A DNA stretch of 64,000 bases from Amphiscolops sp. MND2022. Lineage: Eukaryota. The position numbers and the translations under genes were made by a program. The notes under the pieces are model-generated. The model did not search any database. It saw only the letters and a list, made by a program, of their open reading frames with translations, and was not told the origin of the DNA. Position 1 is the stretch's first letter, and every line of letters begins with the position of its first letter. This document shows, piece after piece, positions 1 through 64,000 of this stretch. Where the stretch lies: NCBI GenBank assembly GCA_964187785.1, contig OZ076415.1:70370001-70434000 (forward strand). The letters are read 5' to 3'.

Positions 1-239
1 ACTTGCTCAAGACCCAAGAGTGGTAAGTTGAGAGAGATTCGAGTATGAATTGGATTTAAATTGAGACCAGAGTCAGGAAGCTTCCTGCAATTAGGTCCTG
101 AACTGGCTCACGTACCAGGGCAACGTGACGGATGGTTACAACTTGCGCCTGAGAAAGCCCAAGAATCTGTTATTGGTTGATCACGCCAACGAAAGTCATT
201 TCTTCCAAATGACCCAAGAGCAGACACTCCCGGCCAGAA

Positions 240-818
240 GAGCCCGACTATTACATTCACTCGTTTTTTTTTCGCTTTTTTTATTTTCTTCAAGACAGAC
301 TTGAATACGACAAAATTTTGTTCAGTTTGTTCAACTAAACTCGCGAACACATCTATGGTAGTGAATACGGTCCCCCTTTCGTTTTCTAGTTTTTAAACGT
401 AACATACAAAACCGGACGAAACTAAAGGGTCCCCCTTTGAATTTTTTCGACGATGTGAGATTTTTTCGCAAAATGTTTATTGTCTCCAAATGCTCCCTTC
501 CAATTTTGTTCACATTTTGCAACAAATGGGGTGCTAAAAAGCCCAATAGCCGCCCTTTTACATTTTAGGCACTATGCGACAGTTTCAAAATTCTCAAAAT
601 AGTTTTTTCAATTAATACAAACAAATAAATTTTGAACACTATGCGAATTTTTGCGCTATATCCGAACTTTATTGCGTTTTATTAAAGCGGAAAAAATGAG
701 GCGCAGGTTCAAAAATAAGCGAACCCATTCGTCCCAGCACGAAACTTTCGTATGTTTCGCTATTTCGAAAGTGAGCATTAAGTGAGCACTGACTTGAAAC
801 GTTCACGTCTCGTTTGTT
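240..818 (-). mobile_element. Non-autonomous Helentron/HINE (DINE-1-like) family copy
   Basis: Reverse complement of 791-818 is AACAAACGAGACGTGAACGTTTCAAGTC, the family head seen as AACAAGACGGGAACGTCYMAAGTCGG at 32603, 57692 and 59203. The internal AAAGGGGGACC blocks and tail GTAATAGTCGGGC match 57692-58198. The Helentron assignment is inferred from the subterminal inverted repeat plus hairpin layout. Confidence 0.55.
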
Positions 819-906
819 TTGTCTTGGGTGTATGTAATAGCTTCACTCGATGACTTTAGGTTTTTTGTTAGCATACCGAGTTTCCATAAATTGTCAAAAA
901 CACACG

Positions 907-1301
907 TGTCAGAGCAACAAGAACCAAAGACTACTCCGGTGGGTCCGAAGTATTGTGTAATATTTTGGTTGAAGCTACTAATATTTTGAAGCTACAGATC
1001 GTGGGTTTGAATCTCGATAATGTCGATCCTTTGATATATCACAAAAAGAATTTCCTTACTTTTTCAAATAATATGTATAAAAACTTTGACCGTGCTATCT
1101 CGAAATTTAATTAATGTTTGCTGTTATTTGTAAACAATTTGTGGTCTTTTCTCATTTGATTGAACTAATACATTGATTTGCAGTAAGATTTGGGGCCGAA
1201 GGATTAGAAAAGATTGATTGTCATCGATCCAAATAGAATATTCCTCTTTTCCCTTTTGACAAAACATTCTTAAGAGTTACTCCGAGACTACATTTGTTTT
1301 A
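907..1301 (+). repeat. BEL/Pao 5' LTR (approximate ends)
   Basis: About 320 bp (from GAAGCTACAGATCGTGGG to GAGACTACATTT) aligns with 13097-13413 at roughly 80% by eye; starts TGT. Confidence 0.7.
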
Positions 1302-1639
1302 TGGTGATTCGGTACAGTGTCCGAACTTGACTGATCGGTTGATATTTTGAAAAAACGTTTCGTCCCTCACCCGCGCCACTGTCAACTGAGACCACGTTTC
1401 TCCAACGCGACTTTGAGTTCATCATGTGCAGTCCTCGCAGTCTGTGACTACCTTTAACTTGAACCAAAAAAGTTCGTCAGTTTCTTTGTTTAAGCACTGT
1501 ACAAACACCGTGCTGTCACCGAATAACAACATCGTTCTTTCTAGCATCGAGCATTTTCATGAACTGCGTCCAAACTAAATTGTTTGGGTGACGTCTGAAA
1601 AATTCCAAAGGCCTGCTGATTCCTAAGTTTGACAACGTC

Positions 1640-4600
1640 ATGTCTGACTCCGTTCAGCTAAAGGTGAAAAGTTGTTCGAGTGTCGCGCGAAAGCTGGAGC
1701 CGAATTGAATAGATTTCAGAAAGACGTGAAGAAGCAGTAAACAATGCCGACAGACGCTTCCGCATCGAACGGTTGGTGACTGCTTGCGAAGAGGCTATGA
1801 CAAAAGCTTCCGCTAAGAACGAACAGCTACTCGGGCTTGCCAAAAACACCAACGACCCCGCAACTGACATGGCTGACTGATAGAAATGGCTGAACAACGG
1901 GACTGTACAAATGATGCATTTTTGAAGAGAGCAAGTAAAAATATCCAACTTTGACTGAAGTTTGCAAGGGTTTATCTGTTCTTGAACCTTGATCGATATA
2001 TCGACTTCAGTCAAAGCCTCCACTGTCCAGCAAATATTTAGGCGGCCAAATACGAAGTCTTCAAGTCAGCGACAACGAGTTTTGCTTATTGCCAAACACA
2101 AACGAGAAGTTGAAATGCAAAACGAACGTGCTTCACGACTGGCAAAGCAAACGCAAAAGCTGGAACCCGAACAACTGCAAGAGAACCGTAAAAGGCAGAG
2201 GCGCATCTAGTTGAACTTGAACTTCAAGATGACCTACTCGAAAAAACCGAACATGGTCATGAAATGTTTTCTCGGCCCAGCAGAAAAAGAGAAGCTAGCA
2301 AAACCCGACGAGTGACCGACTGGGTTAACGACTTGCCAATTGTTGCCGCGAATAACCAAGAGACAGAAACAGTTGTAACAAAAAGTCTTGCGACTTCGAA
2401 TACTAACACAACTGTTTTGACATTACCTCAGCAAACCCCGATTAATGTTTCTCGACCGACGTTCGCACCAAGTGATATCAACGAAACCACGTGACAGTAC
2501 AACTACCCACAACTACCGCTCCATCAGTGAGATTGAATCACACTCCTGTCGTACAAACGCAGACTCCTCCCTTGCTGGCGCATAACTTCGCAAATGCCGG
2601 ACCTTAAACATTGGCTGTCATCGTAAAAAACCAGTTCAACAGGCAACTATCACAACTCACACTGGAAGTTATAATGTGCAAGTTTTATTTCCACAATCAA
2701 CAGTACGGATGCCCACCTTCACATTGCCGGTGAACCAGATATCCGCATGGATCTCCCAAAAATCGACCGTTACCGCCGCACCGATTGCGACAACAATTTC
2801 AACCCCGCTACAGCCGACGGCATTTATGTCGTTTGCTCACACGGCAACCTGTGTCGCTCCGATCGTACCCATACTGCTGGTAGTGGAACTGTGCATTACG
2901 TACCACCGTCAACCGTTCCTACGTCAATTATAAGCAATACAGCAGCACAACCGACGACTTCTTTCAGTCAAACAGTCGCTTCGTTTGTTCCAGCTGGAAC
3001 TTCATCAACTATGCAACGAGGTAAAACCGGATTCACGATACAGGATCTTGCTTGCTGTAAGCTTCAACCAAGAAAGGCTATTTGCCAGAATGGAAACTAA
3101 CGCGATATAACGACAACCCGATTTAATCGCATGAAAGGTTTGGCCAGTTCAAAAACGCCATCGACTCAGCCCCACTCACAGATGACCTCAAATTATCGTA
3201 CCTCAAGACACTTGTAACAGGCCAAGCAAAGACTGCTATCGCTGAAATTGCTTACAATGGAGCGATGTAAAGAGACGCCCTAAAGACACTAGAACGGAAG
3301 ATTGGACAGCCGCAGGCTGTAGTAACTGGTCAGCTGGAAAAGTTGGCAAATTTTTAGCCAGTGAAGATGCACAACTAAGAAAGCATCGTCAGTTACTCCG
3401 CAATAATCTGTTCACCTGTTGGGGTCTTGCAATCTCTGAACTACGCACAAGATTTTACAAACGCATCATATGTACAAGCCTTGGACAAGCTTGGACACGC
3501 CTTCTAAAAGCTCCCGCCCAACATGAAAGAGGCATGGTCACTGCACACAGTGAGGCGAAACTTGGAACGACCGACACTCAGTGATTTCAATGAATGGCTC
3601 ACAGACAAAGTCGAAGCGCAGAACGAATGAAGTCTCTACGCAACAAAACAAAACCTGAAGAAAGTAACATCATGACAGTTACTAAGACCAAGTCTGCTTT
3701 TAAGGCTTTCGTAGCAACGACTTCTAGTCAACAAAGTGCCAGCGCCAAAGTAAGGAAAGACAAACCGCCCAGAACTTGTGCCACCTGTAAAGAAAACATC
3801 CTTCGTGGAAGTGTCCACAATTCGGAGGAAAAACACCCACAGAGTGAGCAAAACGCACACGTTTCGCCCGTGCCTGCCATCTCGCAAGTGTACGAAAGAT
3901 GGATGCATGAGTTCTCATAACAACTTCTTGCACGGAGCTGACAGGTTTTTTGCCACGAATATCACTAATGTGAACAAGTACAGAACTGACTTATCCGGTT
4001 ATATTGGAGTATTAAATAAAAACGAAAGATCAGACGAGAGCTCAGGTATGTCTTCCGTTGCCGATGTTTGCCGAGGGATACTACATGTACCGGAAGTTGA
4101 ATTTCACGCGAAAAGCAAAAAGGAAAATGTCTTAGTACTAGGTGATACTGCCTTCAGCCAATTCTGGATCTCAGAAACTCTGGCAACGTAGTTGACCATT
4201 CATTGCACCCCGACCAAGCTTACTGTCCTTGGCATAAACTCCAATCAAGTCGTCGACACGCATTTGGTGGAGCGTGAGTTGACATTCGTTCTTTCGGGTG
4301 GCTCTTGCTCCCCTTTTGATGTCAAGCTGTACGTCAGGGAAGATCTTAAACTCGAAATTGACACTATTAATGTCGAACGTTTGAAAACCAAGTACCCTTT
4401 GAAAAAATACAGCTACACCGATGTTGAATTGATACTAGATCAGGATGTCTTCCACTCGATCCGCCCGTTGGAGTGTCTTGATTCCGACACCAAAAATGTC
4501 CCAGTTGTTGTCCGTTTACCGTTAAGGTAGGTACTAAGCTGCATTCGTCCTTAGGTCTCTATTCAACGTGTTTCAATGCTGTTGCTTGTATCTTTAAACT

Positions 4601-7059
4601 GATCTGCGAACATGCAGACCAACTCCGTGGCTGGTACGACATTGGATCGTACGGAGCGTACAAGCAAATAGAGTCCTGTTGCACTGCCGATGCGAGATCG
4701 TTGGAAGACTTACAAACGACTTACTACGAGGGTAACTCACACCATGTGGAATGTTGTGGACCGAAGCTGACAGTAGTTTGCCGATAACTATTTTTCCGTG
4801 CTCGTGCAGCTAAAATCGTAGATGCTAAAATCAAAGTTACCGACTTGAAAAAATTTTATGCCACGACGACTCAGACAAAGAGTACATCACAAATGTTGTC
4901 AAAAACCACTGTTTCAAAGTGGACAAACCCCGAGAATGGTACCTGCCACACCAACCAGTAGTGCATTCGCACAAAGTCGGCTAAGTTCGCAGAGTATTGT
5001 ACAACGCTTTGTTAACCGGACCAGACTTGCTTCAAAGTTTAATAAACATACTAATCCGACTTCGTCAACACAAGTACGCTGTCTCTTCCGACGTAGAGGG
5101 TTTGTTTCTTCAAGTCGGGGTCATACCAAAGGATCAACCCTCACTTCGTTTCCTGCGGCGTGAGGACCCAGCTTCAGAAGTCACTGTTTGTTCTAACGTC
5201 CGAAGTGTCATTGGATCCACGGACTCTCCAACATGTGCCAACTACGCACTGAAGCGCACTGGTAGCGAAAACCAAGCGAGAGCCTACTGCAGCTAAAAGC
5301 GTTCAGTGCAACATTCACATGGTCGACTACTAGGAGTCAAACGCAACAGTCGAAGAGGCCAGTATCAAAGCAAAGGTGTTGGTCACACTACTGGCAAACA
5401 GTTGTTTCAATTTAATCAAGTTTGTCTCCATTATCAACAACCTTCCAGTCGAACTGCAACACAGCAGTGAACCAGCACCGACTAATGAGATGGTGATTCA
5501 GAAACCGGAAGAGTCCTCACATGTCCTGGGACTTGAGTGGAATCATGCCTACTACCCTCGTAGTAAGTCGGGGAGCGAACCCTGATACGAACAAAACAAT
5601 TCTTTAACGAGTGTTACAGAGCTTAGTTTCATCTGTTTACAATCCAATTGGACTTGTTGCTCCCTTCACGATCCAAGCAAGACTGTTGTTGAAAGGCATC
5701 CGGAGATTAGATGGTCAACAGTGGGATGACGATCTGCAACACGAAATCATAACCAAGTTCAACGAATGGAGCATTGAGTGGCCAACTTTGAACAAAATTC
5801 AATCCCATAGAGCTACGTTGAACAGCAAGTTGGAACCTTGGAGCTTCATATGTTCAGTGACAGCTCCCAAGATGTCTTCACCGTTGATGCTTTTCTACAA
5901 CGAAATTTTGCCACCACGAATGGTTACAATATTGAGTTAACTTTCATCTATCGAAAACAGGAAAGCCAGAGTGGCACCCATGAAAAACCTAACAACCCCG
6001 AATCTCGAGCCACAAGCCTTGTTGCTTGCTGGACGACTTCGAAAAGTAATCCAAAATGCTTTAACGGTCCAAGGTGACAACAATTTCATGTGGACGAACA
6101 ATTCAACAGTCCTTCGTTGGCTCCATTCATTGGAGAAACAACCGGTGTTTTTACCCAAGTGTGTTGTCGAAATACTGGAACTAATGACAGTAGATGAATT
6201 CACAGTATATCTCTCAGCTAATTCACGGCGTAACAGTCTTTGGCTTGACGGTCCTTCATTCTTGCGATCACATGAATGGCTGTTAAAACCACCAAAAAAA
6301 AGTCAGACACTCTCAATTGGGAACAAGAAACTTTGGAATTTGTGACAGCTGCAACCGCAACTGTTTTCGGCATCGCAACAACATTCGGGTGGCAGAAGCG
6401 CAGCTGGTACGTTAACTCCTGCTCGTTGTAGTTTACATTTTGCGCCAACTGCCAGAAAACAAATGTTACCGCTCCGACTCGGGTTTAATAACTGACCTAA
6501 ATTAAATGGTAAACGCTCGAATGAGACTTCTCCATCCCGTCCAACAAGAGACATTTCCTGTCGAAACTAAGTGCTCGCTGAAACAATCCCCCGTCAGCAA
6601 TTTTTCGAAACTTTCTCAGTTTTCCCATTTAATTCAGCCTCAAGGCTTAGTGCGAGCAACTTGCCGAACCAGGCAACTCACAATTTACATCTTTGATGCG
6701 AAACACCAAGTTTTACTGGACAATTGTCACTCCGCAGAACGGTAGTACTGAGAACAGCTCCACGAACCGCTTTGCCATCAGGGTGTTGACTACTTGAGTG
6801 CGTTGGTGCAGAAACATCTCGGCATCGTCAAACTAAGAACCGCCCTAAGATCAATTGTCTCCAAATGGGTCACTTGCCACAAACGTAGAGCGGAAGTTGT
6901 CAACCCGATCATGTTTGTCCTTTCATGGAAGAGAGTAGCCTTTAAAAGCATCCATTTACGAACACCGGGATTGTTTATTTTGGTCCGTTTCACGTGGTTG
7001 TAAAAACATCGACCGAAAAACGACGGGGAATCCCATTCACTTGCTTAACATCCAGAGCT
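1640..7059 (+). pseudogene. BEL/Pao gag-pol, frameshifted and stop-ridden (5' part)
   Basis: Gag LSYLKTLVTGQAKTAI (DUF1759-like, about 3190-3400); protease-like GDTAFSQFWIS (about 4140); RT NALLTGPDLLQSLINILIRLRQHKYAVSSDVEGLFLQV (4997-5296); RNase H ELHMFSDSS (5838); integrase HQGVDY...TCHKRR and FTCLTSRA ending at 7059. Confidence 0.88.
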
Positions 7060-10000
7060 TGTTAAAATTCATGTTTATTCTACACTTAGATTAATAAAGA
7101 GGCACAACACATAACTAAAAACAGATAGAATTCGTAAGAACAGTGGAGAATGATATTGACAAATATTGACACAATTGAAATGAATAAAGAAAGTCTTCCA
7201 AAATGAAAACGAATAATGACCTTGAGAAACCGTTAGCAACGTATATCAAAAAGATTTTCACAAAAAAGTTGAGTTTAATAAATTACGCGTCCCAGTCAAT
7301 CATGAGAGTATTTCAGGAATTGTTGACGGGTGAGTGGCGGCGCTTTAAAGTAATGCTAGAAGAAGTCAACGACTCATGTGCAAGCAACCAATTGAATGAA
7401 ATTTAGCGTCAGCACAAATCATGCGTTCTCATAAACAAAACATTGGCTCCCCATGGTTGACAGCAGTGACGACATCAATTCTGACGTAATGAGGGATTGG
7501 AAAGGAATGAGATGTCTGCGATTGAAAAGATATTAAAAAGAAAGTAATTGAAGTTCTACGGAAGATGAACAAGCATAAGCAGTGACAGCAAAAAAAACAG
7601 TCAAAGAAATTCGTTAAAGATTCAGCAAATAAAAAAAGGACTGCATTGTTCAAACAAAGCAAATGTCGTATAAAAAAATGACTGGATAAGAGTTCAAATC
7701 AGTAATTTCTAAAGATTCAAATAACATTTACCTGGGTTGACAAGGGGTAAAAACCAGGAAATGTTTCCGGATGATTTCGAGAATTCTTTCACTGTCAGCT
7801 CCTTCCTCTCTAAAAATATCGCAATCTGGGACATTGTGACCACCCATCGCACTTCGCATACCCGGTACTGGGCCAGTTTGTTAGACATAAGGTCTTGAAT
7901 AGCACTGATGTCAACTCCTAATCGCTTCACGTGTACAGTTTTTGATTAGTGTATAGCGGCATGGAGGATTTTACTGTCAGTTACACACAAGATCGGGCAT
8001 TCTGTTTACAACAAATATTTGAACATTTTGTTTAGAAGCAGAGCATCATTGAGGTCAGCCAAGAGAGCCAGAGCATCTGCTGCCAAAGTACTTCTGACAA
8101 TTCTATGAGTTCGTCGGGAGGCCCAAAAAATTGGATGAATTGGCGAGAACTGGGTATTCGTGGCGAAACCAATGTACCCCCCTGTGAACCACCATCTAGA
8201 AGTTTTTGGAAATAGGTGTCTGCATAATCAACAAGTCGGCCGAAATCTGCTAAAAATGCATTTTTCAGTTTGAAGGTTGTAGACTGGGCTTTCCGTGTAG
8301 CCTAATAAATTTCTAATGAACGCGGTAGGCTAGCGTTCCCCCTTTCTGACGACACAGATCTTGCTGAAAATCTCGAATCTGGTCTTGTTTGGCTCGAAAG
8401 CCCCTACAACTTCCGAAGAGCACAACAAGTTTCTGAAAACAGCTTTTTTGTTAGGGAGCACTATTAGTTTCGAAATTCACGAATCTTACTTCCTGACACT
8501 GTTCGGCATAGTTTTGTTGACTGACAGTTATGCCCTTCCGTATCTTACGGACAATCGTGGGAAAGATAGAGGACATTGAGATGCTCCTCCGACAATGAAC
8601 ACCTCGTTTAAGCTAGTTTTTACTTGTTCAATACTTTCAGGGACTCCGTCGAGAAAAAAATTATCGACATGTATGCAAACCATACATAAAAGATCCGAAA
8701 AGTGTCTCTTCACAAAGAAAGTGGGTCCGAAGCTGCAGACTTCGAAGTTTATCGCAGATAGTTCATCGCGAGCTCTCTCGTGCCAGTGTTTGGACGCATC
8801 TTTCAGCCCATAAACCGGTTTTTTTTCAATTCCACATCTTGGAAGTTGGTACCTCTTGCGGGGGTCGTATATAGACATCTCTATCAAAGGATATAGCCTG
8901 TAAAAATGTCGTTCTCATGTCCAACTGCGGTGCCCAATTTGCGAGGCACAAATGGAGAAAAACACCTTCAACGCTTCTCTTAATGCAGCTGGTGGTTCAC
9001 ATTGACAATTTGGCAATTGCTCGAGATATCCTTCCACAACCAGTCTGGTTTTAGGAATAAGCGAATCGTCATCGAGTGTTTTGACACTGACAACGCATCA
9101 TAGGCCCAAAATTGCGTGCATCTACTTCGGCGTATACCCCATTAGCTACCCAGCAGGATCAATTCTTGTTGCTTCGCCGTATCAAATACGGTCTGATTTT
9201 TCAGAACGAAGAGTTCAGAACGGTTTTGATTCCAGGAAGTTACATCTGTTTCAAAATCCAAACACACATTCTGTCCTTCTTCCCACAACGACGACAAACA
9301 CTGGAAATTGTAGCACAATTTGTTTTTTCTAGTGTTTTTGCCCGCTGGCAAAAGAATTGGGGCGGTAAATTTTTCAGTTGATACAAACGGATCCACCTCA
9401 AAATTGACCCCTGAATTTACTGTCTCGTCATCTTTTCTCTGACGACCCACATTAGCGTTGGTTTCTGTATGGGAAGTTTGCTCGCAAGACTCGGGTATTT
9501 GCTCGGGTATTTTCAGAAAGTCTGGCTGCGTCATGGTTTCGTTAGATCGATTCTCAGAACGAACGTTATCGTCATTGCTGTCGAATGCCATGCTCATGGT
9601 GGTGTCATCGTGCAATAAATCAGTTTCATGGAGGGGGAGCAGGGAGATTCATTGCCGCACAAAAACAACTTTTCCGTGAACACCAACGATTCTTGGCGGG
9701 CCATGCCACCTGGCATCAATCGAACGCTTGTGTACAACCACGTCACCATAATTGAAAGGAGCGCCTGATGAACGCACATTGTGCCTTAAAGCTCGCTTAA
9801 CTCGTTCGTTCATCCTTGTCTGCCATCAGAACACAAGTCTTGCATCTTGTAGAACAGCCATATGCTTCGAAATTGATGAAGAGGAAAGTTGGATACCAAG
9901 CGATACAATGCTCGAAGTGATATTAGATCGAGTATTTGGATTTCTTCTCAAAACAACTTAGGAGAAAAACCCGAAAACTTCGGGAGACTGTTCTTGACGA

Positions 10001-11735
10001 TTAACGCATAGGCGAATCATGTGTCTAGATCAATCTCTGTGTGATCTCGAGTGGCTTTTTCGAGCGTGTCTGTGTGAAGAGCATTATGTCTCCTGCAAGT
10101 TGAAGGATTAAGCAAACTCCTGGAATTTTTCCTTGCCAATTATTGGACAAAATGGCTCGTGAACGTGGTCCGAATAATAAAACCCAACACTTGATGTATT
10201 TTGGAATGACGACATTAGCAACCTTGCTGGATACGTTGATTGCCAAACTTAAACGCGAGAAAGCACAAATACAATGAAGGTACCACAAGTTTGGTCCCAA
10301 CTGATGTAAATCCATGCACACCAATGCGTTGAAATTAGTGACTAATGGACAAGAGACTACTGGATTCCATAGCGCTTTGTTCTGATGGTCGCAAACTTGA
10401 CAATTACCTACGACCGCCGAGATTTTCATGGCTGTGATCTTTTGGAATTCGGTGAGATTTGACCATTTCAGCAACATTGGCAGGTTGCCCGGGCTACAAT
10501 GACCGAACTGTTTGGGCAATTTGAGGATGTCTCAATCCAGTTTGAATTTCGCGGAATAAAACACAAGTTCTTCGGGACTTCTTGTGCTGAGCAAGGACTC
10601 CAAACAATGACGAGATTTCGTTTTTTTTGCGGTTTTACTGTCTGACCAAAAACTGTACATTCACCACGATCCAGGTCAATGACAATACCAGCTTTGGAGA
10701 TCGATGGTTTGATTTAAGAAAGCGGCAAGTCTCCATAAAGCACAGTGCCAGTAATAGTGCACTTATTCCCCAAGATTGTGAAGGTAAAACTGCTTCAAAC
10801 TTACCATAAACGTATCCAGTACAAGAAGTGTCTAGAATGGTTTTTCCAGAACATTCTTTCCAAAGTGTGGATCCTGGATTCAAAGCGTAAAATAGGAGGG
10901 ATTCTTTTCTTCTTTCCGCAGTTTGGGAGCTTTCCAAAAGGGCTGTATTTTCTTGGAATCGAGACTTCTTGACGTCGGATGATGGTTCTTTGTCTGGATA
11001 GCGCATCTCGAGATTTTACCTTTTCAGTTTCTTGGATTTTTCGTTTTGTCACAGCTGTAAAAGGTTTTCTTTCTTTTGCAAAAAAAAGATCCTGATTTGA
11101 TAGATGTGATAGATGTTGTGGCTACAGAAGAACCAAAAGTTCTTTCAATATCGCTACTGACAGTGGCGTATTCCAAATTGCTACAGGCACAGGGAATCAT
11201 CTGTTTCTCTCTTGTATCTAGTTCTGCTGATTCAATAGGCTTACACTTACGTCTGACTTGTACTGTTTCAACTAACGTCAAACTACTTGCGTAGATCCGA
11301 AGAATTCTTCTCGAAGCAGTTAAACTCCGGTCTGGTTGGCCTGATATCTTGTGAAAATCACGATAAGCCTCATAAACAGAATTGATGGCATTCTTCTGGA
11401 AATGCCTGTCCAATTTGGCCAATAGAGTAGTGACACCGTCATCTGCATTTAAATCTCCAGCAATATGGAAGTAGCGACATCACGGCACGTTCCAGGAAGT
11501 GATAGAGCGATCGCAAGGGCCTGTTTCTTCTTGTCAAGATTAGTAACGAGCTACCAAAATTCGATCTCTCGGCGCCAGGTTTCATAATCATGCTCAAGAA
11601 TCTCAGGAGGCGCTTTGTAACTCCTGCTATCATTTCTAAATTCCACGTTTATTCTATACTTGAATTAATAAAGGGGCACAAAACACACCTGAAAAGAGAT
11701 AGAGTCTGTAACAACAGTGCAGAATGATATTGGCA
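7060..11735 (-). mobile_element. Degenerate Ty1/Copia LTR retrotransposon with about 102-bp LTRs, inserted in the BEL integrase
   Basis: LTRs 7060-7161 (TG...CA) and 11633-11735; 5-bp TSD GAGCT at 7055-7059 and 11736-11740. Minus-strand order is PR (ILDTSC, about 10800), INT (QFGH...CQVC, MDLHQ, 10025-10519), RT (VYGLKDASKHW, IHVDNF, 8528-8887), RH (IVRSTLAAD, KRLGVDISAI), which is the Copia order. PBS-like TGATAGCAGGAGTT at 11619-11632. Confidence 0.9.
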
Positions 11736-12786
11736 GAGCTGTCCTTTTCGAAGTTGTTCCGTCAATCAACACTAGTAGCTGTGTTATGGGAATCGAGAGA
11801 CCCGCTGCCCGTCGAGGCGTGGCATCGGTTTTGTGGTCTGACAACGGAAGCAACTTCATCGCCATCGAAAAAGAGTTGCTGCAAAACGTGTCAACGTGGA
11901 ATGAACAAATTCTGTCTGAAGCTTTGGTCAAAAACGGATCCACCGGAAGTTCAATTCTCCCAGTGCTCCTCAAGACGAAGCAGTACGATACATCTTGCTA
12001 CTTCGAATAACAGCTAATAAAAATTCGTTCTTATTTCAGATATGCGTTAAGAGTTTTGCACGTTACACTGTGTGGTTTGGCAATCACGTTACGGATTTCA
12101 AGTTGCAAATTTCTGACTGGTTTCCACTTTTCTCTGATTACGCTCAATGATCATATTCCGCAATTTCTGATTAAATTGTGCTTGCTTCTAAATCTGCGAT
12201 AAACACGATGCACTGGTTGACTAGAGTACGGTACGCTCTGGTGCAACGGAAAAAACTTTGCATTGAATTCTACTTTTGCGGCATTTGTATCGTAAAGAGG
12301 TGTCTGGGAACGAACTGTCAGAAGCTTGAAACACGTCGTTGACGCAATCTTTGGAACCTGTCGCCTAACTGACGAGATACTAACAACTACCTTCTGTCTG
12401 GTAGAGCTGAGCATCAATTCCGGTCGACTGGTACCGTTAGCTCCGACGCTACGGATTTGGAAGCCGTGACTCCAAACCAATTCTTGTTGGCAACCGCGGG
12501 TTCCACAATGCTATCGCACCAAAAAGCCGACGTAGACCCAGGAAATGCTACGTGCGTGCGCAAGCGTACGCTGATGCAATTTGGGACCGTTGGTTACGGG
12601 ATTACATTCAGTTGCCTAACCGCTGTTCAAAGTGGTCAACCCAAACAGATCAAGATCTCAAGAACGGAGACCTTGTCTGGATTGTCGAGTGCAGACACGA
12701 TGACATTAATCACTTGCACGTGTGGTCAAACTAACTACGGTACCGACGCTGTCGCTCGTTCTGTGGAACTGAAAACCGCAACATGA
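11736..12786 (+). pseudogene. BEL/Pao integrase, 3' part
   Basis: AVLFEVVPSINTSSCVMGIER...LWSDNGSNFIA continues in frame from TSRA at 7059 once the Copia is removed. WERTVRSLKH follows at 12300, then WDRWLRDY...DLKNGDLVWIVE (DUF5641-like). Confidence 0.85.
11981..12297. mobile_element. MITE-like insertion in the BEL integrase
   Basis: Imperfect terminal inverted repeats CAGTACGATACA / TGTATCGTAAAG flanked by AG on both sides. Removing 11981-12299 restores APQDEGVWER (typical APHHGGVWER). Confidence 0.65.
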
Positions 12787-13025
12787 AATCTTTTTCGACC
12801 CGTTGTCAAACTCGCACCCGTTCTCCAGTCCCCCGATTCTCTCAATCTTACTTAGTCTATAACTTTTGTTCGTTGTTCGTTTCTGTTTTCTCTGGCAATT
12901 GTACCTACCATTGAGTACATCGTACCATGTACATGGAAAATCCATGTAAACAGGTTTTCGGAAAAAAGTTTTTTGTTTTATAAGTTGTAACGTTTTTGCG
13001 TTCACATTTTCTTGGGCCAGGAGGA

Positions 13026-13415
13026 TGTTGTGTAACAAGAAGGTTGAATTAAAACGAAGAAATAGCAAAGCGCTATGACCCGAGTGGTAAAATACTTTGA
13101 AGCTATAGATCGTGGGTTTTAATCTCGATAATATTTATCCTTTGTTATCTCGCAAAATAGAATATTCTCACGTTTTCAAATAATATGAAAAAACTTTATC
13201 CTTGCTATCGCGAAATTTAATTGATGTTTGCTGTTATTTGTAAACAAATTGTGTTCTTTTCTCATTTGATTAAATTTTTATATTGATTTGCAATAACATT
13301 TCGGGCCGAAGTATTGCAGAAGATTGATTGTCATCGATCCAAATAGGTTATTCCTTCCTGTCCCCTTCTGACAAAACGATCTGAAGAGTTACTCAGAGAC
13401 TACATTTATTTTACA
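13026..13415 (+). repeat. BEL/Pao 3' LTR
   Basis: Starts TGTTG right after a purine tract, ends TTTTACA, and is homologous to 907-1301. Confidence 0.75.
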
Positions 13416-14359
13416 AAGGCTCTCAAAACAATTCAGGAGTTAGCAAGTGCCTTGATCTAACTGAAGCCTAAATAAGACTGTACAGACAGTAACCGCTGGA
13501 CTCCCAATAGCTGCCCAGTATCTCATTGTTATGATGCAAGACCACAAAGATGATCTTTTTGAGTTTTCCAGAGGCAGTGCTGGTCTATATGACTGACCCC
13601 AAATGGTACAATAGACGCTATGAGCGGCCGAATCTGATCTCAAAGACTTTGACGTCAGTAAACGGTGTTCTAGACCGCACAGTAAGGTATCAAGCATAAA
13701 TTGCTTTACGCACTCCGCGGGTTTATCCGGCAGCGTTTGTGCATGAAAATCTTCAAAATGGTGTTATGACCGTCGCGGTCACAAGGGTGGAATTTGGTCT
13801 GGAGTCGCAAATTCAGTGTCCAGGCCTAGTAGACACAGTAATGTCCAAGCTATCAGGTCTGGATCTAACTGTCAAGGTGTCCAAGGAAGTTACGACCGTA
13901 CCCAGGTAGGTAGTTGTACTTCAAAGTGACCGCAGTAACCAAAAACTATCGACAAAAAAACTGGTCGTTACCCCCGTGGGCTCATGAAAAACAAGCACCC
14001 GATGTACGTCTCCAAGAAGGCTCCTCATGCCTGAAGCATGCTAATGCTCGCAGTCAAGTGAAGCGATCTTGAGCAGCAAATATAGCTTCTTAAAAGTATT
14101 AATCCTTCCGACAATGTCACTGGAAGTGATTATGCTCGCAGTGGGACAATGCACCAGCTTTTACTTTTTTCCTATGTTGAAAAATCCGTCCGTAAGCGTG
14201 TCTTGGATTCCGCAAAACCGTGTCGTGGTTTCCGCAAAATCGCAAGAAAAAGCTTGTCTATGCACTGTAAAGAACTGAGCAGTTGTAAGCCGGATTTGGC
14301 CACAGAGGCGGATAAGCGACATTATTAGTTAATGAGACAGCACGTTGGAGGTGTCACTG

Positions 14360-15589
14360 TTTTTAGTCGGCGCTTTTAGAAAAGAGCTACTCATGGCCTA
14401 GTGGTTACCGCGAGGGGTCTGAGAAGAATGAGAATTTGTGTTCCAGTCTCGCACTCAACCATTTTTTCAGTTTTCAAAAGTACGGACGCGACCAAAGGAT
14501 CCCCCTTTAGATTATTGTCGGCACTGTGCGACTTTTGTTCAATTTTGACAGGCGACCATGGTCTTACTACAACTCTAGACATCAGTTTTTGTCCCAAAAG
14601 TGGTCTCCTAGGGTGACTTTCCTAACGTCGAAGTGACTCCTCATTTAGAGCTCCGAGGCGACGTGCTGGGGCATTCAAATCCGGACACGTTCCACAAGCA
14701 CTTAAAACGAGTCCCAAGATTTCTTCGACTTCCTTCATACTCCCGAGTTCAAAAAGGCATTTATTTGAAATAAATCCTATTCCTTTCCCTTTCTGTCTCC
14801 CGGAAACATCGTCATTGTCTGCTGGGTTCAAGATGGTACACACAGTGTCGTATCTCGCTTTTGGGGAAGATAAGTAGCTTTCTTGTTGACATCTGGACGC
14901 TTTTTCATTCTTTTTTTGTCTGGGGTGTTCTCTCGTTTTGTCCTAGTGCATCGTCTTCTGAACTGATTTTGGGGTACTTGCTAGGTCGGCCAAGTCACAA
15001 TTAGAGTTTTTCCAAAATTTCTTACAGGTACCCTGTCACAAGGCTGGTGGACGTTACACATCAATTGATGTGATTTCACTTTTGGCCTCTTTCTATATTT
15101 AGCAAGTGCAAAGCGTTTTGCGAGCAGAGAGGGCTGTTCGTTTCTGGCTCAATGCGACTTACCTATTTAAAAATTTCTCGTTGAAAAAAATTTATCGAAA
15201 TATTTTTCTCAATTTCTTTGTTTCTGAGGTTTTCTGAAAGTAAGACACTTTTGCAGTCCAACTGGTGACCTCGTTGATTATTTTTTGGTCATGTGAAAAG
15301 TATTAGAGTTTTCTCAGTAAGTGTGGAATTGACATGTGGTATTTTTTGGCACTGAGGAACTTCGACAGAAAATTGTCTTTGGTCAATGTCAACCCCTTTC
15401 ACTTTCTTGAAAGTTTTCAGCCTTTTTCAGTCATTCCACACCATATTAGAGTCCTATGTATGTGCAATGACATCAAAATCGTAAAACTAGGATCTGAGAA
15501 TCATTGAAAATATTAGTCAGAAAATCTTGAAAAATCCTGCGACAGTAAAGTAAATTCTTTCTTTGTCAATATTTTAATCCTTTTCCGCC
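14360..15589 (-). mobile_element. Long HINE-like family copy, tail portion (interrupted by the Gypsy element)
   Basis: TTTTTAGTCGGCGCTTTT (family tail, reverse strand) at 14360. The reverse complement of 14560-14960 matches blocks of the 32631-34316 unit (GAGCTCTAAAT, CCTAGGAGAC, GTTGTAGTAAG, GACCTAGCA). Confidence 0.55.
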
Positions 15590-16621
15590 TGTCGGAACGT
15601 GTATCAGATTCATTTGATGTGGTGACGTTAGGTACGTTCCCTTCTCTATTGCTAGAGGATGGCTTTTCATTAGACGATATTTTCTCGGTCAGAGCAAGAA
15701 CTAAGTTTGTCAGTTCATTTATTTGTCTAGTCATTTCAGTAAATCTCTGATTTACTACTCGACGTTCTGACTCGCCACTGTAATCCAATAAATTCCCGTT
15801 GTCAAACTCACTCATCTGTTCTCTCGTGAGAACTTCTGGGACACTGCTCTCACTTTCGGTATCGCTATGTCGATCTGTTCGGCACATGAAGGTATGCTGG
15901 TTGTCTGTTACTTGGGATCTCGTATTAACCATTTTGAAGAGATATTGGATTTTTGAGGTTGTATTGATTGATTATGAGAAAGGTTAAGTATTTTGGTAAC
16001 AAATCGTGTTTAACTGAGAGGTACGTACTTAGCAACTGTATCGCAATCTATCGCAAATTCTACTGATGTTACTATTTCACTTGGTAATAATTATGGCGAC
16101 GTTGGTCACGTGACCACATCAACCAATCATATTTCTATTTTTCGTTCGCACCTTTGTTAGTAATTGCGCAATATGGTCGCAGCTCCAAAATGAATGTAGT
16201 TACGTTGCTATGGTTACATGACTCAAATTTGGTATAATGATGTGGTTGCACTACTAGCATCATATATGTGAATGGTTAATGTATATAATTGTTTACATGA
16301 CTAACTGCACCAGAACGAAATCTGATGATGGTGTATCAGCCACATTACTTTCACTTTTAACTAAAAGTTCACGAGATTGATTTAAATAACATGCATAACA
16401 AATGTATGAAATATGGGAGATAATAGTAAAGTTATTTGGGGAATGAATAGAAATGATGCTTTTTAGCAGATTCGAGTTCGAGTTTTATGATGTGGTTGAC
16501 TTCACCACATTCTTCCCTTTCATCATCATTCTTTTACTGTTTTGACATTTTGTTTCTAGTTCAGGTATGCAGGATGGTTGACCACATCATTGTTTGATAT
16601 TTTCATGCGTCAGGCATGACA
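15590..16621 (-). repeat. Gypsy 3' LTR
   Basis: TG...CA termini; near-identical to 29820-30851 (about 6 substitutions by eye). Carries a copy of the first 114 gag codons, which explains the 15513-15932 ORF. Confidence 0.95.
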
Positions 16622-16754
16622 CTACGGGTCTTTTTTGAAAAAGAACATGTGGCTGAAATGGCGAAATGTCTCGTTCAGTTGGTTGGTAGATTGGACGCGG
16701 TATGCTAATGAGCAAGGTTGAAATTGCTGTATTCGTTAATTAGATTGAGCGCTC

Positions 16755-16930
16755 ATGTTGTTATGGTGACCACATTAGTAGTTGCGAGTTGACTTCGTGG
16801 TTGGAAATGAGCAGTGATGTTGTTATAGCAACAACATTGGTAGTGGCGGGATGACATCACGGTCGGAAATAAGCAGCGATGTTGTTATAGTAACCACATT
16901 GGTAGTGGCGAATTGATTTCGTGATTGAAA
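16755..16930. repeat. 62-bp tandem repeat, about 2.8 degenerate units
   Basis: ATGTTGTTATRGYRACMACATTRGTAGTKGCG recurs at 16755, 16817 and 16879. Confidence 0.8.
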
Positions 16931-17602
16931 ATATTCGAGTAGATTGTCGCTTCGGCTCGATATGGCGAGTGAGCGAAGAAAATGTTGGTCACGCATTGGC
17001 TGTTCCACTTCGGTAAAGAGTAAATATAGAGCCGATGTGGCGAGGGTAGCCACGTCATCCAATCGTGCGCATCGTTTGCAGTAAGAGAGTTAAAATAAGA
17101 ATGAATTTGCCGGAAATTAATCTAACGTGGCAGCGTCATATAATTACTCGGCTCATCCGGTAATCGTTCGGAAGTGGTTGTAGTGGAACATCGTGCGCTC
17201 TGTAAACAATTCTTCGTCGATGCCAAATACGAGAAGCAAAAATTTCTCCAGTATATTCTTTTGTGCGATTCTTCGGCAATTCAGTTCGGCCGCGGCTTAC
17301 TGAGTGATTGTATCAATGATCAAGTGGGCTATAATTAGGATAAGCCAGGGAGTCGTATTGTGATTTTGGAGGATTTTTCGGGTAGGCTTTGGCCCTTTTT
17401 GGAGTAGTGTGGTTGGTGAATTTCAGGAATTAGGTTATCCCTTTGGATTTTTTGGGTAGTTACTTTGCATAGACAATGTGGGTGATCAGTCCACATGATC
17501 ATTGGAAGTTACTTTGAACCTCAGTAAATCGCAAACGACTGTGTGCTTTCAGTTCAATAGCCTCAAGTTGATTACTTTTCAGACTTGCTTGTTATTACTG
17601 TC

Positions 17603-20600
17603 ATGAGTTCACCGGCGCAGGAAGGGCCGTCCCAGGCTGATGCAGAAGTAGCTGCAGTTGTGTTGGCAGCAGAAGGAGTGCTCACCGAGCTGGAGCAGTT
17701 CAGTTTCTCTTCGATAGGTAGTGAATTGCCTGCTGCTGTCGAGGAAGCCCTGTCGGGAGAGCGTTTTGGAACGTGTTGTCGCTTTGCGGGCAAGGTGACT
17801 GCTTCCAACAATGAGGCAGCTAACACGTTGTTGGAGATTGCGCTATCGAGTGAATTCCGTGAGTAGTCTCATTATTTCTTTTCTTTTGCCCTTCGCTGTG
17901 TGTAATTAGCGCTCAGGTAGTTTTGTAGGACAGTGACTTCCGTAGTCGTGGGTCACAAGTAGTTTTTTCGAAATAATAACCGATAAAGGTTATCTTTCCT
18001 TCAGAGCATTCTGAATTATTGTAAGCCAGTAGTATGTCGTTTGAGCGGTACTAGCATTGAGGCATGTGTACTTCCCGGGATCTAATGCTCTGGGTAACTG
18101 AGGAGGTGGCTAATGAGACATTATTGTGCTTCAGAAGATTTATCGCTTGTAGACGTCGTAAAGTTACTCCGCTCACTGCTGGCTTCGAAACGAGGTGATG
18201 CCGCGGGTGGTTCAGCCGAAATAACTGCTGTGGAAGATCGCTTCAGTTCCGTCCTTGCTGGTGAACTGGGTAAGTGGTCGGTTGTCATACATCATATCGA
18301 GTATACTACTAGTCTTGGTTCGGTGTTTGGGTCGGCTGTGGTCCGTATGTCGTGTGACACACGTCATATAGCGGAAAAACTGATTTGTGTTGTAGGAACT
18401 TCTGCTGGCGTGCCCGTGACAAGGGCTGAAATGGAGTCTTCGCTGGCACGAATGACGAAAGAATTGTCAGAGACAATCAACGCAGTAATAGATGCGAAGT
18501 TCGGAGAGTTGGGTCCTGCTGGTGTGTTGGCAATCGAAGACTGTGTGCAGAAGTTAAAGGCGGCTACGGACCAACTTGCGGGGGTTGCAACGACTTCTGG
18601 GAGCGGGGCGGATCAGGTCGTACCAGCTGTGCCTCCCGTTCAGTTGGAAGAGTCGATCAGTCCTGTGGCCGTTAGTAGTGCAGCGTCCTTCAGTCCAAGT
18701 CAGTTGTCCGATGTGCCAACTGCGTTCGGAGGAGTGCGGTCGTTGGTGTCGACGGGTGGAGGAGCTGCTACCTCATCAAAACCTGGTAAAGAATCTCAAA
18801 AGATCATGGGAGGGGTTTTAGTAACAGTTCCCAAACTCAAGGCATATAGGAGACTACACACTTTTTTTTGAAGTTAACGGGGGGTTAGGAGTCGTTGCTA
18901 GCACTATTTTGGGTTGCTGGTTTGCGTGTGAGTGTGTCGATTATTTCAGCGCGAGTGAGGAAAGTGAAGACGTTGAAGCCGTCATACTTTGTCTCAGGCG
19001 TGGTCGGGACTTTCGTGGGCTTCCCCCGACACAAACGAGTGGTGGATGGCTACGCTAGATGTCTCCTCTGTAAAGTAGATCTCAGCATTGCTGGGCGTGG
19101 CTTGTCTTCGTTGTGGGAACATTGGCGAGGCGTAGGACATACGCGCCTTGAGCAAAAGTATCGCATAATGATGCAAATGCCACTACTTGATAAAGCTTGC
19201 CGCCCAGTAACCGCAGAGGAGGATAGACGAATTCGCCAAGAAAGGATGACAGAGCCTCCAGTGTATCTGGAGTCCGAGTTGAGTTTGTCCGTGGATGAGA
19301 GGGTCGCGATTGAAGAGGCCGAAGCGTCTGCTGGTGAAAGACCAACATTGCCTACAGAGAGTGCGGCTTACCTGTGGTTAGGCCAATACATAAGCAGCTT
19401 TTGCAATGTTGCTTCGTTCGGTTCTGTGATGAGGATGGTGGAGTCATGGCGAGATGGTATGAGTGCTGAGCTACGTGTCGAGTGTCGCTCCTTGACTTAT
19501 GCCCGATGTCAGGTACGTATATACATTTGCTGTTTTTGGGCTTTAGTACTGAATGCGTGTTTGCGGGCTTTGGTTGTGAAAAGGGGGGGGGTTTCTTAAC
19601 GCGTTGATATGGGTACAGTTGTTTTTGTGTGAATCTATGAGGTGAAGGTGAGCTCCTCATTTGTGTGATTGGCTGTGTTTACAGAGTTTGGTGTTGTACG
19701 GACTGTACCGGTTCGTCGTCGAACAGTTGGACTGTCTGCTATCCCGTGGTAAGAACGTTGGTTTGAGCTTGAGAAGACAGAACTCTGATTGGATCTGTGA
19801 GTGTCATGTGGTCGGAGACTGCGCGATCAAGACTGTGGTTTTTGGCGTAGTGGCCGCCGGAGCTGGGTGGGAGACGAGTATGATTGCCAATGTAGCACCA
19901 GTGTTACTCAGTTTGCAACATGCCTCAAATATCAAGATGTACAGCACTGAGTCTGAGACCCGAATTGGACATGCTCTAGCAGCAGCAATTGGAATCACTG
20001 ATCCCTTGGTTGTCGGTCGAGTGACCCAAATATGGTTGTTGGATCTCGTGAGGAAGCAATTCCTAGCGGAATTTGGCGGTCTCGACCCACTCAGCGTGTT
20101 GGACTACTTGCGTGTTCGTTTAGCCGCTGTAGTGCAGGAGGGCTTCATGGATCGATTGCCGAAACTTAGACGAGTAAGTATTTGGCATTATCGTTTATGA
20201 TGTGGTTATGTATAGGACATTGGTTTGTTAATATATACACGGATATATTTTATTGTTTTTGGTAAATTGAAACGTTAGGTGCGTAGGCTATGACAGTAAG
20301 TAGATTATGTCAAACTTTCAGCTGTGTTTTGTTTTGCAGTTCATTCGCTTTGGAGGGAGTGATGTGGTTGTGTTGGCCTCATTGTGTACTGAAGTCGTTG
20401 AGCACTGGAATGATCTAGCTGTGTACTTTGGCACTCACAGGCCTAACGTGACTTCTGAGCTGCGTCTGGTTACTCCGCTTGAGGTGCAAGTTTTCGACGA
20501 TGCAATGATGCGCCCCCGGTTTGCTGTGTTACGACTCATTCTGGATTTGCGTTAGTTGTCACACGTTTCGATTTTTTTTTTGTTTTTTTTTTTGTTTTTT

Positions 20601-22096
20601 TTTTGTTGATTTTTTTTGTTTGGGTTTTGAATTTGGTGTGATGTAGTAAGTGGCTAGACATAGGCGCGGTTTTCAATATGACTCTTTTGGTGAAGTAATC
20701 CTAAGTCAGAAAAAAGAGGGTATGAACGCTGATTCATGTGTTTTGTTTTGTGTTTGCAGTAGTCGAGACTTGTCCGCGTTTGTGCAGAAGTGGCAGAGAC
20801 AGTAACATGTTAGCAGAGCGCGAGCTGTCACAATTCGTCCGAAAACTTATGTGTTTCGTGTATCCGCCTTCAGTGATCCCTGCGGAATTTGAAGTGAGAG
20901 CCCTGCTGACACCGGTAGACTGCGAGTACGCGACAGTGGACGAGGGCCTTTACAAGCTGCACTTCGGGCAATATTTCCGATACGACGTACGAACCCAGTT
21001 GCCGTTCTTTTATAGATCGGTTCAGAAATTGTTGGGCGTTGTTTGTCGGGAAGTAACAGGAGCATGGGAGCAAGGTGCTATTAGTCACTTTAGTATGACC
21101 CCGTTTGATCCAGAATTGATTCACAGAGGATCTGACGATCGGTGTATCGATGCTCTGGTTGGCACGTGTGCTACTCTGTCGAGATATCAACTCCTTGATG
21201 ATGACGATGTTACTGCTGTACTACGACAATATCGGGAAGTGACACAATTCTTCAAGAAGAAGTGGACGTTGACAGAAAATGCACCGGTAGTTGACGACGT
21301 GGTAACTATGTGGTTCTCTTATCCCTACTGGTCACGATGTCAAGAGTTGTTGACCGTGGTCAACATTCTGTTTGGGCTGAATGCAGTTGGGACTTATGAG
21401 CTAGATTTTGTCGATGATGTGGACGTTGCGATGCCGGTAGATACCCTACGTTCCAGTTTACATTTTGTTCGGAGTTGGCTTGCCAAGTCTTATGCGGGAC
21501 AGACGCGTCAAACTCTAACTGGATTGCTACGAGTGTGCGAGACGAGTGATATGCAGGTCACTCGGTTATCCGATGAGGCCCGAAGTAGACCATGGGATCA
21601 GCTGATGAAATCTGGGTTAGGGGAAGCCTTGGCACGTGGTAATGCTACTTTGTCCAATGAACTGTCACTCCCTACCACGGTGCAGATAGATGATTACCGG
21701 TCGAACGTATTGGCGCAACTTGATCTTGTGGAAGTGCTGAGTCCTCCCCGTCCCGGAAGGCGTAGCAGCCCGGTTCTTAAGCGTGGTACCTCAGTTAAGA
21801 AAGTTGTTCGGCGACAAGAAGACGTTACGTTGCCAGCAAGTGGATCTACCCCTATTCGGTCGTTGCAGCGAAGCAGGACGTCAATTCGGAAAAGTGTGAA
21901 GAGCGCAGTTCGTGAAGGGCCGTCTACAAGTCGTCAGTCTAGCGGGCGCCGGACTGGTGGAAAACCTCGGGGCAAGAAGTTTTTGCAGTTAGCAACCGTT
22001 GGTGACTCCGATAATGACTCGGCTAATGAAGTGGTTGTGAGTGGAAAGAAACGGCAAAGCCGTTGTGCACTATACTCATCGGATGAGCAAGATTAG
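17603..22096 (+). CDS. Spliced 1126-aa zinc-finger protein, probably hAT-transposase-derived, antisense within the Gypsy element
   Basis: Exons 17603-17858, 18135-18269, 18396-18785, 18950-19512, 19685-20173, 20340-20550 and 20760-22096 total 3381 nt, i.e. 1126 aa plus stop. All six introns are GT..AG (donors GTGAGT, GTAAGT, GTAAAG, GTACGT, GTAAGT, GTTAGT; acceptors CAG/TAG after T-rich tracts) with matching phases 1,1,1,0,0,1. Zinc finger CLLC-x16-H-x5-H at 19060-19140. ATTAAA at 22163. Confidence 0.85.
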
Positions 22097-23695
22097 AAGA
22101 AACTGGATAGAGAACATTTCGTGATTGAGTCAATTATTTTGCATTTGTTTTTTGTTTTTATTATTAAACGTTTGAAGTTGGGATATTTGTTCTTGGCATG
22201 TTGACGTGCCTTTTGCTGTTACTATTTGGTGTTTGTGTATTCCTCGCTCTAGATGCTTGATGGTTTATATGTAGACTTTACATGCGTTGTTTACATACTT
22301 TTAGTAGTGCTGATTGATTTCTTGGCTCAGCTTTGATTTCACGCGTGAGCAGGTGGTTAATTTACATGTTGCTTACGTTATACAAATTTTTTACATTGGG
22401 GCTTCGTTAGCTGGTTCAATTTGTCAGGAAGCTGAGTAGAGTTGTTTTTTGTTTCAGTGAGATTGTATGGTGGTTACTTGCCTAGCCACCAATTTAGACA
22501 GAGTTTCATTCACGGAGGTTTACCCACAGGTCTCGGAAAGTGGTATTGACGCCCTGTGGTTACACCAAGGTGAATGAACGGAGCTGCACCGCTCCTTCCC
22601 AATGATCGAACTAGATGCTTTGCATGCTATATATACTCTAAGTGCGTGTGTTTTAACTGGTGTTTACACGCATAAGTGTCATTCTAAGGTGTCAATCATT
22701 TTTTTTGTTTTGCTTTATATGTGTTGTTATACTCGTAAAATTGAGCGTTAGTTCTGACGTCGTCATCACTGATGTGTGTCATGAGACGTCATCACTCGTG
22801 ACGTGTGTCAAATGTTAACGTCAATTTAATGGAAGATGGGTTTCCCCATGTCCATTAAACAGATTTTTGTTCTCTTTTACAAGGGATGGTCTGATCCATC
22901 CCTTGTTTCGAGTTTTCGGGTATGTGGTGATAGTGACTACATGTGCTTTAAGTACCTTGTTCTTTCTGACGCGAGGCGAGGCCTACGAATCACCAGTAAG
23001 AACGAGGGTGTCACGACTTAATTGTCGGGTGAAGTTGGCGTGACGACTGCATGTTACTGTCCTTAAGAAGTTTCGCTTTGCTTTCAGTTCATTTGGAAGG
23101 TTATTTGCCGTCGCAAAAACCCATTCAAAACTAACACCGAATCCACTTGCCAAAGAGCAAGCTTCATCTGAATGTTTGTACAACCACACAGACGCGCTTT
23201 TGACGACGCACCCACACAGCCGAACCACATCATGGCTTTCTAGAGCGGAAGTGTGAGACTAGGTTCTGTTGACGTAACTTAAACGAGTCGGTGTTTTCTT
23301 TTTTGTACTCAACTATGGACTGAGACGTGTTTGAAAACAGTTTAGTTTAGCTGATTTAGGATTAGTGGGTGCAGAATTACCGAGCAATTCCTTTGAAAGT
23401 GTGTGGTTGGGATTTTTTGTGAATTGCATAATTTAGTAGGTCGTTTGTACGTGCTTTACATGTACTTAACAATTTCCGGTTGGAGTGATGTGGCGTATGT
23501 GACTGCATTTCATGTATTTACTTTAGCGCTCAGCTGTCTCGGTAGAGAGTAACATTTTACTCTGCCGGTAAACTTGAGTATGTAGGACAGTGAGTATCAG
23601 TCGTCACTGAATGGTGTAAAATAAATAGGATAATTCAATGGTATGATTGCTGCATGTGGTGATATAGACTACATTGTATTGATTGCATGTATTTT

Positions 23696-26600
23696 CTATT
23701 GGCTTTCAGATTTGCGTTGCATGAATTTTAAAAGGGCGGGCTTTGCTTGCAGTTCGTGAACGAGGAAGTTGTCGAACGTTTTAGGCACAGGTGCCTCTCG
23801 AAGGGTGTATCGAGTAATGTTGTTGCGTGTTATCGGTGTAGGTGTTTCGGCAGATGATGTGGTTGACTCCGCATCATTATGTGTCGGAATTTGTTGTTCA
23901 GACTCATGATTAGGCAGCGATGTAGGTGGTTCGTCAGATTGAATTTCAGTTCTATTTTGGTACGTATTTTCGGTGCGGATGGCTTCAGGAAGCGGGTTAG
24001 ACAGAGGTGGGACTTCGTGAACCCGTTTGTGTTCATAATAAATTGTTCCGTGCTCGGAAGCGATTGCTTCAGTTTCGTTTGTGTCGAGTTCAAATGTGTT
24101 TTCAGCTGGCGGTGATCGTTCGATTGCAGGCAGATTATCGTTGAATATTGACTGATCGTCAATTGCGTCAGGATCACTGTAATGTCGGTTTACGTCATCA
24201 GTCACGTCTTCAATTTTGTCGTGAGGTACAAATGGGCGGAGCCGCATTCTATGTACGCACTGCGTCTTGAAGGTACCGATTTTTCGGATGATATAATTCG
24301 ATTGTGTCAAGACCTTAACAACCTTGTAAGGTCCTTCCCATTTGAAAGAGTTGAAAGGGATTTTTTCTGATTGTGTGGTGATTTTAGGATTCAGTAAAAA
24401 AACAAAGTCGTTTACTTTTAATGGTGATGCTTGTGCCTTTCGGTCATAGTACGCTTTGTACTTGTGAAAGGCTCGGATGATATTGGTGTGAGTTTCTTTG
24501 AATTTGGTGTTCAGGTTGTCCACTAACGACTGTGTATCAGTGGCATTCCTCGGGGGACTAAGAGGGTTGCCAAATTTTAAGTCTAGTGCGTTGTATGGCA
24601 CGCGGCCGTGGAAGACTTCAGTCGGTGAACATTTCAGAGTTTGGTGGTAGGTCGTATTGTGCGCCATCACAGAGAGGTTGACGTATCGGTCCCACTGAGG
24701 GCGGTCGGCAGAGACGTTTATTTTCAGAATCTGTTTCAAACGTTGATGCGACCTTTCGATCATCCCAATAGTTTGGGCATGTTTGATTGTCGCGTGGGAA
24801 ACTTTTATCCCAGCCTTTTCCATCAGTTCAGTTATTACTTGTGAGGTGAAGGCAGAACCTTTGTCAGTGATGATGTGTTTTGGCGCATATGCGTGTTTTG
24901 TGAAAATGTCTAGCAGAGCCTCGACGACAGATTTTGTGTCAGGTTTACGGATTGGGATGGCAAACAGATATCGTGAAAAGTAATCGCAGGCCGTCAGAAT
25001 GTGTGAGTACCCATTAGATCGCGGTAACTCACCTACGAGATCAATTTCCAGAACGTCTTCGGGACCATTGCAAGGGTCGTATATCGGTTCTAGCGGTGGT
25101 TTCACGGTGTTAGGTTTCACAGGTTTAGCTTTAATACAGTCTTGGCAGTTGTTTACAAAGTTTTGGACCTTTTCAGCTAAGTTCGGGATGTAGTACCTTT
25201 TCCTTAGTTCACCTAACATTTTGGAAGCGCCAGGGTGTCCCTGCATGGGGTCGCCATGCATCGTCCTGATTATGGCTTCCGTAGTTTCTGGAGGAACTAC
25301 AATTTGTCGGTAAGCTAAGTTTCCTACGTTGTCAAAAAACTGCCTGTACAACGCGTTGTTCACTACTTCAAGTCTTTTACGGTTCTTAAAGAGTTTTTGG
25401 AAAAAGGTACTTGTAAAGTTCACTTGGTTCGGAGGAGTTTCTTGGACAGTAAGGATCCTAATTACACGTTGAACGTCACTGTTTTCGCCTTGAGCCTTAA
25501 CAATTTCTGAAGTCCCCGAAGGGCATACCTGATTTACCGCGTGAACCTGGTTCCGTTGGCAAAATCGGGTGAAGAACAGTGCTGGGTCAGAGGGCGTTAC
25601 AAATGGTTGCACCTGGGTTTTGATGTCATCAATGCGTCTACGGTACTGTTCGTCGTCTTCGTGACACCATTGAGGGAACATCGCCAAGAGTGACTGCATC
25701 GTTGGATTTGGTGATGTAGTAGCATCAGGCACATTCGTCGCGTCTGGAATGTAATCGTCTTCCTCATCGTCCTGTTTGGGTGTTTTTGATGCCAAGTCAA
25801 TTTCGACCTTGAAGACTGGTATCTCGTCGTGTAGCTTGAGGTGGATCCTGTCCTTTGGGTGGATGTCGATTCTGGACAGGTAGTCAGCTGCTGGGTTCTC
25901 GACTCCAGGTACATGGGCCAGGACGAAGTCGAATTGGAGGGCCTGGTCGCAGTAGTTCCACAGTTTAGGAGGTATTCGTTTAGACTGGAAGAATCTTGTG
26001 AGGGCTTTGTTGTCAGTCATGACGATTGTCGGTTTCTTCACTCCCCACAAGATATGAGCGAACTCATCAAATGCGAAGTGCATAGCCAGGAACTCTTTTG
26101 CATACATCGTGAGCGACATCTGGCCCTCAGTAAACCTTTGTGAACCAAAGTCTACTGGTGCGTATGACTTCGTCGGTCCGTCATTCGTCTCAGTGTAATC
26201 CTCGATCAAGAGAACGTATCCAGCTGCATGCTCGCTAGCATCGCACATGATCACTAGTTGTTTGTCCGGAAGTGGTAGTCGCAGGGACATCTTGGCTGCG
26301 TTTGCTAGGTTCTCATTGATGTCGAACATGGCATCTTTGTGGACTTGCGTTAGTTCGAATTTGGCGTCTTTCTGTAGGAGTTTGTAGAGTGGAACAAGTT
26401 TTTCTGCTAGGCATGGAATGTATTGGCGGTAGAATTGGACGAATCTTATGTATCGTTGTAAAGATTTCACAGACGTCGGTAATTTGATGTTTTTCAAAAA
26501 CTTGTCAATTTTTTCTTCGATTGGGGCAACTCCCTTGGAGGTGATGCTACGTCCCAGGAATTCTATCTCAGGGTGTCCGAAAGCACATTTGGCCATTGAC

Positions 26601-28345
26601 AGTTTTAGGCCAGCTTGTTTGATTTTCATGAACACAGCCTCAATGTTGTTGACTAGCTCTTCGACATTGTTGGCTGCAATGCCGATGTCATCGACGTATT
26701 GGGCACATTTGTCGGCCTTGACCAAGGGGTCCAAGTACTCTCGAACAGTGCTGTTGAAGGCTGATAGTGATCGATTCAATCCTTGGGCTAGTCTGAGGTA
26801 GGCGAACGTCCTACTTCCGAAGTTGAAAGCGAGTAACTGGACTGACTGTTCCTCTGCCATTTGCAAACAATGGTATGCTTGTGAACAGTCCAGTTTGCAG
26901 AAATATCGCTTTCCTGCCATGTGTTGTGCTGCGTCTGCCGTTGTCGTCACCGGATGGTTGTGCTGATTGTAGTCATTCTTCAGCAAGTGATTGATCCGTC
27001 TGAGGTCTACGAGGATTCTAAGCTTCCCATTTGGTTTGCGTTGGGCGAAGATGGGTGAAGAGTACTTGCTGTACGGCAATGTTGTGATTATGCCGTACTC
27101 CTGCATCAACGCCAATTCAACCAGTAAGTCGTCTTTCAGGTTCGTCGGTGTGGGTAAGCTTTGAGCATAGACTGGTTCGTCGTGTTTGGGAGTCAACTTT
27201 ATCTTGAATTCGGTGTTGATCCCTATGTCCAGTCTATGTCTGGCGAATATATCATGGTACTTGACCAATAGGGCCTCGATTTTCTGTTTCTCGTGAAGGC
27301 TCAGTATTGATTGTTCCCACTGGAAATTTGCCAGAAATTCATGGCGTTGTTCTTCACTTGCTGTTGGATCTAGTTTCTCCTCGGCCCTGAGTTTGACGAT
27401 TTCGTCATAGATTCGTTTTTCAATCTTGTTGAGTTTTGACGGGTCGTCACAAGTCTCAGGTGTAGGGTACCATCTTCTATCTGATTTGGTAGTCGGATCC
27501 TGGAAGATTTGGTTCAAGACAGCTTCGGCATCATCTGGGTACTGGGAAATCAGGTTTAGTTGGTGATTGGTCATCGGTTGGAGGTTGTTGGCTTGCTTCG
27601 GTGTCATTATTTTGAATGATGCCACTGGTGTACCCACATTGATGGTAATTTGGTAGTCGAGTGGGTTTGTGATCTGGACATGAGTCCGCCCCTCCTGGGT
27701 CTCGTTGAGAGCCGGAGAAACCAACAGATGTGAGCGTCTTTCAAAGGCTGGTAGTCCTTCGACAGTGCCAGTGATGTCGCCTAGGTCGCGTTCAATCACC
27801 ACCGGGACGAACACTTGTTGATTGGGTTGGATCACAGTCTTTTGAGTTGTCTTCAATTCGAGTAGTTTGTTTTTGAATTTCCCGTTGACTGTTCGTAATT
27901 GGAGGGTGATGTCCGGGAATTTGACGATGTTGTTGGCTAAATCCAGGGTAACGGAGTATTTTTTGAAGAATGACATTCCGATGAGTATATTCCCCATCGT
28001 TGGGAGGACCATGAATGTCTCTTCGAAGATTTTTCCCCCGATGAAGAATCGTAGTAGGACTTGTTTCCTCACTGGAACGATGTTTCCATTGGCGATTTGG
28101 ACTTTGAACTCCGGAGCAGGGAGTTCCTGGAGGAGGGCGGCTGGGTGGGCTGTGAGGATGCGGCGGAGTTCCGCTTCTGAGAGAGCACTTTGGATTGCTC
28201 CCGTGTCAAGTAGTCCGAAGTTTTCATATTCGCGGAATTGAAGTGGTACGTATAACATCTTGTCCTTTTTGTTGAGTTGCAGGGTGGCACTCAACTGGCG
28301 TATTTCGGACTTCGGTTTCTTCTGTTGGTTTCCTGGTTTTGACAT
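23696..28345 (-). CDS. pol: Gypsy Pol polyprotein (PR-RT-RH-INT); frame is open upstream to 28651
   Basis: PR LLDTGA; RT KLDCSQAY and QYVDDI; RH MCDASEHAAG and MTDNKAL; INT HGDPMQGH...CQDC, IDL, TDKG, IERSH; GPY/F-like WEGPYKV. No stops over 1549 aa. Confidence 0.97.
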   Translation of the reverse strand: MSKPGNQQKKPKSEIRQLSATLQLNKKDKMLYVPLQFREYENFGLLDTGAIQSALSEAELRRILTAHPAALLQELPAPEFKVQIANGNIVPVRKQVLLRFFIGGKIFEETFMVLPTMGNILIGMSFFKKYSVTLDLANNIVKFPDITLQLRTVNGKFKNKLLELKTTQKTVIQPNQQVFVPVVIERDLGDITGTVEGLPAFERRSHLLVSPALNETQEGRTHVQITNPLDYQITINVGTPVASFKIMTPKQANNLQPMTNHQLNLISQYPDDAEAVLNQIFQDPTTKSDRRWYPTPETCDDPSKLNKIEKRIYDEIVKLRAEEKLDPTASEEQRHEFLANFQWEQSILSLHEKQKIEALLVKYHDIFARHRLDIGINTEFKIKLTPKHDEPVYAQSLPTPTNLKDDLLVELALMQEYGIITTLPYSKYSSPIFAQRKPNGKLRILVDLRRINHLLKNDYNQHNHPVTTTADAAQHMAGKRYFCKLDCSQAYHCLQMAEEQSVQLLAFNFGSRTFAYLRLAQGLNRSLSAFNSTVREYLDPLVKADKCAQYVDDIGIAANNVEELVNNIEAVFMKIKQAGLKLSMAKCAFGHPEIEFLGRSITSKGVAPIEEKIDKFLKNIKLPTSVKSLQRYIRFVQFYRQYIPCLAEKLVPLYKLLQKDAKFELTQVHKDAMFDINENLANAAKMSLRLPLPDKQLVIMCDASEHAAGYVLLIEDYTETNDGPTKSYAPVDFGSQRFTEGQMSLTMYAKEFLAMHFAFDEFAHILWGVKKPTIVMTDNKALTRFFQSKRIPPKLWNYCDQALQFDFVLAHVPGVENPAADYLSRIDIHPKDRIHLKLHDEIPVFKVEIDLASKTPKQDDEEDDYIPDATNVPDATTSPNPTMQSLLAMFPQWCHEDDEQYRRRIDDIKTQVQPFVTPSDPALFFTRFCQRNQVHAVNQVCPSGTSEIVKAQGENSDVQRVIRILTVQETPPNQVNFTSTFFQKLFKNRKRLEVVNNALYRQFFDNVGNLAYRQIVVPPETTEAIIRTMHGDPMQGHPGASKMLGELRKRYYIPNLAEKVQNFVNNCQDCIKAKPVKPNTVKPPLEPIYDPCNGPEDVLEIDLVGELPRSNGYSHILTACDYFSRYLFAIPIRKPDTKSVVEALLDIFTKHAYAPKHIITDKGSAFTSQVITELMEKAGIKVSHATIKHAQTIGMIERSHQRLKQILKINVSADRPQWDRYVNLSVMAHNTTYHQTLKCSPTEVFHGRVPYNALDLKFGNPLSPPRNATDTQSLVDNLNTKFKETHTNIIRAFHKYKAYYDRKAQASPLKVNDFVFLLNPKITTQSEKIPFNSFKWEGPYKVVKVLTQSNYIIRKIGTFKTQCVHRMRLRPFVPHDKIEDVTDDVNRHYSDPDAIDDQSIFNDNLPAIERSPPAENTFELDTNETEAIASEHGTIYYEHKRVHEVPPLSNPLPEAIRTENTYQNRTEIQSDEPPTSLPNHESEQQIPTHNDAESTTSSAETPTPITRNNITRYTLREAPVPKTFDNFLVHELQAKPALLKFMQRKSESQ

Positions 28346-28626
28346 AGTGGTTCGTTTCTCATCATTCGGTTGGTCAGGCAGTGTGCGATCTGAAATCGGG
28401 TGTTGGATGTTGTGGGCTTCAGGTCTTCGTTTGGTCTCCTTCGGTTTAATGGTGTAGTTGTCAGTTGAGTGTCTCGTGATGACGAAGTTAGTAGTTTCCT
28501 TAGTGTAAGTAGGAGGACGGGACTGCCACCCCGTGTGGTTTGCAGTATGTAGTCGGGTCAGAGGAGTAGTTTGTTGGTGTTCGTTTAGTAGCGCACTTTT
28601 GTATGTTTGAGGAGGATGACGTGGCT

Positions 28627-30162
28627 TTAGAAGTTTTTTGGATCTTCTACGTCATCGTGTCGTTCTGTTTCCTCAGCATCTTCGATGTCATCGTTGGCAG
28701 TGTGGGACATTTCATTGGCGTTGTAGACCCTACTGTTCGCCTGTTTGAAGTCCCTTCTAAATTGTCGGTTTTCCTCGGTCGATTGCTTAGGGTACGGGAC
28801 GCTTCGGTAGGCGTACGTCCCCGTGTTCCTGTAGTAGCAATCTCGGGCGGAGTATCCCACTTTGCCACAAATTTGGCACACAAGTTTGGGATTATATCTG
28901 GGCTTGATCTCTTGAGTTTGGGCGAGTTGGGTTGGTTGTTGCTGGTTTTGGCCCTGGGGTTTGGTTTGTGCTTCCTCCCGGAGGCGTTTCCTGCACTCAA
29001 CCCACTTGTGGCCATGTATTCCGCAGTGGCGACATTGGCCATCAAATTTTCGTTTTGCCTCCCTGGGTTGTTGGGTTTGGACGTTTGATGTCTGAGGTGT
29101 GGCTACATTCGGCTGGGGTGCGCTTATCTGATTGAATGGTTGCGCACTGGTTGTATTAGGAATGAGCTGCGCATATTGACATCTGCGCTGCACAAATGTC
29201 CTGATCTCCTCCATCGATGCATCATGTTTGCCTGCCATGGCCAAATCGTTTTGCATTTGAACGGGGAGTTTCGCAAATAGAAACGTCTCTGTAATATCGC
29301 TGGACTTGTCCCCAAATGCCTGCTTTGCGACTTTTTTGAACTTGTTGAGGAAGTCATTGAAGGTCTCTGCTGAAGGGTCGTAGCGCATCTGGTCGAATTT
29401 GTATTTGGCCACTTCCTTCAAATCTTCTTTTGCGTATTTCTTCTTGAAGTAACGCAGTACTTGGGCCAGTGTTGTCTGGTTCGTTATTTTCAGCGATTGC
29501 CAAAATTCAATTGCATCGTCGCGTAACAGGCTCTGGAAGTATGTCAGTTTCTGTTCTTCTGACAATTTGTGTTGGTGTGGCCTGAGGTGGTTGAGCAGCA
29601 GGTGCTCAAACTCGTTGTACTTTTCTCGGTTTCCGCGGAATAGTGGGACTTGTGTGTGCAAAATTTTTGGATGTTGCACCGTGTCCGTCATCGTGTCCCT
29701 CAGGTGGTGGATTACAGTGACAATGTCGTCGAACTGCTGAGCGGATGACTGAGGGTATTGTGAGGTGGATTGGCGTGGTGGGTTCGGTAGTTGGCTGGTT
29801 GTTGGAACTCCTGTTACCACGTCGGAACGTGTATCAGATTCATTTGATGTGGTGATGTTAGGTACGTTCCCTTCTCTATTGCTAGAGGATGGCTTTTCAT
29901 TAGACGATATTTTCTCGGTCAGAGCAAGAACTAAGTTTGTCAGTTCATTTATTTGTCTAGTCATTTCAGTAAATCTCTGATTTACTACTCGACGTTCTGA
30001 CTCGCCACTGTAATCCAATAAATTCCCGTTGTCAAACTCACTCATCTGTTCTCTCGTGAGAACTTCTGGGACACTGCTCTCACTTTCGGTATCGCTATGT
30101 CGATCTGTTCGGCACATGAAGGTATGCTGGTTGTCTGTTACTTGGGATCTCGTATTAACCAT
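28627..30162 (-). CDS. gag: Gypsy Gag (511 aa), initiating inside the 5' LTR
   Basis: Capsid-like region (FRGNREKYNEFEH, LLRDDAIEFWQ); zinc knuckle CRHCGIHGHKWVEC and variant CQICGKVGYSARDC. The ATG at 30162 lies within the LTR 29820-30851. Confidence 0.93.
   Translation of the reverse strand: MVNTRSQVTDNQHTFMCRTDRHSDTESESSVPEVLTREQMSEFDNGNLLDYSGESERRVVNQRFTEMTRQINELTNLVLALTEKISSNEKPSSSNREGNVPNITTSNESDTRSDVVTGVPTTSQLPNPPRQSTSQYPQSSAQQFDDIVTVIHHLRDTMTDTVQHPKILHTQVPLFRGNREKYNEFEHLLLNHLRPHQHKLSEEQKLTYFQSLLRDDAIEFWQSLKITNQTTLAQVLRYFKKKYAKEDLKEVAKYKFDQMRYDPSAETFNDFLNKFKKVAKQAFGDKSSDITETFLFAKLPVQMQNDLAMAGKHDASMEEIRTFVQRRCQYAQLIPNTTSAQPFNQISAPQPNVATPQTSNVQTQQPREAKRKFDGQCRHCGIHGHKWVECRKRLREEAQTKPQGQNQQQPTQLAQTQEIKPRYNPKLVCQICGKVGYSARDCYYRNTGTYAYRSVPYPKQSTEENRQFRRDFKQANSRVYNANEMSHTANDDIEDAEETERHDDVEDPKNF
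28633..28639 (-). promoter_or_regulatory. -1 ribosomal frameshift slippery heptamer A_AAA_AAC
   Basis: Gag ends CCA AAA AAC TTC TAA. The -1 frame (AAA AAA CTT CTA AAG...) is the pol frame and has no stop from 28651 to 23696 (translated by hand). Confidence 0.85.
29806..29819 (-). promoter_or_regulatory. Gypsy primer-binding site TGGTAACAGGAGTT
   Basis: Begins with TGG directly after the 5' LTR end. It resembles the complement of a tRNA-Leu(UAA)-type 3' end, but the tRNA identity is inferred. Confidence 0.8.
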
Positions 30163-30851
30163 TTTGAAGAGATATTGGATTTTTGAGGTTGTATTGATTG
30201 ATTATGAGAAAGGTTAAGTATTTTGGTAACAAATCGTGTTTAACTGAGAGGTACGTACTTAGCAACTGTATCGCAATCTATCGCAAATTCTACTGATGTT
30301 ACTATTTCACTTGGTAATAATTATGGCGACGTTGGTCACGTGACCACATCAACCAATCATATTTCTATTTTTCGTTCGCACCTTTGTTAGTAATTGCGCA
30401 ATATGGTCGCAGCACCAAAATGAATGTAGTTACGTTGCTATGGTTACATGACTCAAATTTGGTATAATGATGTGGTTGCACTACTAGCATCATATATGTG
30501 AATGGTTAATGTATATAATTGTTTACATGACTAACTGCACCAGAACGAAATCTGATGATGGTGTATCAGCCACATTACTTTCACTTTTAACTAAAAGTTC
30601 ACGAGATTGATTTAAATAACATGTTTACCAAATGTATGAAATATGGGAGATAATAGTAAAGTTATTTGGGGAATGAATAGAAATGATGCTTTTTAGCAGA
30701 TTCGAGTTCGAGTTTTATGATGTGGTTGACTTCACCACATTCTTCCCTTTCATCATCATTCTTTTACTGTTTTGACATTTTGTTTCTAGTTCAGGTATGC
30801 AGGATGGTTGACCACATCATTGTTTGATATTTTCATGCGTCAGGCATGACA
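29820..30851 (-). repeat. Gypsy 5' LTR
   Basis: Starts TGTCATG on the minus strand and ends CCGACG (CA changed to CG). Contains the palindrome GGTCACGTGACC and a CCAAT/ATTGG motif upstream of the gag ATG. Confidence 0.95.
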
Positions 30852-30856
30852 CCGCC

Positions 30857-31543
30857 TCCTTTACTGTACATGCAGCTTTAGTCAAGAATAATTTTCTTGT
30901 GTTTCTAAATGGGAAAAAGTGGTTTTCGAGTCTTATGAGTATCCCTTGGGGGTATTTCTCGGCACTGGGAAGTTCAAAAATTCCAAAAATTGCGTCCTTT
31001 GCATATTTACCAATCTTGGTTTTTTGGCACATGAGCGGAGTTCTGACGTGGGCTTGTCTTGGCTTGTTTTTTATAAAGTTTTTGATACGCGTAAGGGCAA
31101 CGTTTTTGTTCGTCTGTTCAGCAACTTGAACTACGGATGTACAAAACACTCCAGACGTCAGAACCTCGTCCAAAACAAAACAGACGTCCAGAACCTCGAA
31201 AACATTCTGAGGATCCAGACTTTTTTGGATCCAGAATGATTTATTCCCGAAACTTCTTTATTACACCAAAAGGTACGCCTTCAATTCTTCTTAAATTTTT
31301 GCAACAATCCCAAAGGGTCCCTCTTTTACATCTTTTGGCACTATGATACTGTTCAAAATTATCAATTTTCGTTTTTTTTTCGAACATTTTGTAATGTCTC
31401 CAAAGGGTCCCCAATCAATTTTTTTCATATTTTGCAACAAACTGGAGCTTCAAGAAGCCCAAAGACCTTTATATAATTTTAAAAACTTTGCGTTTTTTGA
31501 GCATTAGATTTAGAGCCGACTTTGTCCGTTTCCTACGTGTTTT
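30857..31543 (-). mobile_element. HINE-like family copy, head portion
   Basis: Reverse complement of 31500-31543 is AAAACACGTAGGAAACGGACAAAGTCGGCTCTAAATCTAATGC, a diverged family head; AAGGGTCCC internal blocks are present. Confidence 0.5.
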
Positions 31544-32274
31544 AAGTGACTGAAGTTAGTTTGTTTTTGAAGTACAGCTGAGTTATTTGGAGATCGCATC
31601 ATGTAAATTGCGCCTATTCTAGAAATCATCTTTCAAAAAACTTCCTCAAATCCTCAGTATGGGAGACAACCGGAAACAACCAAAATTTTTTGAAGAGCAT
31701 CTTGACAAAAATCCCTTGAAATGCCTTACTAAGTGTGAACGAGCCTTCCTACTGGCAAAACAACATAAGCAAGAAACATATTGAGAATGTCAAGATTTAT
31801 AATTCTCATTTTTATAAACTTCAATGTTAAAATAGTGCAATTTCCTGATAAAGCATCGCGCAAAAGCAATTGGGGCCGGAATACGTGAGCTCTATGAGGT
31901 GAAAAGTTTTGTTGAGGAATAAACGTCACCGGTAAAAATGACACGGTTTCCTGGAGCAGAATGAACTTCTAAAATAGGCTGCAAAGAAGCATAAGACAAC
32001 CAAATAACGCTGACACTCGATGAACCTACTGTGTATTTCCGAACAAAACGGCCACTTTGTACCTCAAGACACAGCACCTCATCACAAACATCAATACTTG
32101 GCATTTTATCCCAACTTCTCCTGAAATCATGTTCAAGGATGCACTATTGTCCAAAAGATAGATTTTGCTTCAATTTAAATGTAAACTGTTTGTTTAAAAT
32201 TTCAAACTTTCAAGTTTGTACTATCCTATATGACAAGAAGGAAAAGTTACCGCTGGTTTTATTGGAAAAACAGT

Positions 32275-32630
32275 AACAAGCCGGGAACAACCCAAGTCAA
32301 CGCCCGCTCAAGGCGCAAAAAGGGCTAAGAATCACTTTGGAAAATCTTCGGTGCTACTGAAATTTTTCTTCATATGAAAACAACAAAAAAAACTTGGGAA
32401 AAAGATGGGCACTTGGGAAAAGTTTCCAAACAAATTGCATAGTGTCAACATATTTCAAAAGGATCTTTTGCTACCTTTTAGTGCAATGATCTGCTTCCTA
32501 TACACGTTTTCGACTTGCTCAGTGATAATAATGGACCACGAACGAAGTTGAACGAAGTTAAAGAAACAAAGAACACTCGGTGTGAAGCTGAAAGCAAAAG
32601 AAAACAAGACGGGAACGTCTCAAGTCGGTG
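32275..32630 (+). mobile_element. Two adjacent HINE-like heads (32275 and 32603)
   Basis: AACAAGCCGGGAACAACCCAAGTCAACGCC at 32275 and AACAAGACGGGAACGTCTCAAGTCGGTGCCCC at 32603. Confidence 0.55.
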
Positions 32631-35600
32631 CCCCACTTAAGGCTCAAAAAGCACAAAATTTTTGAAAGAAGCTGAGATCTTTTTCAAAGAATGATGTAAG
32701 AAACAAATGTAAGAGTGCGGAAAACACCCAAAAAGAAACCTTTTCGCTCGGCAAACGTTTTTCGGGGACCCTTTGGTCCCAAATAATATTGAGGATAGTG
32801 TGTCCCCTTTAGCCTCGTTAGGTACTCTATAAAATGGATGCGTAAAATCTGTAATAAGATGACAATTCAGTGTGATTTCTCTGGTCTAACGAAAAAGAAC
32901 CTGCATAAAATCATAAGGAACACACCTGAAAACGAAAACGCTTTTCAATGCAGAAATATCAAAACAAATATGAAAAAAGGTTTCCACAAAAACCCACAGA
33001 GTGCCGCAGGTACTTTCGCAGATTGGTGAAAGTGTTTTAAAAAGTCTGACGGCAAGGGTTCAAACCCACGGGTCGTCTGCGTGTGAAAAAAGAACCGTAA
33101 CCACTGAACCACTTGGTGGACGCCACAGGAGTGTCGGGCAGGATTGTACAAAAAGTATGCACTGAAAAAAATTTAGTCAGTGTATTGGTCAGCTTTTTTG
33201 TAACGTCAACCAGTCCATGAACGAAATTTTTGAAAATTTCGAAGTATCACACAAAATGAAAATGGTCGACCTAGCAGGTACTTCGAATCAGTCTGGAATA
33301 CAAAAAAAAAAGAAAACAAGACAGCCCTCAACCCGAGAGAACACACACGCTAGCCCCATACACGCAGAGACGCCCCGGAAAACTGAGAAGTCACCGTAAT
33401 AGTGTGTGCCAAAGGAGAACGTCACGGTAGAAAATTCCACCAAAAAAAATGCGGAAAACCCGAGAAGCAGACCTCCGACTTTTGAACCGATTATGCCCAA
33501 AACACAAAATTCGCTGAATTACGGTCCATGGTGGTGCTTTATTTGTAGCTATCCCGAGTTGCCAGTGGTACTTTTTCAGGTATTTTATGATGTATGATCT
33601 ACTAGATCAATATTTTAGATCTTATTCCGCAAATTCAATTCCGCATTTCAGCTAATTGCCATTTTTGGACCTGGGAAGTATGTAGAAAGTTGCAGGAACC
33701 TTAGGAAACGTTTTTACGTGCTTGTGGGACGTATCGGAACTTTGGGAGCTCTAAATTGAGGTGTCTCCTTGACGTATGAAAGGTCCCCTAGGAGACATTT
33801 TTGGGAGAAAGACTAGTGTCCAGGGTTGTAGTAAGGTAACGGTCTCCTGTTTAAGCAATCTAGGCAATGTCCCAGTTCAAAGATGTACGCTACTGGCTTG
33901 ACGTTTCATCTAGAATAGTTTTTATGGCGACCACAGGGGGATCCTTTTACCTTTTTCGTCAGTCTTTTGAGTTTTTCTGCTTTCCGGCACTGAAAGGTTC
34001 GGATATAGGAAAAGCCTACGGGAGGGTAGAAGATTGTTTTATTTTTTGTTGCGAATGTTAGTCTTTTTTCAAAAAGGACTTTCGCGTGCGTTTCCTGTGT
34101 GTTTAAGAGGTCTGGCAAATTGAATTGACAGTTTTAAGCGATGTACCCTATTTGACGGAACAGTACCTGTGAGAAACTCGTATTCGGCTTAATAGGATTT
34201 TGTTTTAAAAATTTTTGAGCCTTGTTTAGCTAATTGTTAATGTACTGGATATGTCAGGACGTGTAGTGAAGGCTCCGATTGTTTTGGACGAGTTTGCGAG
34301 CATGGTGAAGACACTTCCCCACTTAAGGCTCAAAAAGCAGAAAATTTTTGAAAGAAGCTGAGATCTTTTTCAAAGAATGATGTAAGAAACAAATGTAAGA
34401 GTGCGGAAAACACCCAAAAAGAAACCTTTTCGCTCGGCAAACGTTTTTCGGGGACCCTTTGGTCCCAAATAATATTGAGGATAGTGTGTCCCCTTTAGCC
34501 TCGTTAGGTACTCTATAAAATGGATGCGTAAAATCTGTAATAAGATGACAATTCAGTGTGATTTCTGTGGTCTAACGAAAAAGAACCTGCATAAAATCAT
34601 AAGGAACACACCTGAAAACGAAAACGCTTTTCAATGCAGAAATATCAAAACAAATATGAAAAAAGGTTTCCACAAAAACCCACAGAGTGCCGCAGGTACT
34701 TTCGCAGATTGGTGAAAGTGTTTTAAAAAGTCTGACGGCAAGGGTTCAAACCCACGGGTCGTCTGCGTGTGAAAAAAGAACCGTAACCACTGAACCACTT
34801 GGTGGACGCCACAGGAATGTCGGGCAGGATTGTACAAAAAGTATGCACTGAAAAAAATTTAGTCAGTGTATTGGTCAGCTTTTTTGTAACGTCAACCAGT
34901 CCATGAACGAAATTTTTGAAAATTTCGAAGTATCACACAAAATGAAAATGGTCGACCTAGCAGGTACTTCGAATCAGTCTGGAAAACAAAAAAAAAGAAA
35001 ACAAGACACCCCTCAACCCGAGAGAACACACACGCTAGCCCCATACACGCAGAGACGCCCCGGAAAACTGAGAAGTCACCGTAATAGTGTGTGCCAAAGG
35101 AGAACGTCACGGTAGAAAATTCCACCAAAAAAATGCGGAAAACCCGAGAAGCAGACCTCCGACTTTTGAACCGATTATGCCCAAAACACAAAATTCGCTG
35201 AATTACGGTCCATGGTGGTGCTTTATTTGTAGCTATCCCGAGTTGCCAGTGGTACTTTTTCAGGTATTTTATGATGTATGATCTACTAGATCAATATTTT
35301 AGATCTTATTCCGCAAATTCAATTCCGCATTTCAGCTAATTGCCATTTTTGGACCTGGGAAGTATGTAGAAAGTTGCAGGAACCTTAGGAAACGTTTTTA
35401 CGTGCTTGTGGGACGTATCGGAACTTTGGGAGCTCTAAATTGAGGTGTCTCCTTGACGTATGAAAGGTCCCCTAGGAGACATTTTTGGGAGAAAGACTAG
35501 TGTCCAGGGTTGTAGTAAGGTAACGGTCTCCTGTTTAAGCAATCTAGGCAATGTCCCAGTTCAAAGATGTACGCTACTGGCTTGACGTTTCATCTAGAAT

Positions 35601-36005
35601 AGTTTTTATGGCGACCACAGGGGGATCCTTTTACCTTTTTCGTCAGTCTTTTGAGTTTTTTCTGCTTTCCGGCACTGAAAGGTTCGGATATAGGAAAAGC
35701 CTACGGGAGGGTAGAAGATTGTTTTATTTTTTGTTGCGAATGTTAGTCTTTTTTCAAAAAGGACTTTCGCGTGCGTTTCCTGTGTGTTTAAGAGGCCTGG
35801 CAAATTGAATTGACAGTTTTAAGCGATGTACCCTATTTGACGGAACAGTACCTGTGAGAAACTCGTATTCGGCTTAATAGGATTTTGTTTTAAAACTTTT
35901 TGAGCCTTGTTTAGCTAATTGTTAATGTACTGGATATGTCAGGACGTGTAGTGAAGGCTCCGATTGTTTTGGACGAGTTTGCGAGCATGGTGAAGACACT
36001 TCCCC
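32631..36005 (+). repeat. Near-identical 1.69-kb tandem duplication of a long HINE-like body
   Basis: CCCCACTTAAGGCTC at 32631 and 34317; both units end GAAGACACTTCCCC (34320, 36005). Identical short ORFs are offset by 1684-1686 bp. Confidence 0.92.
33047..33118 (-). other. tRNA-derived (Val-CAC-like) A/B-box cassette, not a functional tRNA; second copy at 34733-34804
   Basis: Minus strand: GTGGTTCAGTGGTTA (A box), TTCACACGCAGACGACC (anticodon-arm-like) and GGGTTTGAACCC (B box). No paired acceptor stem. Confidence 0.5.
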
Positions 36006-38099
36006 TCTATCGAACCTCTGACTGACTACGACACCCCCAGAACCGGCTTGATCTCTTTGTCCGCCTTTCTTTAGTAGCCCCTAAGGCTTTCCCCCGGCCT
36101 TACCTCACTAGTAGTAACTGAGAAAAATACGCAGTGGGTATTCTGATCGTTTGCTGAAAAATAATAGCGAGCTAGCTAAAACGCTTCAAATAGTTCGAAT
36201 TTCGACTTGGTATCTTTTGAATTGCAAATTGTTTAAGAAGAAGTTACGGCCAATAATAATACAATAAAAACGTTTCATATGACCTACCAAGTCAGTACCA
36301 GAAACGTTCACAAGTGTAAATTGTGAAAACTTTAAAAAATTCAAAGACTTTCTGGAAAAACACCAAATTTGGCAATTTGGACCATATTTGAGGAAGCCGA
36401 AGCCTTGCGCGTATGTTTCTAATTCTTCCGAGTAGCCCAAAAACCTTTTTTTCCGAGCTTGGTAGTACAAAAAAACTACTGCCGAGACGATTTCTAGCGT
36501 TCCCCAACATTGGAATTTTTACTTTCGACGTACTTTTGATTACATAGACCTGGGTGGAGTCCTGAGAGTTAAAAAATCAACAGTAACTATTGAAACAACC
36601 CCAGTACCCTGAATAAAGTTGGTACACATTTGTACACTACTGTTGAATGAACCGAGAACGTCTGATAACAGAAAAAGAAAAATTTCATGGTGAAAATACG
36701 TAATTTTGGTACTGTTTTTATGGTGTAAAAAGGTGCAACATGAAATTTTTTTGAGAGACTTTAATTGGAACCTACCGGGTATAAAGTTGCTAAAGCAGAA
36801 AACCGCGAGTGATTCCACTGGTTATAATGTGTTACAATGCATGTGTTATAATGCAGTTGATGAATTCACATAACACTACAACAGAGTTGTTGCAGTCACT
36901 GTTTTCCCCGATTGGCGTCGTAATGCCACCAGTGGTTGCCGAGAAATTGCGAAAAAAGTGATATATCTGCGACACATTTTGACTAGTGTCCCTGGAAAAA
37001 GCCAAAATTTCTACTGGTAAGAGCACCTCAAAACTGATAGCACCATCGTGTGGACCAACCGCAAGCAGTTACGTTGGTGGTGTACCTTTCGTTGCGCTAG
37101 CGTTACTAGTCACTGGGAAAATATAAACCCAGTTTCCCTCCAGAATCGTGTGAGATGCAAAAACCGACTTTTAGTAGTGCCTAGTGCAATATCTCCAGGA
37201 TATCCCAGCACCAAAATGTTTGCAGTTTCACACAACCAGCTCAGGATCCCGACGATTTGTGCATTTTGAGCAGCCTGCTACCACCCAACTTGGAGAATTT
37301 GTCTTTTTAGTGAAATTATACCAGAAAACGTGACACCATGGGTACATCATAGTTTTGTCTTTTCGGAGCACTAATCGTTTTGCAGGTTTTCTGTTACGTG
37401 GGTATAAGATACGCTTCCATACAATTTTTCAGATAGGTCGAAAGCCTAGGGGGCGATTTTGATAGAAAAGTGTGAATTTCACGACATTTTTCGAACAACA
37501 GTGTAAAGGCCCGGTACTTCATGTACAGTTAATTTTAGCACAATTTCTCCACGAATCATCTAGAATATTACGGGAGAAGAAAGTTTCAGGTCGCTAGCAA
37601 GACTAGAAGTGACTTTCATTTTCGTCAGACGTGCGTTTTGACAAAAAACAGATGATTTTGAATGCTTTTGCACAAAGACCGCTCAATTGTCGCTCTCTGA
37701 ACATGGAGGAAACCTTGTGAAGCCGTCACCTTTGCACTAGACACACGTGTTGAATTGTTCTGCGCAGTGGTTGAAGGTTAGACCACTTTACCATTCCTGA
37801 TCTGCCAAAAATAGTCTACGAGACGTGAAATTGAAAAACGCGAAAAACGCCTTTTCCATTTAACGGCTTTCAAAAACACCTGAGTGCAAACTATTGGCCA
37901 ATATCACGCATACGTAACCCAAAAATATGCCGTGAAAAACTAGCACGCGTTTGCAGGCACCTTTGGAAGTTTAGATTTTGTACGAAGTGCGTCTAAAAGC
38001 GGAAAAACAAGTAAACCAGTTACCATCACAGTTCAAATCTTGCTCGATCGTACAACAGTCGCACCCAGAAAAATTACTTGAAACTCAACGTCGTCCATT

Positions 38100-40650
38100 C
38101 GACTTGCCCCAAGGTCTATTCCCAATTCCCGTTTTTACCATGTAACCCCACTTGTGCTCTCTAACTAAAGAGCAGTGCGAGTAACCAGGAAACTTTGAGG
38201 GCGCGAATTGTCGTGATCACTTTTCTGATCATCAAAAGCTTTTTCAAAGGCCCAAACCTTTTTTGTTTGTTTATCTGCTCGTTTCCATACAATTGTTTAG
38301 CATGAAGTATAGTTTCGAGTTTCTTAGGGTTATCTTTTGAGTTGAATAATAGAAATACGCAAAAGAAAACTTCATAGGCTTTTTTCAATTAGCAGGAGGA
38401 AAATTTGTGTTTTGAGCAAATTGCTAGTATTCTACGCTAGCCTTAGCCTCCCGAGAGTGAAGACTCAAAAATCAAGTACTCATCACCACCTGTAGCAGTG
38501 ATCAGAGGTGAGCTAACAACTCTAGAAAGCAAAACTTGGATTGAGACTTTGCTAGAGGTAACACGGATCGAGAGCCTCATTGTCGAAGTTCCAACGGGGT
38601 AAGAGTTAGTGTACATTGAGTGAGTGCAGCGATTAACAGAAATTCGCTAGTCCTTTAGGAGTAAGGGTCGCAATACATCCATAATGTAGTGAATCCATCC
38701 GGTCCATAGACGAGTTAACACCAGCGCCACACAGCTTTCACGCCACCAATCTGTTCACAAACGACATGGAGCAAGTGTCCAGGCTGAGTTCATGCGCTAA
38801 GAACGCCACGGGTGGCATAATAGCAGATTCGATTTCAGAAGTTATGTCTGACAACTTATCGAACACTGAGGAAAACATGGAGATGGCGAATGTAAGCCCA
38901 TCCCGAATCGTCGCGAGCTTCCCCGACAGTGTTATAACAAGGGATGACGCCGAGGAGCATCCACAAAACACCTGACCTATACTGGATGCTACAAAAGAGT
39001 GTCAAGAAGACTGACCTAATTTTAACAGGAGACTAGCAACTGAGCAAGACAAATGTAAGTGGATTAGGGATGTAGTTACAACTAACTTAATTCCGCCCAG
39101 CCTAACAGTCAAAACAACATTATCAACAGAGGCGTCCTCGAGTTGACTAAGTCTTGAGAAAGAGATGTGATTTTTCATCAATACTTCCATAACTTCCACC
39201 CATACAGTTGATCGTTGGGAATTTGTCAAAAAGATTTGCGCTAATTTGTGTCTTGGTTTCATCAAGAAAAACAATATCAGCTTTAGTTTGCTGTAAGTTT
39301 TGATTTAATGCTAATTTACTATGACCATTCGGGCCATATATAATAATCTACAAGAGGGTGAAGCGAAGGTTAGTCATCATTTTTTGACACAGGGTCTCTG
39401 GAAGTTTGTGTTTGTACACCTCGCGCCTCATAAACTATGTACCTGTTTTTTATATGTTGGGCAGTCAACAGAATCCATTTCGTAGTTTCCGCTGCAATTG
39501 GCACACCTGGCAGGCTGATTCGTTCTGCATTTGTTGACAGAGTGCTCGCTGGAGCAATGTTTGCATGACACTTTCGAATGGCAATTGAAACTGACATGTC
39601 CGAACTTCTGATATCGGTAGCAGCGGATTGTTCGTATTCAGGGTGGTATGAGTTTGACCGATTGATACTACAAATGGTCAATGACAACCCCGTCGGTGGT
39701 TGCCTTGTCAAACTGGGCTTTTGTGGCAAACGTAAGTTTGACAGTTTGCAGTGATTTCTCATCGCTTTTGACAAATCGTTCGATTCGGACACATGGAAAA
39801 CTATCCGTCAGAGCTGAAGCCATGTCCGAGTCGAATAATTCTAATGGAACTAATTGTTTTACGGACGGCTTTGTGGTGTTCATTCTTGTCACTAACTCTC
39901 CAAGCGGATGAGTTGTCAAGCTTGCGTTTGATGATTGATAGGTCCTGTTTCATGGAATCCATAATTTGTACCTTAATTTTTCTAATTTTACTAGTTTTTT
40001 CTGTTGTTGAATTATGGCATTCATGGTTTACCAGACCTTAAAAGAGCGACCCTGAAGGTGCTTGTCTTCGCATTTGGAGCGATACCAATGACCAGCGGCA
40101 TATTTGGAAAGTACTGTTATGTCCTTTACATCAAGGCCCACAGATCATCCATGCCACCACAATTCACATCCGTTGCAACATATTGAATTCTTTTCAGTTG
40201 TCTCAGCAATACTTTTTCATTTAGGGCAACAAAAATCACCCGAGAGTGACTAATTTCTGTTTTTTGGTCCCAATATGTCAGATCACTGCCCAATTGTAAG
40301 GTCTTCCAACCAACCAACCAACTAAGACTTCTGAAGACTCAGCAAAAAAAAACAGATCACTAACCTACTGAAGCACTTTCAGTTGTCGGAGCTTCTTTCC
40401 TATTCACTGATTCGGTTTCTTCCTTATCGTTTTATCTGGTTTGAACCTCTGTACGTGATACCGGTGATTCCCGATTATAGATAGGAGCTTGAATTCTAGA
40501 GCTGCCGATGGATGCACTTGTTTCAAGTCGGACATTATTGTGCTGTCTTTGCCTTGCCTCTGAGGCATTATTTTTCTAATAGTGGCGTCGTTAGATTGAA
40601 CAACCTCCTTTTGATATCCCCAGTGCCCAGACGACCGCAGTAAACTATTG
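38100..40650 (-). pseudogene. Degenerate APE-type LINE (I/Jockey-like): ORF1 with three zinc knuckles plus endonuclease
   Basis: ORF1 IRCYRYQKFGHVSFNC, CKHCSSEHSVNKC and CANCSGNYEMDSVDC (about 39420-39640); APE-like LQQTKADIVFLDETKT (about 39250-39300). Ends are approximate. Confidence 0.75.
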
Positions 40651-40731
40651 CCGCAATTCTGTCCCTGAACAGCAGGAGATTTTCTATTAGCTGGTCGATC
40701 GAACTTGGCTGATAGCTAATGCTTGGATTCT

Positions 40732-40808
40732 GAACGCTCCGGCGACAGACGTTTCGGCGACAATATGGCGGCGGACGTTACAGCGACAAAAGTGTCGCCG
40801 GAACGTAC
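40732..40808. repeat. Foldback cluster of GACGTTCCGGCGACA repeats
   Basis: Three direct copies (40732, 40748, 40774) and one inverted copy (40793-40808); a further copy at 43104. Possibly a subterminal repeat of the adjacent MULE. Confidence 0.6.
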
Positions 40809-40899
40809 TCTAAATTGATAAAAACCAAAACGAATACGAGTTAACATTGGATTATTTTAACGGAATGGAATGTATAAAGACTCAAAACGAATGGTTATC

Positions 40900-41830
40900 A
40901 ACAAATTACTAAAGTCGATGTATACAGAACGAAATGAGTTTTAATAGCTGAGTAGTTGTAATGAAACATTCCTCATTGGAGCTCCACAAACTGATAAAAT
41001 CAGCATGAACTTCCTTCGAGTCTTTACGTTGATATCGGTCCTTTTGTTAACTTTTCCGCCGTTATCGTAACCAACTTTGCCTCATCAGCTAGAAGCTGTA
41101 CCTAAAGGTGAAACAGCACTGAGTTGCGTCCCTCGGCTTTTGAATCCAAACGTCTGTGATATCCTTCACTTTCATTGTTGGTTCGTTTGAAGCAGCCTAC
41201 GAGCAATTTTATCAAAAAGACTTCAAACACAATGCTATAACCAGGTACTTATTTAGTTTTCAAACAAAGCAGAAATGAGTGGATCAGCAATAAATGATTT
41301 ACAAAAGACTCAAACTCGGGTTTAATGCACACAACAGAAGAAATTAGGCTCAATAATTTCCGACATCTGTCTTGTGTCCCAGTATCATTCTGATAACGAA
41401 TTTCCAAACCAAGATCTGAATTTTTGATAAAAACCGGACAATGGTGAAATAAACAACCGTTTATTTGAGTGCTAGGGTATGCAACACGAGAAGCAGTCCA
41501 TAATGCCGCTTCAAAGTCGACAATACTTTCCAGTGAAGAAAATCCATGTATCGATCATTTGTTTTCTGCAGAATTTCCACATAATGGGATTTGCGACTGT
41601 TGGACATTAGAAGATTCAGCAATGGAAAATGTTCATACTTACTATCACAAGTGATAAAAGCATGGTTAATCGAAAGGTTGATGAACGGCTTGCGTACAAT
41701 CTTAAACGTCCCTCTAACAAATAAATGTTGAGCAGATCTCAGTAGTTGTACTTGCTCGGGAGTTGCAAAAACAAGTTGCCGTTAACGCCAGACTTTCATA
41801 TTCGCCTGCAAAAAGTCAGGAACGCGCTCT
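40900..41830 (-). pseudogene. Mutator/MULE transposase relic
   Basis: Hand translation gives QLLRSAQHLFVRGTFKIVRKPF (first Asp lost), IVDFEAALWTASRVAYPSTQINGCLFHH (second Asp and CxxH), CRKLLSL and RTNNESEGYHRRL (catalytic Glu motif). Confidence 0.8.
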
Positions 41831-41949
41831 CCGTTTAACGTAAAAAACAACAACGGTCGCTTTGACGTGCTCGATTAATGCCTCGAACTAACGCTGATGT
41901 TGTAGTTGATGTTAAGTTTTCTTCCGCTATTTTAGACTCGGATCCGGCT

Positions 41950-43070
41950 TACTCAAAGACATTCAGCTTTGCTCTGACTTGACTCGAACGATACACAATA
42001 CCTTGCTAATTCAAAGTCATGTGGGTGACTGTTTGGTCTTGGTCCAAGCTTGGTTCATTTCCGTCCTGCACAATTGTTGCCCTGCAATAACAATTCGCGC
42101 TCCTCACTGATATATTAACGCCAATATATTTTGTGACAAGATTTATGAGAGCGCAGCCTTACATATCCAGGCAATGATCGGAAGATATTGTCAACTGCGT
42201 CTACACAATGCATTCAGACAGATTCTTTATCATCATGGTCAAGGATAAATGGTCTATTTTTTCAACCTTCCAAGTGCCAAATCATGTCTTTTGGATATGC
42301 AATTAGCAGTCCTCTGATGTTAAACGAGACTACGCTTGAGGTTTTGAGGTCTGAAATAAAGATCCTGGGCATTGTTATCAAGTGCTAACCTTACCTGGAA
42401 CAATCAATTTGACTACCGGATTGCAAAACGCACAAAATAGTGAATTCCTTCAAGCGCAACTGGCCCCTTGCACTATCTGTTGTTCGAAAGCTATATACCG
42501 CTATTATACCGCATTTCAATTGTACCGATATTACTATATGCCTCATGTAATTGCCACCCTATCTTTGTGAGTTTAAAAAGACCTGAAAAGTTCCAGCGCT
42601 TGTGTTTTCCGTGGATTTTAGGAAATAGATTTTTATTTGAAAACAATTACGTTTCATCCTTAAATAACTTAAACTGCTGCCAGTATGTTCCCAAGTAATT
42701 CACGCGGACATGAGGCTGCTCTGGAAGATGGTAAATAGCAAATGCGACGGTGACACTGAATTCTTTTGTGTCAACACATCGGCTCGATCAGTGGAACTTT
42801 GATTACTAGAGAAGTTCCGCTCAGAACCGAGCTTTTTTGTCCGTGCTCAACGTGCTGCGAACGTGCTGCTAAAGATGAATGTAGTTCAGCTTGACACCCC
42901 TCTATCTACCTTCTTGAAAAAACTGAATGCCTTTTTGCAATGCAAAATTGATACTTTTGACTCGAATACTGCTCGCATTTTTAAATCTGAGTTGTTACTG
43001 TACTACTTGTCGTTGCTAAGCCAGTTCTCTTTTTCTTTTGTGCAGTGCTTGTAATCGATTGTTGTGCTTC
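41950..43070 (+). pseudogene. CR1/L2-like LINE reverse transcriptase C-terminal relic
   Basis: WSRINGLFFQPSKCQIMSF (42188-42388) and LLYRISIVPILLYAS...EKFQR (42468-42698). Ends are approximate. Confidence 0.7.
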
Positions 43071-43886
43071 AGGGGATTGTTTGAGTGATTGATGTATTTC
43101 AGGGACGTTCCGGCGACAACGTATTGAATGTATCAATGAAGTCTTGTTCCTTTTGCTTCTATGGGGTGAAAATGAATTATTTATAACATCGTGTCAAATA
43201 ATAAATTTATTAACTTTACTGAGAGCTCGAGATCTCTCTAATCAAGAGATCCTCGATTAGAAGGTTTTGAAGAACTTTATGACGGTTGATGGCTTGATCG
43301 TTAAAGCTAAGCCCTGGTACCGATTAGCAGCTGCGAGCAAAGATTTTTTTAGTTTTGAAAGGGATAGAATAAAGAGTTCGGTACAAAGAAAAGCGTCAAT
43401 ACAATATACCATGTAATTTTTAATGAGAGGGGTGTGTGCCAAATGATAAGAAACAGAAAAGGAACGAACTAACGATTCTTGAAAGAAGCCAAATTGACAG
43501 GACAGACCAGCCGAATAGTCTCAGAGAACAGAGTGTGATGATTGCACAGAGCCTGATTCCAGTGGAAGGTGAACAATCAATCCAATCTCTGAACCGTTTC
43601 ATCCAATTCATCACAACAATTAAGTATTAGCAATAGTAAGAAGATTTTTGAAATTATTTCGTTATCTAGTTTCAATCCTCTTCTTTGTCAGGATGGATTG
43701 AAAGCATAGGCTATGCAAGATTAAAGGAGTTAATCAAAATCATCTCGTTTCTCTGAAACAAAAATTTGTTTTTTTGCTCTAGTTGCGAATAAATATCATT
43801 TGCAAATAATTTTAACCTAGTTAATTTTTTAATCTCTGGAGCCGGCTTTTTATGGAGTCTTAGGGACAAAACATCCGGAGCTATAG

Positions 43887-46800
43887 TGTTGGGGCCTGAA
43901 CTCCTGATCGTGTCTGGGTTGTCGAATTTTTGAACATTGAATTTTGTCAATACTGTAATTTGAAATGTGTAATGAGAAAGTGATTCAGTCAAGTGAAGAT
44001 AAAAATAACAGGGACGTGTTTACAAACAGCAAAAATAAAGTAAATTTCTTAACATTCCGAGGGTCGTTGGTGGTTGATGATGGCGAAGTACTGTGCTTGA
44101 TCATCTCTTGTGTCAAGGCAGCAGTTGAGAGGGCTCTAACCATCAGTTGCAGAGAAGCTGAAGGTCGTCATGGTCCTACTTGTAAAATAAACATAAAAGT
44201 AGGTAAAGTAAAATAATTGAGTTGTCAGGGAGGCGATGCTTGAATTGAGGATTGAAGTGACTGAATGACAAAGAGTTGCGATGAGAACTCATTGAAAGCA
44301 GGCTTGCGTAGGTTCTTGGTGAAGATATCAAGCAAGTTGTTCTTTTTGGAGACATAAGACAGTTGAAGGCGTTTGTCCTCAACCAGGTGACGGATGAAGT
44401 GGTGTCGGGTTTTATTGTATTTAGCACGTTTGTGGGCGAAAGGGTTGCCTGCCAGTACGAGTGCCCGTTGATTGTCACGACACAACGGAACAGCCGTGTC
44501 CACCGTCATGAAGCACAAGAATGTGAGCAGGCCTTGCAAATAGACTGCTTCCTGTGCAGCGAAAGAAGACGACACATACTCGGCTTCACAAGACCTAAGT
44601 GCCACGCACCCTTTTTGGACGCCTAAGAGACAACGTTACTAAACCGAATCAGTTTGAAGAGAAAACCCGAAGTTGACTTGCTATCAACTTTGTCGGTGGC
44701 CCAATCAGATTCCGAAAAACCAAAAAGTTCGAGTTTTTCAGAGCGGTTATTTACAAGAGATAGAGAATCGGTGCCTTTGACAAAACGGAGAAGGTGATTC
44801 AATGCACACCAATGGGCTTTACCGGTATTTGACACAAATTGCGCTAAGTTATAGACATCAAAGCAAATGTCAGAGCGACTAACAACGGACAAATACATTA
44901 CGTTTTCAACTAAGCTACGATATTGTTTCTGTGAAGTGAAAACTCAAGTGAAGTTTCACTACCTTTGATGGGCTGTCCAATTTAGACTGTTTCGTATGGG
45001 GTACACCTGGCGTTCTGACTGGTTTACAATCGGACATATGGTTTTTGCGCAAAATGTGCTTTATATGACAGCTGACTAAGAAAATGCGACCGCGTGACTG
45101 TTCAACATTGCATCCCAAAAACCAAGTCCTTTTTCCAAGATCATCGATGCTGAATGCATCCCTGAGTTTCGCTTTGAAACCATGCAGCATTTTGTCGCTG
45201 TTTGCAAAGTACAAAACGTCGTGGACTCAAACAAGTACAAAAAGTTCGGAACCATTGGTCCCATTGCAACAAAAAAGGCAACAATGCTCGGCCAATTGTT
45301 AAGGTTTTGTTCCGTTCCCTCCCTGTTTGCTTTAAACCATAAAGGAGTTTTTGAAGCTTGCAAAAAAGTAATTCACCATTAGCCCCCGCTTGCGCGAAGC
45401 CATCTGGTTGGTTTATGTCAAATTCATCAAGTTCGCATTGAGGAAGGCTGAACAGACGTCCAACTGAAATACGAAACTCAACCAAGAAGCAGCGCGCGCA
45501 AAACATATCCTCAATGTACAAGGTTTGACAGTACGCGCAAAAGTTTTATCGTGTTCGCTCCCAAAAACTTGTGAAATCTCTTGGGCTACGAAACGAGGCT
45601 TGAATTTCTCAACAGTTCCGTCGTCGTAAGGCCTAATTTTGAAAAGCCACAAGCTTCAAATTGCTTTTCGGCCCCGAGGAAGCAGAGAAAGCACCCAGAT
45701 CATTTCTCAAGGAGAGCAGTGTACTCCGTTCCAGTAGCTTCGATCCATTCGCTTTTAAGCGATGACTTCATTGCTTCACGCTAAGTAAGATTCTGTTATC
45801 CGTTGATTCTGACATCGCTGTTATCCGTTTAAAGAACGTAGTCGTCGATATACGGTGAAGGTGGGTTTGATAACTCTCCCAATTCGAGACCGAGAAAAAA
45901 CATTTCAGATGAAAAAACATCAACGGAGGAAGGAGTTGTTTCAGTTTCGAAATCCTTCAATGTTTCAGTCGGTAGAACAGGATCTGAAGACTTTTCGCAA
46001 AAAAAGGTATGTGTTTTAAGCAAAATTTGTTTTGGTGCCGGTTTTTCGGCTACAAATGCTAGGATGTTTTGACTTGGGTGCGCAGCAAAAGAGTCAAAAA
46101 AAGTCTCATCAAAGGAGACGTTGCGAGAAAACGAAGTCTTTTTAAAAGAAGAATTGTACAAAATGTATGCTTCGGAATCCTCAGAATAACCAACAAAAAC
46201 TTCTTTGGTGGCTTTATTGGAAAGTTTGTCTTTATTCGTTTTGATGTGTTTGAAAGCAGTACGTTTCCAAAAACTTTCAAATCGGAAAGATCTGGTTTTT
46301 CACCAAAGAACATTTCGAATGGCGTTTTACCTTTTGGTAAACTGTGAGGCAACGATTTGAAATGTAAAACGCAATGTGTGAGGTCCGAACCCAGAATTCA
46401 TTGCCGAGTTTGGCAGTATTTAGCATGCAGCGAGGCATTTCGCCTGTTGTTCGCCAGCGACATTCACTGATACCAATTTGCTGAGGCGAAAAATTGGCCT
46501 TAAGATATGATCACGTTTGATTCGGATTGATATACAAAAATATACAAAAACTCGCAAAGACTTGGATATGTACTCTTTCCAAATATGAGAATGGATTGCT
46601 CTGGGCACTCCCATTTGCGCACAAGCATTTTTGATTTTATCTAGGCACTCATCCTTCGATTTGAGGAAATATACCACTGAGTACCTGCTGTAGCTATCCG
46701 TAAAAGAAATCGCGTATCGATTACCATCAAGCGAAGTAGTTGGCATCGGTCCCAAAACGTCAGTGAAAACGAGATCAAGTTTCGAAGATTTGTTTCTCCA

Positions 46801-48602
46801 TTTTTCGCAATTCTGTTTGCCGTTGTGACGTAGAAATGTTGCAAACTTCACCACAACAAAGTTTATCAAAAGCACTGTTTTTCAAGGTCATTTGTGAAAC
46901 ATGATGAGCCTAACGTTTTACATTTTCTGAATTGTTCTGACCAAGGCGATGATGCCACAGCACCGCTTTTTCGTTCTCGCCAAAACAGAACAAATATCAA
47001 ATTCCTTTCCTTTCAAAACGTAATAACGTAATAATTAGCGTGCTCTTCAAAAGGAATAGTTGCTTTTCCATTGACAAAAATGCTCAGAGATTGTCCGACG
47101 TTCATGTGAGCCCCGTTTTGTCTCAACTTGCTAACGCTGATAAAGTTATGAGAATGATCAGGAAAAAAATTAGTGGCAAACTGTCAAATAACGTTCGATC
47201 CCATCTTTGTCCAAAAGTAAGAGAAACTTTTCCAACACCCTCAACTTACGAAAGAAACATATTCACATTTTTTACTTTGCGTTGTGTTTCTTCGCTAAAG
47301 TCGAAGAACATAGAACGGTCAAAAAACTTATGCGGAGAAATACCAGAATCGATGACCAAAGTGTGCTCCTTCACCTCGCATTCTTTCTAGTCTCACTAAA
47401 ATCTCAAAATAGAAGTGTGTCCTCAGCTAGATTTGACTCTCCTGTCTCAGCACTTGACAAAGGGTTCAAAAGGGAGTTTTTTATACATTTATACTCTTCA
47501 CGCCCAAAAAGCCTACAAAAATTGCACTGGGATACTTTAAAAGTGGCTTGCACTACCGAAACACCTACACTATCCAGTGAACTTTTCAGTTTTACGCGGG
47601 GAATTTTTGGCAAGATTTCCTTTGGATAACAAAGCAACATTTTCTTTGCTAGCTGTCGCAGTTTGTAGGCTACGAGAACTTTTGAAATTTTAATGCCGTC
47701 TTTACTTTCGCAAATGACAAAAAATCGTGCACAAATTTGAAATAGTCAAATTCGGAAGGCAAACCTTCGAGAACTATTGAAGTTGAGATGTTCTCAGAAA
47801 CTTTTCCACCAGCGAACTCCAACTGCTTACTTACATACTCCGCTCGCGTCAGGTAGTCAACCATGCTCTCCGTCAGCTCCAATTGCAGGGTTGTGAACTT
47901 CTCCAATAGGTTCATCAACGTCGGTTTTCCGGTGCTGTCGAAAGGTACCGCATTAGTTGCCATGCCTTCGAATCATCACCCTTGCAGTCGTTTGTCAGCA
48001 TCAGGAAACTGCGACTGTCGAGACACTGTACTAAGTACGCTCAAAGTTCGTACTTCTCGTCATTTGTTTCAGCATCTGTCCCATTCAGCATGTTCAGCAG
48101 CTTCTTCGTGGAACAGAACCCCTCGAATCGCTCCTGTCATACAGCGAAGTTGTCGTCCCTGTCATCGAACTGGAGATACTGCAGAGGTTGATCAATCCCT
48201 CACAAACTCCAAACAAAAGCCCGAAACAGGCAGAAGAAAGTAACTGAAACAAAAATGGGGAAGAAAAACAGGAATTCTCACAAGATAAGCTACAAAGTTA
48301 ACGGAAGCAAAACGGCGGTAACTAGTAATATCAGGCATAATTAGCAGAAATTGTGAATGTCCGCAAGAAGCAAAAACTGGGAACGAGAAATGAAGATCAG
48401 ACAAGCCTATGAGAATAAGCGAAAAAACGGTTTAAAAATCAAATTGCTGAGCCCATAACTTGTTAGGGCCTGAACTCTTGATCGTGGCTGGGTTGTCGGA
48501 TTAATGAAGATTGAAAATTGTTGATACTTTGTTTTGAGATGTGTGATGAGAAAGTGATTCAGACAAGTGAAGATAAAAATAACAGGTACATGTTTACAAA
48601 CA
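43887..48602 (-). mobile_element. Degenerate Ty1/Copia LTR retrotransposon
   Basis: About 142-bp LTR cores at 43887-44028 and 48461-48602 (TGTT..ACA). PBS AGTTATGGGCTCAG at 48447-48460 resembles the copia GGTTATGGGCCCAG. UBN2-type gag (47670-47963), INT (DLVFTDVLGP), RT (KPRFVAQ, LYGLKQ, RSDICF) and RH (SCEAEY, LDIFTKNL). Confidence 0.88.
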
Positions 48603-48899
48603 ACAATTAAAACCTGAATTAATTCAGTCTGGTATAGTCTGAGTTGGTTGACCTTCAAGGGTCCTTTTTTAAACGTTTTTTTTCCTGTCATTTTTCCTCT
48701 ATCAGGTCTCATGGATCTTCGTCATCAGTCAAGTGCCATGTGTATCATCATGTTGGGGGGACAAGACACACACCCGTGGTCTGCAACTAAAGTAGGGAAC
48801 CCCATACCAGTTACTATCCCAGTAGAACAGTAACAAAAAGAAACAACCAACAAGCTACTCATACCAGCCACTATCCCAGTCGACCGATAGAAAATTTTT

Positions 48900-49325
48900 C
48901 TGAAGCTGCAATGATATAGAGGTTTGAAAAAAGTACCTATATGTAATAAATTTCTTCGAACGAATCTCTGTCGCTCACAGTTCCTAGAACACAGACCGCA
49001 TTGCCGATCTGAAGAGCTATTGAAATCCGTTGCTTCAAAAAAGCTGCCAGCTCGTTGGTCGTGCAAACGACAGAGCATTTTACAGAGACGCGTGATGAAA
49101 ATTTCACTGCTCTCGCCTAAAGAACCATGTACTTCCAAGCCACCCGTTGAAAAATGTATCCATTGTGTATTAAGACGCGATACTTCTCAATTTTACGCGC
49201 TTCAGCCTCGGTGGTGGTGGTTCCCAGGTTGCATAAGGAGCCTTGATTCAGACGACTGGTTGCAAGAGCATCCGCAACCGTGACATCCCCCATCAGCTGT
49301 TTACCCATTTCCCAAGGAATCATGG
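48900..49325 (-). pseudogene. 3' fragment of an RLE-type (CRE-like) non-LTR retrotransposon
   Basis: IPWEMGKQLMGDVTVADALA...EAEARKIEKY and EVHGSLGESSEIF resemble the restriction-like endonuclease domain. Confidence 0.7.
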
Positions 49326-49330
49326 GAATC

Positions 49331-49719
49331 AGGTCCAGTTTGTAGAACACCAGTTTGTAGGATTCTACAAACTGGTTCTAGGTGCTCCTGTTTGTGAAAT
49401 TTTTTTCTTCAAACTAGATCATTGAATTGAAGCTGAAAAGTGGGGCATATCCGGTGTATGCACGCTCGCCCTCACCGTCGAAAAGACCAGCTCCCACTAC
49501 GATCGTTTCGCGATTTCCGTTCTCGCTAGGTCTTTGATTCTGTTCGACCTCGCTTAGCAATTTGAGAACATAAGCGGCCCCAAGGGGCAGCGGGGCACTA
49601 GAGGTAATGGGGACATATACGAGGCATGTTTTGTACTTTGCATCATTCCTTCAATATTGGTTTTATTGTTTCTCTCAAATTCCAGAAGTCTTCAAACTGG
49701 TATTCTACAAACTGGTCCT
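49331..49719. mobile_element. MITE-like element with ACCAGTTTGTAG subterminal repeats
   Basis: 49332-49360 is an inverted repeat of about 49691-49718; multiple CCAGTTTGTAG / CTACAAACTGG copies at both ends. Confidence 0.55.
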
Positions 49720-49949
49720 AACCAGTTTGTAGAAAACCAGTTTGTAAATACAGGTTGAGAGAGAAAAAAACACTGTATTATTGTATAGCGATAGCTGATG
49801 CCAGTATACAATAAGTGTAGATTGCTTTATGCTGGAGCATAAATGATTTTTTCAAGTTTTACAGTGCGATAAATCAGGTGAAGCGGAAATCACGCCAAGT
49901 ATGAGAAGTATGGATAGGCATACGACTACTTTCCAAAGGTAGATGCTTT

Positions 49950-52740
49950 CTGAGACGACTCTTGAATGTGTGTAGACTTATACTAAAGTCTCTCAAGTAT
50001 AACGGTAGAACGGTAGTGAGTTCCACTTCGAAGAAGAATGATGAAAGAAAGAACTGAAGGGAGATTTATGCTGTATACATTTTTCTTCTTTTTTTTCTCT
50101 CAGATCACTCGAGGATTTAAAACTGGAACGGAAGTAGACAGATTTTAATTCCCAGTTCACATGTTTCTCAAGGGAAAGTAGTATAAGATGGTATATTTGA
50201 ATGGAAAAAATTGCAGAGTATTCGAAATGATTGTTTATTAGCGAGTGGAAAAGCATGATTAAGACTGTGGTCGGAAATTTTTGTGTATAGATTCAATAGT
50301 TTTTATTCCGACCGCATGTTTTTTGGAACATTTTTTACCTGGGTTAAGAACGTCAAGTGTAGATCTAACGTTATTCCAAGATATTTACATTCACATTTCT
50401 TTTTGACAACTGAGGAGCACACAACAACTGTTTCGGAGTCTAGTTGCCTCTTGTCACTTTTACGAGAAAAAGTTATGAATTCTGTTTTACTGCCATTCAA
50501 ATTTAGTAGATGGGACTTGAATTAACTTTCAATATTCAAAATATTTGTGTGCAAACATTGCGAAGCAATGACAGGGTCCTGGTGACTACAAAAAAGCAAA
50601 CAATCATCGGCGTCCTGGATAATGCGAGCATCCTCCGTTATCTGTCCAGTCAGGTCATTGACATATAGGTTGAACAGCAGTGGTCCTAAATTTGTGACCT
50701 GGGGATCGCCTTGCTTCAGTTCTATCCAATCCGATTTGACATCATTCAATGGAACCTGCTGCAGTGTATCACTGAGGAATTTTTTTATAAAGCTGATGGC
50801 CGGAGATGAGAAACTAAGAGACTTGAGTTTTGACAAAAGAATTTCATGTGAAAGTGAGTCAAAAGCTTTTGATAAATCCAGCAAGACTGCATGAACTATT
50901 TTTCCATCCTGAATTTCCTGTTGAACCGATTCGGTGAAAAACAAAACAGCATCTTCTACTGATACTTTTTTTCCTAAAACCAAGTTGGAGTGGAGCGAGG
51001 AGATTTTTTTCTTCAATGTAAGCTGTAATTTGCCTATTATTTTGTTTTTCAAGGATTTTGGAGAACGTTGTTGTAATCGAAATGGGACGATATCTTTTGG
51101 GATCTAGAATGTCAATTTTGTTTTTAAAATGGGGGTTATAGTTGCTCTCGTTATCATCGTAGGAAAGACACTTTCATTAATGCACTCATTCAATATGAAT
51201 GTTAAGTGAGAAGTCAAAATTTGCTTTCCATCCATTATAGCCCACGCGGTCACCTTACAAGGACCGGTAGGTTTGTTCGGTTTCAACTCATTGATGATAT
51301 CGTAACAATCTTTCACTGTGATTGGACTCAAAGAGAACGAAGAATCACCGGGAAGGAAGGATGGATCTGCATCATTGATTTTTCAAAAATTTTGACCAAG
51401 GTTTGAAAACATCAGGTTGAAATGATCGGCCATTTCCTTGTCATCAGCTATCAGTTTACCGTATGAATTTTTCACTGCTGCAACGTTGACCGATTTTTTG
51501 TTTTTCCATCGGGCGTTATTTATGAAACTCCATCTCTCCTTAGCGGTGCACAGAGAGGAAAAACAGCTCCAGGCAAATTTCTCTTGCTTTTCTTTTAGTA
51601 CCTTAGTTGGTTTCTAAGTTTTGAGTACGTAGACCAGGTTTGAGCAGAGTTATTATTACAGCATTCGTAGTAAGCTGCTTGGCGTGCCTGTGTTCAGGTT
51701 TTGCACTCGCTGTCATACCAGGATTCTTTGAAAAGTTTAGGGGTCCTTTTCGGAGAAATATATTTTTGACGGGCGTATGCTTCTCCACAAGTGCTCCACT
51801 TGCATGCTAGCTAACATATAGACAAACTGATTGAACATATCAGTAGCAATCGAACAATTATAGATTTTAGACCATGGGATATTTGTTAGTGACAGACAGA
51901 AAACAGCTTTTTGGTAAGAACTCAAATCGAACTTTTGCAAGATTGTGCACTTCTGTTTTTCAGCGAATACGTTTGTGAAAACTACTGAGCCAAAATGATC
52001 TTTTTTAAAAGGAGTATTAAACACAAAGCATTTACAGTCTAAGATGTTTTCAGCTATTTTATAGTCAATGTGGGATTTTGTAGTTTTACAGACACGCGTA
52101 GGTTAATTTGGGCTAGCTACGGAGATATGGTAATATGACTGTTTTTAGGTTTTCCCGTTCAAGTGGGGTGAGGTAGTCGGAATTGTAATCACCCATCATT
52201 GTGATGTTTGCAGTTTTGCATGTGAAGTTGTCTTTAATAGTTTCTACTTGTTCAAGAAAATCATCTTGAAATTGTTTCAAAGGATTATAAGTTACGTTAA
52301 TCAACATGATTTTCTAGCAATTTTTTGAGAAATCATTCCTACATTCTACCCAGATGGAGTCGAATTTAGTTTTATCAGGAAGGTTTATATCTTTCAAAGG
52401 TACAAAGAGCATTACACCACTGCCTTGTTTTCGAATTTGCAGAACTTCGGTCACATTTGAAAAGCTCGTGGGTGTTTGGGGCTACATTCCAAAAAAACCA
52501 TGCCATCACTAGGAGTTAACCAACTTTCTGAGACACCCACAATTGCGTTTGGTCCCATGTCAATCACAGACGATTTCAACTGAGTACGTTTTTTAGATAC
52601 ATCTTGAAAGTTCATGTGGACTATGCGTAAATTTTGTTTATTTTTGTCGAACAACTTGGAAAAATTATCAAAGCTAATTTCAGGACCTGGATGTTGCTCA
52701 ATATCTCCACATAATTTCAAAAGAGCTCTAGCGAATGTTC
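49950..52740 (-). pseudogene. Degenerate L2/CR1-group LINE ORF2 (2A-like peptide, APE, RT)
   Basis: LKLCGDIEQHPGP; APE VGVSESWLT and MMGDYN; RT LLDLSKAFDSLSH, LGPLLFNLYVNDL, QDADDCLLF and KYLGITLD. Confidence 0.88.
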
Positions 52741-52770
52741 GAAAATCGCATTACGATACACATGCCGGTA

Positions 52771-52796
52771 CGAACTAGCAGGATCCTGCTAGTTCG
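52771..52796. repeat. Perfect 26-bp palindrome
   Basis: CGAACTAGCAGGATCCTGCTAGTTCG equals its own reverse complement. Confidence 0.9.
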
Positions 52797-53566
52797 ATTT
52801 TTGTCCAATCAGAGCGCGAATATTTTTTTTGGAAGTTTTACACTTTTCTCACATTACGCGCATTGATAGGCCGTTACACTCGTTGATTTTGCTACGTACG
52901 TTGACTAGTTTACACCATTGGATAGTACAGTAATTGACTAGCTTACACCATATGACTAGTTTAAGCAATTTGACTAACTACACTGTGCATCTCATATTTA
53001 CACATAGTTCTGGCAATTACGGGTTTTTACTGGTGAGCTACACACGCCGACTCGTAACTACACTGCTTGATTCGCCTACACAGTATCAAATCGCATAAAC
53101 AGTAAATCTGACTACAGGAAGTGCTCACGACAGGGACCAAAATTACCAAGTTCAATGAAGCAACCGCCCCTTCATTATGAGACCTACTTTCATTTGTTTG
53201 GGAAGTCTTGGATGGGGGGGGGGTGTTGTTGGATAAGAAACAGTATTTATCTGAGGGAGGATAAGGCACATGGTCCAAACTTCGTTTTTAGTTCAATAAT
53301 TCAAGATCGGTGTTCCATAAACTACTGTTTTCGGTTTGATAAAGTTTCAACTTCGTATAGACTATTTGTTACAACTTTTCTTGATGTTGCTCACGACAGG
53401 GATCAAAACCACATATGTACGTTATCAATTTTTTATTTTGAATAATATCAATAAATATCAATTAATTTTTTATTGAATAAAAGAATAATATCATGAATTG
53501 ACAATATATTGTTCAGAAATAATAAATTCGATTGTGAGGATTACTCTTTCTTGAAGATGTTGTAAA

Positions 53567-54060
53567 AACAAACCGGGTCCGGCCCAAGTCGGCGCCATAT
53601 CCAAGGCTCAAAAATAGCAAAAGGACTTCCCAGTGTCAAGTATTCTCTTCTACAGTACCCGCATGAAAAAAGGAAAAAAATCGGAAAATTTTCGATTTTT
53701 TTGAAGAACCAAAAAAATGGACTGAGTGGCGCGCCGGGCTGATTTGGGATTTTCCAACATCCATTCTGTCGCAAAACAGCAGAAAAATTGAAGGGGGACC
53801 CTTTGGGGGAAAAATTTCCGAAAAAAGTCTCGCAGTGCCGAAAAAAATTGAAGGGGTACCCTTTGGTCTCGCCCGGTACGGTATGTTACGCGGGAAAACA
53901 GGAAAAACCTTTTTGGTTCAGTTCGCTAGGCCAAATGGTGCAATTTGGTGCAATAATATTTTGTAGAACTTTTAAGAACTACTTTGGTCAGTTCGTGGTG
54001 ATAGAAAAAAAGAGCCACTATAATAGTCGCGTTTCACTTCATGAAGCACCGACTAAAAAA
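53567..54060 (+). mobile_element. HINE-like family copy (complete, about 0.5 kb)
   Basis: Head AACAAACCGGG...AAGTCGGCGCC; tail TAGTCGCG...GAAGCACCGACTAAAAAA. Confidence 0.6.
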
Positions 54061-54424
54061 TTGCAGCTGTTGAAAACTTAAAATTCGCTAAGCCAATGTT
54101 TTCTTCCAGAAAGCGCCTCTTGAGCGTAAACCAGCCAGTCATAAGCGCAGCAACCAATAAGCGTTTTTTGTGGAACCTAATTCACTGCTGACAATCAATT
54201 GTCGATTTAACAGGTTCCTCGGTTGTGGGCAAAGTTATTTTGCCTCTAGTTTCTTCATCTTGACTTTTAATTTCCTGTCCAATTTTGGACGTTTTAAACA
54301 TCCCGAGCTATGAGATCATTTGCTGATATACTTATCGTGCTGGTTTCGGATACTGGATAGCCAACTCTGAATGAAAACCGGATTAAACTTGCTATCAGGT
54401 ACACCGCTAGTGTGAGCAATGCTC

Positions 54425-54680
54425 CAGTTTTTTAGTCGGCGCTTTTTGAAATAAAACGCAACTATTTTAGCGGTTTTCTGTCGCTTTTTTTCCAATCCAA
54501 TCGAAATGACCCAAAAAGTTCTACAATAGGCTTAAGATAAGGAAGTTCTCTCTTATGGTTTTTTATTTCGTCAAGGTGCTTGAAGTTTTCATCTCAAAAT
54601 AACTCAACTTTTTCAAAATTTTTTGAGCTTGAAGGAGCCCCCTCTGGATAATTTTCGCACTGCGGGTGTTTCTGGGATTT
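54425..54680 (-). mobile_element. HINE-like tail fragment
   Basis: TTTTTTAGTCGGCGCTTTTTG followed by reverse-complement matches to 53800-54060. Confidence 0.5.
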
Positions 54681-54783
54681 TCCACGGTACCACGATAGAG
54701 TCTATTAAAAACTAGAGATAGAGTCTATTGAGCCTCGAGCCTTCCGAGTTGAGGAATTCCTGTTGAGGTATTCGAATATTTAG

Positions 54784-55410
54784 TCAAAGTTTCGTGTAAT
54801 GACAAACTGAATATCTAGTGAAATCCGACGGAATATCGTTCAGTCCTGTTTCCGAGACCTCTGCCACATTTCCATCTCCGTCGGGATTTGGATACTTCCA
54901 TAGGAGTTTACTAGCATCCACGACTTTTCCGTCGTTGTTCGTCCAGTTACCATTATCATCAATTCGTATTCCGACATGAAATCTCCTGCGCGGGTCTTCT
55001 GATAACGCAGTGTTATTTAGGAGTTTTGTAAATTCTTGCATACATTTTTTCATAAGTTCCCAATTTTCAGCTATTCTTTTTCAAAAGATTTTGAACCTGT
55101 GTGGGATCAAATGCATCTTTCTGCTCCCAAACGTCTGGACTAGAACAAGTGAACAACCACTAGAACAAGAAAATGGCCGCCGCTCAACTCACTGTTTTCG
55201 TCTCATTGAGTTCTTTTAAAATAAAGGTTTATCGGGCATTTATTTAATCAAAAACGCAAATTAAAAAGACCCTCGCTGACTTGTTAAGCCCAGATTTAGA
55301 GATAAGAAAGTCTATCTGTGACTGTGATCCATCGAAGTCGTCGAAAAGTGTTGCGCCCAGTTTTTCGCAATTAGCTTTAGCTGCATTCCAGCTCTTTGCT
55401 TTTTTGATGC
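54784..55410 (-). CDS. C-type lectin-like domain, probably two exons (about 55410-55281 and 54985-54784); gene or pseudogene
   Basis: Hand translation KSWNAAKANCEKLGATLFDDFDGSQSQIDFLISK joins in phase 2 (AA|GTCAGC ... CGCAG|G) to RFHVGIRIDDNGNWTNNDG...LWKYPNP...LNDIP...SVCHY. Upstream frame is blocked by TGA at 55415-55417. Confidence 0.6.
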
Positions 55411-57293
55411 CTCTTCACGCAGGTTTGCAATAGCATTAGGTGCTTGTTTAGAATATGCCTTTAAAAATCGCATTGTAATGCAAGCATTCCTAGGATTAGA
55501 TTCGTTTGTGTTTATGTACAATGATGTGATGGGTTAGAACTTGGCGTCTCATTAAGCATGTTTTCATCACTGACCTCCTAAAAGTTTTTATCTCTGAAAT
55601 GCCCATCTTTGGGCGTTTTTTCAGTGTATTGGTACTAGTGGTTCGTATCTTGTTTCGAATTATCAAGCGCATGTCCATCATTAATATCTCCACAACTACA
55701 CGTACCATAGAAACGAACTATAGCGCATTTGAAAGGTCTGGTACTGGGCTTTCATTTTGGTCAGGTGAGCCCCTGTCGTCGCGCGCCCTCTCTTTCAGAA
55801 TTTCAGTTTCTTTTTCGGTACTGCCGCCACGCGGCCATTCAGCAGTTCGGGGCTTGCAGTAATAACAAACAGGACATTATTGAGGTTTGTTGCACACGGA
55901 CGTGTTGTGGAAGCGTATGTGGTATAATGCTTAGGCCTTTCAAATCAATCTAAGTACCAATTAATTGTTGAAAAAAAAACTGTGCTAGAGAATATGGGCT
56001 ACTGGCAGAAGGAATCCGAAAGTGAAAAATAGGTAGGCTGCTTCAAAGTACCACTAGGGTCATTAGGGTTAATGACTCTCAACTTGTTTCTTGAAACCTT
56101 TCTTATTATAGGTTTTTATGAAATGCTGAAAAAGATATAAACTGCAATGGTGAACAAAAGGAGTAGCATATTCAACGATAGCCCAAGACGACACCTTTCA
56201 GTGCCAATTTCATTGCGGTCCTTAGTCATGAAAATTGAATGTTTTGAAAGACATTTGATGTTACTTTTATTCATTTTAGAGGCAAAAATAGAAAAGGTGT
56301 AATTACCCCTGTGACGGTTTGCTCTTCTGGTATTCTGATTGCTTGGATTTGTCTGTTCAAGTGAGCTTCGAAAGTGATATTTTTAACATGGAAGGGTCCA
56401 GTGATATACACTGGGAAACCACAAATATTTTTATAGCTCCTTTTTTCTTAGCTCCTTCGTACCTTGATCCCTTCGACTAGAGGTATTCAATTCTTACAAG
56501 GAGCTACGTGGAGTTATTTATTAACAGTTGAAGATATCAAGTAAGCTATTGTCTAGTATAAGTAGTAGGAAGCGTTTGCTATCGTGACTTGTCATTCAGT
56601 TCATTTGTGTAACTTGCAATTTATCATTAGGTTATAATTCTTGGCCTAAAAAACTAGGCTTTGCACTACAATAGGGTAGAAAGTTTTTTTTTAATTTTTG
56701 GAAAATTTACTTGGAATGTTTCATGAATTGACAGTTGTAGAATATTAGCGAGCGGCGAAAGACCCATGGGTCTGCTGCCATGTGTCACTTGTCTAATCAA
56801 ATTCAAGTTAGAAACTTTTCCCTTCCAACGGTATGATCCCTCTTGTACTTTTGATACTTTTTAAACGCTTCTCAAGCACTCTTGGCTCTGAAATTTGCAA
56901 CCATGCCTTATCCATTCAACTACCATCACGTCTCCAGAACCACTGCATGTTTTCCCACCGTGGAACCCCTCAAAACATTTCGGGGGCAAATGTCGTTGCC
57001 AGTAATTTAGCCTCTGAAGCTCCTCGAAAGGTTCCTCATTTATCCATTGACCGTCAACCCTCTTCCCGTTTATGCGACATAAGTTGAGAAATTCACCGTC
57101 GTCTTGTATACTTTTGGAAGTTCCTTGTTGATTTAGCATACATTTCGTTCGATATTATCTCGATAGACTCTACCAGTCCATCTCGCCTAGTTGGGCCTCT
57201 AGAATTTTCTGATCTCATTTTCTTGAGATGAATTGCTTCTATTTATCAGCCACTCTGAGTCCCATAGCCTGGGCCATTTATAACAACCTCTTA

Positions 57294-57309
57294 CTCTCTC
57301 TCTCTCTCT
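57294..57309. repeat. (CT)n microsatellite; a (GA)n tract also lies at 61786-61804
   Basis: Directly visible dinucleotide runs. Confidence 0.85.
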
Positions 57310-57691
57310 AGAGTTTGAAATTCCTTCTCCCAACAATATATCCATGTTACCGTAATCAGACATGTTATCCATTTCTCTAGACTTCTTTCTCTAGACCTCT
57401 AATTGAAGCCATAGAAAAGGTTAAAATGACCTGACCGACTAACAGCCCCGTTAGGCTTTTCAATGGACAAGGACAGGGGTTGGTATTGAATGTAAAATAT
57501 CAGTTAAGGTATATAGTTAGGTCACTAGCTAGCACAGTCACTCCAAAGGGGCATCATTTTAATGTATAATTCCAAGTACATGTTATTTTTCATCAACAAA
57601 TTATAGTAGACTAAATACCAACACCGACTAATTGAATATTTGGACTAGACCATTCCAGCTTTTTATCTATGTAGCATCGCAACAATGAATA

Positions 57692-58198
57692 AACAAGACG
57701 GGAACGTCCAAAGTCGGCGCCATATATAAGGCTCATAAAGCGCAAGACTTCTTTTGAAAGCAAAACTTGAAAATTTTGATTTTTTTCTTTCAGAAAATGT
57801 CGCATAGTGCCAAAAAATGTAAAAGGGGGGACCCTTTGGGGTTTATTAACATATATTCTGTTGGAAAATATAAAAAAACTCGAAAGGGGGACTGTTTTGA
57901 GACATTGAAAAATTTTCGAAAAAAGTCGCACAATGCCGAAAAAAACCAAAGAGGGGACCCTTGAGGCACGTCCGGTTTTGTAGGTTACGTTAAAAAAGTA
58001 AAAAATAAAAGGGGGGGACCCTTTTGCACTAATTTCTGCTGACCGGACTTGGCCTTATGGTAGTAGTTTTAGTAGTTTCGATTGTAAGAAAAGTGGACCA
58101 ATCAGAGTTAGATTGTAGTCTGACGAAAAAAAAAGGAATTAAAAAAAACTAGCCACTGTAATAGTCGGGCACTTTTCACTGGGAAAGCGCCGACTAAA
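57692..58198 (+). mobile_element. HINE-like family copy (clearest complete example)
   Basis: Head AACAAGACGGGAACGTCCAAAGTCGGCGCC; tail TAGTCGGGC...AGCGCCGACTAAA, which forms a hairpin and is inverted relative to the 5' AGTCGGCGC. Confidence 0.62.
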
Positions 58199-59202
58199 TA
58201 ATGAATAAAGATCAAGCCGTCATTGACTACAATGCCACTGACAGCTACGCTAGCTATCCTGAACAGGCAGATATTTGACGGCGCCTGTCTGCCTGTGAGT
58301 ATAGTTGTCTTATCAAATAATGATTGATGCATTTATACAAAAAATTTTACAGGTTTGAAAAAGCAAATTATACAACTGTTTTGAAAACTTTAGTTTGTAG
58401 TAAAGGAATGGTTCTGGGTAAGGCAGTGTGTCTTGCTTTGTCTATCGTGTTGGGGTCGCCATCACATGCGGCAGCCTGCGACAGATACAGCGCCAACGGT
58501 TGGAATAAAGCGAATTTTCGATCGAAACAAAAACAGCGAATTCGAGAAGTGTGTTATCATGATTCAAATTGAAAGAATCCGATTTTTGGCACTTGTTAGA
58601 TGCGAACACTCGCTCTGTAGGACAATTTGGTTGCAGTTGTTCACGTTGAAAAGAATGGTTGTGTGACACCCTCGGAGCAAGAGCCGAACTTTGGGTACAG
58701 GTCTTTCAGACTTGGCAATAGATTATCGCTATACTTGCAATAAGTGGAAGTTAGTCAAAGTTTTGACTAACTTACACCATGTTTATATGCATTCAAAACT
58801 CAGTGTTCATTTTAATTCCAATTCATACCACAGCATCGTAAACCAGTCAAAGTAAACAATGATTCAATAAATAATTAGTTATTACTGAGCTCTACCGTGC
58901 ATAGTACGTATAAACTGCATTCAATGCAAGTTGCACACGTGAACACGTGTGTTTCATCCACGCATTTACGTGCAAATAAAATACCTTGTAGCTTCTAATT
59001 AGTACAATTGATTGATCTGTCAACAGGTTTCCTATTTTAACAAAACATAATTTCAAAGCAGCCCTCATTAATAGTTGCCTAACATTTATTTTGGTCCCTG
59101 TCGTGAGCACAGTCACCGGAATGATTGGAAAACTTGTTATTTTGTGTTCATTATTTATCAAGTGTAGACGCACTACACGCGACCCTGGCTCTACAGTAAA
59201 AC

Positions 59203-59260
59203 AACAAGACGGGAACGTCTCGAATCGGTGCCCCGCTGAAAGCGCAGCAATGTATTTTTA
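59203..59260 (+). mobile_element. HINE-like head fragment
   Basis: AACAAGACGGGAACGTCTCGAATCGGTGCCCCGCTGAAAGCGC. Confidence 0.5.
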
Positions 59261-59870
59261 AAATGCTCGGAGTCTGTGAAGTAGTCTCATTTCTGTAGCT
59301 GCTGTAATGAAAATAAGCCATTTTGTTGGTATTTTTAGCTGAACAGAAACTACCTTTTAGCGTTTTAAAAATATATAAAGCGTTTTAAAAATCGAAATTT
59401 ATGTTGATACAGCAAATATTGATATGTTGTCAATGGTTCTCGAGCAAAAATTGTTGATCAGTCTTTCTAACGAAAACGCATCAAACATGTTCTGCATTAT
59501 CACTAATGAAACCTTTTCAACAAACGCTCACCCAAAAACTGAAGTCACCCAACTTTACTGTATTTCAACAGTAATGAAGATTCTATTGCATGCAACATCT
59601 CTAGATTTTTAAATCTTTATAGAGATGATATAATCCGGGACAGCTGAAAACGTAAACTATTCTCTAATAAGATTGCACCATTACATAAAACATCTCAACA
59701 AACATTAAAAATTAAGAACCCGAGCTCTCCAATCAAGACACAAAACCAGCTAAATTGAGAAGCTTTCAAACGAAGTAAACTTCCTAAGCAAAATGCGAGT
59801 TGCAAATGGAATTCTAAAACTTTTATAAGACTGATGTAAAACTGAGAAAACTTGGGAATACTGTTCTAAA

Positions 59871-60344
59871 AACAATCCAGGAACGGGCCAAGTTGGCACC
59901 CCGCTGAAGGCTCAGAAAAAGCGATACCATTTGAATGAGCTCGAGTTCAATCATTGAAAAAAAATGTTTGTCAATCTCACAGTGACAAAAGCACCTTATG
60001 GGCACCCATGAGATTCGAAAAACACTTTTCATTAAATAAAGACATTTTGAAGTTGTCAAAAGTCGCAGTGCCAAAAAAACGAAAAAACCTTTGACCTAGT
60101 CTAATTTTCCAAACAACAAAAATCTTTTAGTTCCGCTCGAGATTCAAAACCCACAACCAGATTCTAGGTTGCGAAGCAGGCAGCCTAACCACGAGGCTTG
60201 GCCGTAAAGAAAGCCTCACAATCAAGGAATTTTTATGGAATTATAAAATTTATAGAAAGTGGTCGCTACAGTTACAGCTAAAGAACAAACTTGCAACTAT
60301 TTTGTGTAAGAATCTTGCATTTTCCAAAAAGCGCCTATTGAAAA
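59871..60344 (+). mobile_element. Diverged HINE-like copy carrying an antisense tRNA-like cassette (60131-60203)
   Basis: Head AACAATCCAGGAACGGGCCAAGTTGGCACCCC; tail AAAAAGCGCCTATTGAAAA. The minus strand has GTGGTTAGG...CTTCGCA...GGGTTTTGAATCTCG. Confidence 0.45.
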
Positions 60345-60965
60345 CGTTTAGTACCGCATACTTCAGTCTTTTCCTTCATTTCCAATATTTTTCTAGCGCA
60401 AAGTAGTTCGAGCAATTAAAGCAACGAGTGTCAGAGCAAACGCTGATTCCTTTATCCAGGCTCCTAATTTCAGCGTTAAACTGCAAGCTGAGTGACAATT
60501 TTTGCTAATTTCTAGTTTTGCATTTCGACTTAATAAAGGGTTAATTTTTGCTCCACAGATACTCCAAGCTTTTTCAACACACTCTGCAAGTAGTTAAGTA
60601 GTTCCAAAAGAAAACTCAAAATTGTCTGACCAGCAAGCTATTTCATTAGATTCCAGGACTAAACTAGTACAATTACAAATATTGAAAGTTCAATCCCTTA
60701 CAAAATTTAGAAGTTCCAGGAGTTGAAAACTGAATGTATCTCTATCAGGTCAAAATCTCTTTTATGTGTGAAAATAGGAGTATTCTCTTAACCGCATTAC
60801 TCAGAACCAGGGTTGTAACAAAAAACAGCTGCGCTTTTAAGCTTGACTCCAAATTAGTTCAAAATTAGTTTTGAACTGGAAGGAAAGTAGAATTCATTTC
60901 TCAAAGGAAAATTTCTGTCCAAATTTTGCTACTTCGTTTTTAGTATGTTATCGATTGTGTAAATC

Positions 60966-62918
60966 GACAAAAAGCGCCCCCATTCTATAGTCATAAGCGC
61001 CTCGCTAAGTTTTGAACTGCTTTCATCGTCTCTAATTAAATCTAATTGAAGATGTTCAAACAAAATAATTCACTGGTAATGCCATGTTTAACATTTTCAC
61101 ATTTAACGAATTCCAATTGAAATCGACTTGAATCGTTAATATTGGCAAATCTGTCAATAAAATGTAAATTATTTTCCGTCCATATTTCATATGGGAAAGA
61201 AAAAAATGAATCAGCCGATTTTTTCCCCATAATTTTCCCCAAATGTTCGAAATTTATACCTAACTGAAGGGTTTTACCCATAGAATTCAACGTAAAAACC
61301 GTTCAACAAGTGAAACATTCGTTGTCCAGTAGTAGGCTCTTCGAAAGAGATAAATGCAATTTTTCAATTTAAAAAAGCTTCAAATCGACACCCGAAAAGC
61401 ATAAAAACTTTTACAAACAAAAAACACAAACTTTTACAAATTTTAGCGGTTTTATGCAATTTGTCAAACATTCCAAAAATTTGGTGAATTAAAACGTTTA
61501 AACGAATTCGTTGTCCAATAGGCTTTTTGGGGATATAAAAGCAAATTCGTAACAGAAAATGGCAAAAAAGACCCAAAATAGTCGAAAAATTATTGTGAAA
61601 ATATGAAAAAGTTAGTGACATAGTGCAACAATTGAATTCGTTGTGGAGTAGGCTTTTTAATAGATGAATGCAGAAGTTTTCATTAAAAATATGCCTTAGT
61701 TTGACACCAAAAAAGTAGAAAAATTGAAATTTTCTAAGCTTGAAAACATTCAAAGATGAAGAGACTAGCTATGCAGTGTTTTGTGGAGAGAGAGAGAGAG
61801 AGAGTTGCTGTTTTGCTTCAAATACATTTCAATGATTTCAATGAGTGGAGTAAAAATTATTTTCAACGTTTTTATGCAATTCTTGTGGAAAAATTTGAAT
61901 CGTTTTGATCATAATCTGAAAAGGTGTTCAAAACAATAGCAGTCGACATCCACTTGTTTTTTTGAAGACATATTTGCAAATCGGTGTTTGAAAAGAAAAC
62001 TCAAATGACCTAAAAATTGTCAAAACATCGAAATTTTCGTTTTCGACAATTTCAGTGATTGTTTGTGTAAAGCTTCTTGAGTTTAACGGTTTTAAAAGTA
62101 CAGAATACTTATCAAAGTATTCAATACGCCTTCAAAAGGAAAACTTGATAGCTTTCTAGGTAGAACAATATCTCAATGGCCCCAATCCCAAATGTTTTTC
62201 GAATTTCGTGTAATTTTAGAACTTTGCGAAATTTCGTATGCTAGAAGAATGAAAACTTTCAACAGCAAACAACTTCGTTGTACAGTAGGCTTTTTGGAAC
62301 TGAATCGCAGTCTCGCGCTAGAAAAGACACAAAATAATCTCATAAAATTTTTCCAATCTTATGGACACTTTCAAATATAAATAAGAGAAATTGTGTATTT
62401 GAGAAATTTCAAAAAGGTGTAAACGATATAATTGGGTGTGCATTAAATTTTCAAAAAACTGATTTTGCAGTTTTGTATGTAGAAAAGTACCTCAGAATGA
62501 CCATAAGTGATTGAAAAATCCAAAAGTTTTAGACGTTTTTTGCGAAGTTTGGTGAAATTTTTGAGCTACTTAATAGATTAGATTTTAGATTGGTGTAAAG
62601 ATTCAATTTTTTCCTTTATAAAAATTTTTTCACTTGAAACTTCTTGACATTTTCATCGCTACTCTTGAGACTCGTAATTATGTCGTTGCTAGAACAGTTC
62701 GGACGGAAAATATCCCGCTGGTCAGCGGGCGCCTTGTTTCTTAAAGCAGCTATTAGTGAATACGCTGTTTTAAAACTGACACTTGTTTTATTCAACTGGA
62801 GTTAGGAACTGGAGTCAGCAAGTTGGCGGAGGAAAAGAATGAGCAACTTCCATGTAGCCTTTGATAGGGGCGCTTCTGACTGTGTATTTTGGGCGCCTTT
62901 GACTAGGGCGCTTTTGTC
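60966..62918. mobile_element. About 2-kb non-autonomous TIR element with GGGCGCTTYTGAC subterminal repeats
   Basis: GACAAAAAGCGCCC (60966) and AGTCATAAGCGCCT (60989) are inverted relative to copies at 62868, 62891 and 62905. TTCGTTGT..AGTAGGC recurs internally. No coding capacity. Confidence 0.5.
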
Positions 62919-64000
62919 TGGTAACTGTTATTGATGTATCCATGGAGCGTTCCTGTAAGTTATTATTCTAGTAAAGAGGTCATTTCTATTGATATCTATT
63001 CTCATCAGAAACTACGGACTGCAAAACAAAATCAAACCTTCCATTCATACTGACAATGTTGAGTTTTGCATGTTTCGGTTAAATTCGACAGTATTATTAC
63101 CGAAAGTAAAAATATTTTATATTGCTAAAACAATTTTGAACCAGTTTGATTCAACTGTCGCGGCATTTCAGATTCGAAATTTTAATTTGCGAAATTACTT
63201 CGGAAGAAATTCTAACAATGTTCCGGTGCCTCTTGCTTGGGGTTGATAAATTGCGCAATTTTACTGAGAGTGGTTTCTTTAGCGTTATCGCCTTCAATTC
63301 CTTTGGCCCATCGAGCGATGGTGTTTGAATTTCATATGACAGGCCACAAGTTGACCAACAGTGGATTAGCTGTTTACAGAAACATAGAAACCTTTTCATG
63401 CTTGAAACTATGTATGATTCACCCGCAATGCATTTCCATAAATTGGAACCGAAAAGGATTTTGTCAGCTAAACTCTCAGGATAATTATTCGTTTAAGAGT
63501 ATTCTCCAAATCGATCCCAATTTCAACTTTTCTGGAATTTCTATTCTATTGCACACAACATTCTAACACGGCATAAATGTAAAAAAACTACAAAAAGTCT
63601 CTAAATTAACATGTGAATGAAGTTTTACAGAATTTACGGCTAGTATCGTCACCACAATAAATTTTTAAAAATGTAATCATAAGGTTAGCTATAAAAAGTT
63701 TGTTAGTTTTCAATGTTAATTTGTTCCATCATTTGATCAACGTGTATAATGTCTCCTCTGTCGTGCTGGGGTTCATGTAAAACAGTATAAGACCTAGTAT
63801 CGTCGTTAATTTTTTCTCCAAACAACTGCTTCCACGAAAAGTTGATACTTCTGCATTATGGGAATAAAAATTCAACAGCTGACGTTTAAAATTTTTTCAT
63901 GATTTTATATCCAGATGTTACAATTTTCAGGTTTGGCTGATATCACAAATTGAACAGCGATTTCTGTTTATGACTGGACTGTTGCGCAATCGCCCGACAG

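Follow-up and report, generated by a model that had tools for sequence, protein, structure and literature searches.

A young Ty3/Gypsy LTR retrotransposon of 15.3 kb in Amphiscolops sp. MND2022 (contig OZ076415.1) carries a seven-exon gene between pol and the 3' LTR, on the strand opposite to gag-pol, and the same gene occurs throughout the element family with conserved splice sites, is kept under purifying selection and recombines as a cassette against the pol backbone. That its product is a captured, catalytically dead hAT transposase acting as a DNA-binding regulator of the element is given a probability of about one half. Positions are those of the window, the whole stretch of 64,000 nucleotides that was analysed.

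The carrier element and its antisense gene

The carrier consists of the following parts.

15585..15589, no strand: left target-site duplication CCGCC, matching 30852-30856
15590..16621, minus: 3' LTR, 1032 bp
16622..17602, plus: region from the 3' LTR to the start codon, putative promoter plus 5' UTR of the antisense gene
16746..16931, no strand: 62-bp unit present three times in tandem, every unit containing an imperfect palindrome
22097..23695, no strand: non-coding spacer between the antisense gene and pol
23083..23225, no strand: non-coding block with 83-85% identity in the two most distant subfamilies
23696..28651, minus: pol, stop-to-stop frame of 1651 codons, PR-RT-RH-IN
28627..30162, minus: gag, starting within the 5' LTR, frame open across the primer-binding site
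29807..29819, minus: primer-binding site, adjoining the 5' LTR
29820..30851, minus: 5' LTR, 1032 bp
30852..30856, no strand: right target-site duplication CCGCC

The two LTRs have TG..CA ends, with one base changed at the inner end of the 5' LTR, and differ by 5 mismatches and one terminal base over 1032 bp. We take the primer-binding site to resemble tRNA-Leu, and at the position of the polypurine tract, upstream of the 3' LTR, there is just a short A-rich run. The pol frame is -1 relative to gag, and the heptamer A-AAA-AAC precedes the gag stop. The domains of pol follow the order PR-RT-RH-IN with an RT closest to that of Ty3, and the best solved relative is the Ty3-G Gag-Pol (E 7e-45); the carrier is a Ty3/Gypsy LTR retrotransposon. 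The antisense gene is composed as follows, all on the plus strand.

17603..17858, plus: exon 1, ATG at 17603
17859..18134, plus: intron 1, phase 1, 276 nt
18135..18269, plus: exon 2
18270..18395, plus: intron 2, phase 1, 126 nt
18396..18785, plus: exon 3, a helical start followed by a fast-evolving Ser/Pro/Thr-rich linker
18786..18949, plus: intron 3, phase 1, 164 nt
18950..19512, plus: exon 4, holding the zinc finger
19060..19140, plus: BED-like C2H2 finger (C298, C301, H318, H324) in exon 4
19513..19684, plus: intron 4, phase 0, 172 nt
19685..20173, plus: exon 5, RNase H-like fold
20174..20339, plus: intron 5, phase 0, 166 nt
20340..20550, plus: exon 6
20551..20759, plus: intron 6, phase 1, 209 nt
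20760..22096, plus: exon 7, with aa 683-900 (20762-21415) and a basic low-complexity tail, aa 1001-1126
22163..22168, plus: ATTAAA, possible poly(A) signal, in this subfamily only

The six introns proposed in an earlier note on this DNA all have GT-AG borders at these coordinates, with phases 1, 1, 1, 0, 0 and 1, and joining of the seven exons gives a frame of 3381 nt (1126 aa) with zero internal stops. The GC content is 50-56% in the exons versus 32-45% in the introns. GT or AG is found at exactly the predicted base at 93 of the 98 testable exon edges in 11 distinct diverged copies, counting only edges covered by the alignment, and this positional match persists in copies with as little as about 37% protein identity; the lengths of the introns differ freely between copies, and the exon frame is preserved. 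This recurrence in diverged copies indicates that the joining of the exons is not due to chance, and a chance stitching of ORFs was rejected on this ground; the gene is thus predicted to be spliced at all six junctions. The first 38 nt or so of intron 3 are conserved in seven of the eight other loci, and exon 4 is the most conserved exon among the most distant copies (61-64% identity). The ATTAAA that the same note had pointed out does lie 67 nt past the stop, but it is not a conserved signal, A(A/T)TAAA being absent within 300 nt of the stop in all seven copies from other subfamilies.

That antisense introns are retained during replication, as had been suggested, agrees with the distribution of GTRAGT donors between 16622 and 23695, with nine on the strand of the gene versus one on that of the genomic RNA, a bias expected if introns survive solely in antisense orientation. 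Among the scored matches to exons 4 and 7 no open frame longer than 499 aa was found that could represent an intron-less copy, a result that sets a floor only. A fully intron-bearing gene of 4.5 kb has here a way to pass through RNA-based replication in an animal, and this suggests that annotation based on ORFs may miss such genes, as they look like scattered short frames.

The possibility that the gene occurs mainly outside LTR elements was not borne out, since all 24 copies with enough flanking sequence have it next to a pol of opposite orientation. The 19 closest copies of exon 7 pair one-to-one with the 19 closest copies of pol, the insertion place is the same in all eight subfamilies sampled, and no gene-less copy is present among the 19 youngest. 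With 5242 first-look candidates for exon 4 the family is very abundant. A host gene spanning the element was rejected as an explanation. No longer homologue of exon 7 was found among 8000 candidates, only six longer proteins match exon 4, of which those inspected are intron read-through frames of the same family, and 49 pattern matches in metagenome contigs gave zero confirmed cases.

Selection and cassette recombination

The earlier note took the intact frame to indicate a functional accessory gene, and the copies do show strong purifying selection, with omega at about 0.07-0.12 and not near 1. Compared with subfamily B the gene has a dN of 0.20-0.21 and a dS of 2.6-3.1, and the codon-model omega is 0.118 for the antisense gene (9 copies) versus 0.100 for aa 750-1130 of pol (8 copies). 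In 11 young copies the private variants are 61 nonsynonymous to 31 synonymous, plus three stops (neutral ratio 2.25), and the variants common to several of them are 30 to 51 (p 1.4e-4). Amino-acid changes are purged from the shared variants, indicating that selection acts on replicating lineages.

Divergence is much greater in the gene cassette than in pol, and the gene tree and the tree of pol (aa 750-1130) reject each other (AU p 0.0002 and 0.009); the cassette recombines against the pol backbone. Identity to the window element is 69-95% for IN and 86-97% for RT, so that the integrase diverges more, alongside the gene. Similarity to other subfamilies resumes about 260-650 nt past the stop of the antisense gene, marking the cassette edge. 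The region 16622..17602 has 76% identity to subfamily B across 980 nt, and judged from alignment offsets the 62-bp units are fewer in locus L009 and more numerous in L006 and L007.

Likeness of the protein to hAT transposases

The guess that the gene derives from a hAT transposase was recorded ahead of the fold searches. The zinc-finger ligands C298, C301, H318 and H324 are kept in 11 of 12 aligned rows, and Pfam zf-BED is matched at E 0.026 in two of 11 family members, which is under the cut-off. In the Atlas, exon 4 resembles zf-BED, GTF2IRD2 and SPIN-DOC clusters (0.92-0.93), all hAT-derived families. Structure models were made of exon 5 and of exon 7 up to its codon 333. The exon 5 model has RNase H topology (pLDDT 81) and matches the Hermes transposase 8sjd with E 1.4e-3 and a joint-highest TM of 0.40, and Hermes 8edg over 101 residues (155-264, Z 5.2, rmsd 4.0, rank 40). 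From exon 7, aa 683-900 align to 149 residues of 8edg (368-577, Z 5.2, rmsd 4.1), the Z of 5.2 in both cases being below the noise level of about 8. Hermes 8edg is the sole entry in the top-50 lists of both exons, and order and spacing agree. No Foldseek match of exon 5 reaches E 0.001. HIV integrase and RNase H obtain similar scores; the RNase H fold alone does not single out hAT.

Foldseek gave no match for exon 7 in the PDB or the viral library, and sequence searches against solved structures gave a best E of 0.73 for exon 7 and none for exon 4. With four hAT transposases of the same genome, profile comparison (hhalign) reached a non-significant E of 0.083, and hmmsearch did not beat shuffles. 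No Pfam family scored above cut-off in four frames of the window, in 23 other sequences or in 11 aligned rows of exon 4; this includes PF05699 for the helical or C-terminal region, and TRP28 (PF04195) in the four ORFs of exons 3, 4, 5 and 7. In the Atlas exon 7 has low recognition and falls with unnamed fungal clusters, which is a lead only.

The hAT transposases (Hermes 8edg, 8sjd, 4d1q) and the ZBED, FAM200, GTF2IRD2 and SPIN-DOC types have a BED-like finger, an RNase H-like core, a helical insertion and a C-terminal region, and the putative counterparts here follow in the same order. In contrast to hAT transposases, the present protein has no conserved D/D/E or CxxH at the model-inferred positions (assigned by eye), the gene has no terminal inverted repeats of 11-14 nt with a flanking duplication of at least 6 of 8 bp, and the protein is longer by about 260 residues at the N terminus and by 225 at the C terminus; unlike the domesticated hAT offshoots it is kept by a retrotransposon and not by the host. 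Three separate regions each point to hAT parts in the right order, and from the models the gene is quite probably a captured hAT-derived transposase with its catalysis lost. The basic tail (aa 1001-1126) is 21% K/R and is a likely nuclear signal. The best 19-residue hydropathy is 1.73, on a predicted beta strand. An Env-like gene was rejected in view of the antisense orientation, this hydropathy maximum and an exon 7 without a viral fold match.

Proposed role, alternatives and related systems

In an ancestral Ty3/Gypsy element, an intron-bearing hAT-type DNA transposon would have landed between pol and the 3' LTR in reverse, an orientation in which its introns would be invisible on the genomic RNA and so survive reverse transcription. 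It would then have shed its terminal repeats and catalytic residues, retaining the zinc finger and the oligomer scaffold, and become fixed as a third gene. On the integrated copy it would be transcribed from a promoter located in the 3' LTR or next to it, and the transcript spliced in the manner of host genes. Its protein would enter the nucleus, recognise short repeats in non-coding parts of the element itself and sustain transcription of the element, whether by activation or by countering silencing; that the gene is expressed, that its product binds DNA in the nucleus, which sequence it targets and that its effect is positive are what we infer. A freely diffusing protein would permit gene-less cheaters, yet the 19 youngest copies include none, for which a preference for cis or a subfamily-specific action would be needed. 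In its full form, which we put forward tentatively, an animal LTR clade may have taken over a DNA transposase together with its introns and made of it a sequence-specific factor of its own, for transcription or against silencing, with old, deeply diverged alleles swapped as cassettes between gag-pol backbones. The family offers a clear prediction, DNA binding through the BED-like finger, and many natural alleles.

Oligomers of hAT transposases bind the ends of the element, and a protein of the same origin might instead be an integration or nuclear-import cofactor that attaches to the ends of the cDNA or to target chromatin and directs the integrase complex. The basic tail, the divergence of the integrase together with the gene and beyond that of RT, and the selection on replicating lineages, which fits a particle-carried factor, are in line with this; however, the mutual rejection of the gene and pol (aa 750-1130) trees argues, over that part of pol, against a tight pairing, and the observed target duplications differ, so we consider the cofactor unlikely.

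Slightly less likely is a repressor or copy-number control, unrestrained elements killing their carriers. Dead transposases often serve as repressors. Antisense retroviral proteins repress sense transcription, as HTLV-1 HBZ dampens transcription from the 5' LTR (accessible part of PMC10186651), but copies that have lost such a gene should out-replicate the others, yet amino-acid changes have been cleared from the shared variants, and the family has reached a very high abundance.

BED-type fingers bind DNA, which speaks against a protein acting on RNA by exporting, protecting or packaging the unspliced genomic RNA, like Rev or the CERV of Cer1. The conserved non-coding blocks may be an RNA target and there is a precedent in an animal LTR element (accessible part of PMC10309623), but the RNA folds of the block 23083..23225 are no more stable than those of shuffled sequences (z -0.3 to -1.7), making such a role improbable. 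We regard as just as improbable that the gene is selected without being hAT-derived, as another RNase H-fold protein or DDE class with a role unrelated to DNA binding; the scores are weak, RNase H folds and helical bundles are common and few eukaryotic transposase classes have solved structures, but the likenesses of the three regions, and their order, point to hAT. That the gene is a neutral passenger, or a nested DNA transposon that is still independent, is very improbable and an active hAT was rejected, as there are no terminal repeats with a duplication and no catalytic triad, the place is the same in eight subfamilies and purifying selection is strong, even if hAT elements abound in the genome (150 scored of 2215 candidates).

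The antisense gene brtn reportedly has many introns. It belongs to Boty-like fungal chromoviruses of Botrytis and Sclerotinia and is an extra gene between pol and the 3' LTR of a Gypsy element (Zhao et al. 2011, doi 10.1016/j.virol.2011.06.020, as cited elsewhere). The aORF-3R genes of plant Ty3/Gypsy elements (maize Grande gene23, rice RIRE2, Retand TRP28 ORFs) have the same position and orientation and occur in most copies, in a region with tandem repeats as in the present element; for Grande an own promoter and a nuclear protein have been shown, and a regulatory role has been proposed for such genes (accessible parts of PMC7264820 and PMC11963269). The hosts are plants and the word intron is absent from the accessible text of PMC11963269, whereas here the host is an animal and the gene has six introns and 1126 aa. 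The earlier note knew of no animal Gypsy family with this architecture; the layout itself is known from these plants and fungi, but in the literature covered, which lacked most subscription papers and Repbase entries, neither a spliced antisense gene in an LTR family of animals nor one of hAT origin was found. The origin and the function of such antisense genes were described as unknown, and an origin via another transposon was set aside for want of similarity (PMC7264820; accessible part of PMC11963269); with its traceable likeness to a DNA transposase in the models, the present family would offer such a case.

The HBZ of HTLV-1 and the APH of HTLV-2/3/4 are nuclear regulators made from a spliced antisense transcript from the 3' LTR side, but they are small bZIP-type proteins of exogenous retroviruses and overlap sense genes, whereas the present seven-exon gene has its own region (accessible part of PMC10186651). 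CERV (Cer1, C. elegans) and VANC (plant VANDAL transposons) are element-encoded accessory proteins for expression or escape from silencing (accessible parts of PMC10309623, PMC13547354 and PMC12859917). CERV is made from spliced Cer1 mRNA and acts on RNA export (PMC10309623, same part). VANC, of host-protein origin, belongs to a DNA transposon and acts on DNA methylation, and its evolution is coupled to that of its DNA target (PMC13547354 and PMC12859917, same parts). If true, the present reading would mean that a retroelement has its own equivalent of VANC, derived from a Class II enzyme, and would give a worked example of how antisense accessory genes arise. CERV is said to be encoded in sense orientation. 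CpG is scarcely depleted (o/e 0.94 in the flanks, CpG transitions 1.8 times others), making a VANC-like demethylation role unlikely. Short motifs, TGTGGT among them, are enriched in the non-coding parts of the carrier, but TGTGGT is also the Runx consensus, and a Runt gene is present in the host genome.

The antisense gene and its carrier element

The gene lies on the plus strand within a minus-strand LTR element of 15,262 bp with a target duplication of 5 bp, in the region between pol and the 3' LTR.

17603–22096, plus strand: gene of seven exons
17859–18134, 18270–18395, 18786–18949, 19513–19684, 20174–20339 and 20551–20759, plus strand: introns 1–6
15590–16621 and 29820–30851, minus-strand element: LTRs, about 0.5% apart

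The start of gag is located inside the 5' LTR. Next comes pol, in the -1 frame; it encodes PR, RT, RNase H and integrase and has Ty3-G as its nearest relative among solved structures. The first ~114 codons of gag are within the LTR (29820–30162; counterpart 15590–15932), and the primer-binding site is therefore inside gag and the gag start is repeated in the 3' LTR. A short A-rich run, but no clear polypurine tract, is found before the 3' LTR at 16622–16660. The host genome (1.07 Gb in 1929 contigs) carries Runt and Wnt domains and is that of an animal; only three Wnt-domain matches, among 14 candidates, have an E of 1e-8 or better.

The six introns proposed in the earlier note are all bounded by GT-AG, with phases 1, 1, 1, 0, 0 and 1, and the exons join as it had described into a frame of 3381 nt encoding 1126 aa with no internal stops. 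The GC content is 50–56% in the exons versus 32–45% in the introns, in five of the six introns every frame is interrupted by stops, and there are nine strong GTRAGT donors on the gene strand versus one on the genomic-RNA strand. The ATTAAA that had been noticed downstream is present past the stop codon, but is private to the subfamily of this element among the eight compared. About 38 nt at the start of intron 3 (18786–18823) are 72–95% identical in seven of eight loci from other subfamilies, with the remaining intron not conserved, and since the reading frame is not kept the constraint acts on the nucleotides; the block might regulate splicing or serve as a signal within the genomic RNA. A second conserved block, in intron 1 (~18055–18100), is common to L019, L024 and L023, three other loci of the element family in this genome.

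Conservation, distribution and exchange of the gene

By comparison of the copies the gene is real, selected and family-wide. Among ten young copies, the nearest relatives of the window element, in seven the frame is open and none of the twelve splice sites is lost, and the remaining three have stops, a changed donor, and a deletion with a lost start, respectively. In the 70% subfamily (subfamily B) three of seven copies mapped cleanly, all with an open frame and all splice sites, and in 11 distinct diverged copies GT or AG is found at the exact predicted base in 93 of 98 testable edges, the five missed including one GC donor and two donors that nucleotide alignment places correctly. Intron lengths vary by subfamily (intron 1, 276 versus ~205; intron 6, 209 versus ~144). 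The young copies differ from the window by 2 indels in 3381 exon bases versus 63 in 1113 intron bases, comparisons that are not independent and with 48 of the 63 at single-base runs; outside such runs there are 2 exon indels (2 sites) versus 15 intron indels (5 sites). In L022, another copy, a segment running from intron 5 through exon 6 into intron 6 is duplicated internally (~1945–3440), the repeats being separated by spacer-like DNA.

In searches of the genome, 95 of 1061 candidates were scored for exon 7 (19 at 96–100% identity, the others at 46–72%) and 150 of 5242 for exon 4, every one with at least 67% identity; these counts are lower bounds, and other queries bring out more distant tiers. 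Pol is antisense just downstream of the gene in all 24 copies that had sufficient flank, which represent eight subfamilies, although these were chosen from the match lists, mostly as high-scoring with open frames, and intactness is thus overstated. Five shorter loci end before pol: three share 91% of the spacer with locus L031, another is L032 itself, and the fifth gave a 40-nt match only. In an unpicked test, 19 pol matches (at least 98%) pair one-to-one by position with 19 exon-7 matches (at least 96%), and no gene-less copy is found among these 19 youngest. If the product is diffusible, cheaters without the gene would be expected, and their absence here is at odds with this. Five exon-4 matches on one strand of contig C1 (G000:C1:55531848-55575605, G000 being this genome), spaced by ~10.5–11.6 kb, form a tandem array of elements, and at least 14 matches with identical score suggest a very recent burst of the L031 subfamily. 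Beyond these, P0061, a relative with 26% identity over 410 aa, has nothing above 28% in this genome, for which reason a second organism probably also carries the family; P0061 and P0151–P0153, distant relatives of exon 7 at 24–26%, are found on short contigs and have no close match in this genome.

Between the gene and the 70% subfamily dN is 0.20–0.21 and dS 2.6–3.1, with dS saturated in comparisons beyond it. The codon-model omega is 0.118 for the gene (9 copies) and 0.100 for pol aa 750–1130 (8 copies), so that the dN/dS between copies is about 0.1 and not near 1. Of the variants in 11 young copies, those confined to a single copy show almost neutral proportions (61 N, 31 S, 3 stops; expected ratio 2.25) and those common to at least two show purging (30 N, 51 S; Fisher p 1.4e-4), indicating that copies decay after insertion while the protein is maintained in replicating lineages. 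A gene of service to the element would be expected to behave in this way, and the pattern agrees at the sequence level with the functional accessory gene suggested in the earlier note; that the gene is a passenger, carried along with no such service, is highly improbable.

Between the window and the 70% subfamily, dS rises from 0.26 in gag through 0.34–0.44 in PR-RT-RH and 0.93–0.96 in integrase to ~2.8 in the gene. In L023 the spacer is 85% identical to the window over 1342 nt and the protein 50% identical. With six representatives, single copies of which one is decayed, the two trees conflict in both directions: that of pol is rejected by the gene alignment (AU p 0.0002) and that of the gene by the pol alignment (p 0.009). 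RT-RH, integrase and gene agree on the deepest split, which separates L031 and L032 from the others, indicating that the gene was present in the clade before it; alleles have since been exchanged between backbones, with template switching as the simplest putative route.

Similarity to hAT transposases

A degenerate hAT transposase had been guessed from the sequence and set down before the searches. Exon 4 encodes a C-x2-C-x16-H-x5-H finger whose ligands are preserved in 11 of 12 rows, and zf-BED is the only Pfam family that this exon touches (E 0.026, in 2 of 11 members). Its named look-alikes in the Atlas, at 0.92–0.93, are FAM200B-like, GTF2IRD2 and SPIN-DOC-like clusters, families derived from hAT, with unnamed clusters ranking above at 0.94–0.95; the FAM200B-like cluster has zf-BED on 10% of its members. 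The exon 5 model (pLDDT 81) runs helix, three strands, helix, strand, helix, strand, and its second-ranked match in Foldseek, in a list with HIV integrase and RNase H chains, is Hermes (E 1.4e-3, TM 0.40). The exon 7 model is all-helical (pLDDT 72) and gave no match in Foldseek. In a wide structural search of 48,161 chains Hermes 8edg is the sole entry in the top-50 lists of both exons, aligning 101 residues of exon 5 and 149 of exon 7 (the next longest being 114, with rmsd 16, and 95), with Z 5.2 for both, below the stated noise level, and rank 40 for exon 5. The two alignments are collinear (aa 452–558 with 155–264, aa 683–900 with 368–577). Profile comparison with four hAT transposases of this genome speaks against the relationship, with a non-significant E of 0.083, albeit on the C-terminal dimerisation region. 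Taken together, sequence and models make hAT ancestry of the protein quite probable. A non-hAT origin is improbable. Pfam and PDB sequence searches gave no named match, and among 153 representative matches the 10 clusters looked up had no names. An active hAT element was rejected, as no residue is conserved in the family at the Asp, Asp, CxxH and Glu positions (assigned by eye) and the gene is not flanked by terminal repeats accompanied by a duplication. Many hAT elements with long open frames are present elsewhere in the genome.

Possible role and related systems

In a genomic RNA read from the minus strand, introns of the plus strand offer no substrate for splicing and are copied back into DNA, and a sense-oriented copy of an intron-bearing gene would lose its introns. 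A backwards hAT insertion would then be the only orientation able to persist with introns, and the element might subsequently have retained the parts for DNA binding and oligomer formation and lost catalysis. Introns are reportedly present also in brtn of Botrytis.

The finger region is the part conserved best, being 61–64% identical in the most distant subfamilies versus 33–41% in the core and in exon 7. Together with the basic tail this would suit a DNA-binding protein of the nucleus. A variable 62-bp repeat adjoins the 3' LTR, and ACATGTA, ACCACAT and similar motifs are enriched more than 20-fold in the non-coding parts versus flanking DNA, although the spacers are homologous and the counts not independent; repeat and motifs are candidate binding targets. 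We favour, with a probability of about one half, a positive regulator of the element's transcription. The protein might instead be an integration cofactor, which is rather unlikely, or a repressor, somewhat less likely still, and an RNA-export factor is improbable. CpG is barely depleted here, and any silencing that is opposed is therefore more likely histone- or piRNA-based. ATGTGG/CCACAT sites (15590–16621, 16746–16931, 22922, 23654), often imperfect palindromes, number 31 in the 15.3-kb element versus 13 in 48.7 kb of flank; TGTGGT is the Runx consensus.

By its layout the gene belongs to the antisense accessory genes, as do the aORF-3R genes of plant Gypsy elements (PMC7264820, PMC11963269, PMC6317226) and, reportedly, Botrytis brtn; membership in the TRP28 family was rejected, with no such Pfam match in the ORFs that cover exons 3, 4, 5 and 7. 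Known spliced antisense regulators occur in deltaretroviruses, and extra factors are known in animal LTR elements, among them CERV and, in Oikopleura Tor, env expressed from an internal promoter. An annelid LTR survey mentions antisense ORFs in its introduction only. A literature search, with Repbase, most subscription journals and supplements outside its coverage, gave no animal LTR case and no hAT-derived antisense gene. New here are the animal host, six introns kept across deep divergence, the probable DNA-transposase origin and the exchange of cassettes.

The non-coding block 23083–23225 is 83–85% identical in subfamilies with proteins 37–41% identical; its fold as a whole is not significant, and one small hairpin recurs in three of three copies folded. 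A long imperfect inverted repeat is located at 22505–22578, and 22490–22600 folds at z ~-2.8 on both strands. Outside the element, minus-strand fragments of other retroelements are found at 45832–46881 and 50522–51100 (SH3-like and integrase pieces; an RT piece), and ~32600–36000 is a tandem duplication with a period of ~1685 bp and 98–99% identity.

Follow-up and report, generated by a model that had tools for sequence, protein, structure and literature searches.

Gag codons inside the long terminal repeat of a Ty3/Gypsy clade in Amphiscolops sp. MND2022

Across a clade of Ty3/Gypsy retrotransposons in the genome of Amphiscolops sp. MND2022, comparison of the elements showed that the last 310–586 nt of the long terminal repeat (LTR) read as the first 103–195 codons of gag. 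The clade is represented here by a copy in the window, by which the whole stretch of DNA analysed is meant (64,000 nucleotides of contig OZ076415.1, positions 70,370,001 to 70,434,000). LTRs are usually deemed non-coding control regions, and in the family of the window copy about a third of the LTR is selected coding sequence. It is likely, in our judgment, that this is a young copy of a clade in which Gag starts deep in the LTR, that the coding stretch belongs to U5 and that its further copies are passengers.

Under this model, transcription would begin about 80–160 nt upstream of the gag ATG, and ribosomes would scan a short, ATG-free, unstructured leader to the first AUG. In most close families, poly(A) cleavage in the 3′ LTR would fall just before the ATG, making the coding stretch U5. 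It would be present only at the 5′ end of the genomic RNA, be copied into minus-strand strong-stop DNA and, as a side effect of reverse transcription, appear a second time in the 3′ LTR. Selection would act on it only via replication, and the copy in 3′ and solo LTRs would most likely be a passenger.

The window element and the spread of its layout

The two LTRs of the window element (Table 1) differ at 6 positions over 1032 nt. An alternative boundary, GT...AC with the duplication AGGCG, was dropped; the siblings have TG...CA ends and 5-bp duplications. The domain order PR-RT-RNase H-IN, LTRs of the TG...CA type with a short duplication and a tRNA primer-binding site (PBS) were all found, as in Ty3/Gypsy elements (Metaviridae), and the integrase does not precede the reverse transcriptase, the order of Ty1/copia elements (Pseudoviridae). 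In the window pol, which is in the −1 frame relative to gag, RT, RNase H and IN lie above the Pfam cut-off; the protease match is weak and falls below it. The best solved relative of this pol in the PDB is Ty3 Gag-Pol (E 7e-45). The RT relatives listed bear no informative names and point to no named Gypsy clade. For the core fold of Gag, the best matches are Arc, dArc and HIV CA, none of which reaches E ≤ 0.001; zf-CCHC is detected in Gag relatives, and the zinc-knuckle Cys/His columns are invariant in the Gag family comparison. Between 16622 and 23695, the longest own-strand frames span 105–116 aa from stop to stop and the long frames are antisense; the window element does not have the make-up of an envelope-carrying (errantivirus-like) Gypsy. 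As in the Ty1-type layout, gag begins at a codon within the 5′ LTR and runs without a stop across the LTR end and the PBS. On the features tested, the window element belongs to Ty3/Gypsy, and its layout is a known one in an extreme, conserved form. Three 62-nt repeats (window 16746–16931) adjoin the 5′ side of its polypurine tract.

Table 1. Features of the window element (window positions; signed offsets are relative to the gag ATG, except +28, which belongs to the initiator)
Feature	Position	Strand	Remark
Complete LTR retrotransposon	30851-15590	-	young Ty3/Gypsy copy
Target-site duplication GGCGG, 5 bp, left copy	30852..30856	-	
5′ LTR, 1032 nt	29820..30851	-	TG start, CG end in window copy
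Candidate core promoter	30263..30296	-	initiator-like TCAGT (A at 30294, −132), AGTTG at +28
Putative 5′ leader zone	30163..30332	-	G-poor, unstructured
Candidate poly(A) signal position (−33)	30190..30195	-	AATACA in window
LTR-coded Gag N-terminus, 114 codons + 1 nt (343 nt)	29820..30162	-	
AATAAA in the coding part	29948..29953	-	overlaps Gln-Ile-Asn codons; not conserved beyond subfamily
PBS, 13 nt	29807..29819	-	complement of tRNA-Leu(CAG) 3′ end; one mismatch in window copy; read in-frame as Gag
gag ORF, 511 aa	28627..30162	-	capsid-like helical core and two zinc-knuckle-like motifs
Candidate −1 slippery site A AAA AAC	28633..28639	-	immediately 5′ of gag stop; putative role
pol from first Met, 1549 aa	23696..28345	-	PR-RT-RNase H-IN
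Antisense frames	17561-22096, within 16622..23695	+	antisense to element
3′ LTR, 1032 nt	15590..16621	-	TG...CA ends
Second Gag N-terminal frame, 3′ LTR, 139 aa	15513..15932	-	114 LTR codons + 25 flank codons
Target-site duplication GGCGG, 5 bp, right copy	15585..15589	-	

An earlier note, made from the letters of the window, had placed the gag ATG at 30162 within the 5′ LTR with 114 LTR-encoded codons, and this was confirmed, the ATG lying 343 nt before the LTR end. The residues RSDVVTGV that it had read across the LTR end and the PBS are indeed those of the window frame. The 139-aa ORF that it had taken as a second copy of the Gag N-terminus in the 3′ LTR is present, as are the plus-strand TTTATT motifs that it had listed at 15718 and 29948. 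The open frame is not a chance one: over 112 codons, the gag frame has 0 stops and the other two sense frames have 8–15, and 18 of 20 sibling 5′ LTRs keep the gag frame open as far as the LTR end. Among 319 candidate matches in the own genome, the 40 that were scored comprise 20 close 5′ LTRs and 20 other LTRs, numbers that are lower bounds. Nearly all sibling 5′ LTRs (19/20) end in CA and read D-M-V-T-G; the CG end and the V are found only in the window copy. Judged from these copies, the junction V of the window is a private change, and the family junction is D-M-V-T-G. Three siblings (L007, L016 and L018) share a long block of mostly synonymous gag differences at LTR-based positions of about 1274–1982, which by its pattern is a recombinant capsid region from another subfamily.

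The earlier note had also called for a check of the frame in related families, and there it is conserved: gag starts 310–586 nt inside the LTR down to 27% Gag identity. The 114 LTR-coded residues have at least 150 matching places at 57–100% (150 scored of 2565 candidates). Among 20 candidate pairs, 15 are 5′/3′ LTR pairs that have a PBS and in which gag starts 322–343 nt before the LTR end; one of the other five has no PBS, one is partnerless in its stretch, and three are duplications or nested pieces. Four of the 15 usable pairs are broken in the LTR-coded part or shortly after it. In Gag families at 36–58% identity, the ATG lies 310–331 nt before the LTR end in 10/10 elements, and in two families with 27–28% Gag identity over the capsid region the distance is 568–586 nt, seen directly in 5/8 pairs (the remaining three comprise one internal duplication, one pair cut by the end of the stretch and one without a called ATG). 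In all families, the LTR ends in CA and is followed by TGG in the same frame, giving the junction (D/N/H)-M-V-T-G. Nine distinct distances between ATG and LTR end were found, all of which keep the frame. These counts reflect mostly intact copies, since the elements were chosen for good Gag matches, and they are non-independent counts from related sequences, with no unrelated Gypsy clade of the same genome in the set. The clade's junction motif is kept in P0060, which has no match in the own genome (G000) at E ≤ 1e-200, and no relatives outside the own genome were found in metagenome scans.

Selection, leader and the encoded segment

The LTR-coded part is under purifying selection, as judged from codon comparisons. 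Its dN/dS is 0.08–0.14 in eight pairs and 0.26 in one (9/12 pairs were computable, the other three being saturated), and it is 0.07–0.10 in all three pairs of the long-LTR family. These values are similar to those of Gag parts outside the capsid core. The low dN/dS spans codons 2–87, including codons 2–39; the last 25 LTR codons show less synonymous change, with a dN/dS of 0.55–1.2 in 3/6 pairs. A strong excess of third-position change was seen in the LTR-coded part of several families. In the frame control, the other two sense frames, with their 8–15 stops, gave a dN/dS of 1.2–3.5, and the antisense frame that shares the third positions also has a low dN/dS but contains stops. Among 20 sibling 5′ LTRs, private changes comprise 21 non-synonymous and one stop against five synonymous, and shared changes seven non-synonymous against six synonymous. 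Since the private changes look neutral, selection appears to act during replication and not after insertion.

These results bear on whether the LTR frame is translated at all, or whether Gag initiation takes place at the junction Met, with the open LTR frame no more than a relic or an accident of composition. The latter reading might draw on the searches of Pfam and the ESM Atlas with the 114 residues, which gave nothing usable, but it has to contend with a dN/dS near 0.1, the third-position excess in several families, the frame control and the preservation of the frame at all nine offsets. It is largely refuted by the dN/dS values, the frame control and the offsets, and we regard it as very improbable.

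The window copy has no ATG between 30349 and 30162, and 22 related sequences contain 3 ATGs at −170 to −1 of the gag ATG against 44.8 expected; upstream of −170, ATGs are not depleted. From purifying selection and this depletion taken together, the LTR-coded part of Gag is very probably translated, and the selection makes a start at the junction Met alone very unlikely. Both observations argue against the two outcomes that the earlier note had named as refuting its view, namely a transcription start downstream of 30162 and initiation at a later Met. The LTR-coded part shows no special RNA structure (z −0.4 to −1.0).

The transcription start would lie upstream of the gag ATG, between about −160 and −80. 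According to divergence change-points, the conserved promoter-like sequence stops 80–157 nt upstream of the gag ATG in 8/9 pairs. In one distant family, a TATA box lies at −139. The combination of an initiator and a DPE was rejected as proof of a promoter; the exact spacing of the two occurs in just 2/23 elements, near the shuffle rate of 0.045. An INR motif is named in the accessible part of PMC3601003. One 5′ LTR (L099, on G000:C13) carries a 451-nt duplication; it resumes 104 nt upstream of the gag ATG and has a single additional G there. This restart, a single event, lies 35 nt behind the TATA box, and the additional G may be a cap that was copied, which would mark where the RNA begins.

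A pyrimidine stands at −3 of the gag ATG in many relatives, and leaky scanning from the LTR ATG to later Met codons is possible. The weak −3 base is one of the points in favour of two Gag forms: a long form initiated at the LTR ATG and a shorter form initiated at the junction ATG, which consists of the LTR-end A and the TG of the PBS and would be reached by leaky scanning or used as an internal start. The junction ATG, in a context of purine at −3 and G at +4, is present in 19/20 siblings and in nearly all families. The integrase end and the tRNA complement, however, dictate this ATG, and no conclusion on initiation can be drawn from its conservation. Moreover, three in-frame Met codons precede the junction in the window copy, and the window copy, L037 and L043 have no junction ATG. 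The production of two forms is held to be rather doubtful.

The AlphaFold model of the long Gag has disordered residues 1–54, a helix at 54–87, a linker across the PBS and then a capsid-like core. The helix is predicted with moderate confidence (pLDDT about 55–72). Residues 1–54 are acidic and rich in Ser, Thr and Asn, and the LTR-coded segment is acidic in all nine families printed. In the helix region, the hydrophobic spacing is kept across Gag families, and this spacing, together with the structure model, points to a coiled coil. The segment is probably a domain in matrix position ahead of the capsid, predicted to form an oligomerising coiled coil. The N-terminal motifs M-V-x-T-R-S and L-R-x-G-K presumably resemble nucleosome acidic-patch anchors of viral proteins, which we take as a lead only; a literature search for a paper on those motifs as acidic-patch anchors found none.

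Poly(A) signals and the primer-binding site

The earlier note had described an unusually long coding R/U5. The long coding stretch stands; a role as poly(A) signal for the AATAAA within it is not supported, since a hexamer at −31 to −41 of the ATG is better conserved. An A[AT]TAAA occurs there in 12/14 close elements (shuffle rate 0.055 each), although the surrounding leader is only 55–80% alike. For this reason, the coding part is likelier U5 than R and is probably to be read as U5 on these comparisons. If the upstream hexamer is the signal, cleavage would occur immediately upstream of the ATG, which would put all of the coding stretch in U5. More distant sequences have the upstream A[AT]TAAA in just 1/13 cases. 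In retroviruses, the poly(A) signal in the 5′ LTR must be ignored, as this layout would also need.

Alternatively, the translated LTR frame may lie largely in a long R, with cleavage downstream of the ATG, e.g., behind the AATAAA at 29953, which comes close to the view of the earlier note. That AATAAA is the only canonical hexamer in the window LTR and occurs in 19/30 sibling LTRs, and the upstream position holds merely the weaker AATACA in the window subfamily, so the coding AATAAA may be used there. Some A[AT]TAAA is found within the coding part of 8/27 elements. These coding hexamers vary in place and track the codons; the one at 29953 is replaced by AATAAG in 7 sibling LTRs and has a counterpart in 0/13 other close elements listed. 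The coding AATAAA lacks the conservation seen upstream. A long R, and with it a genomic RNA carrying the frame at both ends, is considered unlikely, though still worth weighing. The borders of U3, R and U5 need RNA data, as stated in the accessible part of PMC3601003. A mapping of U3 and R via linkage among 20 siblings gave no border, the copies being recombined throughout.

The PBS is judged real: L013 and L050 have, directly behind the LTR, 18 nt copied from the end of tRNA-Leu(CAG), an outcome that plus-strand strong-stop synthesis would give, and one of four loci called by ARAGORN in the own genome is a tRNA-Leu(CAG) gene whose 3′ end is complementary. One set of letters serves as integrase end, primer site and Gag sequence at once, and Gag residues can be altered when the tRNA end is copied anew: in L013 (1/20 siblings), the 18-nt tRNA-Leu complement changes three of them, from VPT to VGS. 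In L050 (G000:C5, 5′ LTR), a full LTR and the 18-nt tRNA-Leu copy are fused to sequence starting a few bases upstream of the gag ATG, and the LTR-coded segment is duplicated in frame at this junction. It looks like a plus-strand strong-stop mis-jump near the expected cut site of the upstream poly(A) hexamer. The tRNA-Leu 3′-end pattern has 833 matches, most of them apparently within a long tandem array at about 35.59–35.64 Mb of G000:C8, which has a 296-bp period and contains the tRNA-Leu 3′ end.

Copies in other LTRs, related systems and neighbouring features

Because the promoter, the leader and the ATG would all lie within the LTR, 3′ and solo LTRs might express an N-terminal peptide or a fusion, an output that the earlier note had proposed, and this might have a function, for example, as an assembly brake or as host fusion genes. 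Four clear solo LTRs with a target duplication were found among 20 unpaired matches examined. The conservation of the frame in solo LTRs, a check proposed by the earlier note, was seen in three of the four, which keep the ATG and a frame open to the LTR end that stops within 7–26 codons; the fourth stops at codon 62. In L025 (955–1842, reverse strand), the frame of the 3′ LTR continues for 181 codons into a chimeric ORF of 295 aa, in frame with an extension that by eye resembles P0196, the Gag-like N-terminal frame of another family. The extensions of 3′ LTR frames into the flank otherwise span 2–29 codons (8/9 read, the 181 codons being the ninth), as in unselected DNA, and the private changes in 5′ LTR copies look neutral. 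A functional peptide or fusion from these copies is quite improbable, and passenger status is preferred for them. Either way, a start codon ready for translation stays behind in the host genome with every solo LTR.

In the element pairs window/L032 and L039/L040, U3 is close, the leader and the LTR-coded part are distant, and gag behind the PBS is close again; L037/L038 are uniform, and L045/L050 share the LTR and not the interior. At third codon positions, most change-points map to LTR positions 930–1020 and others to 1145–1390 (25/78 pairs with p < 0.01, the pairs being non-independent). Part of this clustering could stem from the reduced synonymous change over the last 25 LTR codons. The right-hand change-points of close pairs scatter from 904 to 1216, and the elements are mosaic elsewhere too. 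An exchange of a cassette of leader and Gag N-terminus via strong-stop DNA between co-packaged RNAs is only suggested by these patterns. A broader conjecture, in which the LTR is a portable Gag-N cassette swapped as a block and 3′ and solo LTRs act as promoter–leader–ATG units giving in-frame fusions or a trans-acting helix peptide that limits copy number, is given little credence. If it were true, a brake on capsid assembly would grow with the number of LTRs.

Protein-coding sequence in an LTR is known from HIV nef and MMTV sag, accessory genes that lie in U3 and are expressed from the 3′ end. In contrast, the downstream LTR part of the window clade encodes the beginning of the main structural protein in a frame that continues past the LTR end. 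The closest likeness is with Ty1 of S. cerevisiae, a Ty1/copia element in which GAG starts in the 5′ LTR and the PBS is coding; according to the accessible text of PMC5454406, Ty1 has a 53-nt 5′ UTR, a PBS at RNA nt 95–104 and a 334-bp LTR. On the same text, about 13 Ty1 codons lie in the LTR against 103–195 in the clade, a stretch 8–15 times longer here, which upholds the earlier note's claim that it far exceeds that of Ty1. The clade further differs from Ty1 in its superfamily, with pol in the order PR-RT-RH-IN, in its primer (tRNA-Leu instead of the initiator tRNA-Met), in its LTRs of about 0.9–2.2 kb and in the predicted helical element that the LTR encodes.

With Ty3, Tor of Oikopleura and Cer1 of C. 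elegans, all Ty3/Gypsy elements, the clade shares the domain order, a Gag with a predicted capsid-like core and zinc-knuckle-like motifs, TG...CA ends, a tRNA PBS and a 5-bp duplication. Tor and Cer1 have extra genes beyond gag and pol (accessible parts of PMC4402516 and PMC10309623); the extra ORFs of the window element are, unlike theirs, antisense, and no long coding LTR is described for Ty3, Tor or Cer1 in the portions of these sources available. The rice elements Retrosat2, RIRE3 and RIRE8 are likewise long-LTR Gypsy elements in which additional, rapidly evolving coding sequence precedes gag-pol, but their ORF0 is a separate ORF upstream of gag-pol and is not placed inside the LTR in the accessible text of PMC3485330. 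The available portions of PMC4402516, PMC13524379, PMC7175516, PMC2774666, PMC6238403, PMC3485330, PMC2844528 and PMC10309623 describe no long coding LTR. A search of the open-access literature by exact phrases, which covers neither Repbase-type reports nor supplements and is weak evidence, found no report of a comparably long one. Annotation that seeks gag only behind the PBS would lose 20–35% of these proteins, and coding constraint would bias insertion ages estimated from LTR divergence between families.

Each of the 18 downstream stretches of related elements contains one or more antisense frames of at least 200 aa. One antisense ORF has a BED-like Cys/His pattern, with zf-BED matched in 3/8 members (best E 0.09), and it may be a captured DNA-transposase-like gene. 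The predicted fold of a 429-aa antisense protein is poor (mean pLDDT 36). Elsewhere in the window, a tandem duplication of about 1685 bp (32602–35956) has copies that are 98–99% identical, and decayed ORF fragments at 8528–11006 and 45141–46746 read like integrase and RT pieces of other retroelements. At L088, a 570-aa sense ORF (7476–9185) of the size of the P0255-family Gag lies directly behind the 3′ LTR of an element from another family.
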